From contig CALRHR010000001.1 of NCBI GenBank assembly GCA_943359485.1, positions 51,141 to 115,140 on the forward strand: DNA of 64,000 nt, in the 5' to 3' direction. Positions 1 to 64,000 of this stretch are shown here, piece after piece. The notes beneath the pieces were generated by a model. That model made no database searches and was not told the DNA's origin. It worked only from the letters and a program-made list of their open reading frames with translations. The position numbers were made by a program, and so were the translations under genes. Positions within the stretch are counted from its first letter, which is position 1. Each line of letters opens with the position of its first letter. Source of the stretch: Candidatus Nomurabacteria bacterium. GTDB lineage: Bacteria; Patescibacteriota; Minisyncoccia; Phycocordibacterales; UBA9973.

Positions 1-1276
1 TATCAATAACAAAAGCACTGTGCACAAAGTCCCCGAGGGGAAATCTTACGGACCAGTAGAAGTGAGTTTGAGGAAAAGTAAACTTTTTGTAAACCTGTCG
101 AGTCAGATAAATGCTTGGTCAAGTCATGGAGATTCAGTAAAAAAAGCACCGACTGGTTTCAAAATTATTGCGACTTCTAAGGGTGGCAAAGTAATCGAAG
201 CGATGGAAAATACCAAAGAAAAACTTTACGCGGTGCAGTTCCATCCGGAAGTCGAGCAGACAGAAGATGAAAATATTATTTTAAATAATTTTGTAAAGAA
301 AATTTGCGCTTGTAAACAAGACTATTTTAAAAAAGATGCAATAAAAACCATTTGTAAAGAGATAGGCGAGAATACAAAAAATATTTTAGGTGATAAAGGC
401 GTAGCCATCATAGGAGTTTCCGGTGGAGTGGATTCTACGACACTTGCGGCGATACTGACGCCAGTACTAGGTAAACAATTGAAGGCATTCTTGGTAGACA
501 CTGGTGGAATGCGGAAGGGTGAAATAGAAAAAGTTAAAAGTATTGCAAAGAAAGCAAAAATAAATCTGGAAGTGATAAGTAAATACAAAAACAAATTTAT
601 CGAAAATGTGGGAAAAAGCATAAATGCGGAAGAAAAAAGAAAAAATTTTCGTGAGGTTTATGGGGAAGTTTTTAAAGAAGTGGCAAAATTTTACGGAGCG
701 ACGCACATGATCCAAGGCACTCTTGCCACTGATTTGATAGAGTCAGGATCTACGGGAAAATCTGCATTGATCAAAACTCATCACAATGTGGATTTGAAAT
801 TGGGACTCAAAGAAATAATGCCGTTCGCTGACTTTTTTAAATTTGAAGTGCGTGATATAGCGCGGTCATTTGGTTTAGGAGAATTAGTTTCAGGGCGTCA
901 GCCATTTCCTGGACCAGGATTGTATTTACGGGTAGTGGGGGTACCGGTAACCACAGAATTACTGGAGATTGTGCGTGAAGCCGATGACGAAGTAAGAAAA
1001 ATTTTAGAAAAACATAATTTATATAATAAAATTTCACAAACGATAGTAGCTCTTCTCGGCACGAAGACTGTTGGTGTTAAAGGCGACGGGCGAGTTTACG
1101 GATATTCTTTGGTGGTTCGCACAGTAGAGACGGCAGATTTTATGACAGTTAAAGGTTTTTATTTGCCACCTATTGTCTGCGAGGAAATCACCAATACTTT
1201 AGTCAAACATCCAAAAATTGTCCGTGTTCTTTACGACTGGACGACCAAACCCCCAGCCACGACAGAATTTGAATAA
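1..1276 (+). CDS. guaA: GMP synthase (glutamine-hydrolysing), 5' end truncated by window edge
   Basis: The frame is open back to position 1. It contains the GATase His motif QFHPEV, the ATP-pyrophosphatase P-loop GVSGGVDSTT, and a conserved guaA C-terminal dimerisation domain. Confidence 0.9.
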   Translation, partial: INNKSTVHKVPEGKSYGPVEVSLRKSKLFVNLSSQINAWSSHGDSVKKAPTGFKIIATSKGGKVIEAMENTKEKLYAVQFHPEVEQTEDENIILNNFVKKICACKQDYFKKDAIKTICKEIGENTKNILGDKGVAIIGVSGGVDSTTLAAILTPVLGKQLKAFLVDTGGMRKGEIEKVKSIAKKAKINLEVISKYKNKFIENVGKSINAEEKRKNFREVYGEVFKEVAKFYGATHMIQGTLATDLIESGSTGKSALIKTHHNVDLKLGLKEIMPFADFFKFEVRDIARSFGLGELVSGRQPFPGPGLYLRVVGVPVTTELLEIVREADDEVRKILEKHNLYNKISQTIVALLGTKTVGVKGDGRVYGYSLVVRTVETADFMTVKGFYLPPIVCEEITNTLVKHPKIVRVLYDWTTKPPATTEFE

Positions 1277-1322
1277 GGTGGTATAATACATTTATGATTA
1301 AGAATATTATTTTATAAATTTT

Positions 1323-2018
1323 ATGGAGAAAAAATCTTTTCAAGAAAATCCTGACAATCACTTTGACACTGAAATGCGTTTGAGGGCATTAGAGGGTGCT
1401 GAAGCAAGCCATAGTGCAAAAATGGCTGATGAAGACCGTTTGGGCGTACCAAGCTACGATGAAAGTATGGTTTCAGATTGGATTAGAAACAGGATAGATA
1501 TACCAAAGGATATGATAGGGGGGAAAGGTGTATTTAAAGTTGAAACAAGTGCACAACCAGAAGGGGATTATGAAAGAGATTTAAAAATACTTCAAGCTCT
1601 TACAAAAGATCAGCTAGACAAACTTTTAGCCACAGTAGAAAATGAAAGCAAGAAAGACAAAGGGCTTTTTTCTAAAGGCGATTTACTAAATGGATATGCA
1701 ATTGATCCTGAAACCTTACAATCTTTACAAACTAGGGACCACCATGGGACGGCGAAAGATCTTGCGCTAAGCATATTGTATAGTATGGATGATGAAAAAA
1801 TTACTGAAAATACAGAAAATTATTTAATGAGAAGAATCATAGCGGGCATGGTTTTTTTTAAGGTGCCTGGTTTTAGAACTCCCATAATAAAATTTAACCC
1901 ATTCGTTTCAGTAAAAACAAACGATAAAGTACCTGAAGACAATGTTAAAAAAATTTCAAACCACCTAAAGCGAGAAAGAAAATTATTGCCCATTACTTCA
2001 GATTTTCAAGTACTTTAG
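1323..2018 (+). CDS. hypothetical protein
   Basis: 231 aa ORF with no recognisable motif. Confidence 0.5.
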   Translation: MEKKSFQENPDNHFDTEMRLRALEGAEASHSAKMADEDRLGVPSYDESMVSDWIRNRIDIPKDMIGGKGVFKVETSAQPEGDYERDLKILQALTKDQLDKLLATVENESKKDKGLFSKGDLLNGYAIDPETLQSLQTRDHHGTAKDLALSILYSMDDEKITENTENYLMRRIIAGMVFFKVPGFRTPIIKFNPFVSVKTNDKVPEDNVKKISNHLKRERKLLPITSDFQVL

Positions 2019-2034
2019 GATGTTTTTCTTCCTA

Positions 2035-2062
2035 TCTCTAATTCGCGCGAATAGACGAATAG
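2035..2062. promoter_or_regulatory. palindromic element TCTCTAATTCGCGCGAATAGACGAATAG upstream of ArsR-like gene
   Basis: Near-perfect palindrome CTAATTCGCGCGAATAG. A second copy lies at 2367-2400, directly after the same gene. Confidence 0.5.
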
Positions 2063-2105
2063 ATATAGTGTGTTATGTTATATAAAGTTTTGGTATAATA
2101 AAAGA

Positions 2106-2372
2106 ATGAACGAGAAGGAACTCGAAAAAGTTTTAAAAGCGCTTGCTAATAAGCGCCGGGTTGCGATTTTAAAATTTCTCAAGCATACCAAGCAGGCATC
2201 GGTGGGGGAAATCGCAGACGCTATAAAATTGTCTTTCAAAGCAACATCAAAACATCTAATGATTCTTTCAAATACAGATATAGTTGAAAAAGAGCAGAGT
2301 AGTCTCACGATGCTTTATTTTGTACCCAAGACCAATCATCCAATAGTTTCTAAATTATTATCCATTATCTAA
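2106..2372 (+). CDS. ArsR/SmtB-family winged-helix transcriptional regulator
   Basis: The HTH core RRVAILKFL...ASVGEIADAIKLSFKATSKHLMIL is typical of ArsR. The likely start is the internal ATG at 2106 rather than the ORF-track start at 2070. Confidence 0.7.
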   Translation: MNEKELEKVLKALANKRRVAILKFLKHTKQASVGEIADAIKLSFKATSKHLMILSNTDIVEKEQSSLTMLYFVPKTNHPIVSKLLSII

Positions 2373-2400
2373 TCTCTAATTCGCACGAATAGGCGAATAG
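2367..2400. promoter_or_regulatory. second copy of the ArsR-flanking palindrome (TCTCTAATTCGCACGAATAGGCGAATAG)
   Basis: Near-identical to the element at 2035-2062. Confidence 0.5.
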
Positions 2401-2407
2401 TTTAAAT

Positions 2408-3049
2408 ATGCAGGATTTTACTAAAAAAGAAAAAGCTTTATTAAAGAAATTGGATACTCCAGCGAAGGTGCAGGATTTTTTAAATGGAATTCCTTTTAAT
2501 TTTGAAAAAAGGGGAGAGACATTAAAATCCCCATTAATGGTTTTACGAACAAAAAGCGCGCATTGTTTCGAGGGGGCGCTTTTGGGCGCATATATTTTAT
2601 CTCTTCATGGTTTCACTCCATATGTTTTGCATTTAAAAAGTATCAAAGATGACTACGATCATATCATAACGCCATTTAAGATTGAGGGATTGTGGGGCGC
2701 GCTTTCTAAAACCAATCATGCGGTCTTGCGTTATCGCGAGCCAATCTATAAAAATATTCGTGAGCTCGCGATCTCGTATTTTCATGAATATTTTTTAAAT
2801 GATGGAAAGAAAACTTTGAGACAGTACTCCCAACCTTTAAATTTAAATACTTTAAATAAACCCACCCGACCGAACGGTCGTCCGGGCGGGAATTGGGTAA
2901 CTAGTGAAAAAGATTTGTGGTATATAGATAAAAAATTAGATAAAATAAAACACTATGACATCATACCTAAAGCGCACATAAAAAATCTGCGCAAAGCAGA
3001 CAAAATTGAAATCAAGGCAGGGAAGGTGGTAGAATACAAGAAGCCATAA
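2408..3049 (+). CDS. hypothetical protein, possibly a transglutaminase/papain-like Cys-His fold
   Basis: SAHCFEGALLGAYIL resembles the transglutaminase-core Cys motif, and a downstream DYDHII provides a candidate His. The match is weak. Confidence 0.3.
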   Translation: MQDFTKKEKALLKKLDTPAKVQDFLNGIPFNFEKRGETLKSPLMVLRTKSAHCFEGALLGAYILSLHGFTPYVLHLKSIKDDYDHIITPFKIEGLWGALSKTNHAVLRYREPIYKNIRELAISYFHEYFLNDGKKTLRQYSQPLNLNTLNKPTRPNGRPGGNWVTSEKDLWYIDKKLDKIKHYDIIPKAHIKNLRKADKIEIKAGKVVEYKKP

Positions 3050-3081
3050 ATTCTTGAGGGCTACAAAAATGAGATGTAATC

Positions 3082-3113
3082 CTTACTTCACTAACGGCCG
3101 TCAGTGTGGTAAG
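3082..3113. promoter_or_regulatory. palindromic box CTTACTTCACTAACGGCCGTCAGTGTGGTAAG upstream of PaaX-like gene
   Basis: It has a CGGCCG-centred inverted repeat nested inside a CTTAC...GTAAG outer repeat. A near-identical copy lies at 3698-3733. Confidence 0.5.
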
Positions 3114-3121
3114 ATAATCAC

Positions 3122-3697
3122 ATGAGGGGACAAATACTTTTAAAGGCTCTGGAAGTGCTCACAGATTGCGCATTGACTCAAGTTGATTTTATTGAGGCAG
3201 TGCTTGCGAGTGGTTACGGGGCGGGTTTAGGGAAACTTGATTATGAATTTAGAAAAAGGCGAAGTGTAAGAGAGCGGGCAAATCTCAGAGAAGAGTATAA
3301 AACAGAACGCCGAAGGAGATTACAAAATTTTTTATACCAGATGAAACATGACGGATTGCTGGATGCTACTAAAGATAATAAATTGACCGTTTCTATAAAA
3401 GGAAAACAAAAAATAAAGGAACTAAAAAATAAATTACCTGGGCGTTACTACCTTAAAACAAAGACAACACAGATCACCATCATTAGTTTTGATATACCAG
3501 AGAAATTAAGGAGAAAGCGAAACTGGTTACGGGAAGTGATTAGGAATCTTGGGTTTAAAATGATACATCAGAGTGTTTGGATGGGGAAAAACAAAATCCC
3601 TGCAGAATTCATAGAGGATCTTGAGAACTTAAGAATTTTGGAATATGTTGAGATTCTGGAAGCTACTAAGAGCGGAAGTTTGAAGAAATTGGTATAA
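3122..3697 (+). CDS. short PaaX-family-like regulator (winged helix plus PaaX/Cas2-like middle domain)
   Basis: ITIISFDIPEKLRRKRNWLREVIRNLGFKMIHQSVW matches the PaaX WDGKW...L.QGFG block and the Cas2-like beta-alpha-beta pattern. It is a paralog of the 32676-33221 gene. Confidence 0.5.
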   Translation: MRGQILLKALEVLTDCALTQVDFIEAVLASGYGAGLGKLDYEFRKRRSVRERANLREEYKTERRRRLQNFLYQMKHDGLLDATKDNKLTVSIKGKQKIKELKNKLPGRYYLKTKTTQITIISFDIPEKLRRKRNWLREVIRNLGFKMIHQSVWMGKNKIPAEFIEDLENLRILEYVEILEATKSGSLKKLV

Positions 3698-3733
3698 TCT
3701 TACTCTACTAACGGCCGTCAGTTGGGTAAGATT
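3698..3733. promoter_or_regulatory. downstream copy of PaaX-like flanking palindrome (ATCTTACTCTACTAACGGCCGTCAGTTGGGTAAGAT)
   Basis: Matches the 3082-3113 element. Confidence 0.5.
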
Positions 3734-3966
3734 TGGATAATTGCTAGATTGCTAGATTGCTAGGAGTCTTCTTTTCTTCTTTTTCATGGCAGTATTCTTT
3801 TTGGGTTTTCTGTATTGTTCGTTTTTTTTATTTTCAGTATTTTTAATTATTACGACATTTAAAATGCATCAATATTAGACGATACAGGATGGGGCGGCGA
3901 GAATTGGGGAGATGGTTAATTTTCACAAAAATCTTGCTCTTCTCGGAGCCTTGCTGATGCTTTTGT

Positions 3967-4413
3967 CTATTCCTTTGCCTTGGGTGGTCTCTCTAGCTCT
4001 GCAATAGCTTGATCTAAAAAATCATTTGCTTTTTTTATCTCTTCTGCCGTAATTCTATTTTCCCCTGTCTTTCTATCTTCTCCTGTACGTAATCCTTCTT
4101 CAAATACTTTAAAATTTTCAAAATCAACTAGCAAACTTGCACTTAAATCTATCCTTGATTCTATCGCATGTAAAAAATATCTAACTATCTTCAGAAAAAA
4201 ACTTTTTCTGCATTTATATATAGCAAATTCTGGATTTGTTTTTGGAGTTAATAAGTATTCTGGTATTTCATCAATAAAATCATTACGAAAAATACGAAAT
4301 ATTTCTAAATATCGTTCTTTTGGACTTTCTATATTTTTTGTAGCAAGAAATTTTTGATTTAGCGCTCGTGTTTTAGACGTACCCTCATATGCAGTTGTTT
4401 GTCGAGCTTCCAT
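3967..4413 (-). CDS. hypothetical protein
   Basis: 148 aa ORF lying downstream of nrdB on the same strand. Confidence 0.45.
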   Translation of the reverse strand: MEARQTTAYEGTSKTRALNQKFLATKNIESPKERYLEIFRIFRNDFIDEIPEYLLTPKTNPEFAIYKCRKSFFLKIVRYFLHAIESRIDLSASLLVDFENFKVFEEGLRTGEDRKTGENRITAEEIKKANDFLDQAIAELERPPKAKE

Positions 4414-4471
4414 TTTTTTATTTTAATACATCCTTAAATGAATATTTTTATAGGAATTTAATTTACTTCTA

Positions 4472-5491
4472 TTATTTTTCTTCTCTTTTTTCTTCCTTTT
4501 TCTTTTCTTCCTTTTTGTGTCCGTGAGCGTCGACTTCGTAAGAAGTGTTTTGTTGTTCGAAAAAGTTTACCAGTTCAAATACATCGGTCGCTGTAGACAT
4601 CCATTTTGCAGGATTAGTAACACCGAAATGTGGTTCAAGTCCTAGTTCTTCCAGCCGGCGGTCGGCCACATACTGTACATATTGGTTCACATAGTCGGCA
4701 TTGAGTCCTAGAATCCCTTTAGGGAACATATCTTTGTTGTAATTATTTTCAAGACTTACTCCTTCAATAATAATATCTCTTATTTCCTTCGCAAATTCTT
4801 CAGTTAGGAGTTCTGGATTTTCTTCAAGAATTGTATGGATGAGCTGAATGCCAAATTTTAAGTGTAGAGATTCATCACGCAAGACCCAATTAATCATTGA
4901 ACCTAGATTGCGAAGCTGATTTCTCTGGCGGAAAGAAAGAGCTACCATAAAACCAGAATAAAACCAGGTGCCTTCCATTACTATGTTAGTGGCGACTAAG
5001 TTCCGCAAGAAATCTTTTTTGCCTTCAGTGGTTTCAATGTTGAGCGTGTCTTCTGTCATTCGGATAAGATATTTATTTACAAAATTTTCTTTTTTTACGA
5101 TCGAATCAATCTCTAAATGCACACCATAGACTCGGTCGCGGTCAAGCGGGAATGTTTCGAGCACATATTCAAAGGCGACACAGTGGTTCGCTTCTTCAAA
5201 CATTTGCTTGGCAATGTAGAGGTGGCATTCAGGAGATTTTAGATAGGGATAAATTCCAAGTGCCAGCGATCTGTTGACGATAAGTTCTGTAGGATTAAAA
5301 AATGCCATCAAAAATTCTACAGTATGTCTTTCATCCTCAGTCATATTTTTCCAGTCGGACAAATCTTCACCTAGTGGGATTTCGTGCGGGAACCAGCTGT
5401 TTCTAACTGCCTGATTGTAAAGGTCGTAAGCCCATTTATAATTCATGGGGTGTAGATTCATGTCTGTTGGGGATGCTTTTCCTAATATCAT
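4472..5491 (-). CDS. nrdB: ribonucleotide reductase class I beta subunit (R2, ferritin-like)
   Basis: Carries the di-iron ligand motifs (EANHCVAFEY, ESLH). It also has an unusual Lys/Glu-rich C-terminal tail. Confidence 0.85.
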   Translation of the reverse strand: MILGKASPTDMNLHPMNYKWAYDLYNQAVRNSWFPHEIPLGEDLSDWKNMTEDERHTVEFLMAFFNPTELIVNRSLALGIYPYLKSPECHLYIAKQMFEEANHCVAFEYVLETFPLDRDRVYGVHLEIDSIVKKENFVNKYLIRMTEDTLNIETTEGKKDFLRNLVATNIVMEGTWFYSGFMVALSFRQRNQLRNLGSMINWVLRDESLHLKFGIQLIHTILEENPELLTEEFAKEIRDIIIEGVSLENNYNKDMFPKGILGLNADYVNQYVQYVADRRLEELGLEPHFGVTNPAKWMSTATDVFELVNFFEQQNTSYEVDAHGHKKEEKKKEEKREEK

Positions 5492-5582
5492 AAAAATTAG
5501 TTTCTAGTTGCTAGGTTCTAGGTTCTAGCAGTTTATTTATTAATCTTTTCTAGTCCCTAGAAGCTAGTCCCTAACACCTAAC

Positions 5583-8141
5583 TCATTGGCAACTCTCGCA
5601 CAATAACGCATCCTGCGGGTCTTCAGGCAAGTGTATACGCATTGGTTCTGTGTTTTCTTTTTTGATGTTCTCTGATGCTTCAGGGAGAGATGTTGGTGTT
5701 TCTATATTTTCAATTATTGGGGTTGCTTGTATTGTTTTATCGCGTAATACTGAGAAGCCTTTTTTACCCAAAGCAGTCCCTTTGTTGACTGTCGTTGTGG
5801 ATTGCTCGGCGCTGTGGCGTGGTTTCATGTGGAGATAGTAAGTGGTCTTTAGTCCTTTATCCCACGCGCTCGTATAAACATTCATGATTTCATCGATGTC
5901 GCGAATTTCTAGATACATGTTGCGAGAAATTCCCATATCTACCCATTTTTGTGCACGCGCGGCGACTTCAATGTAGGCATAAGGGGAAACAGAAAAAGAA
6001 GTTTTGTAGATTCTTTTAATATGATCTGGAATTTTCTCAATACTCTCGATGTCTCCGTGATTCTCGAGTATTTGTTCGCGTGTATTTTCCCACAAGTTTT
6101 CTTTTTGCAGAGCTTCCATCATATTTGGATTTACCTCAAGATACTTGCCGGAAATTTTATTTCGGGAAAACATCTGGGTGAACCTCGGGTCGATTCCCGG
6201 AGAAGTCCCTGCCACTAGTCCAATGTTGGCATTCGGCGCGATGGCTAGGAGTGTGGCGTTCCGCATACCTCTTTTTACTTTGGCACGCAGAGTATCCCAG
6301 TCTAAAAGCGGAAGCAATTTTGCTGATTCTTTTTTCACAGTTAATTCGCGTTCGCGATCCACTTCGAGTACTGCTAGAGTGTCTATCGGTACTTGTCCTT
6401 TTGACCAGCCCGAACCCTTAAAATTTTTATAACTTCCTCGTTCTTCTGCTAAATTTGCGGATTCATCTATGGACATGTAAGAGATAAATTCAAAAACTTG
6501 GTCCGCAAAATCTGCAGCCCCTGTGTCTTCATAAGAATAGCCAAGTTGTTCGATCGAATCAGCGAAGCCCATTAGTCCCAAGCCGACGGCGCGGTTTTCG
6601 GAATCTGCGCGAATTGCTTCCGGAATTGGAAGTTTATTAATGTCTACTAAGTTATCAAGCTGGCGAGTGGCTAGACGCACGGATTCTTCTAACCGGTGCC
6701 AGTCAATCTGTCCGTTTACAATATGCCGTGGAAGATTTATTGAAATTAAATTACAAACAGCAATGTTGTCTCCATCTGTCGGTAAAGTAACTTCGGTGCA
6801 AAGGTTGGAACAATGAATAGTGCCAGTGTTGTTATTGAGCGCGCGCATATTTATAGTATCTTTCCAAGTAAGCCACGGATGGGAAGTCGTTTCAAGCGAA
6901 ATTAGGATATTCTTGTATTGCTGGCGAGCTGGCATTACACTGAACATCTTCATTTTTCCCTGTTTTGCCAAAGCTACATATTCATTATATCTCTTAGAAA
7001 ATTCTTTACCCACAAGCTCGTTTAAGTCTTTAACTTCATTGGGGTCGAACAGATACCATTCGTCACTGTTTAAAACACGCTTCATAAACTCATCCGAAAT
7101 AAATACTGCAGTGTTGGCAGTACGAGTTCTCCTGTAGTCGTCTCCGTTGTTTTGTTTTAAATCTAAAAAATCTTGAAAATTTAAATGCCAATTTTCCATA
7201 TAAAAACACAACGCGCCCTTTTTTTTGCCACCTCGTTGGACTGCGCGCACAGCGGAATCAATGATGTGCATGAAAGGAACCGGTCCAGAAGAAATGGTAT
7301 TGTTGGATTTTAGAACTGATCCCTCGGCGCGGAGTTTGGTTACCGCAAGTCCGATACCACCGGTCGCTTTAGATAAAAGCAAAACATCTGAAACAGTTTT
7401 TCCGATATGTTCCATGTTGTCGTGAATTTCCATTAGGAAACAATTGGAAAGTTTTGGATTCGGAGTGCCGGCACCGATGTTGGAACTTCCAGCCGAGAGG
7501 TACTCCAGTTTAGACATCTTGTCGTAAAATTTCTTAGCCCACCCTGTAGCGTCTTTTTCATTCAGCGACATTCCCATAGCGACGCGCATCCAGAAATATT
7601 GTGGCGTTTCGAGTGGAGATTGTTTTTCATTCTTCATCAAGTAGCGATTCTGCATTGTGGAGAGTCCAGAATATTTATACAGTTCATCGTTTTCTATTTT
7701 CAAGTGCGAAGCGAGCACTTCTAGATCAAAAATTGTTACCATTCTTTTATCCAAAAGTCCTTTTTCAACTGCATTTAAGATGTAATTTTTAAAATGAGCA
7801 CTGTGAAGTTTGGCAAATTCTTCTTTTGATATGTTTTTTGACTCGTCGTGATCGTAATCCCCAATGACTTTCTTGTAAATGTCCTTCAAAAGTAGGCGAG
7901 TAGCTATTTTGTCGAAATCTCCGCTGTATTGAGTGTTCTGTAGGGCGGCGTTTATGGTCGCCGCGTCCATTTCTTCGGTAGTAATGCCGTCATATAAGGT
8001 GAGTTGTGTTTCTGATGCTATTTGGATAACTTTACTGATTGGGTCACTCAATCCATAACACGTCCTTTCGATTGATTTGTTGATTCGGTCGGCATTGAAG
8101 GGAACTTTTGTGCCGTCTCTTTTAGTAATTGTGAGTGTCAT
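5583..8141 (-). CDS. nrdA: ribonucleotide reductase class I alpha subunit
   Basis: Has an N-terminal ATP-cone, the active-site block NLCTEV and a C-terminal CESCQ tail. Confidence 0.9.
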   Translation of the reverse strand: MTLTITKRDGTKVPFNADRINKSIERTCYGLSDPISKVIQIASETQLTLYDGITTEEMDAATINAALQNTQYSGDFDKIATRLLLKDIYKKVIGDYDHDESKNISKEEFAKLHSAHFKNYILNAVEKGLLDKRMVTIFDLEVLASHLKIENDELYKYSGLSTMQNRYLMKNEKQSPLETPQYFWMRVAMGMSLNEKDATGWAKKFYDKMSKLEYLSAGSSNIGAGTPNPKLSNCFLMEIHDNMEHIGKTVSDVLLLSKATGGIGLAVTKLRAEGSVLKSNNTISSGPVPFMHIIDSAVRAVQRGGKKKGALCFYMENWHLNFQDFLDLKQNNGDDYRRTRTANTAVFISDEFMKRVLNSDEWYLFDPNEVKDLNELVGKEFSKRYNEYVALAKQGKMKMFSVMPARQQYKNILISLETTSHPWLTWKDTINMRALNNNTGTIHCSNLCTEVTLPTDGDNIAVCNLISINLPRHIVNGQIDWHRLEESVRLATRQLDNLVDINKLPIPEAIRADSENRAVGLGLMGFADSIEQLGYSYEDTGAADFADQVFEFISYMSIDESANLAEERGSYKNFKGSGWSKGQVPIDTLAVLEVDRERELTVKKESAKLLPLLDWDTLRAKVKRGMRNATLLAIAPNANIGLVAGTSPGIDPRFTQMFSRNKISGKYLEVNPNMMEALQKENLWENTREQILENHGDIESIEKIPDHIKRIYKTSFSVSPYAYIEVAARAQKWVDMGISRNMYLEIRDIDEIMNVYTSAWDKGLKTTYYLHMKPRHSAEQSTTTVNKGTALGKKGFSVLRDKTIQATPIIENIETPTSLPEASENIKKENTEPMRIHLPEDPQDALLCESCQ

Positions 8142-8273
8142 AGGATAGTATTATAATCTTTCCGCAAGATACAAAGCAAGTTGATATCTTTAAAATTATC
8201 ACAACAAAAAATAATCGTCACCTCGTCAATACGAGGGCTAGAAAATCCTTTAAAATTTTGGTAAAATGACCTT

Positions 8274-8741
8274 ATGTTTAGAAAAAACAAACAAGAGAGG
8301 ATTATGGTCTTTGGAACTTTCGATGGATTACACCCAGGACACCTTAATTTTTTCAAACAAGCGAGAAAATTATCCAAAACTCCCTTTTTGATCGTTTCGG
8401 TGGCGCGTGACCGCAATGTTTTTCGGATAAAAAAACAATTTCCAATTCTTCCCGAGAAGAACAGAGTAATTTTAGTTGAAAAATTAATTAAAAAAAATTT
8501 AGTAAACAAAGTTATACTCTCCGGAATAAAAAACCATATTCCGCATATTATAAAAGAGCGCCCTGATATAATTGCGCTTGGTTATGACCAAAAAGCTTAT
8601 ACTAAAAATCTTCAAAAAGATTTGAAAAATAAAGGCATCTTGATAAAAATAGTTCGTTTGAAGTCCTACAAAGAAAAAATCTACAAAAATAGTTTGCTCC
8701 GACCACTTCGCCCGAAAATAATCACCACCCCCTTCGCCTGA
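8274..8741 (+). CDS. cytidylyltransferase-like nucleotidyltransferase (RibL/FAD-synthase-like HxGH family)
   Basis: FGTFDGLHPGH is the (T/H)xGH nucleotidyltransferase motif. The probable start is the ATG at 8304. Confidence 0.6.
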   Translation: MFRKNKQERIMVFGTFDGLHPGHLNFFKQARKLSKTPFLIVSVARDRNVFRIKKQFPILPEKNRVILVEKLIKKNLVNKVILSGIKNHIPHIIKERPDIIALGYDQKAYTKNLQKDLKNKGILIKIVRLKSYKEKIYKNSLLRPLRPKIITTPFA

Positions 8742-8761
8742 AGCGAAGCGCCCCTCCTTTA

Positions 8762-8790
8762 AAAGGAGGGGAGGGTTACCACCTTGCTTG
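8762..8790 (+). terminator. stem-loop CCCCTCCTTTAAAAGGAGGGG after the nucleotidyltransferase gene
   Basis: Perfect 8-bp GC-rich hairpin. Confidence 0.4.
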
Positions 8791-8843
8791 AGTTTTCCAC
8801 ATTTGTACTTGTGCAGAAGGTTATCTTAAGGTAAACTTCAGGT

Positions 8844-9116
8844 ATGTCTATAAAAACAAACAATATGTCAAGCATTATTGGATTAAAAGATTTGCGTCTC
8901 AACACCGGTAAATATGTTTCTGCTATCGAAAAGGGCAGGTCTTTTACCGTTGTTCGTCGTTCTAGGCCCATATTTAAAATGATGCCAGTGGATGAATGGG
9001 GGGATGAGGGTGTCTGGAAAACCTTAGTAGACTTTAGGGATAAAAATGGTAATGGTATCAACGCAAGGGATTTGCTTAAAATGTTAAACAAAATAGATAA
9101 GAATGAAAAAGCATGA
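8844..9116 (+). CDS. putative type II antitoxin (Phd/YefM-like)
   Basis: 90 aa ORF overlapping the following RelE-like gene by 14 nt. Confidence 0.5.
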   Translation: MSIKTNNMSSIIGLKDLRLNTGKYVSAIEKGRSFTVVRRSRPIFKMMPVDEWGDEGVWKTLVDFRDKNGNGINARDLLKMLNKIDKNEKA

Positions 9117-9336
9117 GAAGTTGCTAAGAAAACTTTCCTCTCAAGATAGAAAGCGTGTCACGCTAGCAGTTGGTTTGATATACGCAAATAATTATCAGAT
9201 GCTTGATGTGAAAAAATTATCTGGTTTTGAAACATATAGAATACGAGTAGGAAAGTTTCGCATTAAATTCATTAAGCATGAAACCTTTAATGAAATAATT
9301 GAAATTGTAAGACGCGACGACAATACTTATTCTTAA
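9103..9336 (+). CDS. RelE/ParE-family toxin
   Basis: The C-terminal block YRIRVGKFRIKFIKHET...IEIVRRDD is a RelE/ParE signature. Confidence 0.65.
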   Translation: MKKHEKLLRKLSSQDRKRVTLAVGLIYANNYQMLDVKKLSGFETYRIRVGKFRIKFIKHETFNEIIEIVRRDDNTYS

Positions 9337-9377
9337 ATTTCTACCATCTCAAGCATATGCGTGGGATAGTAGAAAAG

Positions 9378-11186
9378 TTAAACAAGTTTGGCAGGCGCGG
9401 CGCCCTTGGTGGATATTTCTTCCAATAATTTTTTTAATAATTCTTCTTGTGACACATTCGACTTGCTAGTCTCAGTGCCATTCTCGCCTTCGCTCGTCGG
9501 CATTTGCCCTCCATCTCTAGATTCTAAAGTTAGTTTTCCACTTTCTATTTCTTTGTCTCCAATGACTACCCAATAAGGGATTTTATTGTTTTTTGCGTCG
9601 CGGACTTTTTTACCGAGATTTTCGTCTTCATTTGCTAGTTCTACTCGAATATTGTTTTCTTTTAATAACTCAAAAATATTTTTTGCATATTCATTATGAT
9701 TTTCTCGCACGGGTATGATTTTGATTTGCACCGGAGAGAGCCAAAGGGGGAAGTTCCCAGAGTAGTGTTCAATAAGTATTCCCATAAATCTTTCTGGAGA
9801 GCCTACAATTGCTCTGTGTATCATGACTGGAGTTTTTTCCTTGCCATCAGCATCGGTATAAGTTAGTTTAAATCTTTGAGGCATTATGAAATCAAGTTGT
9901 ATTGTAGAAATTTGCCACTCTCTTCCCAGAGAGTCTTTTGTAATTATATCCATTTTAGGTCCGTAAATTGCGGCTTCTCCAACACCTATTTCATATTTGA
10001 TCTTGTTTTCTTTTAAAATATTTTCAAGAATTTCTTGAGATCTTTCCCAGACTTCAGGACTACCTAGATATTTTTCTGGTTTTTCAGGATCCCAGAGAGA
10101 GAGTCTTATTTTGTAATTCATTTTGTAAGTCGTGAGAGCTTTCTTAACTACTCCAAGAATATTCTCAAACTCACTTTTTATTTGATCTTCTCTGCAAAAT
10201 GCGTGACCATCATCTTGGCAAAAGCATCTGAGTCTGGTTAATCCACTAAGTTCTCCTGGTCGTTCATCTCTATAAAGATTTGCAAAATCTGCATACCGGA
10301 TGGGTAGGTCGCGATAACTTCTCGGACGAGAAGCATATATTTGGGTGTGTTGTGGGCAGTTCATTGGTTTCAGAAAAAAGTCTTCTTCACTGTATTGTGA
10401 ACGAACAGTAAGCATGTCTTCTTTATATTTTTCATAATGACCAGAAATTTTAAATAATTCTGCTTTATTAAAATTTGGAGTATGTACTTCACCAAAACCA
10501 AGTTCAGCATTAAGTTCTCTACAGAAGTTTATTATGGAGTTACGAATAAAAGCTCCTTTTGGTGTGAACATTGGCATACCGCTTCCGACTAAGTCAGAAA
10601 ATACAAATAAGTCTAATTCTTTCCCTAATTTCTTATGATCCCTTTTTTTAGCTTCTTCTCTTTGGTCTATATATTTTTCCAATTCTTCTTTTGTTTCAAA
10701 TGCTAAACCATAAATACGGGTAAGCATTTTGTTTTTTTCATCTCCGCGCCAGTAGGCGCCGGCGACACGGTCGAGTTTGAAAGCATCAATGGGAAGATCT
10801 TTGTTTGGATGTTCTAAATGTCCTCCTTTGCATAAATCAACTAAAGTTCCAGATGTATAAAAAGTTAATTTTTTCCCCTCGGAGGCAAATTCCTCAAGCA
10901 GTTCAGTTTTGTATTCATTCCAGGCAAATTCCGCTCTAGCTTCTTCTAGTGTTACTTCGCGGCCGGTAAATGTATCCCAAGTCTTTATAATTTCCCGCAT
11001 TTTCTTTTCTATTTTAGGAAAATCTTCGACAGAAACTGCCTTTGGTAAATCAAAGTCTTGATAAAAACCATCATCAATAGCTGGACCAATGGCATTCTTG
11101 GCTCCTGGGTAGAGTTCTTTTATGGCTGTTACCAAAAGGTGTGCCAAGGTGTGTCTTATTTTGTAGGCATTAGTTACTTTTTCCAT
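9378..11186 (-). CDS. thrS: threonyl-tRNA synthetase
   Basis: Class II motifs are present including LTRLRCFCQDDGHAFC (ThrRS motif 2/3 region), along with an N-terminal HxxxH editing-like domain and a C-terminal anticodon-binding domain. Confidence 0.85.
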   Translation of the reverse strand: MEKVTNAYKIRHTLAHLLVTAIKELYPGAKNAIGPAIDDGFYQDFDLPKAVSVEDFPKIEKKMREIIKTWDTFTGREVTLEEARAEFAWNEYKTELLEEFASEGKKLTFYTSGTLVDLCKGGHLEHPNKDLPIDAFKLDRVAGAYWRGDEKNKMLTRIYGLAFETKEELEKYIDQREEAKKRDHKKLGKELDLFVFSDLVGSGMPMFTPKGAFIRNSIINFCRELNAELGFGEVHTPNFNKAELFKISGHYEKYKEDMLTVRSQYSEEDFFLKPMNCPQHTQIYASRPRSYRDLPIRYADFANLYRDERPGELSGLTRLRCFCQDDGHAFCREDQIKSEFENILGVVKKALTTYKMNYKIRLSLWDPEKPEKYLGSPEVWERSQEILENILKENKIKYEIGVGEAAIYGPKMDIITKDSLGREWQISTIQLDFIMPQRFKLTYTDADGKEKTPVMIHRAIVGSPERFMGILIEHYSGNFPLWLSPVQIKIIPVRENHNEYAKNIFELLKENNIRVELANEDENLGKKVRDAKNNKIPYWVVIGDKEIESGKLTLESRDGGQMPTSEGENGTETSKSNVSQEELLKKLLEEISTKGAAPAKLV

Positions 11187-11266
11187 ACTTCTACAATAGC
11201 ACATTTTTAATTTTTACAAAACATTTCGTTTGCTTTTAACCTTGAATATGCTAATATGTATTCATT

Positions 11267-11491
11267 ATGGTAGTAAGAATGAGACATACAAAATCGCATA
11301 CGAAGAATCGTCGAAGTCATCATGCTTTGGAGAGTACAAGCTTTACAAAATGTGAAAACTGTAAAGTATTGAAAAGGCGTCACACTGTGTGCTCTCTCTG
11401 CGGATTTTATCGCGGTAAAAAAGTATTGGATTTAGTAAAAAAAGCTGAAAAGAAACAAAAGAAAGAAAAAGCAAAGAAGGCACAAGCATAG
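11267..11491 (+). CDS. rpmF: 50S ribosomal protein L32
   Basis: Matches bL32 over RRSHHAL...CxxC...YRGKKV. Confidence 0.75.
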   Translation: MVVRMRHTKSHTKNRRSHHALESTSFTKCENCKVLKRRHTVCSLCGFYRGKKVLDLVKKAEKKQKKEKAKKAQA

Positions 11492-11563
11492 CGATTAGGC
11501 CTTAGGCACTAGGCACTAGCAAATTAACGCTAAAGCCTAACGCTTAGAGCCTAACGCCTAAAC
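11491..11563. repeat. CTAGGC/CCTAAC hairpin repeat element
   Basis: The 5' arm is TTAGGCCTTAGGCACTAGGCACTAGC and the 3' arm is GCTAAAGCCTAACGCTTAGAGCCTAACGCCTAA; the arms are imperfectly complementary. It belongs to a family with copies at 5497, 23445, 51621 and other sites. Confidence 0.6.
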
Positions 11564-11565
11564 AA

Positions 11566-12534
11566 ATGGCAAATAGGCACCTTTCAAGATCAATAGTGCT
11601 TCAGACTCTTTTTGAGTGGGATTTCTTGCTTGCCTCGCAGAAGCAGAGCGAAGGCGGGCCTGCAGAAAAAAAGGGTGCAAATTCTCGGGCTGGCCAAATT
11701 AAAGAAATATTAAATAAAAATCTAAAAGAATTTGCTTCCGGACTCGAGGATGATAATTTTGTTTTATCTCTCATTGACCAAGTATTGGAAAAACAATCCA
11801 AAGTTGATGAAATCATAGAAGCATCCGCACCAGACTGGCCAATAGACAAGATTTCTGTGGTGGACAGAAATATCCTGCGAATTGGGTTGACGGAGCTTCT
11901 TTTTGGTGACAGGTCGCAGGTGCCTCCGAAGGTGGCGATAAATGAAGCCATAGAATTGGCAAAAACTTTTGGCGGAGAAAATTCCGGTAAATTTATAAAT
12001 GGCGTGCTTGGCTCAGTTTATAAGGAGATAGGCTCTCCGGGCAAGGAACAAATTAGTAAAAATACATATGCTGATAAGCCACTCGACATCTCAGAACTTC
12101 CAGTAGAAAAAAAGGGCGGAGCGTTGGTTTATACTAAAGGAGAAGATGGTCAATTTTTATTGGCTTTAGTGCATGATGTTTTTGGTTACTGGACTATATC
12201 CAAGGGAGGTATTCTAAATGAAGAAAATGAAAGAGAGGCGACAAAGAGAGAAATAAAAAAAGAAATTGGAATCGACATAGAGATAGAAAAAAAACTTGGA
12301 GAGAATGAATATGTGGCTTCTCACCCATCCAAGGGAAAAAGTTTAAAAAAAGTAGTTTACTTTTTGGCATATAGCGAGTATAAAGAGTTGGTGCTCGAAA
12401 AGTCGAGCGGACTAGACGGGGCCAGGTGGTTTGAACTTTCTCTTATACCAGAATTGCGTATATATAACGACATCATTCCACTTATCAGTAAAGCAGTCGA
12501 AATACTGGGTAGTGAAAAGTCACAAAGTTTATAA
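11566..12534 (+). CDS. nusB: NusB antitermination domain fused to C-terminal NUDIX hydrolase domain
   Basis: The N-terminal part contains [27 protein letters not shown], the NusB signature. The C-terminal part contains the NUDIX box [22 protein letters not shown]. Confidence 0.75.
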
Positions 12535-12550
12535 AGTAGAAAGTAATAAA

Positions 12551-13258
12551 ATGACAAATAAAACAACAGATCTCGCAGATTTTGAGAAAAAAATAAAAAT
12601 AATTTTTAAAGACAAAAATTTACTTAAGCAGGCTTTCATTCATCGTTCTTACATTAATGAAAACACCGGCACAAAACTTTCACACAATGAAAGGCTTGAG
12701 TTTTTGGGTGATGCCGTGCTAGAGCTCATTGTCACCGACTTTTTGTATAAAAAATATCCGAGCTATACCGAAGGGGAACTGACGGCTCTGCGTTCGGCCT
12801 TAGTCAATGCCGTTATTATTTCTGAAATGGCTCTTGCTGTCGGTATGAATGATTATTTGTTTTTATCAAAGGGTGAATCCAAAGATAACGGCAAAGCAAG
12901 GCAATACATTTTAGCAAATACCTATGAAGCATTTATTGGGGCTTTGTATTTAGATCAGGGTTATGATGCGGTGGATAAATTTGTTTACAAAACTTTACTT
13001 GGCAAGACAGATGAAATAGTAAGTAAAAAACTTTGGCGTGACGCCAAGTCTTTGGTACAGGAACGAGCGCAAGAATTTGTAAATGTTACGCCTGCATACA
13101 AAGTTCTATCCGAGTCTGGCCCTGATCATGACAAGCATTTTACTGTTGGTATTTATTTCGGGCTTAATTTAATTGCTCAGGGTAAAGGTAAGTCTAAACA
13201 AGAAGCCGAGCAGAAAGCAGCCGAAGCTGCCCTAAAGGTGAAGGATTGGATGGATTAA
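12551..13258 (+). CDS. rnc: ribonuclease III
   Basis: Contains the ERLEFLGDAVLEL signature and a C-terminal dsRBD. Confidence 0.9.
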   Translation: MTNKTTDLADFEKKIKIIFKDKNLLKQAFIHRSYINENTGTKLSHNERLEFLGDAVLELIVTDFLYKKYPSYTEGELTALRSALVNAVIISEMALAVGMNDYLFLSKGESKDNGKARQYILANTYEAFIGALYLDQGYDAVDKFVYKTLLGKTDEIVSKKLWRDAKSLVQERAQEFVNVTPAYKVLSESGPDHDKHFTVGIYFGLNLIAQGKGKSKQEAEQKAAEAALKVKDWMD

Positions 13259-13277
13259 ATATGGTAAGATAAGCATC

Positions 13278-15413
13278 ATGCGGCTTAAACATCTCGAACT
13301 AAATGGTTTTAAATCTTTTGCTCAAAAAACAGTTTTGGAATTTGAGACTCCAGTTGTGTGTGTAGTTGGACCAAATGGTTCTGGAAAATCAAATGTAGTG
13401 GAGGCATTTCGTTTTGTCTTGGGTGAGCAGTCTATGAAGTCTATGCGTGGTAAATCCGGCCTAGACCTTGTTTTCAAAGGTTCAAAAAATTTACCGAAAG
13501 GTAGCCGAGCGAGTGTATCTATTTATTTCAATAACCCTGATAAAGTTTTTAAGCTTGAAAATGACGGTGGGGAAAATATAAATTTAAATTACGATACTAT
13601 CAGTATTTCCCGTGAAGTTTATATAGATGGACGGAATATTTACACTTTAAATGGTAGCGAAGTTCGTTTGAAAGATATTCATCAGCTTCTTTCTTCGGTT
13701 AACATAGGCGCAAGTGGGCACCATATCATTTCGCAAGGTGAGGCCGACAGAATCTTGAATGCAAATCCGAAAGAGAGGAAAGAAATGGTGGAAGACGCAT
13801 TGGGGCTGAAAATTTATCAATATAAGATCAAGGAGAGTGAGCGCAAGCTTGAGCGAACAAATACAAACATGAAAGAAGTGTCGATGTTGCGACGAGAAAA
13901 TGCTCCGCATCTTAATTTTTTAAAAAAACAAGTAGAAAAATTTGAAAAGGTAAAAGAAATGCAGGCTGAGCTTGCAACTCTTTACATGGAGTATCTGGGG
14001 AAAGAAAATGTTTATTTAGAAAAAGCAAAGAAAAATCTCTTACTAGAAAGAAAAAATATTACAAGTGAGCTTGAGAGTGTAACCAAAAAAATCTCTGAGA
14101 CTAAAGAAGAAAAGGAAAATAAAAAAATAGAAGAATTAAAAATAGTTGAGTCAAAATTAAACGAACTTCGCTTACAAAAAGGTGAACTAGAACGAAAACT
14201 TGGTCGCATTGAGGGAATACTGGAAGCTAAAGAGCACAAGGTTAATCTTGCTGGCAGGTGTCCTTTGTGTGGCAGTGTTATCAAGAAAATAGATCCGGAA
14301 CAGATAGAAAAAAAAGACCACGAAGAAAAAGAATTAGCTGAATTGAAAAATTCGCAAGTGGAGATTCTTGCTCTGATTGAAAAAATAAAAATCGAAGAAG
14401 ATATGCAGTTGAGTTTTGTTGAAAAGTTGAAAACAGAAATAAATCAAGAAATGGAAGCCTTGCGAGACCTGGAGCGAGAAAAGTTTACCTGGAAAGTTAG
14501 AAATCAAGAGCTTCATTCTGCCCTCGATCTTTTACTTATAAAAGAAGGGAATTTGAAAGTGCGCACGGAGTCTTTTGAAAATGAAATCAAGGAAGGTGTG
14601 GCTCTGGTGGGGCAAAACATTTTGGCTTTTCGTAACTCTGTTATTTCAGCCGACACATTGGACATAAATGAGGTTGAGCAGACAGAACTCAAGAAAAGAA
14701 TCGAACGGTTAAAAATAAAATTAGAAGACGCGGGTCTTAGTAACGGGGCTGAACTGATAAAAGAATTTGAAGATATGTCGCAGAGGGATCTATTTTTAGC
14801 GAAAGAGCTCCTCGATCTTACTAAGAGCATTGAGTTCTTAGAGAAACTAATTGCAGACTTGAAAGAAAAAATTGATAAAGAGTTTAAAGAAGGAGTAAAA
14901 AAAATAAATGTGGAATTTCAAGAATTCTTTACACTTCTCTTTGGTGGGGGACACGGCGCGTTAGCTATTGTGGTAGAAAACAAAAAGAAGAGACGGAGTG
15001 AGGATGAATCTCTCGAAATCTCTCGAGATGATTCTACTGAATCAGATATTGTTTTTGAACAGGGGATCGAGATCAATGTTTCGCTTCCGCGCAAAAAAGT
15101 TAAAGAACTACATGCATTGTCCGGAGGGGAACGGTCACTCACATCTATTGCACTCCTTTTCGCTATGTCGCAAGTCAATCCACCACCATTTTTAGTACTA
15201 GACGAAACAGATGCTGCGCTTGATGAAGCGAATTCGCGTAAATATGGCGATATGCTGGAGAAACTTTCCAAAAGTTCCCAACTTATTGTTGTGACTCACA
15301 ATCGTGAGACTATGTCTCGCGCTGGAGTGATTTATGGGGTGACCATAGGGAGGAACGAAGCCTCCAAGCTTCTCTCTGTTAAATTCGATGAAGCTGCCGC
15401 GATTGCAAAATAA
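13278..15413 (+). CDS. smc: SMC-family ATPase with shortened coiled coil and central CxxC (zinc-hook-like) motif
   Basis: The head has the N-terminal Walker A FKSF...GPNGSGKSN...FVLGEQS and C-terminal LSGGERSLTSIALLFAM...LVLDETDAALD. It is only 711 aa and carries CPLCG at the coiled-coil apex. Confidence 0.7.
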   Translation: MRLKHLELNGFKSFAQKTVLEFETPVVCVVGPNGSGKSNVVEAFRFVLGEQSMKSMRGKSGLDLVFKGSKNLPKGSRASVSIYFNNPDKVFKLENDGGENINLNYDTISISREVYIDGRNIYTLNGSEVRLKDIHQLLSSVNIGASGHHIISQGEADRILNANPKERKEMVEDALGLKIYQYKIKESERKLERTNTNMKEVSMLRRENAPHLNFLKKQVEKFEKVKEMQAELATLYMEYLGKENVYLEKAKKNLLLERKNITSELESVTKKISETKEEKENKKIEELKIVESKLNELRLQKGELERKLGRIEGILEAKEHKVNLAGRCPLCGSVIKKIDPEQIEKKDHEEKELAELKNSQVEILALIEKIKIEEDMQLSFVEKLKTEINQEMEALRDLEREKFTWKVRNQELHSALDLLLIKEGNLKVRTESFENEIKEGVALVGQNILAFRNSVISADTLDINEVEQTELKKRIERLKIKLEDAGLSNGAELIKEFEDMSQRDLFLAKELLDLTKSIEFLEKLIADLKEKIDKEFKEGVKKINVEFQEFFTLLFGGGHGALAIVVENKKKRRSEDESLEISRDDSTESDIVFEQGIEINVSLPRKKVKELHALSGGERSLTSIALLFAMSQVNPPPFLVLDETDAALDEANSRKYGDMLEKLSKSSQLIVVTHNRETMSRAGVIYGVTIGRNEASKLLSVKFDEAAAIAK

Positions 15414-15517
15414 TTGTTTTGTTTTGTTATTGTAATTTACGATTTTTTAGAAAAACATGGCACTTTCCTTTAAATAGTGTTATACTATAGATATTAACAG
15501 TAATAACTTTAAAAAAT

Positions 15518-15706
15518 ATGGCAGATTTACAAGCTTTGTGTATGAAGTGCAGGACTAATAATAAGCCGACCATGCAGAAGATGACTAACCCAGTGGTTAC
15601 TAAAAACGAAAAGGGGAGGTATTCAGCTAAGGGCACTTGTGCCGTATGTGGAGGCAATATGTTCAAGTTTATGTCTGCGGTTGATGGAGAGGCGATGATG
15701 AAATAA
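15518..15706 (+). CDS. small zinc-ribbon protein
   Basis: Two CxxC pairs (CMKC...CAVCG) in 62 aa, with a terminator immediately downstream. Confidence 0.5.
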   Translation: MADLQALCMKCRTNNKPTMQKMTNPVVTKNEKGRYSAKGTCAVCGGNMFKFMSAVDGEAMMK

Positions 15707-15730
15707 AGGTATAAAATTCCAAAAAAACAA

Positions 15731-15760
15731 AAAGCCTCCATAGGGGCTTTTTGTTTTTTT
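15731..15760 (+). terminator. rho-independent terminator
   Basis: GCCTCCATAGGGGC hairpin followed by TTTTTGTTTTTTT. Confidence 0.75.
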
Positions 15761-15785
15761 GGTGTATAAGTGGTAAAATTAGCTT

Positions 15786-16760
15786 ATGATAAAAAATATT
15801 CTGTTTACCAGGGTGATTCCCAACATTACTATTTCAATGTTGAAAGAGAAAGGTTATGAGGTAGATGTAAACGAAAAAGACCAAGTCCTAACTCAACCTG
15901 AATTAATTAACTTACTAAAACAAAAACCATATGACGGAGTAGTGACACTACTGACTGATAAAATTGACAAGAAAGTCTTTGACGCAACGCCCTCAACAAA
16001 AATATTTGCTAATTATGCTTCTGGCTTTGACAATATTGATATTGTTTTAGCGAAAGAGCGTGGGGTGACGGTTACAAATGCACCCACGGATCTGACGTCT
16101 ATATCTGTGGCCGAACACGCTGTCGCATTTATGTTTGCTTTAGCCAAGAGACTCGTGGAGGCAGATAAATTTGTACGAGAAGGTAAGTACGACGGCTGGG
16201 CGCCGATGAAATTTCTGGGGAATAGTTTATCTGGTAAAACTATTGGCATAGTGGGTACTGGACGAATAGGAGAGAAGGTGGCTAGTCTTTGTAAAGGTTT
16301 GGGTTTAAAAATAATTTATACCAATAATTCTAAAAATGAAAACATTGAGAGAGAAACTGGAGCGACTTACTGCAATTCCCTAGATGAACTTTTAAGAGAA
16401 GCGGATTTTGTGAGCCTGCATGTGCCACTCTTGCCTTCAACCACACATTTGATAAATGAAACTAATTTGAATTTAATGAAGCCGACTAGTTTTCTCATAA
16501 ATACTTCTCGGGGGGCGGTGATAGATGAAGTGGCGCTGGAGAAAGCCCTCAGGGGGAAAGTTATTGCTGGTGCCGGGCTCGATGTTTTTGAATTTGAACC
16601 GAAAGTCACTCCGGGGCTAACTTCTCTTTCTAATGTTATTCTCACTCCTCATATTGCCTCTGCAAATCTAGACGCTCGTGAGGCTATGGGGAGAGTCGTC
16701 GCCGAAAATCTAATTGACTTTTTTGAAGGCAGGGTTCCAAAAGATATAGTGAGTAAATAA
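15786..16760 (+). CDS. D-isomer-specific 2-hydroxyacid dehydrogenase (glyoxylate/hydroxypyruvate reductase-like)
   Basis: Has the NAD-binding motif GIVGTGRIGEKVA and the catalytic R/E/H region. Confidence 0.8.
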   Translation: MIKNILFTRVIPNITISMLKEKGYEVDVNEKDQVLTQPELINLLKQKPYDGVVTLLTDKIDKKVFDATPSTKIFANYASGFDNIDIVLAKERGVTVTNAPTDLTSISVAEHAVAFMFALAKRLVEADKFVREGKYDGWAPMKFLGNSLSGKTIGIVGTGRIGEKVASLCKGLGLKIIYTNNSKNENIERETGATYCNSLDELLREADFVSLHVPLLPSTTHLINETNLNLMKPTSFLINTSRGAVIDEVALEKALRGKVIAGAGLDVFEFEPKVTPGLTSLSNVILTPHIASANLDAREAMGRVVAENLIDFFEGRVPKDIVSK

Positions 16761-16775
16761 AATTAATCTAGAACT

Positions 16776-18086
16776 TTGATGCCGATAATTTCCAATACAA
16801 AAGAATTGAGTTTAAACTTATTGCGAGAAAAAGCCTTAGCTATTGCTGAGGCAGGATTATCTGCGCTTGATTCCTCTATAGTTATCAGAAATTCTCTAAA
16901 ACTTGAGAACAATAATATTTATGTCGGTGATAAAATTTTTCCTATTTTGGCATCAAGCAAATTAATAGTAATTGGTGTAGGTAAATGCGCTATCAATGCG
17001 GTTTCGGAGGTAGAAAAAATTTTAGGTGACCACATAACTTCTGGTATTGTATTGGATGTTCATGAAAACACTACCTGTAAATTTAAAAAGATTAAATGTA
17101 TTACCGGCTCTCATCCAACTCCGACCGAGAAAAATGTTGTAGCAACAAAAGAAATTGTTGCCATGCTTTCTGACCTTACTCCTTCTGACTTAGTTTTATT
17201 TATTATCTCTGGTGGAGGCTCGGCGCTCTTGTGTCTACCTGAAGAAGGTTCAGTTTACCTAGATGAATCATTGATTGTTTCTGAACTTTTTCGTGTCGGG
17301 GCCTCCATTAAAGAATTGAATACACTTCGCAAACATATCTCTCTGGCTCGCGGAGGGTATTTGGCTAAATACGCATATCCCGCTCATGTAGTATCACTTA
17401 TTTTCTCTGATGTTCCTGGGAATGATATTAATTTCATTTCTTCGGGGCCGACGGTAAAAGATATGACTACAATTGTCGATGCGGAGGCAGTTCTATCCAA
17501 GTATCAAATTCTAAAAAAATGTAATATTCTACATTGTGGATTGATTGAAACTCCCAAAGATGAAAAATATTTTTCTAATGTATATAATTATCTTGTTCTT
17601 TCAAACGAACATGCCCTTAAAGCAATGTCTCTCAAGGCGAAAAGTCTTGGTTTGCGCCCTTCGATTCAAGATACCAAAATGGTGGGTGAAGCCAAGGTCG
17701 TTGGTGAAAGAATTGCTAAAGAAATTTCCCAAGCGGACGAGGGCAGAGTACTTCTTTACGGAGGCGAAACTACTGTGGTAATCCATGGCCATGGACGAGG
17801 TGGTCGAAATCAAGAGCTAGCGCTGGGAGCGTTAAAAAATATTCAAACTGATACCTTAGTCCTTTCTCTGGCTTCTGATGGAAAAGACAATGGTCCTTAT
17901 GCTGGAGCGATAATGGATCGAGAAATTTTAGAGAATTCAAATTCCAAAGGACTTGATTCGCAGATATTTTTTGCAGAAAATAATGTAAGTGAGTTTTTTG
18001 AACAAAGTGGTGGGCTTTTGAAAACGGGTGATACAGGTTCGAATGTTTCTGACCTGATTATCGCCATAAAAGATATACAAACTTAG
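16776..18086 (+). CDS. glycerate 2-kinase (MOFRL/GckA family)
   Basis: LLYGGETTVVIHGHGRGGRNQELALG is the MOFRL signature. Confidence 0.75.
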   Translation: MMPIISNTKELSLNLLREKALAIAEAGLSALDSSIVIRNSLKLENNNIYVGDKIFPILASSKLIVIGVGKCAINAVSEVEKILGDHITSGIVLDVHENTTCKFKKIKCITGSHPTPTEKNVVATKEIVAMLSDLTPSDLVLFIISGGGSALLCLPEEGSVYLDESLIVSELFRVGASIKELNTLRKHISLARGGYLAKYAYPAHVVSLIFSDVPGNDINFISSGPTVKDMTTIVDAEAVLSKYQILKKCNILHCGLIETPKDEKYFSNVYNYLVLSNEHALKAMSLKAKSLGLRPSIQDTKMVGEAKVVGERIAKEISQADEGRVLLYGGETTVVIHGHGRGGRNQELALGALKNIQTDTLVLSLASDGKDNGPYAGAIMDREILENSNSKGLDSQIFFAENNVSEFFEQSGGLLKTGDTGSNVSDLIIAIKDIQT

Positions 18087-18114
18087 TCGATTAATTTTAA
18101 TTTTTAATAAACAT

Positions 18115-20568
18115 ATGCCAAACGAATTAATTAATTTAAAAAAAAATGTGGTCTGGATGGAAAAAGTAGGGATTAAAGATGTGCCGGAAGTCGGAGGGAA
18201 GAATGCGTCTCTAGGAGAGATGATAAGTAATCTGATACCACAGGGAGTTAATATTCCTTCTGGCTTTATTGTGACGGCGAGTGCTTATCGTTATTTTTTA
18301 AAAACAACTAAGCTTGATGAATTTATAAGAAACACCCTGGAAGGATTAAATACAAGTAACTTAAAAGATTTAAATAAAAGGGCGCTTGCGGTGCGTAAAG
18401 AAATCGTGCAAAAGCAATTTTCTAAAGATCTTGAAGATGAAATAAAACAAGCTTATGTTGAGATGGAAAAACGTTACGGAAAAAATATTGATGTGGCGGT
18501 GCGTTCTTCGGCCACGGCGGAAGATTTACCTGGAGCTAGTTTTGCCGGTGAACACGACACATACTTAGGTATCAGAGGTGCGCAAAATATCATAAAAGCG
18601 GTGAAGTCGGCTATGGCGTCACTTTTTACTGTGCGAGCGATCTCGTATAGAGTTGATAAGGGATTTAGTCATTTTGATGTTGCGCTTTCAGTTGGGATAG
18701 AGAGGATGGTTCGTTCCGACAAAGGATGCTCGGGCGTGATGTTTACTCTGGATACTGAGTCTGGTTTTCGTGACAGTATTATTATAAACGGTTCTTGGGG
18801 TCTGGGTGAAATGATTGTGCAAGGAGAAGTGACACCTGATGAATTTATTGTTGCTAAAAAAACTTTACGCACGGCCAGCAATCCGATAATTTTTAAAAAA
18901 CTAGGCACTAAGGCCAAAAAAATGATTTATGCGACAAATAAGGTTACATTTAATCAAACTAAAGTACTTAATACCACAGACAAAGAACGAAATAATTTTG
19001 TATTGACTGATAAAGAAATAATCAAGCTCTCGGAGTGGGGATTAAAAATAGAGGAACATTATACAACTTATAATAAAGGAAAGTGGACTCCGATGGATAT
19101 CGAGTGGGCCAAGGACGGTAATACCGGCGAATTGTTTATCGTACAAGCTAGACCAGAGACTATTCACGCTGGCCGAGATTTTTCTACTGTTCGCGAATAT
19201 CAAAGGAAAGAAGAAGGCAAACTTATCGTCAAAGGAGCTTCGGTGGGTAGTAAGATTTCTATTGGAAAAGCTCGAGTGATTTTAAATGTAAAAGAAATCG
19301 GTCAATTTAAAAAAGGAGAAGTTTTAGTGACGGATATGACTGATCCAGACTGGGAGCCGATTATGAAAATTGCTTCGGCTATCGTCACCGATAAAGGCGG
19401 TCGGACTTCTCACGCGGCTATCGTCTCGCGGGAGCTTGGGATTCCGGCAGTTGTCGGTTCAGAGTTTGCGACCAAGAAAATAAAAACAGGACAGATGTTG
19501 ACGGTGGATACTAGCGGTTCGGATGGTCTGGTTTTTGAAGGGGCGTTGAAATTTGAAGTGATGGAACACAACATAAAAGATATTCCTAAAACCAAAACCC
19601 ACATCATGATGAACATCGCCACCCCGGATACGGCTTTTGAAAAATCATTTTTACCCAATAAGGGAGTGGGTCTGGCACGCGAAGAATTTATCATTGCTTC
19701 GGTTATCGGTATTCATCCAATGGCTTTAATTAACTATAAGAAACTTGAACCGTTACTTAAGAAAAAAATTGATGCGCGAACTCTCGGCTGGGATAGTAAG
19801 ACAGATTTTTATATCGATAATTTGGCGTATGGTATAGCCAAAATCGGTGTCGCCTTTGCGCCCAATCCAGTTATTGTTCGTTTTTCTGATTTTAAAACAA
19901 ACGAGTATCGAACTCTTCTTGGAGGTGATCTTTATGAACCGAAAGAAGAAAATCCAATGATTGGTTGGCGTGGCGCTTCACGATATTATGATCCAAAATT
20001 TATAGAAGCCTTTCGTTTGGAATGTAAGGCAATCAAAAAGGTTCGTGATGGAATGGGAATTACAAATATTATTCCGATGGTGCCTTTTTGTCGCACACCA
20101 GAAGAAGGTCAAAAAACTTTAGAGGTTATGGCAGAAATGGGGTTGCCGACAGCCTGGAGTTCTCGTAAAAAAAACGATCAAAATATTAGCCAGATTGTTC
20201 CCGTTTATGTTATGTGTGAAATTCCTTCCAATGTTTTATTAGCTGATGAATTTCTGGAAATTTTTGATGGAATGTCTATTGGCTCGAATGATCTTACTCA
20301 GCTTGTGTTGGGACTGGACCGAGATTCAGGTATTGTGTCGCATGTAGCCAACGAAAAAAATGAAGCTGTTAAAAAAATGATTAGTACTATCATTAAAAAA
20401 TGTAAGGAAAAAGGAAAATACATCGGCATTTGCGGACAAGCTCCTTCCGACCATCCGGATTTCGCCAAGTTCTTAGTACAAGAGGGTATTGAAAGTATGT
20501 CGCTCAATCCTGATACTGTCGTAAAGACAACTCTCGCTGTTTTCGAAGAAGAAAAAAACTTGGTCTAA
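18115..20568 (+). CDS. ppsA: phosphoenolpyruvate synthase (pyruvate, water dikinase)
   Basis: Carries the mobile His-domain motif GGRTSHAAIVSRELGIPAVVG, an N-terminal ATP-grasp-like domain and a C-terminal PEP-utilising domain. Confidence 0.9.
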   Translation: MPNELINLKKNVVWMEKVGIKDVPEVGGKNASLGEMISNLIPQGVNIPSGFIVTASAYRYFLKTTKLDEFIRNTLEGLNTSNLKDLNKRALAVRKEIVQKQFSKDLEDEIKQAYVEMEKRYGKNIDVAVRSSATAEDLPGASFAGEHDTYLGIRGAQNIIKAVKSAMASLFTVRAISYRVDKGFSHFDVALSVGIERMVRSDKGCSGVMFTLDTESGFRDSIIINGSWGLGEMIVQGEVTPDEFIVAKKTLRTASNPIIFKKLGTKAKKMIYATNKVTFNQTKVLNTTDKERNNFVLTDKEIIKLSEWGLKIEEHYTTYNKGKWTPMDIEWAKDGNTGELFIVQARPETIHAGRDFSTVREYQRKEEGKLIVKGASVGSKISIGKARVILNVKEIGQFKKGEVLVTDMTDPDWEPIMKIASAIVTDKGGRTSHAAIVSRELGIPAVVGSEFATKKIKTGQMLTVDTSGSDGLVFEGALKFEVMEHNIKDIPKTKTHIMMNIATPDTAFEKSFLPNKGVGLAREEFIIASVIGIHPMALINYKKLEPLLKKKIDARTLGWDSKTDFYIDNLAYGIAKIGVAFAPNPVIVRFSDFKTNEYRTLLGGDLYEPKEENPMIGWRGASRYYDPKFIEAFRLECKAIKKVRDGMGITNIIPMVPFCRTPEEGQKTLEVMAEMGLPTAWSSRKKNDQNISQIVPVYVMCEIPSNVLLADEFLEIFDGMSIGSNDLTQLVLGLDRDSGIVSHVANEKNEAVKKMISTIIKKCKEKGKYIGICGQAPSDHPDFAKFLVQEGIESMSLNPDTVVKTTLAVFEEEKNLV

Positions 20569-20597
20569 AATAAGTTGTAATATTTTTGCAAATTAAA

Positions 20598-21854
20598 ATG
20601 CCGATTATTAAAAATCTTAAAGCCAAAGAAATTCTGGATTCACGGGGGAATCCGACAGTCAGTGTAATTTGTGAGCTCGAAAGTGGTGCTTCGGGCGAGG
20701 CCTCAGTGCCGTCTGGGGTGAGCACTGGTGAAGGCGAAGCCTATGAACTCAGAGACAACGATGGTACAAGATATAACGGCAAGGGTGTATTGAAAGCAGT
20801 CGAAAATGTAAATACTCAAATCAGTGAATCGTTAATTGGCCAAGAATTAAATCAAAAAACTTCAGACCAAGCATTGATAGATTTAGATGGCACGAAGAAT
20901 AAAAAAAGATTAGGGGCCAATGCCATACTCGCAGTATCACTGGCTTTTGCTCGCGCTTGCGCTAGAGAGAAAAAAATCCAACTTTATGAACACATTGCTA
21001 ATTTATATTTTAAAAATGGAGAGGCACGAATGTATGACTTACCTCAACCTTCCTTCAACACTATTGAGGGTGGTCGGCATTCTGAGAGTGGGCTTTCATT
21101 TCAGGAGTTTATGCTCTTGCCGACAGAATTTAAAACTATGAAAGAAAAAGTAGTCGTAGAGCAAAAAGTCATGAAAGCATTACAGGATATTCTTTTAAAA
21201 GATGGCGAGGAAGTGACGATGGGGGACGAAGGAGGACTTGCACCCAAGCTCTCGTCAAACGAAAACGCGCTTGAATATTTAGAAAGAGCGATAGTTTCGG
21301 CTGGTTACGATACAAATCAAATAAAAATTGGGCTAGATGTGGCGGCCACTTCGTTCTTTGAAAATGGTCAGTATTTTTTTGAAAATAAAATAGTTAGCCG
21401 AGAAAAGATGATTTCAGTGTATGAAGATTTGTGTAGCCGGCACAATATAATTTCTATTGAAGATGGTCTTGAAGAAAAAGATTTTGAAGGATTTTCACAA
21501 ATAACACAAAGATTAGGTGGAAAAATAAATGTAGTGGGGGATGACCTTACTGTCACAAATGTGGGATTAATAAAAAAAGCAATTCAAGAAAAATGCATCA
21601 ATGCGGTTGTAATAAAACCAAATCAGATTGGTACGCTAAGTGAAACTTTGGAAGCTATAAAACTAGCTAAGGCCAACAATATTAAAATTTTTGTGTCACA
21701 TCGAGGCGGGGAGACAGAAGACACTTTTATTGCCGATTTAGCTGTGGCTGTGGGAGCAGATTTTATAAAAGCTGGGGGTCCGACTAAAAAAGAGCGTATA
21801 TGTAAGTATGAGAGATTAATTGAAATTGAACAGGTTTTAACTATAAAAATATAG
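20598..21854 (+). CDS. eno: enolase
   Basis: Contains SHRGGETEDTFIADLAV and is conserved along its full length. Confidence 0.95.
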   Translation: MPIIKNLKAKEILDSRGNPTVSVICELESGASGEASVPSGVSTGEGEAYELRDNDGTRYNGKGVLKAVENVNTQISESLIGQELNQKTSDQALIDLDGTKNKKRLGANAILAVSLAFARACAREKKIQLYEHIANLYFKNGEARMYDLPQPSFNTIEGGRHSESGLSFQEFMLLPTEFKTMKEKVVVEQKVMKALQDILLKDGEEVTMGDEGGLAPKLSSNENALEYLERAIVSAGYDTNQIKIGLDVAATSFFENGQYFFENKIVSREKMISVYEDLCSRHNIISIEDGLEEKDFEGFSQITQRLGGKINVVGDDLTVTNVGLIKKAIQEKCINAVVIKPNQIGTLSETLEAIKLAKANNIKIFVSHRGGETEDTFIADLAVAVGADFIKAGGPTKKERICKYERLIEIEQVLTIKI

Positions 21855-21996
21855 CTTTTTTCTACACGACAACTAGTCTTGACTTCCATCTATGCTTGGC
21901 ATATACTCTTCTGAGCGTCTTTCCATTGGTTGGATAGGCGTTTTGATTTACTCCACCAAGTCGGGGTAAAATACTCTTTGACAAAAGAATAGGTTT

Positions 21997-22030
21997 TTTA
22001 GAACAGGTGCAAGTCTGTTCTGTTTTTTTG
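21997..22030 (+). terminator. rho-independent terminator downstream of eno
   Basis: AGAACAGGTGCAAGTCTGTTCT hairpin followed by GTTTTTTTG. Confidence 0.55.
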
Positions 22031-22037
22031 AGTAAAT

Positions 22038-22104
22038 CCGCACACTTATATTTTGATCGTTTTTCAAACGCGCTTTTAGCGCAATCAAAAAATAAGTGTG
22101 CGGG
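22038..22104. repeat. extended hairpin element CCGCACACTTAT...ATAAGTGTGCGG (copy 1, upstream of 16S rRNA)
   Basis: The 12-bp outer inverted repeat carries nested inner stems (TTTTGAT/ATCAAAA, GCGCT/AGCGC). A second copy with the same outer stem and compensatory inner stems lies at 29264-29331. Confidence 0.6.
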
Positions 22105-22267
22105 TAAAGTATAAATAATTTTTAGAGCAAAGATTGAACTCTAACGAATCCAACAAAAATAATACGAATCGTAACATCCAAGGGTCGACGATGCAAAGCA
22201 TCGGAGATACTGAGGAGCGAAGCGACGAATGTACTGTTTTTTGTTTTGTTTCGTTCTAATTAACTTT

Positions 22268-23910
<1,643 letters not shown>

Positions 23911-24137
23911 TTGAAAACTATCCCGGTCCTCTTCGGAGGGCTGAGTGTCAGACCCGTTCTGACCGGATTTATTGAGTCGGTATTGTGTCGCTCAATTGAC
24001 GACACAATAGTTTTTGCTCAAACTTAAAATGAGCTAGACTATATGGAAAGACATATAAAATAAAAAAGTTTCAGCCTTCGGGCTGATCCGCCTCTGGCGG
24101 AAAAAAGGAACGAAACAAAACAAAGGACAGTAACAAA

Positions 24138-24170
24138 AAACACCACATGGAAACATGTGGTGTTTTTTGT
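24138..24170 (+). terminator. rho-independent terminator after the rRNA unit
   Basis: CACCACATGGAAACATGTGGTG followed by TTTTTTG. Confidence 0.65.
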
Positions 24171-24185
24171 TATAATAAAATTATC

Positions 24186-24869
24186 ATGAAACAAGGACCA
24201 CCAGAAAGACCAAAAATAAATGAAATATTTAGTCAAATTGAATGGAATTCTGGACAATCAAAGATACCAGAAGAGGTTTCAGATTCGCTTAAAATACTTT
24301 GTGAAACTGGCATAGTTACTAGATGGTCTACTGATCATAGATTTAAAATCCCAGAAAATTTTATGGTTGATGGAGTATTTGTAAAATTCGATTCAACTTT
24401 ACCCCTTGAAATAGGTGATAAAAGTCAAAGAAAAGCCTTTTTTCAGTTAGCTCAACCGTTTTCAAAGAAAAAACTTTTAGAAGCAGTCAAAGCGTACAAG
24501 AAGTTGGAAAATTTTGCATCACCAGATAATAAGGAAGAGCCAGTGATGTCTTTTGAGTTATTTACTTATCCTACTGGCTCAGCTCGTGGTATAGGACGAA
24601 ACAATTTTTATTTTAGATTTTCAGTTTCACCAACTGACATGTATGCAAATAAAGAGTATGTTATAAGATTTAGAAAAGAACATCCAGAAAAATATAAATC
24701 TATATGCGATAAATTGTATTCAAAAAAGGAAGGTAGCCTAGAAGAATTATTTGATGAAAGTTATCTGGCCCATAAAAAACAACTGCAAGAAGAATTAGAT
24801 AGAGAAGTTTACGAGGCTTATAAAATAATGCGTGGTTATGGGTTTTCAGACCACGACCTTTGTGGTTAA
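24186..24869 (+). CDS. hypothetical protein
   Basis: The ORF-track start at 24147 lies inside the terminator hairpin, so the real start is more likely the MKQGPPERP ATG at 24186. Confidence 0.45.
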   Translation: MKQGPPERPKINEIFSQIEWNSGQSKIPEEVSDSLKILCETGIVTRWSTDHRFKIPENFMVDGVFVKFDSTLPLEIGDKSQRKAFFQLAQPFSKKKLLEAVKAYKKLENFASPDNKEEPVMSFELFTYPTGSARGIGRNNFYFRFSVSPTDMYANKEYVIRFRKEHPEKYKSICDKLYSKKEGSLEELFDESYLAHKKQLQEELDREVYEAYKIMRGYGFSDHDLCG

Positions 24870-24889
24870 TTTTTTGATATAATTCATTT

Positions 24890-25810
24890 ATGCCAACCGA
24901 TACTAAAAAAAGAATTGGAATATTACGAGGAGGGACAGGGAGACATTATAAATCTTCTTTACAAAAAGGAGGGGATATTATTTCGCATATTTCGGAAAAA
25001 TTATCGGACAAATATAAACCAGTTGATATTTTGATCGATAAAGATTATGTCTGGCATGTAAATGGCGTACCCGTAAATCCTGGAAATTTAGTTAATAAAA
25101 TTGATGTGGCTTGGAATCTTTCTCACCCAAGCTTTTCAAATATCTTAACGAGTTTTTCTATTCCGACCATTGGAGTTGGAACTTTCCTCTCCACCCTTAT
25201 GAACAATAGAGAAATGTTTCGCAACCATGTGAAAAGTATCGGAATCTCTATGCCTCGGCATATTGTGTTGCCAGTTTACCAGAAAGATTTCGATGGTCCG
25301 CAGGAAAAATATGCCATAAAAAAAGCTAAAGAAATTTTTGATAAATTTTCTTCGCCGTGGATTGTAAAATCTCTCACTCCGGACTATGACATGGGTATTC
25401 ATGTGGCGAAAACTTTTCCAGCGCTTGTAAATGCGATAGATGACGGAGTAGCTCACAAGCAAAGTATTATCGTTGAAGAATTTATTTCAGATAAAATCGC
25501 CAGTATTCATTCTGTGCCTGCGTTTCGTGGGGAGGATATTTATGCTTTTCCAGCAGTTAGTGTTTCTGGAAGTTTTTCTAGTACAGAGAGGGAGAAGCTC
25601 GCTAGCATCGCCAGATATTTACATAGGCACATTGACGCCAAGCATTATTTAAAATCTGACTTTGCTCTGAATTCTCGAGGGAAAGTTTATCTATTAAGTG
25701 TGGAATTAACCCCAGACCTAAAAAAAGATTCTCATCTCCATTTTGCTTGCGAATCTGTCGGCTCCGATACGCGCCATGTGGTGGAACATATTCTCGAGAG
25801 AGTTTCGTAA
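24890..25810 (+). CDS. ATP-grasp enzyme, D-alanine--D-alanine ligase-like
   Basis: The N-terminus IGILRGGTGRHYKSSLQKGG resembles the Ddl N-domain, and VEEFI plus an ATP-grasp C-terminal pattern follow. Confidence 0.45.
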   Translation: MPTDTKKRIGILRGGTGRHYKSSLQKGGDIISHISEKLSDKYKPVDILIDKDYVWHVNGVPVNPGNLVNKIDVAWNLSHPSFSNILTSFSIPTIGVGTFLSTLMNNREMFRNHVKSIGISMPRHIVLPVYQKDFDGPQEKYAIKKAKEIFDKFSSPWIVKSLTPDYDMGIHVAKTFPALVNAIDDGVAHKQSIIVEEFISDKIASIHSVPAFRGEDIYAFPAVSVSGSFSSTEREKLASIARYLHRHIDAKHYLKSDFALNSRGKVYLLSVELTPDLKKDSHLHFACESVGSDTRHVVEHILERVS

Positions 25811-25814
25811 AATT

Positions 25815-25890
25815 ATTTACGGGCCGTAGTATACTGGGTCGTACGCATCCTTCGGGAGGATGTAGCCCCTGTTCGATGCCGGGCGGCCCG
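25815..25890 (+). ncRNA. GC-rich structured element (candidate small RNA or terminator)
   Basis: ACGGGCCG...CGGCCCG forms an outer stem and CATCCTTCGGGAGGATG an inner UUCG-type hairpin. The local GC content is far above the surroundings. Confidence 0.3.
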
Positions 25891-25931
25891 ACAAGTTGCT
25901 TTACTATTTTTAGTGGATTATAATAAAAAGT

Positions 25932-26273
25932 ATGAAGAAAGTCGTAAAAGATACAAACAAAGAAATGAAGCATTATCTGGGGGTACTTAACGAAATGCAT
26001 GGTGAAAACCTAAAGGGAATTAGAGAGGGTTTTATTCCCATAAATAGAAAACTAGATACTATTACAGAGACCTTAGATAAGCATACAAAAAAACTGGGCT
26101 CTCATTCTGAGATGATAGGTTCTTTGATGAAGGATGTTTCTACTTTAAAATCTGATATGACGATAGTTAAAGGAGATCTCTCTACTATAAAAGGTGATTT
26201 AAAGAAAAAAGTTGACTATGATGATTTTCTTTCTCTAGTACGAAGAGTTCAAAAAATAGAGGCGAAGATATAA
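25932..26273 (+). CDS. hypothetical coiled-coil protein ending RVQKIEAKI
   Basis: 113 aa protein that shares its C-terminus and its 3' flank TAAAATATAAnCAAAATAAT with the gene at 27589-27855. Confidence 0.5.
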   Translation: MKKVVKDTNKEMKHYLGVLNEMHGENLKGIREGFIPINRKLDTITETLDKHTKKLGSHSEMIGSLMKDVSTLKSDMTIVKGDLSTIKGDLKKKVDYDDFLSLVRRVQKIEAKI

Positions 26274-26288
26274 AATATAACCAAAATA

Positions 26289-27496
26289 ATGAGCAGAAAA
26301 TTTATTATAATCATTTCAATAATTCTTGTAGCCTTTTTTACGACAGAGATTTTTGTCTATAAAAGTAGTTCTTGGGTGTCCGAAAACGAAACAACTACCT
26401 CTTCTGCGCTAGATTCTACAAAACACAGCTCGCTTTTATTTTCAGGGATTTTATTATCTGGGGAAATTCAGGGTCACATATCTCATGGAGAAAAATTCCA
26501 AAAAGATATTGGCCATGGTTTGGTTTTTGAGTTGGTGCCTGATGATTACGGATGGAAAGTTGTTATATCTGCAAAAATAAAGAAAGTTAATGATTATAAT
26601 TTTACTCTGTCTACACCTTCATTCCATGGCGATAATCCAACTTATATTCAAGGGAGAGACTTTACTGATTTAGTCGGTTTTGTTCCAGATCCACTGAATA
26701 ACTTCACCAGAAACATACGAGACTTTTCTTTTGTTCTAAGTAGTGCTGACGCAGATGCTATGGCTATTGCTATCAATAATCTTACTTCGGGTAAAGTTTC
26801 AGATTTTTCACCAGATATTCCTACGGGTCAAGGTAAATTAACCTTTGCAAACACGGAACTCGGCCCTATTGTGCCTGGCCAAGACACATTCATTAAGTCA
26901 ACAGATTTTAGTGTTGATGTAACATTTCCAGAAGTAAACAAGGATTTAAATCCTTTCCCTGTAAAATCAATTAATATGAACTCTTCAGATGGAGGTTTAG
27001 TGAAGGTGACTGCTTATCAGGTTCCCACAAGAGTTCGGTATGCTGCAAATAATTATAGAATTGAGGCTACATCTGCTGGCGTGAATGATAAACTTTACTA
27101 TATAAAGAAATTCTGGTTCCTTTTGCTGGTGATCCAGACTTAAAGTTAGTTAGAAGTACTAATGGAAAGGAAGGTGTCGTTGTCATAGAGTATCCATCCG
27201 CCGCCGATGGCGGGCGGGAGGCTTGGCATATTCTTACCAGTAAGAACGGGAAAATAGTTCGACTTGATAGGTCGGAATTTTTGAAAAAACCTATTTTACA
27301 AGCTGATTCGGAGAATTGGAGTAGTGTTAGCGATTTTTATGTTATGGCTTATGCTGGAGTTGAAGTTCACGGGGACGAAATAATAGAAACAATTCCAACC
27401 AATCCTTTAAATGGCGCCAAGAATACTACTTTAGAATTTCATTTCAAGTTTACTGGCGATGCAATAGAACTAATGTCAGTCAAGAAAGTCCAGTAG
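26289..27496 (+). pseudogene. secreted/membrane-anchored protein gene split by a -1 frameshift near 27100
   Basis: Frame 0 (26289-27143) carries an N-terminal TM/signal sequence. Frame 2 is open continuously from 27092 to 27496 and overlaps the frame 0 ORF by about 50 nt around the A-rich stretch TATAAAGAAATTC. Confidence 0.5.
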
Positions 27497-27524
27497 TAAG
27501 TGCGATAGATTGTTTTTATTTAGC

Positions 27525-27557
27525 CTAGACAGAGGCTTAGGCTCTGTCTAGTTTGCT
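27525..27557. repeat. hairpin CTAGACAGAG-GCTTAGG-CTCTGTCTAG
   Basis: 10-bp perfect stem with a TTAGG loop; related to the CTAGGC element family. Confidence 0.5.
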
Positions 27558-27588
27558 TTGATAGTTTGAGTGGTCTATAATACAAGAC

Positions 27589-27855
27589 ATGAAGGTTAAA
27601 AGTAATGATAAAGGATCTAAGATGACAATAGATAAATTGGCGATAATGGTTGCCAAAGGTTTTGCAAATGTGGCTACAAAAGAAGATTTCAAGAGTTTAG
27701 AAGCAAGAATGGCAACTAAAACGGATGTTGAAGGTATAAAAAACCAGCTTGCCGGCATGAATAAAAGAATAGATGATTTTGCAGAAACTAAAGTTTCTAA
27801 AATTATGTATAAAGGACTTGAAAGTCGAGTTCAAAAAATTGAAGCTAAAATATAA
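27589..27855 (+). CDS. hypothetical coiled-coil protein (paralog of 25932-26273)
   Basis: Has an identical C-terminal RVQKIEAKI and the same 3' flank. Confidence 0.5.
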   Translation: MKVKSNDKGSKMTIDKLAIMVAKGFANVATKEDFKSLEARMATKTDVEGIKNQLAGMNKRIDDFAETKVSKIMYKGLESRVQKIEAKI

Positions 27856-27882
27856 AATATAAACAAAATAATTCAAGTTAAT

Positions 27883-28803
27883 TTATAATTTTACTAACTC
27901 TTTTTCTAACGAAGAAATAGATCGCTCCAAGTATTTCTGTAGTAATTTATCACTTACTCTTAATAACCTTAAATTATTTAAAGGAAGTTCTATTTCTTGT
28001 TTTTGAAAAACTTTTGCTGAAACTTTACTGTCCACTTTTTCTGTATAAACGTCTTTCCCTTGATGGTATTTTATACTCAAAAAAAGTTTACGTATTGTAG
28101 TGATTATAAATTGTTCTAATTCTCCACTTATCATTTCTTTGGCCAACTCTTTTTTGTCATCAATTTCATCTTTAAGAATATCGTTTCCACTTTCTAGATA
28201 TGTATAAAGTCTTTGCGCATATTCTTTTTCTTGTAAATTGCCTCTTTTTAAATCATTAATAAAATCACCTAAAATTTTATCTAACGCGGGGGTTGGCATT
28301 AAAGCCATTTTGATTTGTTCTGGTGGAATTACATCTTTTTGAGCAGAAATCCTTGTTGCACCATCCCTTAGTCTTTCATTCAACAGAACTTTATTTTGTG
28401 GTTTATGTAATGCTTGATGATGTCTTTCCCAATGATTTCTAAAAAATACTTGTTCTGCTGTTTCCCTAGGAAAACTTGAAATATGTGATACAGAATATTC
28501 TTTGGGCTCCATGATTAAAATCATTCCTCGGTTTTCTCCCGTATCTAAATTATCATATACTTTACCACGGCCAGATTTTCTTCTTTGGTCTATAATTTGT
28601 TCTGCTTTAGTCCAATGTTTTATGCAAAAACTAGGAGCTACTGACAAAGTAGCTAAACCTTCTCTAAAGCGAAAACCTTCAGTATTAATGGCCTCAAAAT
28701 CTTTAGCAAGAGTATCGTGATAGTAATACTTCCGGGGGTTTGCCCGCTCTTTTGATTCTTTTTTTTCTAAGCTAGGATTTGTGAAATTATCTTCAATTCT
28801 CAT
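27883..28803 (-). CDS. hypothetical protein
   Basis: 306 aa ORF with no recognisable motif. Confidence 0.45.
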   Translation of the reverse strand: MRIEDNFTNPSLEKKESKERANPRKYYYHDTLAKDFEAINTEGFRFREGLATLSVAPSFCIKHWTKAEQIIDQRRKSGRGKVYDNLDTGENRGMILIMEPKEYSVSHISSFPRETAEQVFFRNHWERHHQALHKPQNKVLLNERLRDGATRISAQKDVIPPEQIKMALMPTPALDKILGDFINDLKRGNLQEKEYAQRLYTYLESGNDILKDEIDDKKELAKEMISGELEQFIITTIRKLFLSIKYHQGKDVYTEKVDSKVSAKVFQKQEIELPLNNLRLLRVSDKLLQKYLERSISSLEKELVKL

Positions 28804-28984
28804 ATATGAATTATAACACTAATTTATGTATTCCCATTGGCTCGAATTTTTGATACAATATAGTAAAGAATTGTTTTTATCTGTAGCGGGTGGTCGCACT
28901 CACATAGGCACATATGTTGGAGTTTCGCCATCACCCGCTTCAAATGAAAATAATAAAATAAAAAATCACAAAATATTTTTTGTG

Positions 28985-29113
28985 ATTTTTTATTTTGTAC
29001 ACTTCACTTCGTTCAGTGTCCTCAATTTTGTAATTTGCTACGCAAAAATAAAATTGGTTTGTACATTCACTTCGTTCAGTGTCCTCAATTTTTTAAATTT
29101 TCTTCGAAAATAA
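28985..29113. repeat. two tandem copies of a ~65-bp repeat containing ACTTCACTTCGTTCAGTGTCCTCAATTTT
   Basis: Two direct copies at about 85% identity. A third partial copy TCACTTCGTTCA lies at 29427. Confidence 0.6.
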
Positions 29114-29263
29114 AAAATTGGGAGTTATCCACAGTTTTGTGAAAAAAGTATTGTATTTAATTTCTATATGCGGGATAATTAAAGAGTTCCCGCAATAATT
29201 ATTGAAAATATTTTTTCTTTAATTTTAAAAAAATGTTTTCAGGTCGTTTTATTGCAAACTAGA

Positions 29264-29331
29264 CCCGCACACTTATTTGCTTGAAGCGCCATAGACGCAA
29301 GTTGCAAATATCAAGCACATAAGTGTGCGGG
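29264..29331. repeat. extended hairpin element CCCGCACACTTAT...ATAAGTGTGCGGG (copy 2)
   Basis: Shares the outer stem of the 22038-22104 element, and its inner stem TTGCTTGA/TCAAGCAA carries compensatory changes. Confidence 0.6.
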
Positions 29332-29360
29332 TAAAATTTAATAATTTAATTAAAAATCAT

Positions 29361-29423
29361 ATGGCAGCAAAAAAAAAGAAAGTAGCAAAGAAGGCAGCAA
29401 AGAAGGGAAAGAAACGAGCGTAG
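29361..29423 (+). CDS. candidate micro-ORF encoding a 20-aa lysine-rich peptide MAAKKKKVAKKAAKKGKKRA
   Basis: The ATG sits 30 nt after the hairpin element and a rho-independent terminator follows. Real coding status is uncertain. Confidence 0.25.
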   Translation: MAAKKKKVAKKAAKKGKKRA

Positions 29424-29460
29424 TTTTTCACTTCGTTCAAGATCACGACAAATGTCGAGA

Positions 29461-29491
29461 TCTTTAAAAAACTTCCGTCGAACGACGGAAG
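29461..29491 (+). terminator. rho-independent terminator
   Basis: AACTTCCGTCGAACGACGGAAGTT followed by TTTTTTT. Confidence 0.75.
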
Positions 29492-29592
29492 TTTTTTTAT
29501 TTTGCCTGTTCCGTACCAAAATCAACGATATCCAGAAATAGGTAAAAATAAAAAGCTTTTATATTTTGGTGTAGGATGCTAGTATTATACTT

Positions 29593-32121
29593 ATGGGTCT
29601 ATTCAGTAAAATATTTGGCGACGAAAGCTCGAAATTCATCGGTCAAGCTGAGAAAATAGTAGTCAAAATCAATGCTCTCGAGGCGGGTATTTCAAAGTTG
29701 GCTGATTCTGATTTTCCCCAAAAAACGCAGGAATTCAAGGATAGACTGGGTAAGGGTGAGACCTTGGATGATATCTTGCCGGAAGCCTTTGCTCTAGTAA
29801 GAGAAGCCCAAAGAAGAACTTTGGGAATTCGGCTTTATGATGTTCAACTTATTGGAGGATTAGCTCTCCATCAAGGTAAAATTGCCGAAATGAAAACAGG
29901 TGAAGGAAAGACAAATGTTGCTACGCTCCCGCTTTATTTAAATGCTTTGACGGGAGAGGGCACACACCTTGTTACTGTGAATGATTATCTGGCGCGTCGT
30001 GATGCGGTTTTGATGGGTCAAGTTTATAATTTCCTTGGTCTCTCCATTGGTGTTATAAATTCAAATAATATTTCTTATCTTTATGATCCCTCGCACAAAG
30101 AAGAAGATAAAGAACGAGATCAAGTTGGTGAGTTTAAAATTATTTATGATTTTTTAAAACCATCTACTCGCAGAGGTGCATATGCCGCTGATATCACATA
30201 TGGCACGAATCATGAATATGGGTTTGATTATCTACGAGATAATTTAGCAGTATCAATCGAAGGTCTGGTTCAGCGTGGACATCATTTTGCTATTGTCGAC
30301 GAAGTGGATTCTATTTTAATAGACGAAGCGCGTACTCCGCTTATTATCTCAAGTGTGGCTGGAGACTCGGAAGATTTTTATGTAAAATTTTACCAAATCG
30401 CCAAACAGTTGAAGCGAGATACAGATTATGAAGTGGATGAAAAATTGCGCACGATAACTTTAACCGATACGGGTATAACTAAAGCTGAACAACTCCTCGG
30501 AGTGGGAAATATTTACACGGAAAAAGGCATAAAATATGTGCATCATTTAGAAACCGCAGTCAAAGCGCAAGCTATTTTTGAAAAAGATAAAGACTATGTG
30601 GTCAAAGAAGGGGAGGTGGTCATTGTTGACCCCTTTACTGGACGCTTGCAACCGGGACGGCGTTGGAGTGAGGGAATACATCAGGCGATTGAAGCCAAAG
30701 AGGGCGTAAAGATCGAAAAAGAAACTCGCTCGTCCGGCTCGATTACTTTTCAGAACTATTTTAGATTCTATAAAAAGCTCTCAGGTATGACAGGCACGGC
30801 AGCAACTTCTGCCGAAGAATTTTTGAAAGTTTATGGGCTTGATGTTGTTGTGATTCCGACCAATCGTCTGGTGGTGCGTAAAGATTTAAATGATTTAATT
30901 TTTCAAACTGAGAAGGGCAAGTTCCAAGCAATAGCCAAAAAAGTGAAAGAATTAAATATCCAAGGTCAGCCGGTTTTGATTGGTACTATATCTATTGAGA
31001 AGAATGAACTTTTGTCCGTATACCTAAAACAAGAAGGCGTACAGCATACGATTTTAAATGCCAAGAACCATGAGAAGGAAGGTGAAATCATCGCTCAAGC
31101 TGGGAAGCGTGGTGCGGTCACTATCGCTACGAATATGGCTGGGCGTGGTATAGATATAAAACTTGGTGGCAATCCAATTGTCAAAGAAGAATATGAATTT
31201 GTAAAAAGTGTTGGTGGACTGTTTGTGTTAGGAACAGAAAGGCATGAAGCTAGGAGAATTGACAATCAGCTTCGAGGTCGTTCCGGCCGGCAGGGTGACC
31301 CGGGCGAGACGCAGTTTTTTGTTTCGCTAGAAGATGATTTGATGCGTGTTTTCGGATCGGAGAAAATTAAAACTATGATGGGTAGATTTGGTATACCAGA
31401 AGATATGCCGATTGAAAATCGCTTTATCGGCAAAACTCTTGAAGGAGCACAGTCAAAGATAGAGGGTTTTCATTTTGATGCTCGTAAGCATACTCTGGAA
31501 TACGATGATGTGATGAATCATCAAAGAAAAATAATTTATGAGAGACGGCAGAAGATGCTTTTTGCTGACAAGGAGGGTATCGAAAAAGTTTTAGAGGATA
31601 CCTCAGCCGGACGCGAAAATGCGGAAAATATTATAAAAGAAAAAAGAGAAAAGCTGGGCGAGGCCGGATTTCTAGAAACTGTCAGGCGAATTGCTTTATA
31701 CACAACTGATACATTATGGATGGAACATCTGGAAGCGATGGATTATTTGCGTAGTTCGGTTAACTTGCGCGCGTATGGTCAACGGGAACCGATAGTGGAA
31801 TATAAGAAAGATGGCTTGGCGATGTTTAAAGAAATGGAAGAAGTTTTCAAAGAACAAGTTTTTTCATTAATTACTACAATTCAAGAAGCTCCAAAGGGAG
31901 ACGATGTAGGAATGAAGCAAACTCTGGTGACCAGTCACGCTGAACCTAGTGAAATGGGAGGTGCGAAAGATTTATCGGATGTAGCTGGGGTAAAAAATGA
32001 AGTCGGCCGCAATGATCCTTGCCCATGTGGAGCTATCAATCCCGCTACCGGTGAAGTCTACAAATACAAAAAATGCGGCCTCATAAACGCTTCGCAACAC
32101 AGAAAATCATTAATTAATTGA
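29593..32121 (+). CDS. secA: preprotein translocase ATPase SecA
   Basis: Has the DEAD-like motor motifs (GEGKTNVATLP, DEVDSILIDEARTPLIIS) and the C-terminal zinc finger CPCG...KKCG. Confidence 0.95.
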   Translation: MGLFSKIFGDESSKFIGQAEKIVVKINALEAGISKLADSDFPQKTQEFKDRLGKGETLDDILPEAFALVREAQRRTLGIRLYDVQLIGGLALHQGKIAEMKTGEGKTNVATLPLYLNALTGEGTHLVTVNDYLARRDAVLMGQVYNFLGLSIGVINSNNISYLYDPSHKEEDKERDQVGEFKIIYDFLKPSTRRGAYAADITYGTNHEYGFDYLRDNLAVSIEGLVQRGHHFAIVDEVDSILIDEARTPLIISSVAGDSEDFYVKFYQIAKQLKRDTDYEVDEKLRTITLTDTGITKAEQLLGVGNIYTEKGIKYVHHLETAVKAQAIFEKDKDYVVKEGEVVIVDPFTGRLQPGRRWSEGIHQAIEAKEGVKIEKETRSSGSITFQNYFRFYKKLSGMTGTAATSAEEFLKVYGLDVVVIPTNRLVVRKDLNDLIFQTEKGKFQAIAKKVKELNIQGQPVLIGTISIEKNELLSVYLKQEGVQHTILNAKNHEKEGEIIAQAGKRGAVTIATNMAGRGIDIKLGGNPIVKEEYEFVKSVGGLFVLGTERHEARRIDNQLRGRSGRQGDPGETQFFVSLEDDLMRVFGSEKIKTMMGRFGIPEDMPIENRFIGKTLEGAQSKIEGFHFDARKHTLEYDDVMNHQRKIIYERRQKMLFADKEGIEKVLEDTSAGRENAENIIKEKREKLGEAGFLETVRRIALYTTDTLWMEHLEAMDYLRSSVNLRAYGQREPIVEYKKDGLAMFKEMEEVFKEQVFSLITTIQEAPKGDDVGMKQTLVTSHAEPSEMGGAKDLSDVAGVKNEVGRNDPCPCGAINPATGEVYKYKKCGLINASQHRKSLIN

Positions 32122-32124
32122 TCT

Positions 32125-32592
32125 ATGCAAAAAATCATTACCAATCTTTGTATTATTCACCAGCATCCAAAGATTTTACTTGGTATGAAGAAAAGGGGAT
32201 TTGGATCGGGGCGTTGGAATGGTTTTGGTGGGAAGGTAGCAGACCATGAGAGTGTGATTGGTTCATTACACAGAGAATTAAAAGAAGAGGCAAATATTGA
32301 AGTTGAAAATCCAGTAAAGTTGGGTATCTTGGAATTTGAATTTATTAAGAATGGCGAAGTGATAGAAGTACATATATTTAAAGCCAGTAAATTTAAAGGA
32401 GAACCAACTGAAACCGAAGAAATGTCTCCGAAATGGTTTTATGTGGACGAGATTCCTTTTGCTGACATGTGGCCGGATGATATTTATTGGATGCCACTTT
32501 TTTTAAAAAATAAAAAATTTAAAGGCAAATTCACATTTGGAGAGAATGATTCTGTTTTAGAATCTAATTTAGAAGAGGTGGAAGATTTATGA
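32125..32592 (+). CDS. NUDIX hydrolase (MutT-like)
   Basis: Contains the NUDIX box GGKVADHESVIGSLHRELKEEANI. Confidence 0.75.
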   Translation: MQKIITNLCIIHQHPKILLGMKKRGFGSGRWNGFGGKVADHESVIGSLHRELKEEANIEVENPVKLGILEFEFIKNGEVIEVHIFKASKFKGEPTETEEMSPKWFYVDEIPFADMWPDDIYWMPLFLKNKKFKGKFTFGENDSVLESNLEEVEDL

Positions 32593-32630
32593 AAATACCA
32601 GAAAAAGATTTTATTATCATAAAAAAATCT

Positions 32631-32662
32631 ACTACAAAAATACACGGCCGTGTTGTTTTATA
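32631..32662. promoter_or_regulatory. palindromic box CTACAAAAATACACGGCCGTGTTGTTTTATAG upstream of second PaaX-like gene
   Basis: Contains the perfect palindrome ACACGGCCGTGT. A copy lies at 33235-33266. Confidence 0.5.
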
Positions 32663-32675
32663 GTATAATAGGAAT

Positions 32676-33221
32676 ATGCGTAATAGGATTGATTATAAAA
32701 GAATTATTTTAACGACGGTTGCAACTGCAGGAATTTTAGCGGTGGCGGTTCTTGCACCGAATGTCCTGCAAGTTCTAAAGCCTTTTTTAAAGCAAAAGAA
32801 AAGATATAACCTTAAATACTATTTAAATCAAAAAGCAAAGAAACTTATAAAAAATGGTTTTCTTAAAATAGGCACTGAAGACGGGAAACAATTTTTATCG
32901 CTCACAGAAAAAGGAGAGTCTAAATTGAAATTTTATAAGGTTATAGAAAAAAAGAAAAATATTAAATGGGATGGCAAATGGAGGGTAGTTATTTTTGATG
33001 TATGGGAAAAAGCCAGATCAAAAAGAGATCTTTTACGCATGGAAATTAAAAATTTTGGATTTATCCAGCTCCAGCAAAGTGTATGGATTTATCCTTATCC
33101 GTGCGCAGAATTCATTGAGCTTTTAAAGGCAGATTTATCTTTTGGTAAAAATATTAGATATATGGTTGTGGAAAAATTAGATCACGATGAGAATTTGAAG
33201 AAAAAGTTTGGTTTTGGGTAA
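32676..33221 (+). CDS. short PaaX-family-like regulator (paralog of 3122-3697)
   Basis: WDGKWRVVIFDVWEKARSKRDLLRMEIKNFGFIQLQQSVW matches the PaaX WDGKW motif and the Cas2-like fold pattern. Confidence 0.5.
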   Translation: MRNRIDYKRIILTTVATAGILAVAVLAPNVLQVLKPFLKQKKRYNLKYYLNQKAKKLIKNGFLKIGTEDGKQFLSLTEKGESKLKFYKVIEKKKNIKWDGKWRVVIFDVWEKARSKRDLLRMEIKNFGFIQLQQSVWIYPYPCAEFIELLKADLSFGKNIRYMVVEKLDHDENLKKKFGFG

Positions 33222-33234
33222 ATTATAGATATGC

Positions 33235-33266
33235 TACAAAATTACACGACCGTGTAGTTTTGTATT
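33235..33266. promoter_or_regulatory. downstream copy of palindromic box (CTACAAAATTACACGACCGTGTAGTTTTGTAT)
   Basis: Matches the 32631-32662 element. Confidence 0.5.
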
Positions 33267-33312
33267 GCGGATGGTTTTGTGATATTGTTTATGTATAGTT
33301 TTTAAATAGAAA

Positions 33313-33978
33313 ATGAATAATCAGGAGCCACAACCAGGATTTTATTATCATTATAAGCATGACCCGAAAGAGGATGTCAGGAATTATGCCTACGAAGTCC
33401 TGAATATTGCGCATCATACAGAAATCGAGGACTTGGATGAAAATGCAATGGTGGTGTATAGACCGCTATATGAATCAGGTGTTTATAAATTGGGCAAGCA
33501 TTGGGATGCCAGACCGATGAAGATGTTTCTGGAGAATATACTGAAAGATGATAAAGAAATAAAGCGTTTTACGAAAATTACTGACCCCAAAATAATTTCT
33601 GAATTAGAAAAAATTAAAAATCAAATGTATGGAAATAACACTACGACTATTACCTATCAGGATTTTGAAAAAGTTGATATACGGGCGGGGGAGATTTTAA
33701 AGGCGGAAGATTTTCCAGAAGCCAGAAAGCCGATGTATAAAATAACAGTGGATTTTGGCGCAGAGATCGGAATAAAGATGTCTTCCGGGCAATTTACGCA
33801 TCACTATACCAAAGAAGAATTAGTGGGGAAAATGATTATTGGCGTGCTGAACTTTCCACCCAAAAAGATCGGTCCATTTTTCTCGGAATTTTTAACCTTA
33901 GGACTTGCCGATGAAGAAGATAAAGTAGTACTTCTCATGCCTACCCAAAAAGTTCCAAAGGGTGCAAAAATGATGTAA
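33313..33978 (+). CDS. CsaA/Trbp111-like tRNA-binding domain protein with an uncharacterised N-terminal domain
   Basis: The C-terminal half (DIRAGEILKAEDFPEARKPMYKITVDFG...EELVGKMIIGVLNFPPKK) follows the tRNA-binding OB-fold pattern. Confidence 0.55.
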   Translation: MNNQEPQPGFYYHYKHDPKEDVRNYAYEVLNIAHHTEIEDLDENAMVVYRPLYESGVYKLGKHWDARPMKMFLENILKDDKEIKRFTKITDPKIISELEKIKNQMYGNNTTTITYQDFEKVDIRAGEILKAEDFPEARKPMYKITVDFGAEIGIKMSSGQFTHHYTKEELVGKMIIGVLNFPPKKIGPFFSEFLTLGLADEEDKVVLLMPTQKVPKGAKMM

Positions 33979-34086
33979 GAATTAAAACAAGAAATAGATA
34001 AATTTAATACAGAAATTTGGTGGGAGGTTGTTGTTGAAAAATAAGAATTATTCTAGACATAAATAGAATTATGTTATAATCATTTT

Positions 34087-34827
34087 ATGATGAGTAAATC
34101 ATATTATACTTCAAAAAATAACAATAAAATTTTAGACAATCAAGACAAGCCATACCATTTAAAAATAAGAGATTTACCGCAAGATGAAAAGCCTCGTGAG
34201 AAACTTCTTAAACATGGTCTTTCTTCTGTTTCTGTCTCTGAGTTATTGGCTTTAGTCTTGAACACTGGAACAAAAAAAGAAGGTGTTTTGGAAATGTCTT
34301 CTAGGGTTATCAAGGATTATGGTGAGGGAAGTATTATGAATGAAAAGAATCCAGTAAATTTGGCTAAAAATTTTAATGTTCCCATCATTAAAGCAATTGC
34401 CATCGTTGCCTGCGCTGAATTAGGTAGAAGATTTTTTCAAAAAAATAATTCTTCTTTTCCTGTTATCAGGACTGCTCGCGAAGTTTATGAATATGTTGCC
34501 GATATGCATAATCTTTCCAAGGAACACATAAGAGGTATTTATTTAAATGCGCATTTCAAAGTGATTCATGATGAAATTATTTCCATTGGCACGGTCGATG
34601 CCAACATCATTCATCCGCGTGAAGTTTTTAAGCCCGCGCTCGAACATTGCGCCGTCGCTTTGATTTTAGTTCACAATCATCCCTCTGGTGTTACTACGCC
34701 TTCTTTGGCTGATTTATCTATTACTAAACAGCTTATTGAAGCGGGTAAATTTTTGGGAGTTGATTTGATAGATCACATTATTGTTACGCATGATGCCTTC
34801 GCTAGTATTCCCGGGAATTATCGTTAA
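34087..34827 (+). CDS. radC: RadC-like JAB/MPN domain protein
   Basis: Contains HNHPSGVTTPSLADLSITKQL, the JAMM-like RadC signature. Confidence 0.75.
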   Translation: MMSKSYYTSKNNNKILDNQDKPYHLKIRDLPQDEKPREKLLKHGLSSVSVSELLALVLNTGTKKEGVLEMSSRVIKDYGEGSIMNEKNPVNLAKNFNVPIIKAIAIVACAELGRRFFQKNNSSFPVIRTAREVYEYVADMHNLSKEHIRGIYLNAHFKVIHDEIISIGTVDANIIHPREVFKPALEHCAVALILVHNHPSGVTTPSLADLSITKQLIEAGKFLGVDLIDHIIVTHDAFASIPGNYR

Positions 34828-34865
34828 TTTTTAGTCGAAATATTATTTAATAATTTTTTTATTTT

Positions 34866-35198
34866 ATGTCTACATCTGCAATTTTGTCTAGCTATTATCA
34901 AGTGTATCAAATTCGTTTGCCGAAATACTGGCTGGTGCGGGATGAGCCAGTTGATTTGAATGATTTTAATCACAAGAAATTGTTGTTTCATGTTAGTCAA
35001 AATGATTATTTTTCCACCCTAGCTACCATCTTAAGATTTTATGAAGAATCAGTAAATGACAAAAATATAACAGAGGAAGAGATGCGTCTGCTCCAGAGTA
35101 AAATAATTAAAAATATTATTCAAGACCTTCTATATCTTGAGAAAAATTATGTTATAGTACCGAAAGATAGAAATAGATTAGATGAAAAACTTAATTAA
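34866..35198 (+). CDS. hypothetical protein
   Basis: 110 aa ORF overlapping the murE start. Confidence 0.4.
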   Translation: MSTSAILSSYYQVYQIRLPKYWLVRDEPVDLNDFNHKKLLFHVSQNDYFSTLATILRFYEESVNDKNITEEEMRLLQSKIIKNIIQDLLYLEKNYVIVPKDRNRLDEKLN

Positions 35199-36423
35199 AA
35201 TATTTAAAATTATATATTGGAGAATCAAATCTTTTATTATTAGATATTATTTTGGCAACCCAGCAAGAAAATTAAAAATCGTGGGAGTTACAGGCACCAG
35301 TGGCAAGACGACGACAGCGACGCTTTTGTATAAAATCGCTCTTCAACTCGGATACAAAGCTGGACTAATAAGTACAGTGGAAATTTTAGCTAATGGAATA
35401 GATTTACAAATTGAACACAAAACACCAACAACCCCAGACTCTGTAACTCTAACTAAAATTTTTAAAAAAATGGTAGATGAAAAATGTGAATATGTTTTTA
35501 TGGAAGTCTCCAGTCATGCTGTCGTCCAAGGGCGCGTCGCTAATGTTGATTTTATTGGCGGGATCTTTACGAATTTTTCACAAGACCACTTAGATTACCA
35601 TAAAAACATGGAAGAATATTTTGAGGCCAAAAAGAAATTTTTTAAAATGCTTTCTCCGGGTGCTTTTGCTCTTGCGAACGCTGACGATAAATATGGCGAC
35701 AGGATGCTAGAGGGGATAGTGGCCAAGCCATCTCTGTATGGCATAGAAAATAAAGATGTAAAATTTTACGGACAAATTTCTAAACTTGATTTTTCTGGTC
35801 TTGAGTTGATTTTTAACGGACAAAAAATTAACTCCAAAATGCTCGGTAAATTCAATGCTTACAATCTACTTGCAGTCTGGAGCACATGTTCACTCTTGGG
35901 TTTTGATATGGATAAGGTGAATAAAATTTTAGAAAATGTAGAACCACCTCGCGGACGGTTCGAACATTTTACTTCAAAGGGAGGAGTTCTTATTATTGTC
36001 GATTATGCTCACAAACCGGATGCTCTTGAAAAAGTACTTTCTGCAGTAAAAGAAATTAAGTCTGGTTCCGGTAAAATAATTTCTGTTTTCGGCTGTGGAG
36101 GAGACCGCGATCCATTTAAGCGTCCAGTAATGGGAAAAATCGGGGTTAGCATGTCCGATATTGCTATATTTACTTCTGACAATCCACGCAGTGAAGATCC
36201 AGATGTAATTATTGCTCAAATGAAAACAAATTTATCTGTTGAAGATTTGCAAAAAGTGAAAACAATTCCAAACCGACACGAAGCAATTCGGGAGTCTGTA
36301 AAAATTGCTCAAAATGGAGACATTATCCTAGTTGCCGGCAAGGGTCACGAAGACTATCAAATAATTAAGGGCGTCAAGAGCCACTTTGACGATATGGAGG
36401 AGTTGAAGGAGGCATTTCAATAG
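35182..36423 (+). CDS. murE: UDP-N-acetylmuramoyl-L-alanyl-D-glutamate--2,6-diaminopimelate ligase
   Basis: Has the Mur ligase P-loop VGVTGTSGKTTT, DYAHKPDAL and the MurE-specific TSDNPRSEDP. Confidence 0.8.
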   Translation: MKNLIKIFKIIYWRIKSFIIRYYFGNPARKLKIVGVTGTSGKTTTATLLYKIALQLGYKAGLISTVEILANGIDLQIEHKTPTTPDSVTLTKIFKKMVDEKCEYVFMEVSSHAVVQGRVANVDFIGGIFTNFSQDHLDYHKNMEEYFEAKKKFFKMLSPGAFALANADDKYGDRMLEGIVAKPSLYGIENKDVKFYGQISKLDFSGLELIFNGQKINSKMLGKFNAYNLLAVWSTCSLLGFDMDKVNKILENVEPPRGRFEHFTSKGGVLIIVDYAHKPDALEKVLSAVKEIKSGSGKIISVFGCGGDRDPFKRPVMGKIGVSMSDIAIFTSDNPRSEDPDVIIAQMKTNLSVEDLQKVKTIPNRHEAIRESVKIAQNGDIILVAGKGHEDYQIIKGVKSHFDDMEELKEAFQ

Positions 36424-36447
36424 AAATAAATTTTATAAAGCAATCTA

Positions 36448-36475
36448 TCTAGGCAAGCTTGCCTAGCGAACTGCT
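36448..36475. repeat. perfect palindrome CTAGGCAAGCTTGCCTAG
   Basis: 18-bp perfect palindrome belonging to the CTAGGC motif family. It has the same GCAAGCTTGC centre as CTCCGCAAGCTTGCGGAG at 58133-58150. Confidence 0.5.
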
Positions 36476-36575
36476 CGTCGCTCAAGAAAATAATAAATAG
36501 AATACTATTTTTATTTTCTAAGCTCCTGTGCAAGGCTTTCTAAAACTTATTTCTATTTTATGCTAGTATATTTTT

Positions 36576-37904
36576 ATGGTTGATTACAAGCAATATTTCA
36601 AAGGTAAAAAGATCACAGTCATGGGTCTAGGGCTTTTGGGGCGTGGTGTGGGAGACACGGCCTTTCTTGCTGAATGTGGAGCACAACTCACAGTTACTGA
36701 TTTAAAAACAAAAGAACAATTAAAAGAATCACTAAAAAAGCTCAAGAAATATAAAAATATCAAATATGTTCTGGGTGAACACCGCCTAGAAGATTTCAAG
36801 AATAAATACATGATTTTAAAAAATCCAGACATACCACTTGATTCTGTCTATATAAAAGAGGCTAGAAAAAATAAAATTCCAATAGAGATGAGTGCTTCAC
36901 TTTTTGTTAAACTTTCTGGTCTCAAAACAATTGCTGTGACTGGTACTCGCGGTAAATCCACAGTAACACACCTAATTGCCCACATTCTTGAATCTGCGGG
37001 TAAAAAAATAATTCTAGGAGGAAATGTGCGCGGTGTTTCAAATTTGCAGTTATTGAAAAATGTAAAAGGTGGTGAAATGACAGTTCTAGAATTAGACTCC
37101 TGGCAGTTGCAAGGATTCGGTGACGCTAAAATGTCCCCAAATATTTCTGTCTTCACCACTTTTTTTTCAGATCATATGAAATATTACAGGGGTAGTATGC
37201 AGAAATATTTCAAAGATAAAGCAAATATTTTTAAATTCCAGCAAAAAAATGATGTTTTGGTTGTTGGAAAACAAGCCCTACCTTTTATTAAAAAATGGCA
37301 AAAAGAAAACAAAGAAAGAATTAAAAGCAAAATAATCACAGCAGGAGAAAAGCTGCCAAAAAATTGGAAATTAAATTTACCCGGTGTTCATAATGAATAT
37401 AATGCCATGCTGTCAGTCGATGTTGCTAGGCTGGTTAATATTCCAGACGATAAAATAAAAAAATACCTTACTACTTTTATAGCCCTACCTGGTAGATTGG
37501 AATTTTTACGTTCTGTCAGTGGTATAGAAATATACAATGATAATAGTTCAACTACTGCAGAAGCTACCTTGGTTGCCTTGCGTGCTTTGGGTAAGCAAAA
37601 AAATATTATTCTTATAGCTGGTGGTTTCAATAAAGGGCTAAACATGAATGATTTAATTAAAGAAATTCCAAAATATTGCAAAGAGGTGATATTGCTCTCT
37701 GGTACTGGAACAGAATTAATAAAAAATAAAATAAAAAATTCACTAGAAGTGGACAGTATGAAAAAAGCAGTGACGGAAGCACGAGCTCTGGCCAAGGTGG
37801 GGGATATCATACTTCTTTCTCCAGCTTTTGCTTCCTTTGGAATGTTTAAAAACGAATATGATCGTGGAGATCAGTTTGTAAATTTAGTTAAAAAACTTAA
37901 ATAA
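36576..37904 (+). CDS. murD: UDP-N-acetylmuramoylalanine--D-glutamate ligase
   Basis: Has an N-terminal Rossmann-like domain (VMGLGLLGRG) and the Mur ligase P-loop IAVTGTRGKST. Confidence 0.8.
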   Translation: MVDYKQYFKGKKITVMGLGLLGRGVGDTAFLAECGAQLTVTDLKTKEQLKESLKKLKKYKNIKYVLGEHRLEDFKNKYMILKNPDIPLDSVYIKEARKNKIPIEMSASLFVKLSGLKTIAVTGTRGKSTVTHLIAHILESAGKKIILGGNVRGVSNLQLLKNVKGGEMTVLELDSWQLQGFGDAKMSPNISVFTTFFSDHMKYYRGSMQKYFKDKANIFKFQQKNDVLVVGKQALPFIKKWQKENKERIKSKIITAGEKLPKNWKLNLPGVHNEYNAMLSVDVARLVNIPDDKIKKYLTTFIALPGRLEFLRSVSGIEIYNDNSSTTAEATLVALRALGKQKNIILIAGGFNKGLNMNDLIKEIPKYCKEVILLSGTGTELIKNKIKNSLEVDSMKKAVTEARALAKVGDIILLSPAFASFGMFKNEYDRGDQFVNLVKKLK

Positions 37905-38682
37905 GGTTTATTTTAACTTTTCCAAACCATTTTTTCACTAAAAATTCTAGGTTTTGCGTTTTGTCGGTGACTAGTATTTTTATACTTTTATTTTTGGAAA
38001 GCTTTTTGGTTATCTCTGGGTGTTTCGCAAAATATTCGTTTAGTTTCTTAGGGATTATTTCATCTTGAGAAATCAAGGTTACATTTTTTGGTATTATTTT
38101 TTTTATTTCTTTTTTAAAAATAGGGTAGTGAGTACAACCTAATATAAGAGCATCTATATTTTTATTCATTAGTGGCCTTAGATATTTTAAAAGGAAAAAT
38201 GTGGCTAATTTATGTTCTCCTTCTTCTATTAGTGGCACTAGAATTGGTGCAGGATTTTGAAATATTTTTATGTTTTTATTTAATTTATTTATTTCTAATG
38301 GAAAAGTATTAGAAGCTACTGTGCCCAGAGTGGCGAGTATCCCAACTTTCTTATATTTAGAAGCCTCTTCGGCAGCGGGAATTAAAACACCAAGGACTTT
38401 TCTGTCTTTGAAGTTTTTTGGTAGATAGTCTTGTTGTATTTGTCGCAGGGCTCTGGCTGAAGCAGTATTGCAAGCGATGATGATGACAGCGCAGTTTTCT
38501 TTACGGAAAAGATAGTCCACAGCTTCCTTGGTAAATTCATAGACGGCTTCGTGAGATTTGTTGCCGTAAGGAACCCTTTTAGTGTCTCCAAAGTAGACAT
38601 AGTCATATTCCGGCATCATTTTTCGTATTGCTTGTGCGATAATTAGGCCCCCCAAGCCCGAATCAAATATTCCAATTTTCAT
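37897..38682 (-). CDS. murI: glutamate racemase
   Basis: Contains IFDSGLGGL and ACNTAS, the conserved catalytic Cys regions. Confidence 0.85.
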   Translation of the reverse strand: MKIGIFDSGLGGLIIAQAIRKMMPEYDYVYFGDTKRVPYGNKSHEAVYEFTKEAVDYLFRKENCAVIIIACNTASARALRQIQQDYLPKNFKDRKVLGVLIPAAEEASKYKKVGILATLGTVASNTFPLEINKLNKNIKIFQNPAPILVPLIEEGEHKLATFFLLKYLRPLMNKNIDALILGCTHYPIFKKEIKKIIPKNVTLISQDEIIPKKLNEYFAKHPEITKKLSKNKSIKILVTDKTQNLEFLVKKWFGKVKINLI

Positions 38683-38707
38683 ACCTGTATTTTAACATAT
38701 TACTCAT

Positions 38708-40000
38708 TTGTGGTATATTGACTATGAATTTATGAATCTAGACCTATCAAAAATTAACACTTCTAAAATACTCAGTGCAAGAAAAGTATTCTTCATAGGT
38801 ATCGGAGGGATTGGTATTTCGGCTATTGCGCGGATGATGCATTTGGAGGGCAAAGATATTTCTGGTTCGGATATGTCAGAAGGAGAACTTACACGTGAAT
38901 TGCAAGAACTTGGGATAAAGATAACTATCGGGCAGGGATTTGAACTCATACCTAAAGATACAGACCTCATCGTATATACCATCGCCATTCCGCATTATGA
39001 CCCAAAGCTCTTCGAGCAGATCAAGAACTCTGGAATAGAGATGCGGAGCTATCCACAGACCCTCGGCATTGTTACTGCTAATAAATTTACTATTGCTGTC
39101 GCCGGTACTCACGGCAAGACCACAACAACTGCGATGATTGCAAAGATTCTTGTAGACGCAGGACTAGATCCATCTGTTGTTGTCGGCTCCTTACTCAAAG
39201 ATTACAAATCTAATCTTATCGTAGGTCACAGCGAATACTTTGTCGTCGAGGCCTGCGAGTACGAACGTTCATTTTTAAATATTCATCCCAAGCTCTTGGT
39301 GATCACCAACATTGAGGCAGACCATCTCGACTATTACAAAGATTTGGAAGATATCCAGGGTGCATTTAAAGAGCTCGAGGGTCAGAGTGAGAATGTTATT
39401 AAAGACTACTCTAGGTATCTCGACAAGGTTCCGAAGCTTCTGGTTCCTGGGGTTCACAACCGCTTGGATGCGGCTGCATCTTTAGCTGTGGCGGATTTTC
39501 TCAAGATTGATCTCAAGGTTGCCCAAAATTCCCTCGAAACTTTCCAGGGCACTTGGCGCAGGCTCGAGAAAAAGGGTACAACATCCGAGGGAACTATTGT
39601 CTACGATGACTATGCCCACCACCCGACAGAAATCAAAGCAAGCTTGCAAGGGCTTCGAGAGCTTTACCCCAACAAAAATATTACAGTCTTGTTCCAACCC
39701 CACCTTTACAGCCGAACCAAGGCACTTTTTGATGATTTTGCTAAAAGTTTTAAAGGAGCGGATAGGATATTACTCCTTCCCATTTACTTTGCTCGTGAAG
39801 CTAAGGATGAAAGTATTTCAAGCGAGAAATTAGGGGAGGCTATCTCTAAAAATGGTGAAAATGCGCAGGCTTTTCCTGACTTTGAATCTGCTGAGAGGGT
39901 AGTTTCTTCCTTGAATCTAGGTAAAGATGACATATTTGTGACGATGGGAGCGGGGGAGGCGTACAAAGTTGCCGAGAAAGTTTTCAACACCCAAAATTAA
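38708..40000 (+). CDS. murC: UDP-N-acetylmuramate--L-alanine ligase
   Basis: Contains FIGIGGIGISAIA, IAVAGTHGKTTTT and DDYAHHP. Confidence 0.85.
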   Translation: MWYIDYEFMNLDLSKINTSKILSARKVFFIGIGGIGISAIARMMHLEGKDISGSDMSEGELTRELQELGIKITIGQGFELIPKDTDLIVYTIAIPHYDPKLFEQIKNSGIEMRSYPQTLGIVTANKFTIAVAGTHGKTTTTAMIAKILVDAGLDPSVVVGSLLKDYKSNLIVGHSEYFVVEACEYERSFLNIHPKLLVITNIEADHLDYYKDLEDIQGAFKELEGQSENVIKDYSRYLDKVPKLLVPGVHNRLDAAASLAVADFLKIDLKVAQNSLETFQGTWRRLEKKGTTSEGTIVYDDYAHHPTEIKASLQGLRELYPNKNITVLFQPHLYSRTKALFDDFAKSFKGADRILLLPIYFAREAKDESISSEKLGEAISKNGENAQAFPDFESAERVVSSLNLGKDDIFVTMGAGEAYKVAEKVFNTQN

Positions 40001-40241
40001 CCCATTTCTAGTAAGTTCTGTCAAGTAGATAATTCTAAAAAATCCTTATTTTATAAGGCTTTTTTGACTTGACAGAGCCATAAATCATGGTATAACTATT
40101 GACTTTTAAATCAAAGTATGCTACTATATCTGTATAACCTTATTTTATAGGTGCAAGCCTATTAAATAACGGTTTTTTTAGTTTTAGGGCAACTTAATAC
40201 TAAATATCAGTACTGGGTTTGGCGGAGCATAACCGCTATAT

Positions 40242-40910
40242 ATGAAAAATAAAAAATTAATACATTTCGTGGAATCGTTGATTCTCTTACCAATGATTAC
40301 CGTGTCGCAAGCACCTATGGGCCCTACCCAAACTGCTTTAAACACTGTATCTTTTCCCCAAATTGTATTATCACAAAAACTAAATAAGACTGCGGATTCT
40401 ATGAATTCCATCTTTGCTGTTGATAGCACAGAAAAAGATGCTAAAAATCTTAAGGCTTTGGAATTAGAGAATCTAAAAATCAAAGAAACTAAAGCAGGCC
40501 TGATCGATGCTTATTTCCAGAGACGCGATATGCCACTTTATGGCTATGGTATGAAGATGGTAGAAGAAGCCGACAAGAATGAAATCGATTGGCGTCTTTT
40601 ACCAGCGATTGCTGTTCGAGAATCCACAGGCGGGAAATTTGCTTGCAAGAAAGCTACTTGTAACTCTTTTGGGTGGGGTTCATGTAAAATTGGGTTTAAG
40701 TCGAATGACTTAGCCATCGAAACGGTAGCCAGGAATCTCGGGGGGAACAATCCAAAAACAGCGAACCATTACGATAAAAAGACTACTCTGCAGATTTTGC
40801 GTGCTTACAATCCGCCGTCCATCGTGCCTCTTTATGCTGAGCAAGTGATCTCCATCATGAATATAATCGGCCTTGAAGAGCCAACAGAAACCCCTGTTGT
40901 AGCTATATAA
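40242..40910 (+). CDS. secreted hypothetical protein
   Basis: Has an N-terminal signal-like hydrophobic segment and a mature region with several Cys residues. Confidence 0.45.
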   Translation: MKNKKLIHFVESLILLPMITVSQAPMGPTQTALNTVSFPQIVLSQKLNKTADSMNSIFAVDSTEKDAKNLKALELENLKIKETKAGLIDAYFQRRDMPLYGYGMKMVEEADKNEIDWRLLPAIAVRESTGGKFACKKATCNSFGWGSCKIGFKSNDLAIETVARNLGGNNPKTANHYDKKTTLQILRAYNPPSIVPLYAEQVISIMNIIGLEEPTETPVVAI

Positions 40911-40981
40911 TAAAAAACCTAAAATAAAAAATCTCTGTGAAAGGCTCCAGCTAGGCTGGAGGAATGTAGAGATTTTTTATT

Positions 40982-42172
40982 TTAGGTTTTTATGTTCCAC
41001 AAATCCCAAACATTTTTTGCTAAATTTATTTTCGGTCCTTCCATAGCAAAATAATGCAGGTCAATGAAGGGCAGGGAGTTACATTCAATAATTCCCCATC
41101 TTTGCGTATCTGGATCCTTGGTTGGATCTTCCATAATTAAATCAAAACCCGCCACTGGTGCTTCTACTATTTTACCAGCTTTTTGGAAAATTTTGTGAAT
41201 CCTTGGGTGTATTTCTGGGAGCATTTCTTTAGTATAGCTACCGTACATTCGGCCTGTCTTGGCTGAGAGGTTAATGGTTGTGCCAAGAGGTGGCACGGTT
41301 TCAATGGTCTGACCCTGCCTTTTTATAAAATTTAGTAAATCTTCGTTGATCAAAATCTCGGATAGTTTTTCGTGACGGTTGGCATTTTTATTTTCTATAT
41401 GTTCTCGGATAGTTTTTTTACCGTCCCCAGTGATTTGTGGCGGGTCTCCACGGAAAAATCCTACTAGCTCGCCATTAATGACGGTAGCTCTATAAATACT
41501 ACCATGGAGATGTTCCTGTATTACTACAGATGGAGTAATCTCCTTAGCTAAATTAAATGCATTTTTTAATTCTTCCTCGGTATTTATGTTAGTTGTAGTG
41601 TGTCGTCCTCGTGAGCCATGTCTTGGTTTGATGATTACCGGTTTGCATAGTTCATGGAAGGATCCTTTGGCAAACTTCCATAGGTAAGTTTTTTTTGTTT
41701 TTGGGACGGAAATGCTATTTTCATTTAGCATATTGAAAAGAATAAATTTGTCATCTAGCCATCTGTAGCCACCTTGATTCATCCATGGTGGGATTGGCAG
41801 ACTTTCGAAATAGAAAACTTTATTATTTATTTTTGCCTTATATAGCTCAATAGGCTTACCAAATATAACGACTTGGGACATGTGAATATCCCGCCTTATT
41901 GCTTCTTCCCAAATTAATTTCGAACGGCCAGTTAAGGCCTTTTCGACATCAAAGTTAAATCTGACTATTCCGATATAAGACATTCCCGTAAATAATATTT
42001 TCTCAACCAAAGACGCAAAATTTCGTCTTCTATTGGTCGAAGATAAATTAAAAATTTTAGTGTCAAACTGGTCAGTAACTTCATTCAAGAAGTTTCCAAT
42101 CAACAAGAGTTTGTGATTAATCGGGCTAGTTCCGCAAGCGCTACATTTATGGCGGGTATTGTCTTCTCTCAT
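40982..42172 (-). CDS. ATP-grasp domain ligase (RimK/cyanophycin-synthetase-like)
   Basis: Shows an ATP-grasp pattern (KPRHGSRGRHTT..., EHLHG, IIECNSLP). It sits next to the mur cluster. Confidence 0.5.
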   Translation of the reverse strand: MREDNTRHKCSACGTSPINHKLLLIGNFLNEVTDQFDTKIFNLSSTNRRRNFASLVEKILFTGMSYIGIVRFNFDVEKALTGRSKLIWEEAIRRDIHMSQVVIFGKPIELYKAKINNKVFYFESLPIPPWMNQGGYRWLDDKFILFNMLNENSISVPKTKKTYLWKFAKGSFHELCKPVIIKPRHGSRGRHTTTNINTEEELKNAFNLAKEITPSVVIQEHLHGSIYRATVINGELVGFFRGDPPQITGDGKKTIREHIENKNANRHEKLSEILINEDLLNFIKRQGQTIETVPPLGTTINLSAKTGRMYGSYTKEMLPEIHPRIHKIFQKAGKIVEAPVAGFDLIMEDPTKDPDTQRWGIIECNSLPFIDLHYFAMEGPKINLAKNVWDLWNIKT

Positions 42173-42339
42173 AATATCTTTTTAGTTTAAATTTAAAAAA
42201 GACAAACAAAAAACCAAGGAGAGAGTTTAAGTTTCCCTAAACTAACCACTTGGTTTTTGTAAAATCTTAGTGTCCTCCCAACATAGTATTTTTGTAATTA
42301 CAAAACACTACTAAATCGACCAGTACATTATACCACCTC

Positions 42340-43482
42340 CTATTCCAAATGCACAAGTGTCATCTTTTGATCCTTTGGTTCAAACAGGGTGATCTGGAAA
42401 TTATAGTTCTTCCCGAGCTCCAATTTCTCACGGAGCTTTGCCTCAGTTGGAAAGGTAGAGTTGTGTACTAGTCCAGCTACGCCTTCTTTTATAGACACCA
42501 GAGCACCATGCTTATTATATTTTATAACAACACCTTTTATAATATCACCCTTTTTTAGTTTACCCTCGAACTCTTTCCATGGGTTTTCTTTCAAAGCTTT
42601 TACTGAAAGAGAAACTTTTCCGTCTTTTATTTCGATGACTTTGGCGCGGGTTTTGTCGCCGACTTTAAATATATTGCGAGGGTCTTCCACTAACCCCCAA
42701 TCAAGCTCCGAGATGTGAACCAATCCTTCCAGACCATCTTCGAGCTTTAGGAATATTCCGAAGTCAACTATTCCTGCTACAGTACAGTCGAGTTCATCGC
42801 CAATACTATACTTGCTTAAAATTTCCTTCTTTTCTTCTGGGTTGTTGTTTTTCTCTGAGAAAATTAATTTACCTTCTTTTGGAAGTGTGGAAATGATCAT
42901 TACCTCTATGTAAGTGTTGACGAGCTTTTTCAATTCTTTTAATATTTTATCTTTATCCGAATCAAGCACGCGAGGGTAGTGTTCGGCCTTGAGCTGGGAA
43001 GCGGGTAGGAATCCCTGGATGCCTTGCCATTCTAAAATGAGTCCACCCTTGTTGGCATCTTTGACTTCCAGATTTAGTATCGTTTTTTCTTTGATTGCCT
43101 TTTCAGCTTCGTTCCAGGTCAATGCTTGTTTGGCTTCTTTCAGAGACAGTTCTACATACCCATCTTCGTTTTCTGTATCGACAATCTTTGCTTTAATTAT
43201 GTCGCCGATGCTGATTTTTTTGATTATGTCCCTAGCATTGATAAATTCTCGGCCGTAAATAATTCCCGTGCCGAAAGGTGAGAGGTCAACGAAAACAGAT
43301 GATTTTTCGACACTAATTACTGGACCTTCAACAAGGGCATCTACTTCTGGTTTACTTCCACTTCGGTCTAGAATGGATTTCAAAACTAAATTTTCCTCAC
43401 CTGCATCAGCTATACCTGAAGCATTGCGGGCAGGTTCTACTATTTCTTTGTCTTTTGTCATATAAATTAAAAAATCCGCCAA
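42340..43482 (-). CDS. rpsA: 30S ribosomal protein S1 (short four-domain form)
   Basis: Repeated S1 OB-fold domains (GDIIKGVVIKYNKHGALVSI, GDKTRAKVIEIKDGKVSLSVKAL). Confidence 0.85.
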   Translation of the reverse strand: MADFLIYMTKDKEIVEPARNASGIADAGEENLVLKSILDRSGSKPEVDALVEGPVISVEKSSVFVDLSPFGTGIIYGREFINARDIIKKISIGDIIKAKIVDTENEDGYVELSLKEAKQALTWNEAEKAIKEKTILNLEVKDANKGGLILEWQGIQGFLPASQLKAEHYPRVLDSDKDKILKELKKLVNTYIEVMIISTLPKEGKLIFSEKNNNPEEKKEILSKYSIGDELDCTVAGIVDFGIFLKLEDGLEGLVHISELDWGLVEDPRNIFKVGDKTRAKVIEIKDGKVSLSVKALKENPWKEFEGKLKKGDIIKGVVIKYNKHGALVSIKEGVAGLVHNSTFPTEAKLREKLELGKNYNFQITLFEPKDQKMTLVHLE

Positions 43483-43602
43483 ACAAAAATTTTGAAGCGG
43501 ATATAAGGTCTAGGTTCTTAAGACAAAAGGTCAAAAGGGTTACCCTAAATCCTGCTATTAATTACTTTGAGTCTATCAAAAAACCTGCTATAATGCAAAT
43601 CG

Positions 43603-44229
43603 ATGATAATAACATATTTCGGTAAACAGTTTTTTAAGATCCAGAAAGGAGAGATGGCTCTGGCCTTTAATCCTGTCAGCAAAAATTCCAAATCAGGCAT
43701 TTCGGCGCATTTTGGAGCAGACATTGCTCTTGTGACCACGAACCATCCGGATTATAACGGTATAGATCAATTAAGCCATGGTGAGAGAGTGCCCTTTGCA
43801 GTGACTGGTCCGGGTGATTACGAAGTTGAAGAAATTTTTATAAAAGGGGTGATGTCGGAGGCCACCCTGGCAGGCAAAAAATATATTAATACAATTTATT
43901 CTCTCTCTGTAGACAATATCAAGATTGTATTTTTGGGGGCTCTTTCGAATGCCGAACTTGGGAAGGAGGCGCATGAAGTTATCGGTAATCCTGACATTCT
44001 TTTTATTCCGGTTGGAGGCAGTGACTTGCTTGATGCAAAAACTGGAGCTAAACTGGCACTATCATTCGAGCCGAAACTCATTATTCCTATGGACTACGAT
44101 AGTGTTTCCCTTAAAGCATTTTTAAAGGAAATAGGAGAAGAGGCATCCGAAGTATCCGAGAAATTGACTCTTAAGTTAAAAGATTTAGAAGGTAAAGAAG
44201 GTGAGGTAGTCGTTTTATCAGCAATATAA
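43603..44229 (+). CDS. MBL-fold metal-dependent hydrolase (UPF0173-like)
   Basis: Shows the ITYFG...F pattern and a conserved His/Asp distribution. Confidence 0.55.
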   Translation: MIITYFGKQFFKIQKGEMALAFNPVSKNSKSGISAHFGADIALVTTNHPDYNGIDQLSHGERVPFAVTGPGDYEVEEIFIKGVMSEATLAGKKYINTIYSLSVDNIKIVFLGALSNAELGKEAHEVIGNPDILFIPVGGSDLLDAKTGAKLALSFEPKLIIPMDYDSVSLKAFLKEIGEEASEVSEKLTLKLKDLEGKEGEVVVLSAI

Positions 44230-44262
44230 TCAGATAGCGCTCCAAGTGCTACTTGTAAAAAT

Positions 44263-44517
44263 ATGCGAAAAATTATTCACAATTTAAGACAACAGCCAGA
44301 AGAAGTAAGGAGGAATATTTTACATATCCTGACCATTGTCTGTGGAGTCATTCTTTTATCTTTTTGGGTTTATTCCTTGGGGACAAATTTAGGAAGTGAA
44401 GATACGCAAGCAAAAATAGAGAATGGTTTAAAGCCACTGTCTGCGCTTAGGGGTAACATTATTGGTGGGTACAACAGTATTTCAAATCCAGATCCAGATT
44501 TAACTTTACCGGAATAG
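44263..44517 (+). CDS. small membrane protein
   Basis: A single TM helix (ILHILTIVCGVILLSFWVY). Confidence 0.4.
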   Translation: MRKIIHNLRQQPEEVRRNILHILTIVCGVILLSFWVYSLGTNLGSEDTQAKIENGLKPLSALRGNIIGGYNSISNPDPDLTLPE

Positions 44518-44551
44518 TAAAATATGTCAGAGTAATTTATTTTAATTTAAA

Positions 44552-47011
44552 ATGGCGAAAAAAATTTTAGAATCAAACCAAGAAAAAGCACGAGACACAG
44601 TTTTACCTGTTGATGTTGTGACTGAAATGAAAGAGTCCTATTTGGCTTATGCCATGTCGGTCATTACTTCGCGTGCCCTACCGGATGTACGAGATGGGTT
44701 AAAACCTGTGCATCGTCGCATACTTTTTGCTATGCATGAAATGGGGCTGACCGCTTCCGCTAGGTTTAGGAAATCTGCGGCAGTAGTCGGAGATGTGCTC
44801 GGAAAATATCACCCACACGGGGATGTGGCAGTTTATGATTCGATGGTGGGCATGGCCCAAGAATTTTCTTATCGTTACCCATTTATTTTAGGACAGGGAA
44901 ACTTTGGATCCATAGATGGGGACAACGCTGCGGCAATGCGTTATACCGAAGCCAAGATGTCCAAAATTTCGAGTGAACTTCTGCGAGATTTAGAAAAAGA
45001 AACAGTAGACTTTCGTCCGAACTATGACCAGACCCGCAAAGAGCCGATAGTTTTTCCTTCGAGTGTGCCAGCGTTATTATTAAATGGTACTCTTGGTATC
45101 GCTGTTGGTATGGCGACTAATATTCCACCTCATAATTTAGGAGAAGTACTAGACGGAGCGTTGGCCTTGATCGAAAACGAAGATGCCACAACCGAAGACT
45201 TGATGCAGTTCATCAAGGGCCCTGATTTTCCAACCGGTGGAATTGCTTATGGGTCTAAAGACATGCTACACGCATATTCATCTGGTCGCGGAGGGGTGGT
45301 TTGTCGAGGTGAGGCAGAAATTACAGAAGATAAAAATGGCAATCCGCAAATCGTTATTACTTCGATTCCTTTCCGGGTAAACAAATCTAACTTGATCATG
45401 GCGATAGCGGAGTTAGTGCAAGAAAAAAAATTGGAAGGTATCAAAGGTCTGCGAGATGAATCCACCAAAGATATCAGAGTCGTTATTGATTTAAAGAACA
45501 ATGCTCATCCGGAAAAAGTTTTAAATTATATTTATAAAAATACTCAACTTGAATCCAACTTCAATTTTAATATTGTTGCCTTGGTGGATGGTGTTCCACA
45601 GACCCTTTCACTCAAGTCAATTTTGACCGAATTTATTTCTCATCGAAAGGAAGTGGTAAAGAGGCGGAGTATTTATGATCTACGCCGTGCCGAGGAGCGT
45701 GAGCATATTCTGCTTGGTTTAAAAAAGGCGTTGGATAAAATAGATCGAGTCATCACAATCATTCGTGGTTCAAAAGATTCACACATTGCTAAAGTTAATT
45801 TAATAAAAGAATTCAAATTTTCCGACTTGCAGGCGATCGCGATTTTGGAAATGAAACTTTCCAAGCTCGCCGGACTGGAGAGAAAAGCCGTGGAAGACGA
45901 ACTAAAAGAAAAACAGAAATTTATTGCCGAGATGAAAGAAATTTTGGCCAGTACAAAAAGAGTTTTGAAAATAATTTCCGATGAATTAAAAGAAATTCGT
46001 GAGAAGTATGCTGATGAACGCCGCACCAAGATAGTCAAAGGTGGGGTTAAAGAAATTTCTGATGAAGACCTAGTTCCAGAAAAAGAAACCATGCTTGTAC
46101 TCACCGCTGGTGGATATGTAAAGTGTACAGATCCTTCTGAATATCATGCCCAAAAGCGTGGTGGGGTTGGCGTAATTGATTTAGAAACCAAAGAAGAGGA
46201 TTTTGTTACTAAACTTGTCTCAGGTTCGACGCACGATGATATGCTTTTTTTCACAAATCTGGGTAAAGTTTATCAAATTAAAATGTATGATATCCCAGAG
46301 GGTAGGAGAGCTACAAAAGGTAAGTCCATTATGAATTTCTTAGCTCTTTCTGCCGAAGAAAAAGTGAGCTCAATATTGGCAATGCCGAAAGATAAAGGTC
46401 TAACCACCACCTCTCTAATGCTTGTAACAAAAAATGGTATAGCTAAAAAAATGTCTTCAGGTGGTTTCAAAGATGTGCGTCGTAGTGGTATTATAGCCAT
46501 TCGTTTAGATAAAGGAGATGAATTAATTTCTGCGCTTTTAACAGAAAAAGGTGATGAAGTGATTTTAGCAACTACAGAAGGACAATCTATTAGATTTAAA
46601 GAGTCCGATGTGCGTGAGATGGGTCGCACTGCAGGTGGCGTCACAGGTATAAAAATGAAAAAAGATGATGAAGTTATCAGTGTTGATGTTATTAAAAAAG
46701 ATCAAAAAGACGGAACCTTCCTAGTAATGAGCGCCAACGGTTTTGGTAAAAAAACTAATTTAAAAGAATATAAAGTTCAGCGTCGTAGTGGTTCAGGCAT
46801 AAAAACAGCCAAAGTTACAGCTAAAACCGGTAAACTCATCGTCGCTAAGGTTTTAACCGGCAATGAATTAGAATTGATAGCCATGTCAAAAAAGGGGCAG
46901 GTTATTCGCACACCCCTAAAAGACATTTCATCTTCAGGCCGTCAAACTCAAGGAGTAACCATCATGCGTCTCCGTCCTGGAGATGGCATAGCGTCACTTA
47001 CCTGTATTTAA
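44552..47011 (+). CDS. gyrA: DNA gyrase subunit A
   Basis: Contains the [11 protein letters not shown] signature and active-site Tyr region, followed by C-terminal beta-pinwheel repeats. Confidence 0.95.
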
Positions 47012-47013
47012 CC

Positions 47014-47032
47014 TGTCAAAGGCGGGCTTTGA
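47014..47032. repeat. REP hairpin GTCAAAGGCGGGCTTTGAC
   Basis: Perfect 7-bp stem; identical copies lie at 47658 and 47738. Confidence 0.7.
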
Positions 47033-47642
47033 CATCAAAATTCAGTGTTTGCTCTATAAAGTTTTTAGTGTCTCCAAAAGTTTCCAGTAAGAATTCTTTA
47101 CTAACTATTGGCAAGTTTCGGTCTGATGCATAATCATTATAACTACCCCACTGATATTCTTTTGGATGTTTCACTAATCCATCTTTTACTGGATTCATGT
47201 GAATATAAGATGATGTCCACATCAGCTGAGGATCGCCTTTAATAAGTACTGCCTTAAATTTGTCTTGAAAAACATGCCCAACTTTTTTATATTTTTTATT
47301 AATGTATCTAGAATAACTAGTACAAAGTTTTAACATTAATTTTGAAATTGGCATGTCTACAATTTGTTCAATTAGAAAATGGAAGTGGTTTGGCATCAGA
47401 CAAAAAGCATACAAATTAAAAGCCCCTTTTTCCATTTTAGTTATCCTGATTCTAGAGTAGGGTAGGGCAGTTAATTTTTCTTTGTTTAATTCTTCTTCAG
47501 TAAATCCCAAAGACAGTCCCAGTCTAAAGAGGAAAGCTCTATAATCCTGCTCATCGAAAAATATCTTCTCCTTATTATTGCCACGATTATAGATGTGATA
47601 AATACCACCAGGAGCAAATTCTTTAAAGTCTCTATTATTCAT
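47016..47642 (-). mobile_element. IS200/IS605-like Y1 (HUH) transposase, REP-associated tyrosine transposase type
   Basis: Contains YHIYNRGN, the HUH motif MPNHFHFLI and a catalytic Tyr region. REP hairpins flank it on both sides. Confidence 0.8.
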
Positions 47643-47654
47643 ACTTGTAAGTAT

Positions 47655-47760
47655 ATGTCAAAGGCGGGCTTTGACAAGGGGAAGTTATCAACAGGGCATA
47701 TAAAATGTGTCAAAGTGTGCCAAGGGCGATGTGTCAAAGGCGGGCTTTGACACACAGTTT
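47655..47760. repeat. cluster of REP hairpins (two perfect GTCAAAGGCGGGCTTTGAC copies plus one degenerate copy)
   Basis: Perfect copies at 47658 and 47738; degenerate copy GTCAAAGTGTGCCAAGGGCGATGTGTC at about 47708. Confidence 0.7.
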
Positions 47761-47800
47761 TGAGCTTGTTTGCTTTTTTATAAAAGGTTATAATTAAACA

Positions 47801-48319
47801 ATGTTCTCCGATCCGGTAAAAAATTTAAAAGCTTTGGGGTTGCGGGAGACTGACATTGTGGCGGATTTGGGTGCCGGGACAGGATACTATGCTATTGCCG
47901 CAGGTCACATTGTGACCAAGGGGAAAGTTTATGCAGTTGAAATAGCGGAAGACTTCCTTCATACAATAAAAAATAAAACTAAAGAAGCACATCTCTCTAA
48001 TGTCGAAATTCTCTGGGGAGATGTTGAAAAGATAGGTGGCACAAAAATCGGTGACGGCATTGCTGATGCAGTTATTGCCTCAAATGTGCTTTTCCAAGTT
48101 GAGGATAAAGATGGATTTATTAATGAAACAAAACGAATTTTAAAGCCGAAAAGCAAAGTCTTGCTAGTAGACTGGTCTTCAGATTCTCCACTTATGGGGT
48201 TAAAACATTCCGTACATAAAGACAAAGCACGGGAGATGTTTGAAAAAAAGGGTTTTGTTTGGCAACGGGACATTGACGCTGGAGCGCATCACTATGGTAT
48301 GATATTAATCAAGAATTAA
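47801..48319 (+). CDS. class I SAM-dependent methyltransferase
   Basis: Contains motif I VADLGAGTGYYA. Confidence 0.7.
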   Translation: MFSDPVKNLKALGLRETDIVADLGAGTGYYAIAAGHIVTKGKVYAVEIAEDFLHTIKNKTKEAHLSNVEILWGDVEKIGGTKIGDGIADAVIASNVLFQVEDKDGFINETKRILKPKSKVLLVDWSSDSPLMGLKHSVHKDKAREMFEKKGFVWQRDIDAGAHHYGMILIKN

Positions 48320-48325
48320 TTTGCA

Positions 48326-49624
48326 ATGAAAAGCAATTTTCAAATTATAGTTTTAGTTGTCTTTATTGTATTTGCCATTTTCGGCGTTTTGGTTTTTTCT
48401 GGCACTATACCGATAGGTGACAATGGTGAGCCGGGGTCTTTGGGCACAGTTACTTTATGGGGGACAGTCAAAAGCGAGGCGATGATTCCTATTCTCGAAG
48501 AATTCAATCTTGCCAACCCGACTTTTATCTTAAAGTATGTTCAGAAATCTACAGATTCGTTCGACCAAGACCTACTTGAAGCTTTAGCTGAAGGTAGGGG
48601 TCCCGACATTGTTTTCATGACAGATGAATTAGCATTTCACTATAATAATAAAATTTTTACCATTCCATTTGCCAGTTATCCGCTCGCTTCATTCAAAAAT
48701 AATTTCGCTAGTGCTGGAGAAGTTTTTCTGACTTCAAAGGGTATTATGGCTTTTCCTATTTCTATTGATCCGCTTGTGTTGTATTACAATCGTAGTATTT
48801 TAGATGCAAATGGTGTGGTGTATCCCCCAGTCTATTGGGACGAAGTCTCTCTACTTATTCCCACTTTAACCAAAAAAGACGATAGCAACAGAATATCAAA
48901 AAGCACCATAGCGTTGGGGCATTTTTCAAATATAGCTCATGCCAAGGACATTATTTCCACTTTATTTATGCAGGCGGGTAGCTCCATTGTAGCCGAGAAA
49001 AGTGGCATTTTTAGCTCTAGCTTGGATGTACCAGGTAGGCAAGATAACCCTAGTGCAAGTTTGAAATTTTACACTGACTTTGCCGACCCAAACAGCGAGT
49101 CGTATTCCTGGAATAAATCTTTTTCAAACTCCAGAGACAGCTTTTCCAAAGGGGACTTGGCATTTTATATTGGTTACGCGAGCGAGCTTTCATCGCTCAT
49201 AAATAAAAATCCGAATCAAAATTTCGGAGTGGCACCACTTCCACAAAAACGAAATGCTAATTTTAAATTAACCGGAGCTCACATTACTGGTGTTTCTCTT
49301 TTGTCATCTTCCAAGAACTTTTCTACCGCCCTTACTGCGGCGAGTCTCATAGCTACGAGCAACTTCGCTTCCAAATTTGCCACGATTTTTGGGGTAGCCC
49401 CAGCCCGCCGGGATCTGCTTGCCGTCAAAAAGGCGGATGATAGCTTTATGCCGACGGTGTACAATTCCGCGCTCTTCGGAAAGAGCTGGCTCGATCCTTC
49501 CCCCAAAGATACAGATGTTATCTTCCGCCTTATGGTCGATGGAGTTCTTTCCAACAGTATAACTCCGGACAATGCCGTATCCGATGCAGATAGCAGACTT
49601 AACATTTTATTGCTTCAGCCATAG
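48326..49624 (+). CDS. extracellular solute-binding protein (ABC transporter family 1-like), membrane-anchored
   Basis: Has an N-terminal TM/signal segment and resembles a periplasmic binding protein over its length. Confidence 0.5.
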   Translation: MKSNFQIIVLVVFIVFAIFGVLVFSGTIPIGDNGEPGSLGTVTLWGTVKSEAMIPILEEFNLANPTFILKYVQKSTDSFDQDLLEALAEGRGPDIVFMTDELAFHYNNKIFTIPFASYPLASFKNNFASAGEVFLTSKGIMAFPISIDPLVLYYNRSILDANGVVYPPVYWDEVSLLIPTLTKKDDSNRISKSTIALGHFSNIAHAKDIISTLFMQAGSSIVAEKSGIFSSSLDVPGRQDNPSASLKFYTDFADPNSESYSWNKSFSNSRDSFSKGDLAFYIGYASELSSLINKNPNQNFGVAPLPQKRNANFKLTGAHITGVSLLSSSKNFSTALTAASLIATSNFASKFATIFGVAPARRDLLAVKKADDSFMPTVYNSALFGKSWLDPSPKDTDVIFRLMVDGVLSNSITPDNAVSDADSRLNILLLQP

Positions 49625-49654
49625 GCTGATCCGCCTTGGGCGGAAAAATCAATC

Positions 49655-50050
49655 ATGAAAAATATAAAAAAAATTCTCATAAATATCACGGCATTCCTGA
49701 TTGTATTTATGTTGCTTGTTACACCAGTATTGTCTTTTGCGTATAATATCAGGGATCCGATAGTGCCACCTTGTCCGGCGACTGGGTGTGGGTGGAATGA
49801 ATTTTTAATGCTTATAAACAATGTAATTTATTTTATTCTGTATGGTTTGGCTATGCCTATTGCTGCCATTATGTTTGCGTATGCCGGAGTTCTTCTCGTC
49901 CAAGCGCAAGGTGGGGAAGCCAAAACTAAAGCCAAAGAAATTTTCCTGAACGCTGTGTACGGCCTGGCCATAGCCGCCGCTGCCTGGCTGATAGTCAAAA
50001 CCTTACTCGCTGTGTTGGGTTACAAAGATGCCGCTTGGATTGGATTTTAG
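49655..50050 (+). CDS. small two-TM secreted/membrane protein, member of paralog array (pilin-like architecture)
   Basis: Signal peptide, a CPATGC pair, then helix, an AKTKAK loop and a second helix. Confidence 0.55.
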   Translation: MKNIKKILINITAFLIVFMLLVTPVLSFAYNIRDPIVPPCPATGCGWNEFLMLINNVIYFILYGLAMPIAAIMFAYAGVLLVQAQGGEAKTKAKEIFLNAVYGLAIAAAAWLIVKTLLAVLGYKDAAWIGF

Positions 50051-50053
50051 TGT

Positions 50054-50482
50054 GTGTATGTTATAATAAAAGCAATGAAATTTATTAAGAAAAATTTTTA
50101 TATCATAGTACTGCTGACTTTTTTGGTTGTTATGCCTATCCTTTCTTTTGCGCAAGCTACGCCTGGCGGGAACCCTATAAGTACACCTGGTGGAAATGCC
50201 GGATGTGACCCCTCGAAGAAAATCTGCAATCCGATAAAAACCGACACCTTAAATGGCTTTATCAGGGCTATCCTTGAAGGCGTCTTCAAGATCGGCTTGC
50301 CTATTTTAGCGTTGGCATTTGTTTTTGTTGGTTTTCTGTTTGTGCAGGCCAGGGGTAATTCGGAAGAATTGACCAAGGCCAAAGATGCTCTGTTGTATAC
50401 TTTAATCGGTGCAGCGGTGATCCTCGGGTCGTGGGCTATCGCACAGCTTATCACTGAAACAGTGACCGCATTAAAACCGTAA
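50054..50482 (+). CDS. small two-TM protein paralog
   Basis: Signal peptide ending SFAQA, a Cys pair, then helix, an EELTKAKD loop and a second helix. Confidence 0.55.
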   Translation: MYVIIKAMKFIKKNFYIIVLLTFLVVMPILSFAQATPGGNPISTPGGNAGCDPSKKICNPIKTDTLNGFIRAILEGVFKIGLPILALAFVFVGFLFVQARGNSEELTKAKDALLYTLIGAAVILGSWAIAQLITETVTALKP

Positions 50483-50517
50483 GGTATGGTTGATTATTAA
50501 TAAAAATAAAAATAAAT

Positions 50518-50820
50518 ATGATGTGTAATCAAGAAGGTTTAATTGAAATGGTGTGTAGGTTGGGTGATCTTTTCAGTATTGTTGTTCCGGTATTAGTGGG
50601 CTTGGGAGTTGTTTACTTTGTCTGGGGTGTCGTTCAATATGTTATTGCTGATGATGTAGAGGCAAAGTCGAAGGGCAAAGACAGGATAATCTTTGGCATT
50701 ATCGGTTTGGCTGTGATTGTTAGTTTGTGGGGGTTAGTGTTCATTCTTACGGATACTTTTTTTGGTGTAGATGCAGGCATGGAAGGTGCCCCTGATTTTC
50801 AAGGTCTACTTCCTGAATAA
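50518..50820 (+). CDS. small two-TM protein paralog
   Basis: Has the core YFVWGVVQYVIADDVEAKSKGKDRIIFGIIGLAVIVSLWGLV. Confidence 0.55.
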   Translation: MMCNQEGLIEMVCRLGDLFSIVVPVLVGLGVVYFVWGVVQYVIADDVEAKSKGKDRIIFGIIGLAVIVSLWGLVFILTDTFFGVDAGMEGAPDFQGLLPE

Positions 50821-50825
50821 AAAAT

Positions 50826-51563
50826 ATGAAAAAATACGCACAAAAAATAGTAAAATTTATTCCAATACTTTTTATTTTAACCTTTGTTCCATTTTTAGTT
50901 TTTGCCCAACCCATACCCCCTTCTGCGCCTTCCGGTTTGGCTGCTGTAATAAATAAAATCAGTGCTTTGCTTAGCTCACTTCTCCCCGTACTTATTTCCC
51001 TAGGAGTACTCTATTTTATTTGGGGAGTTATTATTTATTTTATTGCTGACGATGCAGAGGCAAAGTCGAAGGGCAAAGACAGGATAATCTACGGCATTAT
51101 CGGCCTTGCTGTCATTGTCAGTGTTTGGGGACTGGTTGCCATCTTAAATCAAACTCTTGGTTTGAGTGGGAACTCTGGTTTATCTGGCGTGAGTGCTCCT
51201 TCTAGTATTTCAAATTTGGCACCCTCTTCCAATGTATTACCTTCATGTTCATATATGATAAGTAATAAACCAAAGCTGGCGAATTATCTGGAGTACTTTA
51301 CTTGTATAATTGCTCAATCAGTCATCCCACTTATCTTTGCCATAGCTGTCGTGACCTTTATCTGGGGTGCGGTAAAGTTCTTTATCATCAATGCGGAAGA
51401 GGAAGCCAAAAGAGATCAGGGCAAGCAGTTCATGCTCTGGGGTATTATTGCCCTCGCGGTGATGATCAGTGTTTGGGGTTTGGTCAAAATTCTGGGAGAG
51501 ACCGTGAATATAGATACAAACTATCTGCCTTCAGTTCAGCCGTACAGTTCATCCCGGCCGTAG
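50826..51563 (+). CDS. small two-TM protein paralog with a tandem-duplicated helix-loop-helix module
   Basis: Signal peptide followed by two copies of the module (ADDAEAKSKGKDRIIYG... and NAEEEAKRDQGKQFMLWG...). Confidence 0.55.
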   Translation: MKKYAQKIVKFIPILFILTFVPFLVFAQPIPPSAPSGLAAVINKISALLSSLLPVLISLGVLYFIWGVIIYFIADDAEAKSKGKDRIIYGIIGLAVIVSVWGLVAILNQTLGLSGNSGLSGVSAPSSISNLAPSSNVLPSCSYMISNKPKLANYLEYFTCIIAQSVIPLIFAIAVVTFIWGAVKFFIINAEEEAKRDQGKQFMLWGIIALAVMISVWGLVKILGETVNIDTNYLPSVQPYSSSRP

Positions 51564-51620
51564 CCCTTGCTTTTATTATTAGTATGTTTGTGTTAGAATT
51601 AACAGGTCGTTTATTAATTA

Positions 51621-51700
51621 AGTCAGGTACTAGGTGTTAGGCGCTAGGCATTAGCATAAAATCAAGCTAAAGCTTAAAGTCTAAATTCCTAAAGCCTAAA
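51621..51700. repeat. CTAGGC/CCTAAA hairpin repeat element
   Basis: The arms CTAGGTGTTAGGCGCTAGGCATTAGC and GCTAAAGCTTAAAGTCTAAATTCCTAAAGCCTAAA are imperfectly complementary. Confidence 0.6.
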
Positions 51701-51703
51701 AAA

Positions 51704-52090
51704 ATGAAAAATAAATTAATGGTTTTGTCGGGTTTTGTTATGGGTTTGGTTCCGGTCGTGGCGTTAGCGCAGAATACTGGTGGTACTCCTACTGTGTGTA
51801 CTGCGGGTCCTGTGACAACCTTTCAGGGTGCCTTGTGTAAAATTGGGGAGATTATGAATGCAATCATTCCGATTTTGATAACACTGGGTGTACTGTACTT
51901 TGTCTGGGGAGTTATTTCGTATGTTATTGCTGATGATGAAGAGGCAAAGTCAAAGGGACGAGACAGGATAATCTACGGTATTATCGGCTTGGCTGTTATC
52001 ATTTCTGTTTGGGGATTGGTGAAGATTTTGTCAAATACTTTTGGGCTTACAAATGTACAGCAAATTACTTTTCCGACTGTTTCTTACTAA
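51704..52090 (+). CDS. small two-TM protein paralog
   Basis: Signal peptide and a Cys pair, then the core YFVWGVISYVIADDEEAKSKGRDRIIYGIIGLAVIISVWGLV. Confidence 0.55.
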   Translation: MKNKLMVLSGFVMGLVPVVALAQNTGGTPTVCTAGPVTTFQGALCKIGEIMNAIIPILITLGVLYFVWGVISYVIADDEEAKSKGRDRIIYGIIGLAVIISVWGLVKILSNTFGLTNVQQITFPTVSY

Positions 52091-52140
52091 TCTATAAAGT
52101 GTCGCACCAAGAATCGTGCGACATGATTTCGTAAAATCAC

Positions 52141-52488
52141 ATGAATTTATTTCTCGGTCTTTTCTCTGCCAGGGTGGCTTATGCGAGCGTTGATACCTTT
52201 ATGAATAGCGTAGGCGAGCTTATCATAAATCCGCTCATCAATTTTCTTTTTGCTCTAGCGGTGGTGTATTTTCTGTATGGCGTGTTTGAATTTCTGTCCA
52301 ATCAGGAAAATGAAGACAAGAGAACAGCCGGCAAGAGCCACATGCTTTGGGGAATTGTCGGCATCACCATCATGATGGGTGTGTGGATCATCTTTGGTCT
52401 TATTCTGGACACTTTTAACTTAAGAGGTGACATAGATGTCAGTTCAGGAGGGGTTATAAATGTGAAGTTGCCACCATACAATCCTTAA
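52141..52488 (+). CDS. small two-TM protein paralog (divergent)
   Basis: A helix, an ENEDKRTAGKSHMLWGIVG loop and a second helix. Confidence 0.45.
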   Translation: MNLFLGLFSARVAYASVDTFMNSVGELIINPLINFLFALAVVYFLYGVFEFLSNQENEDKRTAGKSHMLWGIVGITIMMGVWIIFGLILDTFNLRGDIDVSSGGVINVKLPPYNP

Positions 52489-52624
52489 TAGAGAATTCAT
52501 CTCAAGAGAATAAATTCAAATTAGAGACATAAAAAGGGCGACTTCGCAAAAGCGAAGTCGCCCTTTTAGGTTCTGGAGTCAGTTTACTTTGCACAGCATA
52601 GATCTTTTGTGGTATACTGCAACT

Positions 52625-52855
52625 ATGAAAAATATCATTCAATTTTCAATCGAAAAAGGGCAGGATGGGTATTACATTGCTACAGCAAATGATTTTGCTA
52701 TTATTACCCAAGCGAAAAATTTAGAAGATTTGTTTGTAAATATTAAAGAAGCCACCGAGCTTCACTTTGAAGAAATTTTAGAAGAAGAAACATCTCTGAG
52801 CCGCAATCCTTCAATTTTTATAAACTACGAAATGCCTATCGCGCTCTATGCCTAA
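52625..52855 (+). CDS. hicB: HicB-family antitoxin
   Basis: UPF0150-like over IEKGQDGYYIATANDF...IKEATELHFEE, and it overlaps hicA. Confidence 0.6.
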   Translation: MKNIIQFSIEKGQDGYYIATANDFAIITQAKNLEDLFVNIKEATELHFEEILEEETSLSRNPSIFINYEMPIALYA

Positions 52856-53090
52856 ATTAAAGCGACTTTCTGGCAAAGAAGTCATAACTTTTTGTGAACA
52901 ACACAATTTTAGTATCAGTAGACAGAAAGGAAGCCATATTAATTTGGTACGAATTGTTTCAGAGAAAAAACAAGTGGTGACCGTGCCAAATCATAAAGAA
53001 ATAGACAGAGGAACATTGCATAATATTTTCAAGAAACTGTCTTCATTCATTCCTGAAGAAGATTTAAGAAAATTTTTCTTTACTGACTAG
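52848..53090 (+). CDS. hicA: HicA-family toxin (mRNA interferase)
   Basis: LKRLSGKEVITFCEQHNFSISRQKGSHINL matches the HicA KGSH motif. Confidence 0.65.
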   Translation: MPKLKRLSGKEVITFCEQHNFSISRQKGSHINLVRIVSEKKQVVTVPNHKEIDRGTLHNIFKKLSSFIPEEDLRKFFFTD

Positions 53091-53102
53091 GTAAAATCAA
53101 AA

Positions 53103-53160
53103 AGGCGGTCGTTCATCGCTGAACGGGTCCGCCTTTTGTTTTGCGCGTGGGGCTCGCACG
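53103..53160. terminator. bidirectional terminator hairpins
   Basis: AAAGGCGGTCGTTCATCGCTGAACGGGTCCGCCTTTTGTTTTG, plus a second hairpin CGCGTGGGGCTCGCACGCG. Confidence 0.6.
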
Positions 53161-53248
53161 CGCGATGTTTTCATGAGCCCTCCTTTCTCCGAAGTTGATC
53201 TGCTTCGGGCAGAGACCTTCTTTGCGCTGGTCAGGCGCTCCGAGAGAA

Positions 53249-54253
53249 TTACTCCCGGATGTATACACCTGTGGCTGGGGTTGCCCCCTCGCCACAGAAC
53301 TTCCAGATCCCCGCCATCCCGATGGACGGCGGGGGGGTGGTGCCGAAGGTCTCTGTATGAGATCCTCCGTCCGGGTCAAACACCTTCATGGAGCCCCGAT
53401 CGGGACCCCACTGGCTGTTGATCCGTAGGTTCCGTTCGTAACAGCCATCTGTTCCGAACGGGTAGAGGGTGGGTGTCGGCCCTACCTTCGCGGGCGCCGG
53501 GGCTGTCGAGGCCACCGGCGTGGATGTCCGGCTACCTGCCGGTGAGGGGGGTGCGGGAGGTAACAATCCCCCAAAAAATCCACCCACTGTCTCCCGGATC
53601 TCGGTCCCGACCCGTTGGGCTACTTTGTCGCCGACTACAGCCTTTTTTGCTGTGTCGATAGCCACTGGGCCGATGCCGCGCCCCTCGGATGCCGCCTGAT
53701 CTGCTTCCTCCCACTTCGTCGTGGGGGCGGGAATCGCGGGGACCGTCATTGGCGTCGCCGACTTCGGCCGAGCCATCTCGGCCGATCGTGGCATTTCCCT
53801 TGCCACGAAAAGGGAAATCAACACTATTCCGAAGATGGTGAGCGCTGGCTTCACTCGGCCGTGTGCCGTCATTGCGGCGATCACGACCGAACAAAAAAAC
53901 AGCGCTACCCAAATTAAGATATCCGTACTGGCTGTTGGGTATAGCCATGGGCGTGGTCCCGTGGTGAGAAAGTAGCTGAAGGCGAAGTTATTGCTAACTC
54001 CGACAACAGTAGTTCCCACCATCATGACGAATGTAAGCGTAGAGAACCCGACGATGAATTTCTTCATTCCATCGGAAATTCCGCCGCCGTGTGCCGCCGC
54101 GGGTCGCGAGAGGCCGCCCCAGCCTTGGTGCTGGGCCAGCTTGTAAAGGCCGTACAGCACTCCGCCGACGATAGCGACGGTCCAGGGGTTCCAGCCGAAT
54201 GAGCTCGACACCCAATACACTCCCAGGGCCGCGATTGCAAATTTCCAAAACAT
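53249..54253 (-). CDS. polytopic membrane protein with Pro/Thr-rich extracellular C-terminal region (GC-rich island gene C)
   Basis: Several predicted TM helices and a high-GC codon bias. The leader repeat lies immediately upstream. Confidence 0.55.
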   Translation of the reverse strand: MFWKFAIAALGVYWVSSSFGWNPWTVAIVGGVLYGLYKLAQHQGWGGLSRPAAAHGGGISDGMKKFIVGFSTLTFVMMVGTTVVGVSNNFAFSYFLTTGPRPWLYPTASTDILIWVALFFCSVVIAAMTAHGRVKPALTIFGIVLISLFVAREMPRSAEMARPKSATPMTVPAIPAPTTKWEEADQAASEGRGIGPVAIDTAKKAVVGDKVAQRVGTEIRETVGGFFGGLLPPAPPSPAGSRTSTPVASTAPAPAKVGPTPTLYPFGTDGCYERNLRINSQWGPDRGSMKVFDPDGGSHTETFGTTPPPSIGMAGIWKFCGEGATPATGVYIRE

Positions 54254-54254
54254 T

Positions 54255-54600
54255 TCATTTCTTCCTTAACTCCGTCCCCTTGACTGGGCAACATGGAGTT
54301 GGAGCAGACTGATCAGAGTACTACAACCGCTTGCGCGTTTGTCTTACTTTGAATAGTCTGCCCGCTAGGAAGCCGGATTTTTTCTCTCCTCTCCTTACCC
54401 CCTCCGCTTTCAGCACCTCCCCCTAAATAGGGGGAGGCCGGGTAGGGGTACAAAGGGGTGAGGGTTCAGCTACATGGCGGGCAAACCATTCATTTTGCTC
54501 GAAATTCTACTTACTTCTTATTTAATTTTCGAAGGTCAGCTTTACCTATGTATTGTATCACACTTATGACAAAAAGTCAAGCCCTTTGGGCTGAATTTGT
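54255..54600 (-). promoter_or_regulatory. ~310-bp AT-rich leader, copy 1: near-consensus sigma-70 promoter plus structured 5' UTR
   Basis: On the minus strand the promoter reads TTGACT-N17-TACAAT (about 54560-54590). The leader has a conserved P1 hairpin UCGAAAAUU...AAUUUCGA and a closing helix UGCCCG/CGGGCA around a variable GC-rich core. It is duplicated at 56190-56500. Confidence 0.6.
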
Positions 54601-54783
54601 CCTTATTTTGTAAGGTTAAAATGATAAAAGGGCCGCCTCAGTGAAGAGACAGCCCTTTGTTTTGCGCTGGGCCTGTGCGCGATTTGGGCCCTGGGTTGAC
54701 GAGTCCCCGTTGCGTCACTCTGGTTTGTTCCCTCCAGACGGGAGACCTCTATTTTGTAAGCGCTGGTCAGGTGCTTTGTCTTT

Positions 54784-55281
54784 TTAGGGGCAGTACCGGC
54801 TTGCCCCCTCTTCGAGGGGGTTGAACGGCCGTTTCTTCCCGTCCTCCCCGACGATCTCGTCGGGGCAGCCGAATTTCTTGTGTTTGGGGGTCCCTACCCC
54901 CAGAATTTTGTCGACGGCCTGGTCGAGCGCTTGCCCGACAGAGACCGCCGACTTGCCGTCGCCGAGTCCAAGACTCCCGAGGACCTTGTTGATCCCCTCG
55001 AGGGCCGCGTTCCCGGCGGTCTTTCCGATCTCAAGCGCGCGCCGATTGCGCAGCGCGCGGGCCTTGGCTAGAATCGTCGGAGTGCTGTCCTCCGGATGCG
55101 CCTCGAGCCAGGCCAGCGTCTTGCTGGCCCCGTCATAGAGCGCCTTCGCTCCCTCGATTGTTGTAGCGGCTGGAGCCTTCTCCAGAGCCGCCACTTTCTG
55201 CGCCATTTTTTCTTGTCGGCTGGCGCCACAACCGACCGCCGTGAGTGCCACGGCGAGCACGAACGTCAAGAGGAAATTCAT
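54784..55281 (-). CDS. putative lipoprotein (GC-rich island gene B)
   Basis: The signal sequence MNFLLTFVLAVALTAVGC has a lipobox-like Cys, and a strong GGAGG SD lies upstream. The region is high-GC. Confidence 0.5.
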   Translation of the reverse strand: MNFLLTFVLAVALTAVGCGASRQEKMAQKVAALEKAPAATTIEGAKALYDGASKTLAWLEAHPEDSTPTILAKARALRNRRALEIGKTAGNAALEGINKVLGSLGLGDGKSAVSVGQALDQAVDKILGVGTPKHKKFGCPDEIVGEDGKKRPFNPLEEGASRYCP

Positions 55282-56153
55282 TTCTTCCCTCCCCCTCCAA
55301 ACATTCCCTTGACTATCCACTCCAGGGGCTGGGTGACTACCTCACCCAGGGAGTGTTTGGCGGCCAACTCCCCAATGCCGCCAATCTTCCATTTCCTAAT
55401 ACCCCCGAGGACCTCGTCCCAACGGGAGCAGACGATGGCTCCGACGAGCGCTATCATCTGCCACCCGAGAACTCCCCACCCCATAGCCTTCTCCCCGAAG
55501 AGAAACGAGTTAATGGTTGCCCAAAAACCGAATTCCCCCAGGGGATCCTCGAGCGGAGTCGTTGCCACAGCCCAGAACTGGGCTTTGGCGATTTCGATGG
55601 GGTTTAGGGTTGCTGGCGCCGCGGTAGGGTCCACCCACCACAAAAACACCACCCCTAACACCATCCACACCGTCGTGCGAAGTACCCAGTTGTTGTCGCC
55701 GAGCCGGATCAGGACACTCCGCCCGATCTCCGCAGCCCCACGGCCGTGAGTCTCGATTCCCGCGAAGATGGCGAAGACCGCGAGCGTGGTCACGAGGGCA
55801 ACTAGCGTAAAGGCTGGGTAGCCGAACCAAAAACCGAAGACGATCCAGTAGAGTACTATGAACAGCGCCCCCCAGAATCCCACGGTCTTCGGCTTGATCA
55901 CTACCTCGCCTTCGTCGCAAGCGCCATCGCCTACGACTTCGGCCCTAATGATGTGTCGTCCCGGTTTGAGGTCTTTGAGCTCGAAGCTCGCGACCCCGCC
56001 TTCCGTCTTTACGGCGCGCTTGCGCTTGCCGTCGACCGAGAAACGAACCTGGACTTCTTTCTCGCCACCTTTTTTCCCGGCGGTGGCCGGCCGGTCTGAC
56101 ACGACGGCTTCCGCCACCGTGTCTTTCTCTACTAAACTCAAAGTCAAAATCAT
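55278..56153 (-). CDS. membrane protein with N-terminal soluble beta-rich domain (GC-rich island gene A)
   Basis: Starts MILTLSLVE after an AGGAGA SD, has several TM helices and shows high-GC codon bias. Confidence 0.55.
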   Translation of the reverse strand: MILTLSLVEKDTVAEAVVSDRPATAGKKGGEKEVQVRFSVDGKRKRAVKTEGGVASFELKDLKPGRHIIRAEVVGDGACDEGEVVIKPKTVGFWGALFIVLYWIVFGFWFGYPAFTLVALVTTLAVFAIFAGIETHGRGAAEIGRSVLIRLGDNNWVLRTTVWMVLGVVFLWWVDPTAAPATLNPIEIAKAQFWAVATTPLEDPLGEFGFWATINSFLFGEKAMGWGVLGWQMIALVGAIVCSRWDEVLGGIRKWKIGGIGELAAKHSLGEVVTQPLEWIVKGMFGGGGKK

Positions 56154-56189
56154 TATCTTTCTCCTAATCAAATTTTTTCTCGAGCACAC

Positions 56190-56500
56190 GATTCAGAATA
56201 CTACAACCACTTGCGTGTTTGTCGTTTCCTGAATAGTCTGCCCATCAATGAGCCGATGCATTTCCTCTCCCTGCGAAGGGGGAGATTTGAGAGGGGGTCT
56301 CAAGAATTACCACCCCTAGCCCCTCCTTAATCAAGGAGGGGAGGAAACATAAAATACTCAGCTTCTTAACGGGCAAACCATTCATTTCCCCGCCAGTCTG
56401 GCCGGGGTAAATTGCTCGAAATTCTACTTACTTCTTATTTAATTTTCGAGTAACAGCTTTACCTATGTATTGTATCACACTTATGACAAAAAGTCAAGCC
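56190..56500 (-). promoter_or_regulatory. ~310-bp AT-rich leader, copy 2
   Basis: About 100 bp are near-identical to copy 1, including TTGACTTTTTGTCATAAGTGTGATACAATACATAGGTAAAGC, and the same P1 hairpin and closing helix are present. Confidence 0.6.
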
Positions 56501-56626
56501 TAAATGCTCCAAAACAGCCTTATTTTACAGGCTATTTTGGGGCATTATTGACATTAGTCTTGTATTGTGTTTTTAAAAAAGTCTATAGTTCTTGTCTTAA
56601 TCTAATTCAAATGATATTATATAAAT

Positions 56627-56857
56627 ATGAACACCGTAACCTTACCCAAAAATCAATACATGCAAATTTTAAGCACTCAAGACAAATTTCAAGTGGATTT
56701 GTCTCGCTTGGAGAGAATGGTTTCTTATATGGTTCAAGATGAAGTTAGTCCGGTGTATATGACCAGACTTTCTAAGATAGAGAAAGGTCTTTCCGCTGGC
56801 AAAGGTGTTAAGTTTAAAAATAAAAGTGAACTCAAAAAATTCTTTCGTTCTTTATAG
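56627..56857 (+). CDS. putative antitoxin partner of a RelE/ParE toxin
   Basis: 76 aa ORF sitting 2 nt upstream of the toxin gene. Confidence 0.45.
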   Translation: MNTVTLPKNQYMQILSTQDKFQVDLSRLERMVSYMVQDEVSPVYMTRLSKIEKGLSAGKGVKFKNKSELKKFFRSL

Positions 56858-56859
56858 TT

Positions 56860-57144
56860 ATGAATAATTTAGAGAAGATGAATTTTATTTTTTCTCTGGA
56901 ATTTAAAAAAATTCTAGAGAAAATGGCAAAGAAAGATAAATTAGGATTAAAAAAAATAGAAGACCAAGTATATAAAATAATCTCTAATCCACTCATAGGT
57001 AAACCTCTTCGTAATGTTATGAAAAGTTATCGACGAGTTCATATAGGGCATTTTGTTTTGATTTATAAAATAGAGAACGGAGAGATAACATTTGCAGATT
57101 ATGACCATCATGATCGCATTTATAAAAAATATTCTCTAACCTAA
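56860..57144 (+). CDS. RelE/ParE-family toxin
   Basis: KPLRNVMKSYRRVHIGHFVLIYKIENGEITFADYDHHDRIY is a RelE/ParE signature. Confidence 0.65.
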   Translation: MNNLEKMNFIFSLEFKKILEKMAKKDKLGLKKIEDQVYKIISNPLIGKPLRNVMKSYRRVHIGHFVLIYKIENGEITFADYDHHDRIYKKYSLT

Positions 57145-57145
57145 T

Positions 57146-58057
57146 ATGCTACTTTCTGCCATCATCACAATAATCGGCCTCTCGCTCTTTGAAGCAGTTT
57201 CTTCGGTTGACAATGCCATCATCAATGCGGAAGTTCTCTCGACCATGGGGGCCAAGGCACGGCGCTGGTTTTTGACTTGGGGGATGTTCATTGCGGTCTT
57301 TCTAGTTCGCGGGCTTTTACCTTTTGCAATAATCTGGGCTTTTAATACATCTCTCTCACCACTCCAAGTTTTATCTGCGGCCTGGTCTTCAGATCCGCTC
57401 GTTTTGGCGTCCATAGAAAAGTCCGCGCCGATACTCCTCGTCGCCGGGGGAGTTTTCTTGTTATTTTTATTTTTGCATTGGCTTTTCTTGGAAGAAAAAC
57501 ATTTGGGTTTGCCTATGGCAGAGAAATTCTTTATGAAGAATGGGGTTTGGTTTTATGCCACTGTATCAGTCCTTCTTTCAATTATCGCTTGGTTTGCATT
57601 AAAGGAGAGCAACCTGATGGGCTTTGGTGCTGTTGTTGGTTCCAGTTTATTTTTTATTACGCATGGTTTCAAGCAAAATGCCGAGGAGCAAGAAAAAAAA
57701 CTGCTCGGGTCGGCACACTCTGATCTCTCCAAGCTTTTTTTCTTGGAAATAATTGATACTACATTTTCTATCGATGGTGTGCTCGGCGCTTTTGCTTTTA
57801 CTCTTTCGGTGCCACTCATTCTGCTTGGCAATGGTTTCGGAGCGCTCTTGGTGCGGGAGCTGACGATTCGCAATATCGAACGAATAAAAAAATATGTTTA
57901 TTTAAAAAATGGGGCGATGTATTCCATTCTGGTTTTGGGGATGATTATGATACTGCACAGCTTTGGGTTTCACATACCGGAATACGCTTCGCCACTTTCT
58001 ACTTTTATCATTATTGGATTCTTTTTTTGGAAGTCGCGAAAATCGTTGCAGGTGTAG
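57146..58057 (+). CDS. TerC/DUF475-family integral membrane protein
   Basis: The EAVSSVDNAIINA motif (ExxLSxDNA) occurs near the start of a polytopic membrane protein. Confidence 0.5.
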   Translation: MLLSAIITIIGLSLFEAVSSVDNAIINAEVLSTMGAKARRWFLTWGMFIAVFLVRGLLPFAIIWAFNTSLSPLQVLSAAWSSDPLVLASIEKSAPILLVAGGVFLLFLFLHWLFLEEKHLGLPMAEKFFMKNGVWFYATVSVLLSIIAWFALKESNLMGFGAVVGSSLFFITHGFKQNAEEQEKKLLGSAHSDLSKLFFLEIIDTTFSIDGVLGAFAFTLSVPLILLGNGFGALLVRELTIRNIERIKKYVYLKNGAMYSILVLGMIMILHSFGFHIPEYASPLSTFIIIGFFFWKSRKSLQV

Positions 58058-58093
58058 TTTTTGAGAGGCCTTTCGCAGGTCGTTCGACTCTGA

Positions 58094-58127
58094 GAGTCTC
58101 AGACTCGATGAGCCGACGGGCCGAGAA
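58094..58127. repeat. 32-nt repeat TCGACTCTGAGAGTCTCAGACTCGATGAGCCGA (copy 1)
   Basis: Contains the palindrome TCTGAGAgTCTCAGA. A second copy lies at 59657-59689. Confidence 0.6.
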
Positions 58128-58200
58128 GTTCGCTCCGCAAGCTTGCGGAGACAGATTGCCTATCAAAAACTATACCAAGAAAGATTTTCACAACTAAAAC

Positions 58201-58230
58201 AAAAAAATCCCCGAGCGGGGATTTTTTTGT
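58201..58230. terminator. bidirectional rho-independent terminator
   Basis: AAAAAAATCCCCGAGCGGGGATTTTTTTG. Confidence 0.8.
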
Positions 58231-58235
58231 TTCGG

Positions 58236-58745
58236 TTATGCATGCTTTAGGGGTGTGTCGTGATAGTTTTGCTCTCCGCGGAATACCCTCCTAACTAAGA
58301 TGACTATCAAGAGAATTAATATCGCAAGAAGAATCCATTGAACAAGCCCAGAAGGCATGAAACTATTTGAACCATAGATGACATTGGCAGCAAGTTCTTT
58401 GACATCTTCCGCAGTCTTGACTGGTTCGTCGGCAGTAGAAGTTGTGGCAACTTTGTTCGTAGCAGGCGCTGCTTTTCTCACGGTAGTCGTAGTGGTAGTT
58501 GCCTGTGGAGCATAAGCGTTAGTATTTCCTGAGTAAATAGTAGGCGCGTCGGAATACTCAGTATTAGTATTTACTCCCGCAGAATTGTCTCGTACAGTAG
58601 CCCACTTAGTGCTGTTGTAAGGGGTAACATACCCGGCTCTGTCGGCACTTGCTTCTGTGGGTACAAACATGACCCCTAGAGCCAAAATAGTGAATGCTTG
58701 TAAGCCATAAAATGCTATATTTAATTTTTGATTATATTTATTCAT
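58236..58745 (-). CDS. membrane-anchored surface protein, Thr-rich
   Basis: Has an N-terminal signal/TM segment and a C-terminal TM anchor, with a poly-Thr stretch. Confidence 0.5.
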   Translation of the reverse strand: MNKYNQKLNIAFYGLQAFTILALGVMFVPTEASADRAGYVTPYNSTKWATVRDNSAGVNTNTEYSDAPTIYSGNTNAYAPQATTTTTTVRKAAPATNKVATTSTADEPVKTAEDVKELAANVIYGSNSFMPSGLVQWILLAILILLIVILVRRVFRGEQNYHDTPLKHA

Positions 58746-58783
58746 ACTTATAGTATAGCATATATAAAAACAAATGTCAAGTT

Positions 58784-59653
58784 TTAACGGCTCCTGCTGC
58801 CACCTTGAGGATTTCGACGTCCTGAAGAACTGTCAGCACTGCGAGTTTGCGGAGAAGTAGTAGTTCTTTCTGCTCCTCCCGTTCCTCCTGTTGTTCCCAT
58901 TGTGCCCGTTCTTGCCTTTGTTCCTGTGCGTGCGGGGCTCCCAGTGTGTCCAATGCTTCCAGTGTGTCCGGTGTCCACTCGATTTCGAATCACTCCAGGT
59001 CTATATACAACTCCTCGGCTTCCATAACCACTCCTATGAATGATCACTGGACGAGAAGCGTCTGCTTGTTTCTTTGCAACACCAGCTGCAATTTTAGCTA
59101 ATTTCTCGTCATGTTTTAATTGCGCCTTTGTTTTTTCGCTAGTTGTTAATTCAGATATCAAGTTGCCATCAGCATCGTACTTTCTTTTTAAAGCACCTCT
59201 TCCGGCAGCTACTTTTTCAGTATTAGCTGTGGTAAAAAGTTTTTCATCGTCTTCTTGAGTTCTAGATAATTTTTCTTCATCTTCATCTTCAGCTTTAGCT
59301 ATTTCTACATCCGCTTTCGCCAAAGCAAGTGCCTTTTCAGCTGCTTGAATATCAGCTTTATTTTCTGGATCTTCCTTAGCAACACTAAGGTCATAGGTAG
59401 CTTCCACAACAGCTTTTTCAGCTTTAGCAATAGCTGCCTTACTTGCTTGCATTTCTGGAGACAAAAAAGTTCCTGCTGCTATGGCGGCAGTAGCGAATTT
59501 TCTTCCAATTCCGCTATGATTATTTTTAGTTCTTGCTATTTCTCTAGCCCTCAGCTCTGAAGCTGTTAACTCCGTAGTTCCTTCTTCTGGAATAAATTCA
59601 CGTCTAGAACCTCCTATATTTTCCATTCCCATAGTATTTTTAGTTTCAGCCAT
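58784..59653 (-). CDS. low-complexity Ala/Lys/Glu-rich protein with Gly/Thr/Arg-rich C-terminal tail
   Basis: 289 aa with no signal peptide, containing repeats TGHTGSIGHTGSPARTGTKARTGT. Confidence 0.45.
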   Translation of the reverse strand: MAETKNTMGMENIGGSRREFIPEEGTTELTASELRAREIARTKNNHSGIGRKFATAAIAAGTFLSPEMQASKAAIAKAEKAVVEATYDLSVAKEDPENKADIQAAEKALALAKADVEIAKAEDEDEEKLSRTQEDDEKLFTTANTEKVAAGRGALKRKYDADGNLISELTTSEKTKAQLKHDEKLAKIAAGVAKKQADASRPVIIHRSGYGSRGVVYRPGVIRNRVDTGHTGSIGHTGSPARTGTKARTGTMGTTGGTGGAERTTTSPQTRSADSSSGRRNPQGGSRSR

Positions 59654-59656
59654 AGG

Positions 59657-59689
59657 TCATCGACTCTGAGAGTCTTAGACTGATGAGCT
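59657..59689. repeat. 32-nt repeat TCGACTCTGAGAGTCTTAGACTGATGAGCTGA (copy 2) in the 5' UTR of the 58784-59653 gene
   Basis: Matches the 58094-58127 copy. Confidence 0.6.
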
Positions 59690-59810
59690 GATCCGCCTTT
59701 GGCGGAAATTATTAATAAATTAAACTTTCCTAAATTATACTTTATATTGCAAGATTTTACAACCTTATACTAAGATAAGTGTATTATGGTATATAAAACC
59801 TTTTTGTCAA

Positions 59811-59895
59811 TGGTGCTGGAGGGGGGACTCGAACCCCCAAGCCTTGCGGCACTAGTTCCTAAGACTAGCGCGTATACCAATTCCGCCACTCCAGC
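59811..59895 (-). tRNA. tRNA-Leu (anticodon UAG)
   Basis: Cloverleaf with a long variable arm, anticodon loop CUUAGGA and an encoded CCA end. Confidence 0.8.
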
Positions 59896-59953
59896 GTCTT
59901 TTCAAATATACTTCGTATTTGAAATTTCGATTCACGAAACCGACGCTGGAGTG

Positions 59954-59985
59954 TCGGCCTCCTCACTTTGTTCGGATGAAAAATA
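59954..59985. terminator. perfect 14-bp hairpin GGATGAAAAATAAA-GCAG-TTTATTTTTCATCC
   Basis: Lies downstream of tRNA-Lys on the minus strand. Confidence 0.5.
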
Positions 59986-60035
59986 AAGCAGTTTATTTTT
60001 CATCCACTCCAGCTTCTAAAGTGCTCATGCACTTT

Positions 60036-60110
60036 GTGCGTCCAGAAGGGATCGAACCTTCGACCTTATCCTTAAGAGGGATCTGCTCTACCAGCTGAGC
60101 TATGGACGCA
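60036..60110 (-). tRNA. tRNA-Lys (anticodon CUU)
   Basis: Acceptor stem TGCGTCC/GGACGCA and anticodon loop CUCUUAA. CCA is not encoded. Confidence 0.75.
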
Positions 60111-60251
60111 AATATATTCAATTTTAAAACAAGACTTTACCATTAATAATCTTTCGACCTACCAAAACAGCTATGGACGCAAATATATTTAATTTTTAAA
60201 CAAGACTTTACCACCAACAATCTAACGATTTACCAAAACAGCTAAGGGCGC
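60097..60251. repeat. tandem ~72-bp duplication that includes the first 14 nt of tRNA-Lys and its upstream region
   Basis: AGCTATGGACGCAAATATATT...CCAAAAC occurs twice, followed by a third partial copy AGCTAAGGGCGC. Confidence 0.7.
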
Positions 60252-60291
60252 ATGTTTAATTTTCTAAAATAATTACAAATTTATAATTATT

Positions 60292-60376
60292 CTGGTGCTC
60301 GGGATGGGAGTCGAACCCATACCCCTTACGAGATTCGATTTTAAGTCGAACGCGTATACCAATTCCGCCACCCGAG
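60292..60376 (-). tRNA. tRNA-Leu (anticodon UAA)
   Basis: Long variable arm, anticodon loop CUUAAAA and an encoded CCA end. Confidence 0.8.
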
Positions 60377-60570
60377 CAGTTGTCTAAGTCTAACTGAAAA
60401 AAGTATTTTTTTCAATCCCTATTTACAGATTACATATCAGGTTATATAATATTCAGATGAGTATGGAAACTTCCGATCCCCAACTATCATTAGGAAATTC
60501 TGAGCTCTTGGAAGACCTAAAGTCACTCGTTGCTAAAAGATTATAAAAAATGAGATAGTATATTATTTAT

Positions 60571-61089
60571 ATGTCGGAAAAACTATTCAAAAGTGTCCCT
60601 AGTGCAGTTATTGAGAGAACTGAAATGGGTATGGTGGGACAAGTAAGAGAACTCGTAAGATTGATTCTTTGGGATAAAGTTCTGCGCGATAAACTTGTAG
60701 ACAATCCAATTGGAAAAGAAGGTCTGGATGCACTCAAGAGGCTCGGCAAAAATTTTTCTATTGTTCTTGCGGATAGTGTCCCCGTCTTAGGATCCGTTGT
60801 TCATTGGAGTGCAGATGTCTTAAAATTATCAAAACATGATGCAACTCCGGATGTTTCCAAATTAACAGCATGGGGAGCAAATATAATTGATGTATTAACT
60901 CTTGATACTATTCCCTCATATTGGATTCAAGCAGCTCTTCAATTGAGAAAAGATCTACCTAAGCTTCAGGCATTATTGAAACTTATTCAGAAGATACGCA
61001 CAGAAGAGATGGAAGATTATGAGGAAAATCAATCTCAAGTTGATGGTGCAATAAGAGTTTTTGGCACCGAAGAAAGAGATGAAAAATAA
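60571..61089 (+). CDS. hypothetical protein
   Basis: 172 aa ORF. Confidence 0.45.
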   Translation: MSEKLFKSVPSAVIERTEMGMVGQVRELVRLILWDKVLRDKLVDNPIGKEGLDALKRLGKNFSIVLADSVPVLGSVVHWSADVLKLSKHDATPDVSKLTAWGANIIDVLTLDTIPSYWIQAALQLRKDLPKLQALLKLIQKIRTEEMEDYEENQSQVDGAIRVFGTEERDEK

Positions 61090-61092
61090 AAT

Positions 61093-61323
61093 ATGGATAA
61101 AAAAGAAGCTTTAAAAATACTTATAGAACACAGTTTTGTCTTCACTAAAGATGTGCAAGAAAAATTGATTGCGGGTATTCCCGCTATGACTTTGCGAGAT
61201 GTTGATGCTCTGGGCAAGCTTTTAGCGTCACTAAAACAAAAGAGTATTATTTCTTATGATGCTGACATGAAGAAAATAAATCAAATGATTTTGGTGGTTG
61301 AAAAAGAAAAGGGAAGTGTCTGA
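61093..61323 (+). CDS. hypothetical protein
   Basis: 76 aa ORF starting immediately after the preceding ORF. Confidence 0.4.
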   Translation: MDKKEALKILIEHSFVFTKDVQEKLIAGIPAMTLRDVDALGKLLASLKQKSIISYDADMKKINQMILVVEKEKGSV

Positions 61324-61341
61324 TGTTTTTCTGTTTCTTTG

Positions 61342-61413
61342 AGGCGTGGGTGGGAATCGAACCCACGCATGTCGGTTTTGCAGACCGAAGCGTTACCATT
61401 TCGCCACCACGCC
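61342..61413 (-). tRNA. tRNA-Cys (anticodon GCA)
   Basis: Acceptor stem GGCGTGG/CCACGCC and anticodon loop CUGCAAA. Confidence 0.75.
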
Positions 61414-62133
61414 TTTTAAATGAAAATCGATTATTTTTCTAATTTTCCTATCAACAACCTTTGGTCGTAATTCAAAGTAGTTATTGAATATTTTAAATTT
61501 TCGCATAAAAAATGAATTAATGCTAGTGCCTTTGTATATTAGTTTGAATATTTGTAGAGAATCTTTTGTGTTGTATATTGCTTGGAAAGATCTCTTACTT
61601 GAATAAATTTTACCTTCTTTAATCCCAATTTTTCTAAAAACATGATTCATTTTTTCAAGAAATATTTTACTACCACTAGTAAATATCACACGAACCCTTT
61701 TTATTATTAATTTTTGGGTTTTACCTTTGGTTTGTGCAAAGTGAACACATCCATCTCCATCAAAATATCCCCTCATAAAATGACCTAAGTATTTTTGTGG
61801 AACTTTTGGGAACTTTATAGTTAGAGATTTGTTTGGATATAGACCTAATCTAAAAAGGTCATTGTATATTTTATGACTACCTATTCTTAACGCAAAGCAA
61901 ACTTTTCCTCTGATAAAATTCGACCTTTTCTGGTTTGTTTTGTGTTCTGAACCCAACCATGTTTTTATTCTTTCTATGGAATCTTTATCTGTGCTAGCTA
62001 TTTGGATATATTTACCACGCATATAAGGTGAATCATCCAAACTTCCATCAGCATAAATATATCCCAAAACATAGGCCATATTCGGGGACCATTTTTCGAA
62101 GAATTTTTCATTAACTTTATATTTTATTCCCAC
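61393..62133 (-). CDS. LAGLIDADG-family homing endonuclease (two-motif, single-chain)
   Basis: Two LAGLIDADG motifs are present (LGYIYADGSL and MRGYFDGDGCV). The last 7 codons GGC GTG GTG GCG AAA TGG TAA coincide with the 5' end of tRNA-Cys on the same strand. Confidence 0.75.
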   Translation of the reverse strand: MGIKYKVNEKFFEKWSPNMAYVLGYIYADGSLDDSPYMRGKYIQIASTDKDSIERIKTWLGSEHKTNQKRSNFIRGKVCFALRIGSHKIYNDLFRLGLYPNKSLTIKFPKVPQKYLGHFMRGYFDGDGCVHFAQTKGKTQKLIIKRVRVIFTSGSKIFLEKMNHVFRKIGIKEGKIYSSKRSFQAIYNTKDSLQIFKLIYKGTSINSFFMRKFKIFNNYFELRPKVVDRKIRKIIDFHLKGVVAKW

Positions 62134-62173
62134 TTTTATATTATAAGTGGTAATTAATTATACTGCAACTTGA

Positions 62174-62494
62174 TTACTTTTCTCGTAGCAATTCGTCAAT
62201 TTTTTGGCGGTTTTTTTCACCCAGATCAATGGCAATGTCGACAAAGGGGATGGTCTTGACGGGCATGTTTTTTTTCAAGTATTCCCGCAGTTCTGGTCTT
62301 TTGCGTTTGGCAAATTCTAGCGCGGTTTTTTCTTTTGAATCTGGAAGTACTGTAATAAATATCGTTGCCCGTTTTAAGTCGGGGGAACAGGTGGCGGCTA
62401 TCACGGTAATAAGTGAAGTTTTATTGTTTTCTCTTCCCAAAAAAATTGCCGCTAATTCTTTTATTTGATTTGCAACTTTATTATTTCTCTCCAT
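62174..62494 (-). CDS. rbfA: ribosome-binding factor A
   Basis: Matches RbfA over LITVIAATCSPDLKRATIFITVL, and sits directly downstream of infB as in the nusA-infB-rbfA operon. Confidence 0.7.
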   Translation of the reverse strand: MERNNKVANQIKELAAIFLGRENNKTSLITVIAATCSPDLKRATIFITVLPDSKEKTALEFAKRKRPELREYLKKNMPVKTIPFVDIAIDLGEKNRQKIDELLREK

Positions 62495-62521
62495 AATTTT
62501 AGATTAAGAATGTTTAAAAAA

Positions 62522-64000
62522 TTATTTCTGCGCCACACTAAATAATTCCACGACATCACCCGCTACGATTTCTATTTTAGATTCTACCATCATGCCAAAT
62601 TCCTTTCCCTCGGATACTTCGCTGGTTTTCATTTTACCTTGTTCCAAGTTTACGATTTTTCCACGACCGATTTCGAAATCTCGACGCATGATTTTAACCG
62701 TTCCATTTAGAACCATGGTTCCCTCGATTACTTTTCCGCCAACGATTTGGCGCTCGCGGGTTCGACTGAAAGCTCGGATGATCTTTGCTTTGCCAGTTGT
62801 TAACATGGTTTCGATCCTCGGCCGGCGGTTTTCCATTTCGACTTCCAGCCACTCGGTCAGTTTATAGATAATATTAAATAAGTTAATCCGGAGGCCTCTT
62901 TTTTGGGCAAGTTCTGTAGCATTTTTATCTATTTTGACATTGAAGCCAATAACGATGATGTTTCCACTGTCGGAAATATTTTTTATGTCTGATTCGCCGA
63001 TAGTTCCTACGCTCTTACTAATGATTTTAAATTCTGCTCCCTCGGTTTTTATCTTTGCTATTTCTTTTTCGATGGCTTCGAGAGTCCCGGAGACATCGGC
63101 TTTTAATATTATTGGAATTATTTTTTTTGTTGATTCTGTTTCGCGAGTAGAAAGGTCAGACCTTTTTGAATTCTCAAGGTCAGACCTTGGGGAATTATTT
63201 TTTATATATTCTTCGGCATCTTTTTTATTTTGAAAAGATTTAAAGATTGCTCCAACTCTCGGCATTTTGTCGAAGCCGACAATCCGTACCGGGGAAGACA
63301 TGGAGACAGAATCCATCATACTCCCTTTGAAATTTTCTATGATGCGCGTGGAGCAGATACAATCTTCTACCACAACCGTCATTCCTTTTTTCAAGGTTCC
63401 ATTTTTAACAATTAGCGTCGCCACGATTCCACGCTTAGAATCCAAATTTGCTTCAATGACGACTCCGGAGGCAGCTTCATCGATATTTCCAGTAAAGTTT
63501 TCCATCTCGGCCATAATTAAGATAAGTGACAGGAGGTTATCCACTCCTGTGCCTGTCTTTGCAGAAATTTCTACGCACGGGATCTTGCCACCATAATTTT
63601 CCAGATAAATTTCTTTTTCTACTAATTCTGTTTTTGTTTTTTCTACATTTGCGCCTGGCTTGTCTATCTTGTTGATTGCTACGATGCACACAGTGTTGCT
63701 TTCATTTATAGTTTTCCAGGCTTCCAATGTCTGTGGCTTGACGCCATCTTCTGCAGAAACTACCAATATTGCGATGTCGGCCACGGCTGCTCCGCGCTCG
63801 CGCATTTTCGAAAAAGCTTCATGGCCAGGTGTATCTAGAAAGGTGATTTTGCGACTAGCAAAATCATCCCGAGATTTTCGAGGGATAGCTCGATTCACTT
63901 CGTTCTCTCGGGATTTCGGTTCCTCTTGAGGAACCTCAACTTCATAGGCAGAAATATTTTGAGTTATGCCACCGATTTCACCTTCTGTCACATTTGTTTT
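62522..64000 (-). CDS. infB: translation initiation factor IF-2 (C-terminal part; gene continues beyond window)
   Basis: Has G-domain motifs ([12 protein letters not shown]) followed by domains II to IV. The track's first Met lies inside the G-domain, so the true start is upstream of position 64000. Confidence 0.9.

Follow-up and report, generated by a model that had tools for sequence, protein, structure and literature searches.

A conserved array of six VirB2-like pilin-family genes in a Candidatus Nomurabacteria genome

Introduction

VirB2-like gene arrays are widespread in Patescibacteria, with 441 arrays of 2–11 genes reported from 383 assemblies and the greatest abundance in Microgenomatia and Saccharimonadia (Quinonero-Coronel et al. 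2025, PMC12102498). In Southlakia epibionticum ML1 (Saccharimonadia), a PF18895/VirB2-like pilin array (SEML1_0006-0019) is embedded in an essential T4SS cluster (Wang et al. 2023, PMC10633639; PMC12857230). A 64,000-nucleotide stretch of a Candidatus Nomurabacteria contig (the window) contains a further array, which raises the question of what its six products are, whether they constitute interchangeable variants or fixed parts, and whether they belong to a T4SS. A sequence-only reading had given them the architecture of VirB2/TrbC-type conjugative pilins or other small membrane-hairpin subunits, placed them in an accessory segment, and suggested a variable surface-filament or pilin repertoire or else a CPR-specific secreted membrane-protein family.

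Architecture of the array

Alignment of the six consecutive plus-strand genes at 49655–52488 (g1–g6) revealed a common helix/charged-loop/helix module, as described in the sequence-only reading, comprised of two helices of ~35 residues with a short turn rich in Lys, Arg, Asp, and Glu between them. Clear Sec-type signal peptides with AxA-type ends are present in four of the six proteins, g1 (...VLSFA/YN), g2 (...ILSFA/QA), g4, and g5 (...VVALA/QN), with none in g3 and a short atypical one in g6 (MNLFLGLFSARVAYA), which has no Cys pair. The earlier statement that four proteins carry a Sec signal peptide followed by a Cys pair thus stands for the signal peptides, but the Cys pair follows only in g1 (C40/C45, ahead of the hairpin module), g2, and g5 (the invariant Cys32/Cys45). 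A Cys pair is also found in g3. The g2 ORF (50054–50482) encodes 142 residues from GTG at 50054 or 135 from ATG at 50075, and g5 ends in a conserved PTVPY-type C-terminal tail.

The module occurs twice in g4, again as described earlier, where the signal peptide is followed by hairpin 1, a Ser/Gly/Pro-rich linker with a conserved Cys pair, and hairpin 2, such that the Cys pair precedes the second module only and not the first. AlphaFold2 modeling gave a single hairpin for g5 (helices 40–75 and 79–112) and two hairpins for g4 (four long helices, 38–73/77–110 and 151–186/193–226), with pLDDT ~70–78 within the helices and moderate values overall (63–66). This is the layout that characterizes PF18895 proteins, in which a short charged loop connects two long hydrophobic helices, in most cases after a signal peptide. 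Close paralogues are found only among g3, g4 module 1 (g4a), and g5, which share 51–60% amino acid identity; every other pair shares 19–37%.

Table 1. Features of the array and its surroundings, with positions in the window
Feature	Position	Strand	Details
Class I SAM-methyltransferase gene	47801..48319	+	Pfam Methyltransf_31/11/25
Orphan membrane-anchored solute-binding-protein (SBP) gene	48326..49624	+	Pfam PF01547/PF13416; weak MalE match
g1, pilin-like gene	49655..50050	+	131 aa; PF18895 34.9 bits
g2, pilin-like gene	50075..50482	+	PF18895 40.2 bits; PF04956 24.6 bits, E 3e-5, below cut-off
g3, pilin-like gene without signal peptide	50518..50820	+	100 aa; PF18895 38.2 bits
Core tract copy in g3	50659..50692	+	exact 34-nt match to 51057-51090
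g4, tandem-fused double pilin	50826..51563	+	245 aa; PF18895 63.2 bits, two stretches
g4 hairpin 1	50937-51155		aa 38-110
Core tract copy in g4 module 1	51057..51090	+	exact 34-nt match to 50659-50692
g4 hairpin 2	51276-51503		aa 151-226
Extended -10 promoter-like element, g4-g5 spacer	51591..51599	+	TGTTAGAAT; spacer alignment, 11 species
g5, pilin-like gene	51704..52090	+	128 aa; PF18895 41.6 bits
Third core copy, in g5	51941..51974	+	3 mismatches
9-bp hairpin behind g5, no U tract	52099..52124	+	-15.2 kcal/mol, z -3.9
g6, last pilin-like gene	52141..52488	+	115 aa; PF18895 32.2 bits
Intrinsic-terminator-like hairpin	52532..52568	+	16-bp stem then UUUU; -29.9 kcal/mol, z -7.7
HicB/HicA	52589-53090		downstream flank of array

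Family assignment

All six proteins pass the gathering threshold of the Pfam family T4SS_pilin (PF18895; 26.6 bits) with scores of 32–63 bits. Among the listed homologues, 119 of 120 for g5 and all 120 for g4 carry a precomputed PF18895 match, and several homologues carry the NCBI name "pilin". A patescibacterial array is recognized by at least two tandem PF18895/PF04956 genes; the present locus has six. The threshold of the TrbC/VirB2 family (PF04956; 27.9 bits) was reached by none of the six, where g2, the most TrbC/VirB2-like copy, came close, g1 scored 12.3 bits, and the other four gave no match; a g1 orthologue in L082 fell just under it at 25.1 bits. Comparison by hhalign with seven annotated MPF_T VirB2/TrbC proteins produced weak matches for g1 (P 0.0011, probability 20.6%) and g2 (P 0.0047, probability 7.5%), with the helix-loop-helix regions aligned in the correct register, and no match for g5 and g6 (~1%). 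The cut-off of NCBIfam NF045849 (40 bits) was passed by g4, at 42.4 bits and only via its two summed modules, with g2, g3, g5, and g6 below it at 24.5–29.8 bits and g1 without a match.

A sequence search of the PDB returned no match and a search of PHROGs only one marginal "membrane protein" match (g5, E 0.009); across Pfam, NCBIfam, and PHROGs, no holin or other family fits the six proteins. The nearest relatives are MAGs of Ca. Nomurabacteria/Paceibacterota, which agrees with the proposed CPR origin and places the host in the Paceibacteria, as a Ca. Nomurabacteria-type bacterium. Collectively, the profile matches assign the six genes to PF18895, a putative secretion-system pilin family whose arrays have already been described in CPR/Patescibacteria, and they bear out the VirB2/TrbC-like membrane-hairpin architecture.

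Conservation of the locus

The order GyrA, methyltransferase, orphan SBP, and five or six pilin genes recurs in 80 other species, where methyltransferase, SBP, and array sit between gyrA and a conserved downstream gene. The genes at each position proved to be orthologous, with best matches to g1 for position 1 (76/76), g2 for position 2 (76/76), g5 for the penultimate position (70/70), and g6 for the last (77/77), and orthologues share 50–59% median identity, far above the identity between most paralogues. Conservation is highest in the loop and helix 2 (0.6–0.78) and lowest in three regions (0.17–0.45), the ectodomain at the N-terminus, the tail at the C-terminus, and the linker of g4. Orthologues of g1 in other species have ectodomains of 300–966 residues, with fn3-like repeats in the two largest. 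The most conserved copy is g5, whose orthologues, as chosen for alignment A4, are 63–79% identical, including the exposed Cys-loop and tail.

Most of the 120 best matches listed for g4 cover >90% of its length, with identities of up to 70%. The copy number around g4 varies between five and six genes, with fusion and fission, and the fused pilins comprise the double form seen in g4 and, in other species, a triple form. The g3 gene was found in 21 of the sampled species, lacks a signal peptide in about half of these, and has the g3 of another species as its nearest neighbor in 20 of 21; it is the lineage-specific extra copy of the g3/g4a/g5 subfamily.

As judged from gene order and orthology, the array is a fixed, deeply conserved core operon and not a variable accessory repertoire. 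Two elements of the sequence-only reading had to be abandoned on these grounds: the array occupies the same gyrA-side place in 80 species rather than an accessory segment, the variable part starting after the g6 terminator, and each position forms an orthologue group of its own, which is not the pattern of a variable repertoire.

Gene conversion

The ~35-nt identical DNA stretches noted earlier in three copies correspond to a shared 34-nt core, GAGGCAAAGTCGAAGGGCAAAGACAGGATAATCT, exact in g3 and g4 module 1 and present with mismatches in g5 (Table 1); g3 and g4a are identical over at most 35 consecutive nt. No such core copies appeared in 100 shuffles, and 15 consecutive codons for identical amino acids are also identical as codons (shuffle P ~1e-4). 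Twenty other species that also carry all three genes write the peptide motif in different codons; their mean core identity is 66–73%, and none of the 20 reaches 94%. Paralogues from the same genome are 3.5–3.8 points more alike than those from different genomes (in 18/21 and 16/21 species). The core identity exceeds what protein conservation accounts for and is specific to this genome, and thus points to gene conversion, recent and over a short tract, among the three youngest paralogues (g3, g4 module 1, and g5), of the kind suspected in the sequence-only reading. The tract spans the conserved cytoplasmic loop and not the exposed parts.

Operon signals and flanking genes

The SBP gene is always found directly 5' of the first pilin gene, at a distance of 1–15 nt (median 4 nt; 79 loci), and in 78 loci the methyltransferase gene, in turn, directly precedes the SBP gene (median gap 4.5 nt); gaps between genes of the operon are 4–18 nt. 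The operon probably takes in both upstream genes, with the methyltransferase gene likely to be the first. The SBP belongs to the SBP_bac_1 family, is weakly MalE-like, and has no ABC permease or ATPase gene next to it. Synteny in this family extends over the entire region, so that the adjacency of the SBP and methyltransferase genes does not in itself imply a functional link.

All junctions in the array are short (medians of 7–12 nt) except that between g4 and g5 (median 110 nt), whose promoter-like element, TGTTAGAAT, lines up with boxes of the TGnTATAAT type in ten further species. The hairpin behind g5 may be an attenuator or an mRNA-stabilizing element. The hairpin after g6, for which none of 200 shuffles was equally stable, is a predicted terminator that ends the operon, and the accessory region begins beyond it. 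This hairpin is also the point at which the organism's NCBI contig breaks. The flanks are as originally described, with the SBP gene on one side and, on the other, HicAB and a GC-rich island (54–61% GC, ~53.1 to 56.2 kb). On the same contig, ~2–3 kb upstream of the window start, are genes for DsbB and for a thioredoxin-like protein (faint Pfam match), which would suit disulfide formation.

Relation to a T4SS

The window ORFs that were scanned against Pfam include no ATPase of a T4SS or T4P and no VirB3, VirB6, or VirB8. There is no virB4 within ±20 CDS of the array, the window having at least ~45 genes upstream of it without one, nor did the large ORFs lying up to 10 kb from the array in the 80 species include a VirB4-like gene. 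The array here thus shows no genomic linkage to a T4SS. The sequence-only reading had made its pilin interpretation depend on related genomes having the array and T4SS or T4P components; the array is present in the 80 other species, and VirB4 is recorded as "Yes" in 16 of 17 Nomurabacteria assemblies with the orthologous array (Table S1, PMC12102498).

Discussion

The six genes appear, with reasonable probability, to form a core operon of the chromosome that encodes proteins of the VirB2-like pilin family, subunits that would be polymerized by a VirB4-type ATPase encoded elsewhere. It is also conceivable, albeit unlikely, that "pilin" is only a family label and that the hairpins stay in the cytoplasmic membrane with the orphan SBP, and perhaps the methyltransferase, as a T4SS-independent uptake or envelope-organizing system. 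Such a complex would be consistent with the distance from virB4 in all 80 species, with the invariable position behind an SBP gene unpartnered by an ABC permease or ATPase, with the weak hhalign homology to proven pilins, and with the absence of any observed T4SS pilus in a Patescibacterium, which a review calls an "intriguing possibility" (PMC12857230). Elsewhere in the phylum, however, members of this Pfam family are part of T4SS clusters and are essential there (PMC10633639; PMC12857230). The SBP adjacency is weak evidence of function because it is seen in one syntenic clade only, and the signal peptides and fast-evolving ectodomains suit surface exposure. Moreover, the hairpin sets are unlike known transporters: we know of no SBP-dependent transporter (ABC, TRAP, or TTT) that is matched by sets of two- to six-TM hairpins without an EAA-loop permease/ATPase.

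A repertoire of alternative subunits, shuffled by gene conversion for surface variation or host switching, is improbable. The conversion tract in this genome, the slightly greater likeness of g3, g4a, and g5 within than between genomes, the alternation between five and six genes through fusion and fission around g4, and the rapid evolution of the N-terminal ectodomains and C-terminal tails would all fit it, as would the host-range versatility proposed for such arrays (PMC12102498), but positional orthology is strict across the 80 species, g5 is conserved in its exposed Cys-loop and tail among the aligned orthologues, the tract covers the loop and not the exposed regions, and the locus has no silent cassettes, inverted repeats, or recombinase. 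Cargo of a phage or mobile element (holins, lysis proteins, or an integrated conjugative element) could be imagined from the small size and two transmembrane segments of the proteins, the adjoining toxin-antitoxin pair and foreign-looking GC-rich segment, and the g4 score just above the NF045849 cut-off; with five genes below that cut-off, no PHROG holin match, no match to phage or plasmid DNA or proteins, no integrase, relaxase, or T4SS genes nearby, and a core locus syntenic in 80 species, it is effectively refuted. Equally far-fetched is an identity as type IV pilins (T4P pilins or competence pseudopilins) that depend on a PilB-type ATPase for assembly, even though Patescibacteria do possess T4P (PMC12857230; PMC10633639) and the array encodes small secreted hydrophobic proteins in tandem genes. 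None of the six proteins, whose sequences were read directly, has the defining leader motif, the leaders being classical AxA-type or absent; there are two hydrophobic helices and not one, and no T4P pilin family was matched in Pfam or NCBIfam. Type IV pilins are defined by a class III signal peptide (short basic leader, G/F, Glu5) and a single N-terminal hydrophobic helix.

The closest known counterpart is found in S. epibionticum ML1, likewise a patescibacterium, with six tandem VirB2-like pilin genes that are structurally similar and divergent in sequence; that array lies inside the T4SS cluster and is essential by Tn-seq (PMC10633639; PMC12857230), whereas in all 80 relatives the present one is separated from any virB4 by 10 kb or more. 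The host is monoderm in both cases. We know of no other T4SS pilins from monoderm bacteria. The SBP/methyltransferase coupling and the fused double pilin are not mentioned for the ML1 array in the available sections of PMC10633639 and PMC12857230. The arrays of Quinonero-Coronel et al. share with this one the PF18895/PF04956 profiles, the tandem arrangement, and low paralogue identity (reported mean 25%), and their dataset includes Paceibacteria, with 17 assemblies bearing the present array; in that work (PMC12102498), however, arrays are mapped near virB4 (Fig. S9) and components are sought within ±20 CDS, whereas the present type is remote from virB4, and the close trio, at 51–60% identity, extends beyond their reported maximum of 54%. 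Where those authors read possible host-range versatility, positional orthology here favors fixed, non-redundant subunits.

VirB2 of the Agrobacterium Ti plasmid, TrbC of RP4, and TraA of F resemble the array proteins in their long signal peptide, small size, and two hydrophobic helices with a short basic loop between them. The differences lie in scores under the PF04956 threshold and a profile-profile probability of 7–21% at best for VirB2/TrbC, in gene context, since plasmid virB2 lies between a VirB1-like or T4SS gene and virB3 in all seven cases fetched and the array genes do not, and in the monoderm host, the five or six different paralogues in place of one major pilin, and the covalent tandem form. 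The T4SS of Bartonella and of Anaplasma phagocytophilum likewise have several virB2-like genes in a row, with plausible recombination between copies, but these tandem paralogues are taken to be variants that serve antigenicity or host interaction (as cited in PMC12102498). In the present array, by contrast, every copy is matched by an orthologue of its own across the 80 species, and g5 is conserved even where it is most exposed. The NF045849 Mbov_0395 family of Mycoplasma ICEs, also from monoderm hosts and made up of MPF_FATA-type T4SS relatives, matches five of the six genes weakly over the whole 80-residue model, but the present genes are not on an ICE. Apparently unreported so far are an array never within 10 kb of virB4, its tight coupling to SBP and methyltransferase genes, double and triple fused pilins, and a predicted conserved promoter before g5, the most conserved copy.

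Returning to the reading of the array as VirB2-like pilin subunits, we infer pilus formation by analogy with VirB2/TraA-type pilins. The precursors would be inserted via Sec/YidC and their signal peptides removed by leader peptidase, leaving a hairpin in the cytoplasmic membrane whose two ends face outward and whose charged loop faces the cytoplasm, such that the exposed parts would be the fast-evolving N-terminal segment with its Cys pair and the C-terminal tail. The five paralogue lineages (g1; g2; g3/g4a/g5; g4b; g6) and their fixed order suggest non-redundant parts of one heteromeric assembly, in which g5, as the most conserved copy with its own conserved predicted promoter, is a candidate major subunit, and g1, with its large orthologue ectodomains and fn3-like repeats, a candidate adhesive or tip subunit. 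The fused g4 would fix two subunits as neighbors, or three in other species. Patescibacteria are thought to build a pilus-like or channel-lining structure at the contact with the host cell, and a VirB4-type ATPase encoded elsewhere in the genome may extract the array subunits from the membrane and polymerize them into such a structure.

Six Tandem Genes Encode Predicted Hairpin Proteins of the T4SS_pilin Family

ORF calling placed six plus-strand genes (g1–g6) in tandem at exactly the positions given by the sequence-only reading (see table). Alignment revealed a common module in which a long hydrophobic helix and a second one (IIYGIIGLAVIVSVWGLV) flank a short charged turn, which reads ADDxEAKSKGKDR in the best-conserved copies. 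The g4 protein is a tandem fusion of two such modules (g4a and g4b) separated by a Ser/Gly/Pro-rich linker. Classical signal peptides, with SFA, VFA, or ALA as their last residues, are found in g1, g2, g4, and g5, while g6 starts with only a 15-residue hydrophobic stretch ending in AYA and g3 has no leader, its N terminus immediately preceding helix 1. A Cys pair is located before, or overlapping, the start of helix 1 in g1, g2, g3, g5, and g4b, and is absent from g4a and g6. The paralogues are 19–37% identical, with the trio of g3, g4a, and g5 reaching 51–60%. AlphaFold2 models of moderate confidence (pLDDT 63 and 66, from alignments of 18 and 31 homologues) show each module as a predicted hairpin in which a three-residue turn, located at the charged motif, connects two ∼35-residue helices. 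Beginning ∼2–3 kb before the window, the same contig carries a thioredoxin-like gene (a faint Pfam hit) and a DsbB gene beside a cupredoxin gene; this reduced genome thus seems to possess extracytoplasmic disulfide-forming machinery, which bears on the conserved Cys pairs.

All six proteins passed the gathering threshold of PF18895 (Pfam T4SS_pilin), g4 with two stretches, the runner-up Pfam families for g1–g6 scored far under threshold, and membership in PF18895 is established. The pilin-like assignment made from the sequence was therefore borne out for this family, and membership of g1–g6 in the classical TrbC/VirB2 family (PF04956) was not established, g2 scoring 24.6 bits against a cut-off of 27.9. 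Comparison by hhalign with seven annotated MPF_T VirB2/TrbC proteins taken from plasmids produced weak probabilities for g1 (20.6%) and g2 (7.5%), both aligned in the correct helix-loop-helix register, and nothing for g5 and g6; a sequence profile search of the PDB returned chance GPCR matches only. The homologues of g4 and g5 belong to Ca. Nomurabacteria/Paceibacterota MAGs, and several carry the NCBI name "pilin"; features of this kind are already known. That the proteins would work in a VirB2-like manner rests on their architecture and on the literature on the phylum.

Coordinates of the features discussed (window positions unless a locus label, L0xx, is given)
Feature	Position	Strand	Basis or remark
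16S rRNA gene	22266-23911		1646 nt
IS200-like Y1 / REP-associated tyrosine transposase-like gene	47016-47642	-	NF047646, 67 bits (cut-off 80)
g1	49655-50050	+	ORF
g2	50054/50075-50482	+	ORF
g3	50518-50820	+	ORF
34-mer in g3	50659-50692		exact copy
g4	50826-51563	+	ORF, two modules
34-mer in g4a	51057-51090		exact copy
Promoter-like box TGTTAGAAT	51591-51599	+	g4-g5 spacer alignment, 11 species
g5	51704-52090	+	ORF
34-mer in g5	51941-51974		3 mismatches
g6	52141-52488	+	ORF
Terminator hairpin 3' of g6	52532-52568		16 bp
HicB-like/HicA pair	52589-53090		
GC-rich segment	53100-56230		∼3.1 kb
GC-rich segment ORFs	53249-54253, 54784-55320, 55278-56189	-	ORF calls
ParE-toxin gene and small partner	about 56.2-56.9 kb (L086 3110-3627)		
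Conserved 169-aa protein gene	58236-58745	-	no Pfam match
LAGLIDADG_3-domain ORF	61393-62133	-	abuts/overlaps tRNA-Cys (61341-61413)
Thioredoxin-like and DsbB genes	L095 (same contig) 6477-7447		
Long g1 orthologues	L078 4808-7708; L085 7286-9139		also L077, L074, L082, L058, L019

The Array Is Positionally Orthologous across 80 Species

One genome per GTDB species was scanned with an alignment of g4 homologues as the query, giving 80 loci on MAG contigs, in which pilin modules were identified by HMM and flanking genes by phmmer; ORFs were called from the first start codon, so that their lengths are upper bounds. Virtually all loci have the same order: an S1 protein (minus strand), an MBL-fold protein, GyrA, in some loci a REP-associated Y1 transposase (minus strand), a methyltransferase (MTase), an orphan solute-binding protein (SBP), and the pilin genes, followed on the 3' side by a 169-aa surface-protein gene and, farther on, IF-2 (both minus strand). 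In arrays with a boundary on either side, five genes encoding six modules were counted 34 times, the window's arrangement of six genes with seven modules 25 times, and five genes reaching seven modules by a triple fusion 3 times.

Positional orthology within the array is strict. The best-hit class is g1-like at position 1 and g2-like at position 2 (each 76/76), g4b-like for module 2 of the fused gene (76/80), g5-like for the penultimate gene (70/70), and g6-like for the last (77/77). For the cores of the trio, the nearest neighbor comes from the same position in another species in 20/21, 19/21, and 21/21 cases. Median orthologue identity to the window pilins is 50–59%, well above that between paralogues, compared with 62% for SBP, 67% for MTase, and 86% for GyrA. 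Aligned g5 orthologues are 63–79% identical to window g5, nearly all of 127–136 aa, with an invariant Cys pair and a PTVPY-type end that is likewise conserved. Along each protein, conservation peaks in the loop and helix 2 (0.6–0.78, as identity with the residue in the window) and is mostly lowest in the N-terminal ectodomain (0.17–0.35, except for the five-residue stub of g6 at 0.48), the C-terminal tail (0.28–0.55), and the g4 linker (0.21).

Variation in the array is concentrated around g4. Gene g3 is an extra g5-like copy present in only some of the sampled species (21 here), with the signal peptide missing from about half of these copies. An extra single g4b-like gene follows the fused gene in six loci (L053, L056, L063, L065, L066, and L072), and the third pilin gene encodes a triple-module fusion of ∼300–330 aa in four (L073, L075, L077, and L082); fusion/fission of adjacent modules is recurrent in the clade. 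In several species the g1 orthologue measures 300–966 aa, as an upper bound, and ends in the pilin module; the extensions of the two largest contain fn3/purple-acid-phosphatase-N-like repeats. The long form resembles a pilin-anchored adhesin.

Median gaps of 4.5 nt (MTase-SBP), 4 nt (SBP-g1), and 18 nt (pilin-pilin) separate the genes, with a median of 110 nt at the g4-g5 junction and 7–12 nt at the others. Alignment of the g4-g5 spacer from 11 species revealed a conserved TATAAT box with TG or G upstream, and folding revealed a 16-bp hairpin with UUUU 3' of g6 (−29.9 kcal/mol, z −7.7); a 9-bp hairpin follows g5. A consensus promoter/terminator scan gave counts no higher than in shuffles and missed both the g6 terminator and the g5 promoter box. 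The genes form a core, syntenic, position-orthologous predicted operon with a conserved internal promoter-like box and a terminator. The 80 species form one clade, and conserved adjacency is consequently weak as evidence of function.

A Variable Region Begins 3' of the Array

The window is housekeeping chromosome, carrying genes for ribonucleotide reductase, ThrRS, SMC, PPDK, enolase, SecA, Mur ligases, GyrA, and IF-2, as well as tRNAs and a 16S rRNA gene. The last, spanning 1646 nt against a 1533-position model, is thus likely to carry an insertion, and the window has no 23S rRNA match 3' of it. The transposase-like gene between gyrA and MTase occupies the same spot in about one-quarter of the 80 species, a distribution that points to long residence or domestication.

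The sequence-only reading had taken the array for an accessory, possibly variable surface repertoire. This is not supported: the array is core, syntenic, and positionally orthologous, and the variable region begins only 3' of the g6 terminator. There the window holds HicB/HicA, a ∼3-kb segment of 54–61% GC (genome ∼37%), a ParE-type toxin-antitoxin pair, and TerC, and relatives hold other cargo, e.g. Fic/RhuM, Band_7, and TonB_C. The GC-rich segment, bracketed by the two toxin-antitoxin pairs, lies in the variable interval that separates the pilin operon from the conserved gene downstream; two other species (L003 and L059) have HicBA in the corresponding place. The three ORFs of the segment had no Pfam, NCBIfam, or PHROG match, and its DNA no phage or plasmid match. 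A chimeric assembly was rejected, as the g5-g6-HicBA-GC-rich junction is present in ERR5863119, an independent assembly from Logan, and NCBI contig CBCEWA010000011.1 likewise contains the HicBA-GC-rich portion. The same six genes occur in NCBI assembly GCA_965045245.1, where the 103,758-bp contig stops within or immediately past the terminator hairpin, ∼70 bp beyond g6, and the next contig begins in hicB. The 169-aa protein, which has a signal/anchor at its N terminus, a middle of Thr-rich low-complexity sequence, and a transmembrane helix at its C terminus, is normally encoded next after the array, convergently, in most sampled loci. Homologues of the LAGLIDADG ORF lie between this gene and IF-2 in eight other species.

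Identical DNA Cores Point to Recent Gene Conversion

The gene-conversion-like identity noticed between copies is real, as a 34-nt identity between g3 and g4a specific to the window genome. The 34-mer GAGGCAAAGTCGAAGGGCAAAGACAGGATAATCT is exact in both and recurs in g5 with three mismatches, the chance expectation for such matches being none. Between g3 and g4a, 15 consecutive same-residue codons are identical (shuffle p ∼1e-4); clustering was not significant for g3-g5 (p = 0.09) or g4a-g5 (p = 0.21). Nucleotide-level constraint, as an RNA element or codon preference, was rejected, because the codons of the motif EAKxxG(K/R)xx(I/M)(I/V) vary across 20 other species with the same three genes. 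There, mean identity of the 36-nt core is 66–73% within and 63–67% between genomes, and no other pair reaches 94%. The window genome has therefore undergone a recent short gene conversion. Weaker traces exist elsewhere: in some other genomes, two of the three paralogues have lineage-specific residues and stretches of identical nucleotides in common within this core (e.g. g3 and g5 in L014, g4a and g5 in L009). Paralogues from one genome also exceed those from different genomes in identity by 3.5–3.8 percentage points, a pattern seen in 18/21 and 16/21 species (Wilcoxon 2e-4 and 7e-4, the species being non-independent). The tract lies in the conserved loop, cytoplasmic in the proposed topology, outside the exposed parts.

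The Array Lies Remote from virB4

Among window ORFs scanned against Pfam there was no T4SS or T4P family match, and no T4SS genes were found in the ∼10 kb to the left of the window. Large unannotated ORFs near the 80 arrays were clustered and representatives scanned; these were Mur ligase, aminotransferase, ClpB, ThrRS, and the like, with a virB4-like gene within 10 kb of the array in 0/80 loci. In contrast, the essential six-pilin array of Southlakia epibionticum is described as lying inside its own T4SS cluster (PMC10633639, PMC12857230). VirB4 is reported in 2,407/3,035 Patescibacteria assemblies, and in Paceibacteria virB4 is reportedly usually near dnaA and dnaN. The survey of Quinonero-Coronel et al. 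2025 (PMC12102498) describes VirB2-like proteins as widespread in Patescibacteria, with 441 arrays of 2–11 genes. As listed in its Table S1, 17 array-bearing assemblies appear, 16 with VirB4 "Yes", which against the ∼79% background is only compatible with a T4SS link and no proof of one. A supplementary figure of the survey maps arrays "near virB4", so a virB4-remote type may be left out of its count.

Discussion

The conservation pattern argues for one heteromeric structure, and we consider it probable that g5 is its major subunit, g1 an adhesive or tip subunit, and g4 a hard-wired dimer. On the model of VirB2/TraA biogenesis and of published work on the phylum, the subunits would be inserted by Sec/YidC and their leaders then cleaved, giving an N-out/C-out topology with the Lys/Arg-rich loop inside. 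The N-terminal segment may be stapled by a disulfide, given the DsbB and thioredoxin-like genes on the contig, and a distant VirB4-type machine could extract and polymerize the subunits into a pilus-like or channel-lining structure at host contact.

The main rival is a T4SS-independent membrane complex working with the SBP encoded immediately upstream; adjacency and the remoteness of virB4 would fit it, and we regard this rival as unlikely. Slightly less likely again is that the MTase-SBP-pilin operon encodes a separate, virB4-remote device of Nomurabacteria-type Paceibacteria, in which five fixed pilin lineages build a filament or channel that is obligately heteromeric. It would include fused double/triple pilins that hard-wire neighbors and a g1 able to carry large fn3-type adhesive ectodomains, and it would be functionally coupled to its dedicated SBP (e.g. 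for host-derived nutrient capture where the cells are in contact) and perhaps to a methyltransferase that modifies pilins. None of the features of such a device was found in the searchable open-access literature.

A variable repertoire, to which the divergent ectodomains might point, is improbable beside the positional orthology. For phage or ICE cargo, an NCBIfam Mycoplasma ICE pilin-like model gave weak matches to five of the six proteins, g4 alone passing the cut-off by summing its two modules; holin or phage origin was rejected, there being no phage match and no holin match in PHROGs, as was plasmid or ICE origin, tblastn of g2 against 72,556 plasmids giving no pilin match, and such cargo is scarcely credible. 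T4P pilins were rejected on the leader motif of the six proteins and have a negligible likelihood.

Strict positional orthology, virB4 remoteness, coupling to the SBP and MTase genes, double and triple fused pilins, and fn3-bearing g1 variants seem unreported in the searchable open-access literature; such details are incremental and useful to specialists. The T4SS of Patescibacteria is the only one known to be essential to its carrier bacterium and the only monoderm T4SS with pilin genes. In one large clade, a fixed five-lineage pilin set with a fused double pilin belongs to the core genome, away from the ATPase genes, which points to a heteromeric structure as opposed to interchangeable variants and offers concrete candidates for a major subunit (g5), an adhesive subunit (g1), and a fixed dimer (g4). 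In annotation, such arrays should not be taken as accessory or phase-variable islands.

Follow-up and report, generated by a model that had tools for sequence, protein, structure and literature searches.

The GC-rich island at 53.1–56.5 kb of the window (the entire stretch of 64,000 nucleotides analysed here) is composed of a promoter-leader-cargo-tail unit that is repeated twice in tandem on the minus strand. We tentatively propose, at somewhat less than an even chance of being right, that the unit is a self-contained cassette, specific to this lineage, from which polymorphic surface proteins are expressed and whose leader may sense translation through a short upstream ORF (uORF) and a hairpin. 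The GC content of the island is 55–65%, against 39% window-wide; in 300-nt windows from 53100 to 56100, it stays at 0.55–0.65, dropping to 0.47 in the internal leader, and the immediate flanks are at 0.26–0.34. Thus, the composition island noticed in the initial annotation is real, although the background is in the high 30s (0.39) rather than the mid-30s. The division into two transcription units, A-B and C, also holds, each unit having its own promoter, leader, and tail; the homology of the 3' tails had been missed. TA modules are located on the flanks of the island, and a Y1 transposase gene of the IS200-like type is found at a distance of 6 kb.

All three minus-strand ORFs of the island show codon-position GC periodicity, in agreement with the original gene calls, with GC1/2/3 values of 0.60/0.45/0.72 for A, 0.66/0.48/0.77 for B, and 0.57/0.56/0.675 for C. 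Gene A (55278..56153, minus strand; SD TAGGAGAAAG) encodes a 291-aa protein with a predicted N-terminal Ig-like beta-sandwich (pLDDT about 70–76) followed by TM helices that would form a helical membrane domain. The start of gene B (54784..55281, minus strand; SD GGAGGGGGAGGG), which encodes a 165-aa lipoprotein with an LTAVGC lipobox, overlaps the stop codon of gene A by 4 nt (ATGA). The 334-aa product of gene C (53249..54253, minus strand) combines a conserved polytopic N-terminal membrane domain with a swappable beta domain at the C-terminus, the two being joined by a Pro/Thr/Ala-rich linker. Tail 1 (54627..54783, minus strand) contains conserved CCTGACCAGCGC and GCGCAAAACAAAGGG motifs and an intrinsic terminator at 54627–54658; tail 2 (53096..53248, minus strand), of a type that recurs in L018, L071, and L085, consists of CCTGACCAGCGC, a GC hairpin, CGCGCAAAACAAAAGG, and a terminator hairpin with a T-run at about 53096–53137. 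The cargo proteins have no match in Pfam, PHROGs, or PADLOC, and a Foldseek comparison of their structure models (poor, in the case of AF2) with the PDB returned nothing significant. Judging only by the TM helices, the lipobox, and the genomic neighbourhood, A, B, and C are best read as putative surface proteins.

The two promoters (56469..56497 and 54552..54580, both on the minus strand) are identical, with TTGACT, a 17-nt spacer containing TG, and TACAAT, and are the top two sigma-70 matches of the region (10/12, with the TG ahead of the -10 box making it an extended -10), as anticipated by the original description of a near-consensus promoter. Most of the related leaders are preceded by a promoter of the type TTGACTTTT-N12-GATAnAAT, with close variants in L080a, L080b, and L081. 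Leader 1 (56154..56468, minus strand; about 315 nt), upstream of A-B, and leader 2 (54254..54551, minus strand; about 298 nt), upstream of C, have minimum free energies of -115.9 kcal/mol (z = -6.85 versus shuffles) and -108.7 kcal/mol (z = -5.32), respectively. The two copies share the AAATGAATGGTTTGCCCG block, the closing helix, and the 3' block and have unlike GC-rich cores. Both also contain, 3' of a long hairpin, a small GCAA-capped hairpin block (56199..56223 and 54319..54343, minus strand), which differs between them by one compensatory pair (A-U to G-C) and is found elsewhere only in L017 and L082.

Altogether, 19 distinct copies of the leader were identified, all in Nomurabacteria-like Parcubacteria, so that the leader is conserved well beyond the window. 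A genome scan yielded three Nomurabacteria MAGs with the leader, and 12 of the 13 matches in the metagenomes, searched with a pattern that did not require the -35 box, belong to the family; a covariance model added L080 (two copies), L081, L085, and L086. A search of Rfam with the leader gave no family, even at E <= 10, and the leader is a new, previously undescribed RNA family. Across the cassettes, the leader is 130–320 nt long and starts with an AU-rich, unstructured 5' segment that contains an invariant YUUGAAAA motif. Directly 5' of the SD, there are usually one or two GC-clamp hairpins, which are also present 5' of SDs between cistrons; the 3' part of the leader that carries these clamps is common to cassettes with any type of cargo.

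At the core of the leader, covariation supports an imperfect hairpin of 25 bp. In the window, hairpin 1 (56231..56383, minus strand) is formed by a 5' arm at 56359–56383 and a 3' arm at 56231–56255 separated by a 103-nt GC-rich apical insert (56256–56358), and hairpin 2 (54351..54491, minus strand; covariance-model match at 54348–54494, 56.6 bits) by arms at 54467–54491 and 54351–54375 around a 91-nt insert (54376–54466). The stem sequence is strongly conserved, whereas the tip is free to vary: across the copies, the apical loop ranges from 5 to 103 nt, the larger ones being GC-rich palindromic elements, and in the window copies, the helix and the inserts form a coaxial stack of about 60 bp. 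Of the cells in 18 leaders, 90% are paired, compared with 29–47% when the partner is slid; both sides have changed in ten pairs, and none of 500 shuffles reaches the covariation score, although the relatedness of these leaders means that the shuffle statistics, here and for the uORF, overstate independence. For eight full leaders, RNAalifold returned this helix as the sole structure. The hairpin has 55 G-U and 16 A-C cells and therefore folds better on the transcribed strand than on the complement. Column 23/50 is unpaired in 15 of the 18 leaders, and there is a further internal loop at columns 16–19. These results support the earlier claim of a structured, conserved leader RNA and modify its details: the "P1 hairpin" is specific to the two copies in the window, without conservation across the family, and the GC-rich hairpin core exists, but as an optional insertion and not as a fixed part. 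The hairpin itself appears dispensable in some genomes because L082 and L017 have another gene in place of the promoter and the 5' arm while A-B-C persists, and in L018, the promoter of the first unit is followed by a short leader that lacks the hairpin.

The start codon of the uORF is located at the base of the hairpin, and its body and UAG stop lie within the 5' arm. Across the family, the peptide is M-x-S/G-L-P-A/T/I-K-stop. In leader 2, the uORF (54470..54493, minus strand) reads MNGLPAM-stop, and in leader 1 (56245..56385, minus strand), it starts with MNGLPVKKLS and extends to 46 codons because the usual UAG reads AAG. An ATG in frame with the UAG of the arm is present in 12 of the 18 tabulated leaders, compared with 3.1 on average and at most 9 in 2000 shuffles (subject to the same caveat of relatedness), and the other two frames have 4 and 1 ATGs, which bears out the short uORF of the initial annotation. 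These ATGs occur at five different distances from the arm; five leaders have only GTG or TTG as the start, and the L077 leader has no in-frame uORF start. The conservation of the peptide could be a by-product of the conservation of the stem.

The anatomy of the cassette and its leader is observed; from it, we infer a mechanism in which the promoter would fire constitutively, and a ribosome on the uORF would have to melt the hairpin, so that hairpin formation would report how translation is proceeding. Whether the hairpin is folded or unfolded would then determine what becomes of the mRNA, via stability, processing, or ribosome access, and through it, the level of cargo output. The closest analogues are the leader-peptide attenuators of ermC, cat, trp, and tna. 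In these, as in the present cassettes, SD-led genes follow a long 5' UTR, and a short uORF overlaps a stable hairpin in its 5' arm; the translating ribosome remodels the fold, as it would do here. Unlike in the attenuators, the tip of the conserved helix is freely variable, the genome apparently lacks any SD-led initiation, and no terminator, alternative pairing, or SD-sequestering helix was found in the leaders, which leaves the proposed switch without an output step. Furthermore, given the position of the uORF start at the hairpin base, the folded hairpin itself should hinder initiation.

The hairpin might instead be a candidate dsRNA processing or protein-binding site, for example, for RNase III, with the uORF being incidental, a possibility that we consider real though rather unlikely. 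Hairpins cleaved by RNase III, such as the phage T7 early sites and the lambda N, rnc, and pnp leaders, are imperfect duplexes of at least 22 bp with internal mismatches. The leader hairpin would resemble these in its length, especially with the coaxial inserts, and in its conserved mismatches, and the combination of a conserved stem with a free tip is expected of a site that is read along the stem. Cutting of the 25–60-bp rod would strip the 5' segment, so that the message would begin near the GC-clamp hairpins immediately 5' of the SDs, which would match the stable hairpins at the new 5' ends of RNase III-processed messages and could have a stabilising effect. However, unlike those hairpins, the candidate stem has a uORF embedded in its arm, the enrichment of in-frame ATGs is left unaccounted for, and the hairpin is missing from L082, L017, and the first unit of L018.

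The cassette genes stand apart from the native genes in translation initiation as well. Each unit includes one to three GC-rich genes, each with a canonical SD. At 13 loci, the median SD duplex dG calculated with the canonical anti-SD is -8.3 kcal/mol for cassette genes versus -2.5 kcal/mol for native genes, and 72% of the cassette ORFs versus 7% of the native ones have dG <= -7. The SD contrast reported initially is thus confirmed, and besides, the 3' tail of the 16S rRNA of this genome reads GGAAUAAUUCAAUU where GGAUCACCUCCUU is expected and lacks the anti-SD (CCUCC); the native genes look leaderless and SD-less. In this respect, the genome resembles the subgroup of Parcubacteria, about half of the group, reported by Tsurumaki et al. 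(2022, RNA 28:1041, PMC9297842) to have lost the 16S anti-SD; the available part of that paper does not mention SD-bearing genes in such genomes, whereas canonical SDs are retained in the present cassette family.

The chromosomal site of the cassette, where an array of VirB2-like pilin genes ends, is shared by at least 10 related genomes. In L039, L071, L075, L076, L078, L080, L081, L082, and L086, the cassette and the T4SS_pilin genes converge, with the cassette at the distal end of the array, and TerC is found on the other side of the cassette wherever this side is visible. Tandem units, each with its own leader copy, are present in the window, L039, L071, and L080. The cargo at this single locus varies, being either of the A-B-C type or of the SPFH-plus-small-lipoprotein type, swapped between relatives. 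The identity between relatives is 89–94% for TerC, 53–78% for the pilins, and 26–66% for the cargo. The N-terminal domain of C comes in discrete types that do not track the identity of the flanks, and its C-terminal domain, in three types that are also found on standalone lipoproteins of the SPFH cassettes. Among 5.8 billion clusters, A, B, and C have 7, 6, and 12 relatives, respectively, and every one with a visible contig context is in the cassette arrangement; when 1.84 billion representatives were searched exhaustively with profiles, 125 proteins were obtained, of which the sole one with a taxon name belongs to Candidatus Paceibacterota. The bearer of the cassette in the window is a tiny groundwater bacterium.

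These findings bear on the origin proposed initially, namely, acquisition from a GC-rich, SD-using donor, possibly the host, with capture under native AT-rich leaders and retention of un-ameliorated donor traits. The GC3 values far above that of the genome (0.68–0.77 versus about 0.40), the canonical SDs in a genome without an anti-SD, the variable cargo at odds with its flanks, the TA modules, and weak matches between the C-terminal beta domain and the repeats of two proteins resembling phage tail fibres, one of them from a contig of 66% GC, would all fit such an origin. Nevertheless, we found no homologue in a non-CPR or GC-rich cellular context in the 5.8 billion clusters and 1.84 billion representatives, where best matches in high-GC taxa had been expected; the homologues detected are those of low-GC CPR with similar local composition. 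The phage genomes searched gave no match to the island, and the tail-fibre similarity was not confirmed by hhalign (E 0.06–0.25). Recent import is further contradicted by the finding that every relative examined has the leader with GC-rich cargo at this locus, with cargo identity down to 26–30%, which implies that the island is old and yet not ameliorated, and by the GC-rich clamp hairpins being part of the shared leader whatever the cargo. Overall, a donor origin appears improbable, even in its softer form, in which the genes were acquired long ago or were drawn repeatedly from a GC-rich reservoir that has not been sampled. Rather than traces of recent transfer, the GC richness and the SD sites are old features that the cassette has maintained.

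The replacement of cargo at one locus and the tandem units with their own hairpin copies could also suggest that the inverted repeat is a DNA-level recombination site, folded as single-stranded DNA in the manner of attC or IS200/IS605 sites and serving cargo exchange or unit duplication, with the RNA fold a by-product. Imperfect arms with fixed mismatches and a variable centre are typical of the attC architecture, and the IS200-like gene is nearby. More broadly, phage morons and integron cassettes resemble this cassette as compact, self-contained units with atypical GC that carry exchangeable cargo at a fixed platform, morons being likewise promoter-gene-terminator units. Unlike these, the present locus is chromosomal and inherited within the lineage, with neither an integrase nor an attC core, and unlike in integrons, every unit has its own promoter, and the hairpin is transcribed, 5' of the cargo and downstream of the promoter rather than at cassette 3' ends. 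Linkage to an integrase or transposase is not consistent (in L039, neither is encoded in the interval from the pilins to TerC), the arms, unlike those of attC, have a strongly conserved sequence, the G-U excess points to the transcribed strand, and the covariance model finds no such hairpin beside the IS200-like gene. Because the 3' part of the leader is common to all cargo types, cargo would have to be exchanged, if at all, at the SD and not at the hairpin. A recombination site is, then, very unlikely.

A riboswitch with a ligand-binding aptamer controlling the cargo, also suggested initially, would agree with a long, structured 5' UTR with covariation ahead of membrane-protein genes, and yet is hardly credible: the only conserved structure is a single unbranched, rod-like helix with a tip that takes 100-nt insertions, the conserved positions are paired instead of lying in junctions or loops, and there is no junction, terminator, SD-sequestering expression platform, or Rfam match. 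A chimeric assembly, a GC-rich contig misjoined to an AT-rich genome, as might be suspected from the sharp composition steps at both edges and from one public assembly in which the contig stops about 540 nt past the island (about window position 52555), can be practically dismissed because the junctions recur in independent assemblies, namely, an NCBI contig, a distinct Logan contig of 1.9 kb in which the AT-rich leader is fused to A-B, and a 179.9-kb contig with B and C, and because the fusion of AT-rich leader and GC-rich cargo is found on contigs of over 10 further samples.

We return to the proposed cassette of polymorphic surface proteins and its setting. In the window, the adjacent array consists of six VirB2-like T4SS_pilin (PF18895) paralogs (49655..52488, plus strand), and no VirB4 or other T4SS machinery is present in the examined part. 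The accessible portion of a preprint (bioRxiv 10.1101/2025.01.22.634366) describes tandem arrays of divergent T4SS_pilin paralogs beside highly variable envelope proteins in CPR/Patescibacteria; a term search of that portion did not meet cassettes with this leader, GC-rich cargo, and SD. The variable pilin and surface loci of Bartonella and Anaplasma invite the same comparison with the pilin array and cassettes described here. The juxtaposition of a pilin array with variable envelope proteins suggests that the cassettes may have a role in the interaction of these bacteria with their hosts or phages.

The GC-rich island of the window carries three minus-strand genes, A, B and C, in two tandem cassettes (A-B and C). 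Each cassette is self-contained, pairing a newly recognised structured leader with genes for polymorphic, predicted envelope proteins. The initial annotation described a duplicated leader with a near-consensus promoter, and both repeat finding and alignment bear out the duplication of the upstream region. The two promoters are identical (TTGACT-N17-TACAAT, with TG before the -10 box) and are the best two sigma-70 matches in the region; the leaders that follow are about 315 and 298 nt long. Because the regions downstream of B and of C are homologous as well, sharing CCTGACCAGCGC, GCGCAAAACAAARGG and a terminator hairpin, the repeated unit comprises promoter, leader, cargo and tail, and occurs twice. 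A second internal promoter, TCGAAA-N17-TAGAAT, is present in the window copies and was discarded as not conserved across the family.

From 0.33 at 52.8-53.1 kb, the GC content climbs to 0.55-0.65 across 53.1-56.1 kb, apart from a dip at 54.3-54.75 kb (0.47), and past 56.4 kb it is only 0.26-0.31; against the window mean of 0.39, the island, at 0.59-0.64, is atypical. At third codon positions, GC reaches 0.72 in A, 0.77 in B and 0.675 in C, compared to about 0.40 in the flanking genes; the island of the initial annotation is confirmed. All three ORFs show codon-position GC periodicity, and together they fill the island on the minus strand. Gene A (55278-56153, minus strand) encodes an N-terminal beta-sandwich followed by helices in the predicted structure; the product of gene B (54784-55281, minus strand) has a lipobox, and the B start codon and A stop codon overlap as ATGA; in the product of gene C (53249-54253, minus strand), a Pro/Thr/Ala linker joins a polytopic N-terminal domain to a beta domain at the C-terminus. 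Comparison of the three proteins to Pfam, PHROGs and PADLOC yielded only sub-threshold noise, and the AlphaFold2 models (pLDDT 60 for C and 49 for A) are too poor to assign a fold. A Foldseek search of PDB returned only weak cupin-like matches to the C-terminal beta domain of C (E at least 0.035); an NfeD-like SPFH partner was considered as the identity of this domain and dropped, lacking Pfam or Foldseek support.

The genes of the window cassettes and of related cassettes carry AGGAG or GGAGG 5-9 nt upstream of the start codon. With the most favourable start within 15 codons accepted for either group, 72% of the cassette ORFs from 13 loci have a predicted Shine-Dalgarno (SD) duplex of -7 kcal/mol or lower with the canonical anti-SD, the remainder being mostly spurious ORFs, versus 7% of 102 native ORFs, which puts figures on the contrast between strong SD sites in the island and none in native genes that was originally reported. 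The 16S rRNA gene of the window (22266-23911) carries insertions (1646 nt against the 1533-position model). At its 3' end, as predicted from the alignment (23898-23911), GGAAUAAUUCAAUU aligns where the Rfam model has GGAUcACCUCCUUu / GGAUCACCUCCUU, and no CACCTCCTT (CCUCC) tail is found downstream in the 16S flank. A CCUCUUCGGAGG hairpin lies 20-40 nt beyond this end. Loss of the anti-SD has been reported in about half of Parcubacteria (PMC9297842). A TAnnnT box, often with TG, ends 3-10 nt before the ATG in 40% of the native genes versus 6.6% of random positions, so the default mRNA in this genome is probably leaderless; examples of native genes lacking an SD start at 24890, 28803 (minus strand), 34087, 47801 and 58745 (minus strand). 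The cassettes are the exception to the native pattern on every count.

At the gathering threshold, a search of the whole window against Rfam 15 matched only the 16S rRNA and four tRNAs; within 52900-56700, at E of 10 or less, all matches were weak and far under gathering, the best being ftsZ-DE (26.8 bits against a cutoff of 72.2), located on the terminator. Related leaders are present on contigs encoding homologues of A and C. A pattern scan of GTDB genomes returned 39 matches, 36 of which, in Clostridia and other taxa, were due to chance; the true ones come only from three Candidatus Nomurabacteria MAGs, one of which (contig L039) contains two leader copies 1.77 kb apart. The same approach applied to metagenomes gave 12 true matches out of 13, and all 12 carry the -35 element TTGACTTTT, though the pattern did not require it. 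Further copies were added with a covariance model from the related contigs L080 (two copies), L081, L085 and L086, bringing the number of distinct leaders to 19, with lengths of 128-318 nt. Scans of viral contigs yielded 14 matches to a 16-mer, about the number expected by chance, none to the 3' block and four unrelated ones to the promoter pattern.

The sole structure common to all copies is a 25-bp imperfect hairpin with the consensus (G)RAUAGUUUGCCCRYCAAGUAGCY - loop - RGGCUCUUURRYGGGCRAACUAUYC (56231-56383 in leader 1 and 54351-54491 in leader 2, minus strand). RNAalifold applied to eight full-length leaders predicted this single, unbranched helix and nothing else. Across 18 copies, 90% of the cells are paired, a share that drops to 29-47% once the partner is shifted by 1-3 columns. 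Both partners have changed in ten pairs (U-A/C-G at column 7/66 and A-U/G-C at 17/56 among them), and the covariation score was reached by 0 of 500 shuffles, a statistic that overstates independence given that the 18 leaders are related sequences; the conserved structure with compensatory variation proposed originally is supported. G-U cells outnumber A-C cells by 55 to 16, which means that folding is better on the transcribed strand than on the complementary one. Some positions are consistently non-pairing: column 23/50 lacks a pair in 15 of the 18 copies, and a loose internal loop occupies columns 16-19.

Seven copies, both of those in the window among them, have an apical hairpin tip of 77-103 nt, and in the other twelve it measures 5-17 nt; the long tips are GC-rich CCUCCCC...GGGGAGG palindromes that coaxially lengthen the rod. 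Similar palindromes (CCCCUCC...GGAGGGG) occur away from leaders, after an unrelated gene at 8730-8780 of the window and in the intergenic region upstream of the L086 promoter (L086 6740-6800). These dispersed sequences look like a small repeat family, REP- or terminator-like, so the 'variable GC-rich core' of the initial annotation is best read as a dispersed palindromic element inserted into a tolerant loop. Two other parts of the early description hold only locally: the 'P1 hairpin' is present in both window copies but is common only to those two, and the conserved 3' block is found in both window copies and in the related contigs L017 and L082 but not family-wide. On the 5' side, the shared hairpin is preceded by about 50 nt of AU-rich, unstructured sequence in which the motif YUUGAAAA is invariant; on the 3' side, most copies have one or two GCGCC-loop-GGCGC clamps immediately before the SD, and in the minimal copy, in L085, the hairpin leads directly to AAGGAG. 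Two pairings were considered, YUUGAAAA to the 16S tail (5-6 nt) and CUCUUU of the 3' arm to the SD, but neither is long or consistent enough to be put forward.

The 5' arm also contains the end of a short upstream ORF (uORF). An in-frame ATG is present in 12 of 18 leaders, in the frame xGU-UUG-CCN-NNN-AAG-UAG, and the predicted peptide is M-x-(S/G)-L-P-(A/T/I)-K, with the UAG stop within the arm; five of the remaining leaders have a GTG or TTG start and one has none. Shuffled sequences give 3.1 +/- 1.6 leaders with such an ATG, with a maximum of 9 in 2000, a comparison that likewise overstates independence among related leaders; the other two frames give 4 and 1. Spacing between ATG and arm takes five different values, evidence against a simple origin by common descent. 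As judged from the sequence, a ribosome translating the uORF would need to open the helix. This arrangement suggests a translation-sensing leader, a reading that we adopt tentatively and rate as somewhat short of an even bet: uORF translation and hairpin folding would be mutually exclusive, and the folded or translated state would set the fate of the mRNA.

The helix might, instead, be a duplex-specific processing or binding site, for instance, for RNase III. With 25 pairs, it exceeds the duplex length of at least about 20 bp expected of such a site, and most of its positions are paired in the alignment; this is the main rival reading, rated less probable than the translation-sensing leader, with which such a site could coexist. 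For a leader-peptide attenuator, no mutually exclusive terminator/antiterminator or SD/anti-SD pairings were found in the consensus or in single folds. A riboswitch, which the initial annotation had suggested from the conserved structure, is less likely. There is one unbranched helix, with a tip of 5-103 nt and with the invariant columns mostly inside paired positions, rather than a multi-helix aptamer; there is also no expression platform, as no T-run follows the hairpin or the clamps to form a terminator, and the SD is unpaired in the consensus fold, with no helix to sequester it. A DNA recombination site is also less likely. A hairpin recurring in tandem with cargo could bring to mind an integron array, but neither the window nor L039 encodes an integrase beside the island, the RYYYAAC/GTTRRRY cores of attC sites are not matched by the arms GTTTGCC/GGCRRAC, and the hairpin lies 5' of the cargo rather than at the 3' end of a cassette.

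The cassette converges on the final gene of a VirB2-like T4SS_pilin array in every related locus that is long enough (L039, L071, L075, L076, L078, L080, L081, L082 and L086), and TerC borders its other side wherever that side is visible; the copy in L077 is the only one at a different locus. In the window, the array comprises six divergent, tandem T4SS_pilin (PF18895) paralogs (49655-52488), all above the Pfam cutoff, and is preceded by an SBP_bac_1 solute-binding protein gene (48326-49624) along with genes for a methyltransferase and GyrA; the whole block from GyrA through the methyltransferase, the solute-binding protein and the six pilins is matched in L086. VirB2-like pilin arrays are known in CPR (bioRxiv 10.1101/2025.01.22.634366).

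The cargo, by comparison, differs between loci. A-B followed by C, each with its own leader, is found in the window, L039, L071, L080 and L085; A-B-C forms a single operon in L019 and L082; an SPFH-like protein and a small lipoprotein are encoded in L070/L057, L075, L076 and L086; and L077 has other cargo. Among the SPFH-type cargos, which lie outside the window, that of L075 matches PF01145 (SPFH/Band 7; cutoff 23.6) with 42.3 bits, that of L076 scores 18.2, below the cutoff, and that of L070 has no match to this family. Within the C family, the membrane domain is conserved and the C-terminal domains are of three unrelated types, which recur as standalone small lipoproteins in SPFH cassettes; the N-terminal domain falls into discrete types independent of flank identity. 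The window and its relatives are 89-94% identical in TerC, 53-78% in the two distal pilins and 26-66% in the cargo; the naming of the organism is based on synteny and on the TerC identity to Nomurabacteria MAGs. Vertical co-divergence of cargo and flanks was rejected (Spearman rho -0.30, not significant; cargo in discrete types). The comparison indicates a polymorphic surface locus, with alleles apparently exchanged among relatives.

Several rearrangements and mobile elements were observed at or near these loci. In L080, a Hainich groundwater contig, an inserted rve-family (IS3/IS481-like) transposase gene (2155-3102) separates the A-B unit from the C leader. In L082 (545-1012) and L017 (1-130), whose cassettes are the nearest to that of the window, a low-GC 107-aa ORF stands in place of the promoter and the hairpin's 5' arm, leaving upstream of A only the 3' arm and the GNRA-hairpin block. 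Toxin-antitoxin pairs, HicB-like/HicA and antitoxin/ParE, bracket the island in the window (52589-53090 and 56627-57144); they are absent from the syntenic L039, and in L075 TerC is separated from the leader by a HicA/HicB-like pair. A perfect 16-bp inverted repeat (AAAAGGGCGACTTCGC / GCGAAGTCGCCCTTTT) follows the pilin array at 52532-52567, and within it the contig CBCEWA010000011.1 of the NCBI assembly ends, at about window position 52555. An IS200-like Y1 transposase gene (PF01797; 47016-47642, minus strand) is located 6 kb from the island, and the leader covariance model detected no similar hairpin beside it. Upstream of the syntenic cassette, L086 (308-5706) encodes a large serine recombinase (Resolvase and Recombinase), a 1346-aa TPR/PIN-TPR-GreABC protein and an N6_N4 methyltransferase, a set that could represent the insertion of a mobile or defence element into this hotspot. 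Farther away, a minus-strand ORF at 61393-62133 with a weak LAGLIDADG_3 match in the precomputed annotation for the window's contig (L015 4075-4761) adjoins the tRNA at 61342-61413, in a four-tRNA cluster (59814-61413).

The high GC content was initially read as a sign of acquisition from a high-GC donor; in the form of a recent import, this explanation is made less likely by the homologues. Among 5.8 billion clusters, there are 7 relatives of A, 6 of B and 12 of C, and a profile of C compared to 1.84 billion representatives detected 125 proteins, about 45 of them full length and the other 80 or so small proteins matching the C-terminal beta domain only. Ten clusters were looked up, and the sole named taxon was Candidatus Paceibacterota, with the gene sited in the same locus; all homologues with visible context lie in the same CPR arrangement, and none of these comes from a donor clade. 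Nor is there patchiness among the recovered loci: the cassette is present at the syntenic site in every one, these loci having been recovered via the leader or the cargo, so that genomes lacking the cassette fall outside the sampling. Relatives share the locus and the contrast in composition, with cargo GC of 0.52-0.65 against 0.31-0.44 in the flanks (only slightly raised in L075 and L077), which indicates that the high GC is long-standing and has been maintained in the cassette, rather than marking a recent arrival. An assembly artefact is less likely too, and a chimera is excluded for practical purposes, because independent assemblies of this genome, and more than 10 other samples, show the same junction of AT-rich leader and GC-rich cargo.

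A tblastn search of phage genomes with A and C gave no match. An hmmsearch with the C-terminal beta domain of C detected P0068 (E 2e-9) and P0143 (E 9e-4), in the context of phage tail or lysis genes. These are two large tail-fibre-like phage proteins, on contigs L088 (6001-9405) and L089 (1405-4260), each with four repeats that weakly match this domain; one is encoded after tape-measure and Phage-tail_3 genes, the other ahead of a lysozyme gene. The hhalign comparisons (E 0.06 and 0.25) do not confirm the link to tail fibres, which we keep only as a lead.

It is conceivable, but highly improbable, that the cassettes are built for decoding by a translation system other than the default one of the bacterium. 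Only the cassettes combine long leaders, canonical SDs, high-GC codons, a consensus promoter and their own terminators, and they adjoin a type IV secretion pilin array. They could possibly be expressed in a high-GC, SD-using host cell after transfer, as a bacterial analogue of T-DNA; or the uORF, the hairpin and the CCUCC-rich inserts might make the leader RNA a specialised device that lets ribosomes lacking the anti-SD initiate internally on SD-led messages.

The leader described here is a first candidate cis-regulatory leader RNA with comparative support in CPR/Patescibacteria, and it is tied to a hypervariable envelope locus adjoining VirB2-like pilin arrays, for which a role in episymbiosis has been proposed. 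The paradox is that canonical SDs and about 60% GC have been kept over long divergence in genomes of about 39% GC that have lost the anti-SD from their rRNA and whose remaining genes are apparently leaderless. Its explanation would bear on the initiation of leadered mRNAs by anti-SD-less ribosomes, the maintenance of base composition and surface variation in symbionts.

Follow-up and report, generated by a model that had tools for sequence, protein, structure and literature searches.

A mobile, free-standing LAGLIDADG endonuclease gene that runs into tRNA-Cys in Patescibacteria and probably homes to the 5' flank of that tRNA

We analysed a 64,000-nucleotide stretch of a Candidatus Nomurabacteria contig (the whole of which we call the window), in which a free-standing LAGLIDADG open reading frame (ORF) lies between rbfA and a tRNA-Cys gene. 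The features of the locus, in window coordinates, are:

60293..60377, minus strand: tRNA-Leu(UAA), from tRNA prediction
60571..61323, plus strand: two ORFs of 172 and 76 aa (ORF list), opposite in strand and filling the long spacer between tRNA-Cys and tRNA-Leu(UAA)
about 61342..61413, minus strand: tRNA-Cys(GCA), intact and contiguous (ARAGORN; Rfam RF00005)
61393..61413, minus strand: 21-nt overlap of the ORF with tRNA-Cys (tRNA positions 1-21)
61393..62133, minus strand: free-standing, two-motif LAGLIDADG homing endonuclease ORF, 246 aa, GTG start (ORF list, Pfam)
62140..62168, minus strand: cassette-borne, promoter-like upstream element TTGCAG-17 nt-TATAAT, conserved upstream of the ORF
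62174..62494, minus strand: rbfA (Pfam RBFA, PF02033), the upstream flank of the insertion
62522..63991, minus strand: infB, encoding IF-2 (ORF and synteny in relatives), used as host marker

A first-pass annotation, made from the letters alone, had placed a two-motif LAGLIDADG ORF between rbfA and tRNA-Cys on the minus strand, and the ORF list, Pfam, ARAGORN and Rfam all bear this out. A tRNA scan of the region returned tRNA-Cys(GCA) at this position from both ARAGORN and Rfam (RF00005, 69.5 bits, full length 1-71); its discriminator base is U, and CCA is not encoded. The sequence also agrees with the claim that the last seven codons of the ORF are the first 21 nt of tRNA-Cys: the overlap reads GGC GUG GUG GCG AAA UGG UAA, six sense codons (G V V A K W) followed by a stop, with the UAA within the D-loop, and the cassette itself supplies neither a stop codon nor a terminator. 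The tRNA cluster described around the locus is real (Leu-UAA, Lys-CUU and Leu-UAG), as are its duplicated tRNA 5' fragments: tRNA-Lys nt 1-12 heads a 71-nt tandem repeat at 60098-60252, and tRNA-Leu(UAG) nt 1-10 recurs at 60004-60013 (minus strand) and, inverted, at 59945-59953. The gap between tRNA-Cys and tRNA-Leu(UAA), normally ~100 nt in relatives, spans ~960 nt here; the two ORFs within it, which have no match in Pfam or PHROG, may have arrived along with the endonuclease gene and this tRNA-Cys allele.

LAGLIDADG endonucleases are distinguished by site-specific double-strand cleavage at targets of 14-40 bp. Sequence and model agree in placing the predicted ORF product in this homing endonuclease superfamily, with cleavage itself inferred in the absence of cleavage data. 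Pfam LAGLIDADG_3 (PF14528) matches residues 118-196 with 46.6 bits against a cut-off of 22.5 (E=4.3e-12), PHROG 4645, an endonuclease, matches at 1e-42, and both motifs are present (YVLGYIYADGS and RGYFDGDGC), their residues D29 and G30 (YADG) and D125-G128 (FDGDG) being invariant in an alignment of 45 homologues. We take the GTG as the true start because the N-terminus it opens, MGIKYKVNEKFFEKWSP, is conserved. The AlphaFold (AF2) model of the 246-aa protein has a pLDDT of 88.7 and the expected tandem alpha-beta-beta-alpha-beta-beta-alpha order of secondary structure. Its best Foldseek match is I-Tsp061I (2dch; E=3.7e-11, TM 0.55/0.64), and the best 50 PDB matches all have the LAGLIDADG fold, comprising homing endonucleases and their engineered variants, a homing-endonuclease-associated intein and the bI3 maturase. 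The LAGLIDADG assignment of the first-pass annotation is thus validated, since an above-threshold Pfam match, an invariant catalytic Asp in both motifs, a confident model and the structural neighbours all point the same way.

That annotation rightly recognised a free-standing copy beside a tRNA but underestimated the scale, for the protein belongs to a large family found in at least 351 GTDB species and represented by ~2,500 database proteins. In a locus survey of 80 species-level genomes that carry the family (43-82% identity, many Patescibacteria lineages), the ORF ended at or inside tRNA-Cys in 78/78 informative loci, whatever the upstream gene; the remaining two end at a contig edge and are uninformative. 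ARAGORN placed tRNA-Cys(GCA) -24 to +90 nt from the ORF end in 76/80 of these GTDB species loci, and two further loci (L064 and L072) have tRNA-Cys at the same offset. The order infB-rbfA-ORF-tRNA-Cys-tRNA-Leu is widespread, and upstream genes differ in about a third of loci. The juxtaposition of ORF and tRNA-Cys is far beyond chance, as not one informative homologous locus departs from it. Phage origin or carriage was rejected, viral contigs having yielded only distant relatives (at most 39% identity), none of them adjoining a tRNA. Our search for literature on LAGLIDADG genes beside bacterial tRNA genes returned only organellar cases and CPR papers on rRNA and on tRNA introns; we found no published description of the family, which is apparently undescribed.

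The position of the stop codon varies across the homologous loci, falling inside tRNA-Cys in 51 and just before it in 21, while four ORFs read through; the overlap measures 18 nt in 31 loci and 21 nt in 9. Since the stop position is not conserved and the tail (residues 241-246, pLDDT <50) is predicted to be disordered, the overlap is more readily seen as a consequence of close packing than as a device under selection, and a regulatory role for its exact extent is unlikely. The earlier suggestion that RNase P processing of the tRNA sets the mRNA 3' end is plausible and untested.

The cassette is mobile: it is polymorphic at one site, decays in some lineages and disagrees with infB similarity. 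Among the 80 closest rbfA relatives (a survey that does not include sites without the homing endonuclease gene, HEG, outside the rbfA clade), only three carry the ORF (L104, L120 and L122), and in ~70 of ~74 informative close relatives rbfA is followed directly by tRNA-Cys with no insert. With empty sites this abundant, the arrangement is not universal, and the insertion is tRNA-proximal, as had been proposed, and polymorphic. The filled L122 and the empty L112, whose tRNA-Cys is the same to the last base, form one such pair. Decayed copies include L104, which has lost the promoter and 11 codons, L047, which lacks the N-terminal 100 aa, and L072, interrupted by a nonsense codon at W15. Identity of the HEG correlates only weakly with that of IF-2 (Spearman 0.21), with discordant pairs in both directions (L017-L020, 83% for the HEG vs 52% for IF-2; L075-L089, 64% vs 82%).

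The first-pass reading of the locus was sound, but it overlooked the cassette's own upstream element. This element is kept upstream of the ORF in every genomic context, although in some lineages it is inverted or lacks the downstream TATAAT; it occurs once in the window, with only 6 nt separating it from the GTG, a spacing that suggests a leaderless start. A promoter scan missed the site because the weak -35 hexamer matches at only 3/6 positions. The reverse complement of the element, AAGTGGTAA-N9-CTGCAA, mimics the D-loop and anticodon loop of tRNA-Cys (positions 13-37) at tRNA spacing, and was found, inverted, in 53/70 loci with a spacing of 9 nt every time. Scored against tRNA-Cys positions 11-44, a position weight matrix of the element gave z=6.4, a score reached in 0/5000 shuffles, and the match is specific to tRNA-Cys. 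The pattern derived from the element picks up genuine tRNA-Cys genes and revealed no solo elements at empty sites. The pseudo-tRNA-Cys element at empty sites matched no Rfam family. Had the cassette inserted within the tRNA, bringing along a substitute for the 5' part, a leftover of the original tRNA-Cys 5' end would be expected upstream of it; we saw no such leftover and rejected this scheme.

With lower confidence, and in the absence of cleavage or binding data, these sequence comparisons would place the target inside the tRNA gene, from D-loop to anticodon loop and ~25 bp from the insertion point. The perfect motif is present in 38/69 HEG-less tRNA-Cys alleles, compared with 0/9 close relatives with an intact HEG (p=0.002) and 1/76 HEG-linked alleles phylum-wide, an association confounded by phylogeny, the HEG-less alleles having been sampled from one clade only. 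The tRNA-Cys of L104, whose HEG is decayed, has the perfect motif. However, that of the window is only one base off (AAATGGTAA), and the filled L122 and the empty L112 have tRNA-Cys genes that are 100% identical, so immunity does not follow from the tRNA allele alone, except if the two are both resistant variants (D-loop AAGAAGTAA). An arms race was rejected as tRNA-Cys is no more variable than neighbouring tRNAs (mean pairwise identity 0.854, compared with 0.878 for Leu-UAA, 0.896 for Lys-CUU and 0.802 for Leu-UAG), with no sign by this measure of faster evolution. The similarity of tRNA-Cys tracks that of the HEG marginally better than that of IF-2 (rho 0.14 vs 0.03), too weak a signal to be used for co-transfer of tRNA allele and HEG.

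We favour, at a probability of roughly 80%, the reading that this is a free-standing mobile LAGLIDADG HEG, housed in neither intron nor intein, whose homing, itself inferred, is directed at the 5' flank of tRNA-Cys. The cassette consists of the short promoter-like element and the ORF, set flush against tRNA-Cys position +1. Its enzyme is inferred to cut both strands in HEG-less tRNA-Cys loci, and repair of the break from a HEG-carrying copy, on donor DNA presumably acquired by uptake, would copy the cassette in. If, as we suppose with less confidence, the recognition site is AAGTGGTAA-N9-CTGCAA within the tRNA gene, this would amount to 'intronless homing', in which selection for tight linkage to the break may press the ORF onto the tRNA until the first in-frame D-loop stop is used. 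The inverted tRNA-like element over the cassette's own promoter could serve as a binding site for autoregulation, for which there are no binding data, and transcription, on which there are likewise no data, would run on into tRNA-Cys and the tRNAs that follow. RNase P cleavage at +1 would then strip the stop codon from the mRNA, which may keep enzyme levels low; both steps are untested.

It remains possible, though we doubt it, that the enzyme instead recognises the junction, that is, the AT-rich spacer together with the first ~10 nt of tRNA-Cys, so that insertion destroys the site; the upstream element would then be a promoter only and its tRNA resemblance irrelevant. LAGLIDADG genes are usually located at their own cleavage site, as this proposal has it. 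The L122/L112 pair also speaks for it: immunity need not come from the tRNA allele when the two alleles are identical, and in both genomes AAT immediately precedes tRNA +1, sequence identity between them resuming 3 nt before that point. Against it, the spacer between rbfA and tRNA-Cys at empty sites is highly variable in both sequence and length (11-270 nt), and with differing upstream genes only ~10 conserved bp would be left for a 20-22-bp site. It also leaves unexplained the exact-spacing match of the element to tRNA-Cys positions 13-37 and the parallel match in the tRNA-Leu family described below.

A domesticated, vertically inherited protein, with a host function tied to tRNA-Cys (as maturase or chaperone, regulator, or promoter provider for the tRNA operon) and an adjacency kept by co-transcription, is very improbable. 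It would fit the widespread gene order, a cassette promoter that probably drives the tRNAs as well, and a protein no less conserved than IF-2 (mean pairwise identity 50% vs 44%). The empty sites largely refute it, the ORF being missing in ~95% of the closest relatives, whose tRNA-Cys is normal. Domesticated LAGLIDADG proteins such as WhiA and the maturases are conserved in their lineage and commonly lack catalytic residues; here truncated and nonsense copies exist, HEG identity is discordant with IF-2, and the catalytic Asp is invariant, unlike in WhiA-type or many maturase-type derivatives. Although LAGLIDADG genes of Patescibacteria are usually described within rRNA insertions, and group I introns occur in the tRNA genes of this phylum (PMC11270868, PMC13011429), a group I intron or intein ORF, or a misassembled or chance juxtaposition in a metagenome-assembled genome, is refuted by a contiguous, full-length tRNA-Cys, the lack of a flanking extein, stop codons upstream of the ORF, the absence of any Rfam intron family in the window, this region included, and the same junction in dozens of independent assemblies.

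A second LAGLIDADG family (216 aa, 27-30% identity) lies upstream of tRNA-Leu(UAG) in the same architecture and is an independent replicate of the tRNA-Cys arrangement. It has its own TTGGCA-17-TATAAT-6-ATG and a stop 22 nt inside the tRNA, and many of its 575 homologues have tails encoded by the 5' end of tRNA-Leu. The element upstream of this second ORF agrees at 11/12 positions with the D-arm in the HEG-less allele, from which the linked alleles differ. Both families might be natural 'cleave-and-rescue'-like drives on essential single-copy tRNA genes, a conjecture that we consider possible but less likely than not. The endonuclease would cut the resident tRNA-Cys in the region from D-arm to anticodon arm; the cassette would travel with a cleavage-resistant, functional tRNA allele, such alleles including some in which A18:G55 replaces the near-universal tertiary pair G18:U55; the cassette would hold down its own expression by way of the tRNA-gene mimic over its promoter; and the design would have evolved at least twice, at tRNA-Cys and at tRNA-Leu-UAG. 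The same process may account for the tRNA-cluster rearrangements and tRNA 5'-fragment scars of Patescibacteria.

What normally makes a homing endonuclease tolerable is a self-splicing intron or an intein that conceals it within the gene it targets. This large bacterial family represents another solution, flush at the 5' end of one tRNA, with a promoter-like element and a stop supplied by the tRNA, and could be used to ask how, in minimal genomes, a selfish nuclease and an essential RNA gene present in a single copy can persist side by side. It is a source of natural long-site enzymes, candidate meganucleases whose targets probably lie within tRNA genes, and it makes it possible to test whether such elements are connected with the rearranged tRNA clusters and the unusual tRNA-Cys variants seen in Patescibacteria. 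For annotation, it matters that these ORFs are cut short by gene callers or carried on through the tRNAs (tails GHVVK and GVVAKW, or whole-tRNA read-through).

Among known systems, the archaeal rRNA-intron enzymes of the I-Tsp061I/I-DmoI type (PDB 2DCH) share the single chain with two motifs and a catalytic acidic residue in each. I-Tsp061I is the closest match in both sequence (E=6e-4) and structure, yet is only 19% identical, lacks ~45 C-terminal helical residues present in the window's protein (189-239) and, like its type, is encoded inside an rRNA intron rather than beside a tRNA gene. CPR LAGLIDADG endonucleases within 16S/23S insertions or introns, for which target-specific homing into highly conserved RNA genes has been proposed (Tsurumaki et al. 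2024; PMC11270868), come from the same phylum and superfamily with the same proposed mode of spread, but they lie inside those rRNA genes, whereas the window's HEG adjoins tRNA-Cys; that paper mentions tRNA nowhere (0 occurrences). A 2026 survey of Patescibacteria tRNA introns describes HNH genes in tRNA-Asn introns and reports no LAGLIDADG gene by tRNA-Cys. The free-standing LAGLIDADG ORFs of fungal and algal organelles are likewise intergenic in compact genomes, often near tRNA genes or fused to neighbours, with transcripts punctuated by tRNA processing; unlike the bacterial family described here, they have no reported fixed single-tRNA partner or D-loop stop. I-TevI, reportedly autorepressed through an operator resembling its homing site (work ascribed to Edgell and colleagues, 2004), belongs to a different enzyme family and shares a homing-site-like sequence over the endonuclease's own promoter, a parallel that in our family is only inferred.

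The mode of spread that we propose has a parallel in that of the Seg endonucleases of phage T4, whose genes also lie beside, not inside, the target gene. In Seg homing, the HEG carrier serves as template for mending the break in a HEG-less genome, and nearby markers are co-converted; SegB lies within a tRNA gene cluster, which it cuts. The free-standing SegB, SegF and SegG are said to exemplify 'intronless homing' (studies ascribed to Belle and colleagues, 2002, and Brok-Volchanskaya and colleagues, 2008). The Seg proteins are GIY-YIG enzymes of phage genomes, whereas the enzyme described here is a LAGLIDADG protein of cellular genomes, whose family has one set tRNA as partner, an ORF extending into that tRNA and an upstream element that mimics it, and for which cleavage near the insertion site is only inferred.

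The endonuclease gene is pressed between rbfA and tRNA-Cys, with the following features around it:

62174-62494, minus strand: rbfA, upstream of the endonuclease ORF (as is infB, also on the minus strand)
62168-62140, minus strand: upstream element TTGCAG-17 nt-TATAAT, then 6 nt, then GTG
61393-62133, minus strand: LAGLIDADG ORF of 246 aa with a GTG start (ORF list and Pfam)
61393-61413, minus strand: overlap of ORF and tRNA-Cys, GGC GUG GUG GCG AAA UGG UAA, read as G-V-V-A-K-W-stop
61341/2-61413, minus strand: intact tRNA-Cys(GCA) (ARAGORN; Rfam, 69.5 bits, model positions 1-71)

The first-pass annotation had placed a two-motif LAGLIDADG ORF between rbfA and tRNA-Cys, and the ORF list, Pfam, ARAGORN and Rfam all agree with it: the motifs read YVLGYIYADGS and RGYFDGDGC, and the Pfam profile LAGLIDADG_3 matches at 46.6 bits, above its cut-off of 22.5. 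ORF and tRNA lie on the same strand and therefore have 61393-61413 in common, so that, as had also been claimed, the final codons are the first 21 nt of tRNA-Cys and the UAA stop falls in its D-loop. Downstream follow tRNA-Leu(UAA), tRNA-Lys(CUU) and tRNA-Leu(UAG).

A full-length alignment with 45 homologues includes the N-terminus MGIKYKVNEKFFEKWSP, whose conservation identifies GTG as the real start, and D29, G30 and D125-G128 are invariant, a set that includes the acidic metal-binding residues of the two motifs. The AlphaFold model built on this alignment (pLDDT 88.7, pTM 0.87) has tandem LAGLIDADG topology, with pLDDT below 50 only at residues 241-246, the tRNA-encoded part. Among solved structures, the archaeal rRNA-intron enzyme I-Tsp061I (2DCH) comes closest whether sequence (E=6e-4) or fold (Foldseek E=3.7e-11) is compared; the other top Foldseek matches, namely homing endonucleases with engineered variants, the bI3 maturase and an intein associated with a homing endonuclease, all have the LAGLIDADG fold. 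Without cleavage data, we judge it very probable that the protein is active as a nuclease rather than being a degenerate derivative.

A protein search returned 2,483 matches, the best 120 all at least 51% identical, and the close homologues all came from Nomurabacteria, Paceibacterota and related MAGs, which places the window in a Patescibacteria (CPR) genome. Their C-termini are mostly GHVVK (GGC CAC GUG GUG AAG UAG) or GVVAKW, and further tails translate the whole tRNA-Cys (...SAK...GANP...), so that protein tails alone reveal the tRNA. At the DNA level, the ORF ended 18 or 21 nt inside tRNA-Cys in every one of the loci L001-L011, including L010, where a 3D-domain protein replaces rbfA upstream. 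Scanning one genome per GTDB species, we found a relative in at least 351 species, all Patescibacteria and from many candidate lineages, and surveyed the best 80 loci (43-82% identity). In 76 of the 80, tRNA-Cys(GCA) lay between -24 and +90 nt relative to the ORF end; in two others (L064 and L072) it stood at equal offset, and in two the contig edge ends the sequence. The stop was inside tRNA-Cys in 51 loci (31 at 18 nt, 9 at 21 nt, the rest at 7-23 nt) and 0-24 nt ahead of it in 21, while four ORFs read through the whole tRNA. Across these 80 loci tRNA-Leu(UAA) was nearly always next after tRNA-Cys, and the upstream side was infB-rbfA in about two thirds and other genes in the remainder. With stop position and upstream gene both variable, what stays constant is that the ORF lies tight against tRNA-Cys; the exact overlap does not.

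We then searched metagenome contigs with the window rbfA, a query independent of endonuclease and tRNA, and compared its 80 closest relatives (74-88% identity; a handful too short for scoring). Only three (L104, L120 and L122) carried the endonuclease ORF, and about 70 of the 80 were empty, with rbfA, 11-270 nt, tRNA-Cys and then Leu-UAA, Lys-CUU and Leu-UAG; the arrangement is thus not universal. Between filled L122 and empty L112, tRNA-Cys is 100% identical, infB and rbfA are 77-81% identical, and identity resumes 3 nt ahead of tRNA-Cys +1, so the insert begins just past the rbfA stop and runs up to tRNA +1. Some copies have decayed, having lost the upstream element and 11 codons (L104), retaining only a C-terminal half fused behind rbfA (L047), or carrying a stop codon at invariant W15 (L072). 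Endonuclease identity correlated poorly with that of the host marker IF-2 (Spearman 0.21, 41 loci), with some pairs much more alike in the endonuclease than in IF-2 (L017-L020, 83% vs 52%) and others the opposite (L075-L089, 64% vs 82%). Sporadic presence, decay and discordance together are, on sequence comparison, the signature expected of a homing endonuclease gene (HEG). The tRNA-proximal insertion originally proposed is thereby supported by empty sites and considerably extended by the family-wide abutment, and we put the probability of a mobile free-standing HEG specific for the tRNA-Cys 5' flank at about 0.8.

Directly ahead of the start codon, every filled locus carries a conserved sequence regardless of the upstream gene (consensus TTGCAGTAT-N6-T(T/A)ACCAC(C/T)T, usually then ATAAT). 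The window copy has a perfect -10 and a weak -35, and was not listed by the promoter scan (-35 only 3/6); from its position the mRNA would be leaderless or almost so, an inference made without transcription data. Its reverse complement, AAGTGGTAA-N9-CTGCAA, corresponds to the D-loop (positions 13-21) and anticodon loop (32-37) of the common tRNA-Cys allele at equal 9-nt spacing, a spacing held exactly in 53 of 70 loci. The element profile scored 17.5 against tRNA-Cys positions 11-44 (12.6 +/- 0.8 for column shuffles, reached by 0 of 5000) and only null-level values against the three neighbouring tRNAs. Across the rbfA-set loci, the element-only pattern matched nothing beyond the filled loci and genuine tRNA-Cys genes read in reverse complement, with no solo elements at empty sites. 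Since a few lineages have the element reversed with respect to the ORF, a protein-binding site fits better than a simple promoter, in the absence of binding data.

Because upstream contexts differ, only tRNA-Cys is common to all sites. In a monomeric LAGLIDADG site, two regions of contact flank a centre that is less specified, and by analogy the two-block motif, spanning 24 bp, has the size and layout expected of one. In our preferred, unproven mechanism, the enzyme would recognise the tRNA-Cys gene from D-loop to anticodon loop and cut some 25 bp from the position of its own gene, and the tRNA mimic over its promoter would serve autoregulation. Intronless homing has reportedly been described for the phage T4 Seg enzymes, and I-TevI is said to regulate itself through a mimic over its own promoter; the tRNA-Cys endonuclease is proposed to be alike in both respects. 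The perfect motif occurs in 38 of 69 HEG-less tRNA-Cys alleles and in 0 of 9 intact-HEG close relatives (p=0.002, a phylogenetically confounded comparison), which carry AAATGGTAA, AAGTAGCTAA (one base longer) or AAGAAGTAA instead; phylum-wide it occurs in only 1 of 76 HEG-linked alleles, and the tRNA-Cys beside the decayed L104 copy has the motif in perfect form. Against a tRNA-internal target stand the identical tRNA-Cys genes of L122 and L112, the window allele lying one base off the motif, and a tRNA-Cys that is not unusually variable, and a junction-spanning recognition site destroyed by insertion remains open. Lacking cleavage or binding data, we regard a target within tRNA-Cys, with the upstream element as binding site, as tentative and somewhat short of an even chance. 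On both models, an ORF pressed against tRNA +1 and ending at the first in-frame stop, the UAG or UAA supplied by the tRNA-Cys D-loop, is explained by selection keeping the gene closely linked to the break.

A transcript from the cassette promoter would run on into tRNA-Cys and the following tRNAs, and RNase P cutting at tRNA +1 would sever the mRNA 18-21 nt ahead of the stop, leaving a non-stop message that could limit enzyme production. A selected regulatory role for the overlap is nonetheless unlikely, because in 21 of 76 members the stop precedes the tRNA, and the encoded tail is predicted to be disordered; a by-product is more likely. A conserved host function is largely ruled out by sporadic presence, decayed copies and discordance with IF-2.

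Several observations concern the tRNA genes themselves. A ~55-nt 5' half of a pseudo-tRNA-Cys (GGCCTGGTAGCCAAGTGG, an insert of about 20 nt, ATTCCTCTG and a GCAGAGG hairpin) is conserved in the rbfA-tRNA-Cys spacer of eleven empty loci (L092, L097, L099, L117, L121, L127, L135, L137, L154, with two tandem copies, L155 and L163). It co-varies with the functional downstream tRNA-Cys, its breakpoints fall inside both blocks of the putative endonuclease motif, and an Rfam search of it gave no match; it could be a repair scar, attenuator or decoy. Among 114 unique tRNA-Cys sequences from all fetched loci, a tertiary pair covaries cleanly: a G18G19 D-loop accompanies a UUC-starting T-loop (49 sequences) and A18G19 a UGC-starting one, with G55 in place of the near-universal U55 (57), with three exceptions; the window gene (61342-61413) is of the GG/TTC type. 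The strain variant L003 has two tRNA-Cys genes, one endonuclease-linked (GGCGTGG...) and one of empty-site type (GGCCTGG...) at the cluster's far end (L003:6714-6788 and L003:4721-4795), and the otherwise near-identical L001 has the linked one only, an indication that the endonuclease brought its own tRNA-Cys allele along. In close relatives the four-tRNA cluster after rbfA is often inverted or reshuffled (L093, L102, L115, L119, L133, L135, L140, L146, L156, L158, L164 and L166), with tRNA-Cys or the entire cluster sometimes on the opposite strand and the order sometimes changed.

The duplicated tRNA fragments noted at first pass were recovered within the ARAGORN cluster. In a 71-nt tandem repeat (60098-60252; 2.2 copies, 86% match) each unit opens with nt 1-12 of tRNA-Lys(CUU) on the minus strand, so that a tRNA 5' end has been duplicated together with its upstream spacer. 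The first 9-10 nt of tRNA-Leu(UAG), GCTGGAGTGG, recur directly at 60004-60013 (minus) and inverted at 59945-59953 (plus). The gap between tRNA-Cys and tRNA-Leu(UAA), 960 nt in the window against about 100 nt in most relatives, is filled by opposite-strand ORFs of 172 aa (60571-61089, plus) and 76 aa (61093-61323, plus) without Pfam or PHROG matches; L001 has a different 269-aa ORF there. Adjoining the cluster, a 289-aa ORF (58784-59653, minus) without a Pfam match has a C-terminal region that is low in complexity and rich in Gly, Thr, Ser and Arg. Elsewhere, the 16S rRNA gene (22266-23911, plus) measures 1646 nt against a 1533-position model; the ~110 extra nt may be one of the small insertions that CPR rRNA genes often carry.

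The same architecture recurs at a second tRNA. A 216-aa LAGLIDADG family, 27-30% identical to the window endonuclease, lies between tRNA-Lys and tRNA-Leu(UAG) (L099:3870-4520, L116:3721-4371, L118:5418-6068, L121:3850-4500; also L123), in the spacer where the window has its GCTGGAGTGG copies. The family carries a promoter-like TTGGCA-17-TATAAT-6-ATG of its own, and its ORF extends 22 nt into tRNA-Leu(UAG), where the D-loop supplies the UAG stop (...ILGEWRNW-stop). At 11 of 12 positions, the family's upstream element ATTGG(Y)ATA(Y)GC agrees with the HEG-less tRNA-Leu D-arm ATTGGTATACGC, and all five linked alleles carry ATTGGTAGCCGC there instead. Many of the tails in this family (575 homologues at E<=1e-20) translate the tRNA-Leu 5' end (WRNW, GQVA..., GWRN). 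No other argument speaks as strongly as this independent recurrence for the architecture being a strategy rather than an accident.

The LAGLIDADG fold family is ordinary, and free-standing members are known, mainly in organelles, according to our literature search, which found no description of a LAGLIDADG gene beside tRNA-Cys. What appear new are the fixed pairing of a bacterial free-standing LAGLIDADG family with a single tRNA gene, the stop codon shared with the tRNA, the upstream element mimicking the tRNA, and the recurrence of this architecture at a second tRNA. LAGLIDADG genes of CPR have been described inside rRNA insertions (PMC11270868) and, in Patescibacteria, HNH genes are carried within tRNA introns (PMC13011429), but a LAGLIDADG gene beside tRNA-Cys is mentioned in neither source; the window gene differs from the former in lying beside tRNA-Cys and not inside rRNA, and from the latter in being LAGLIDADG and not HNH.
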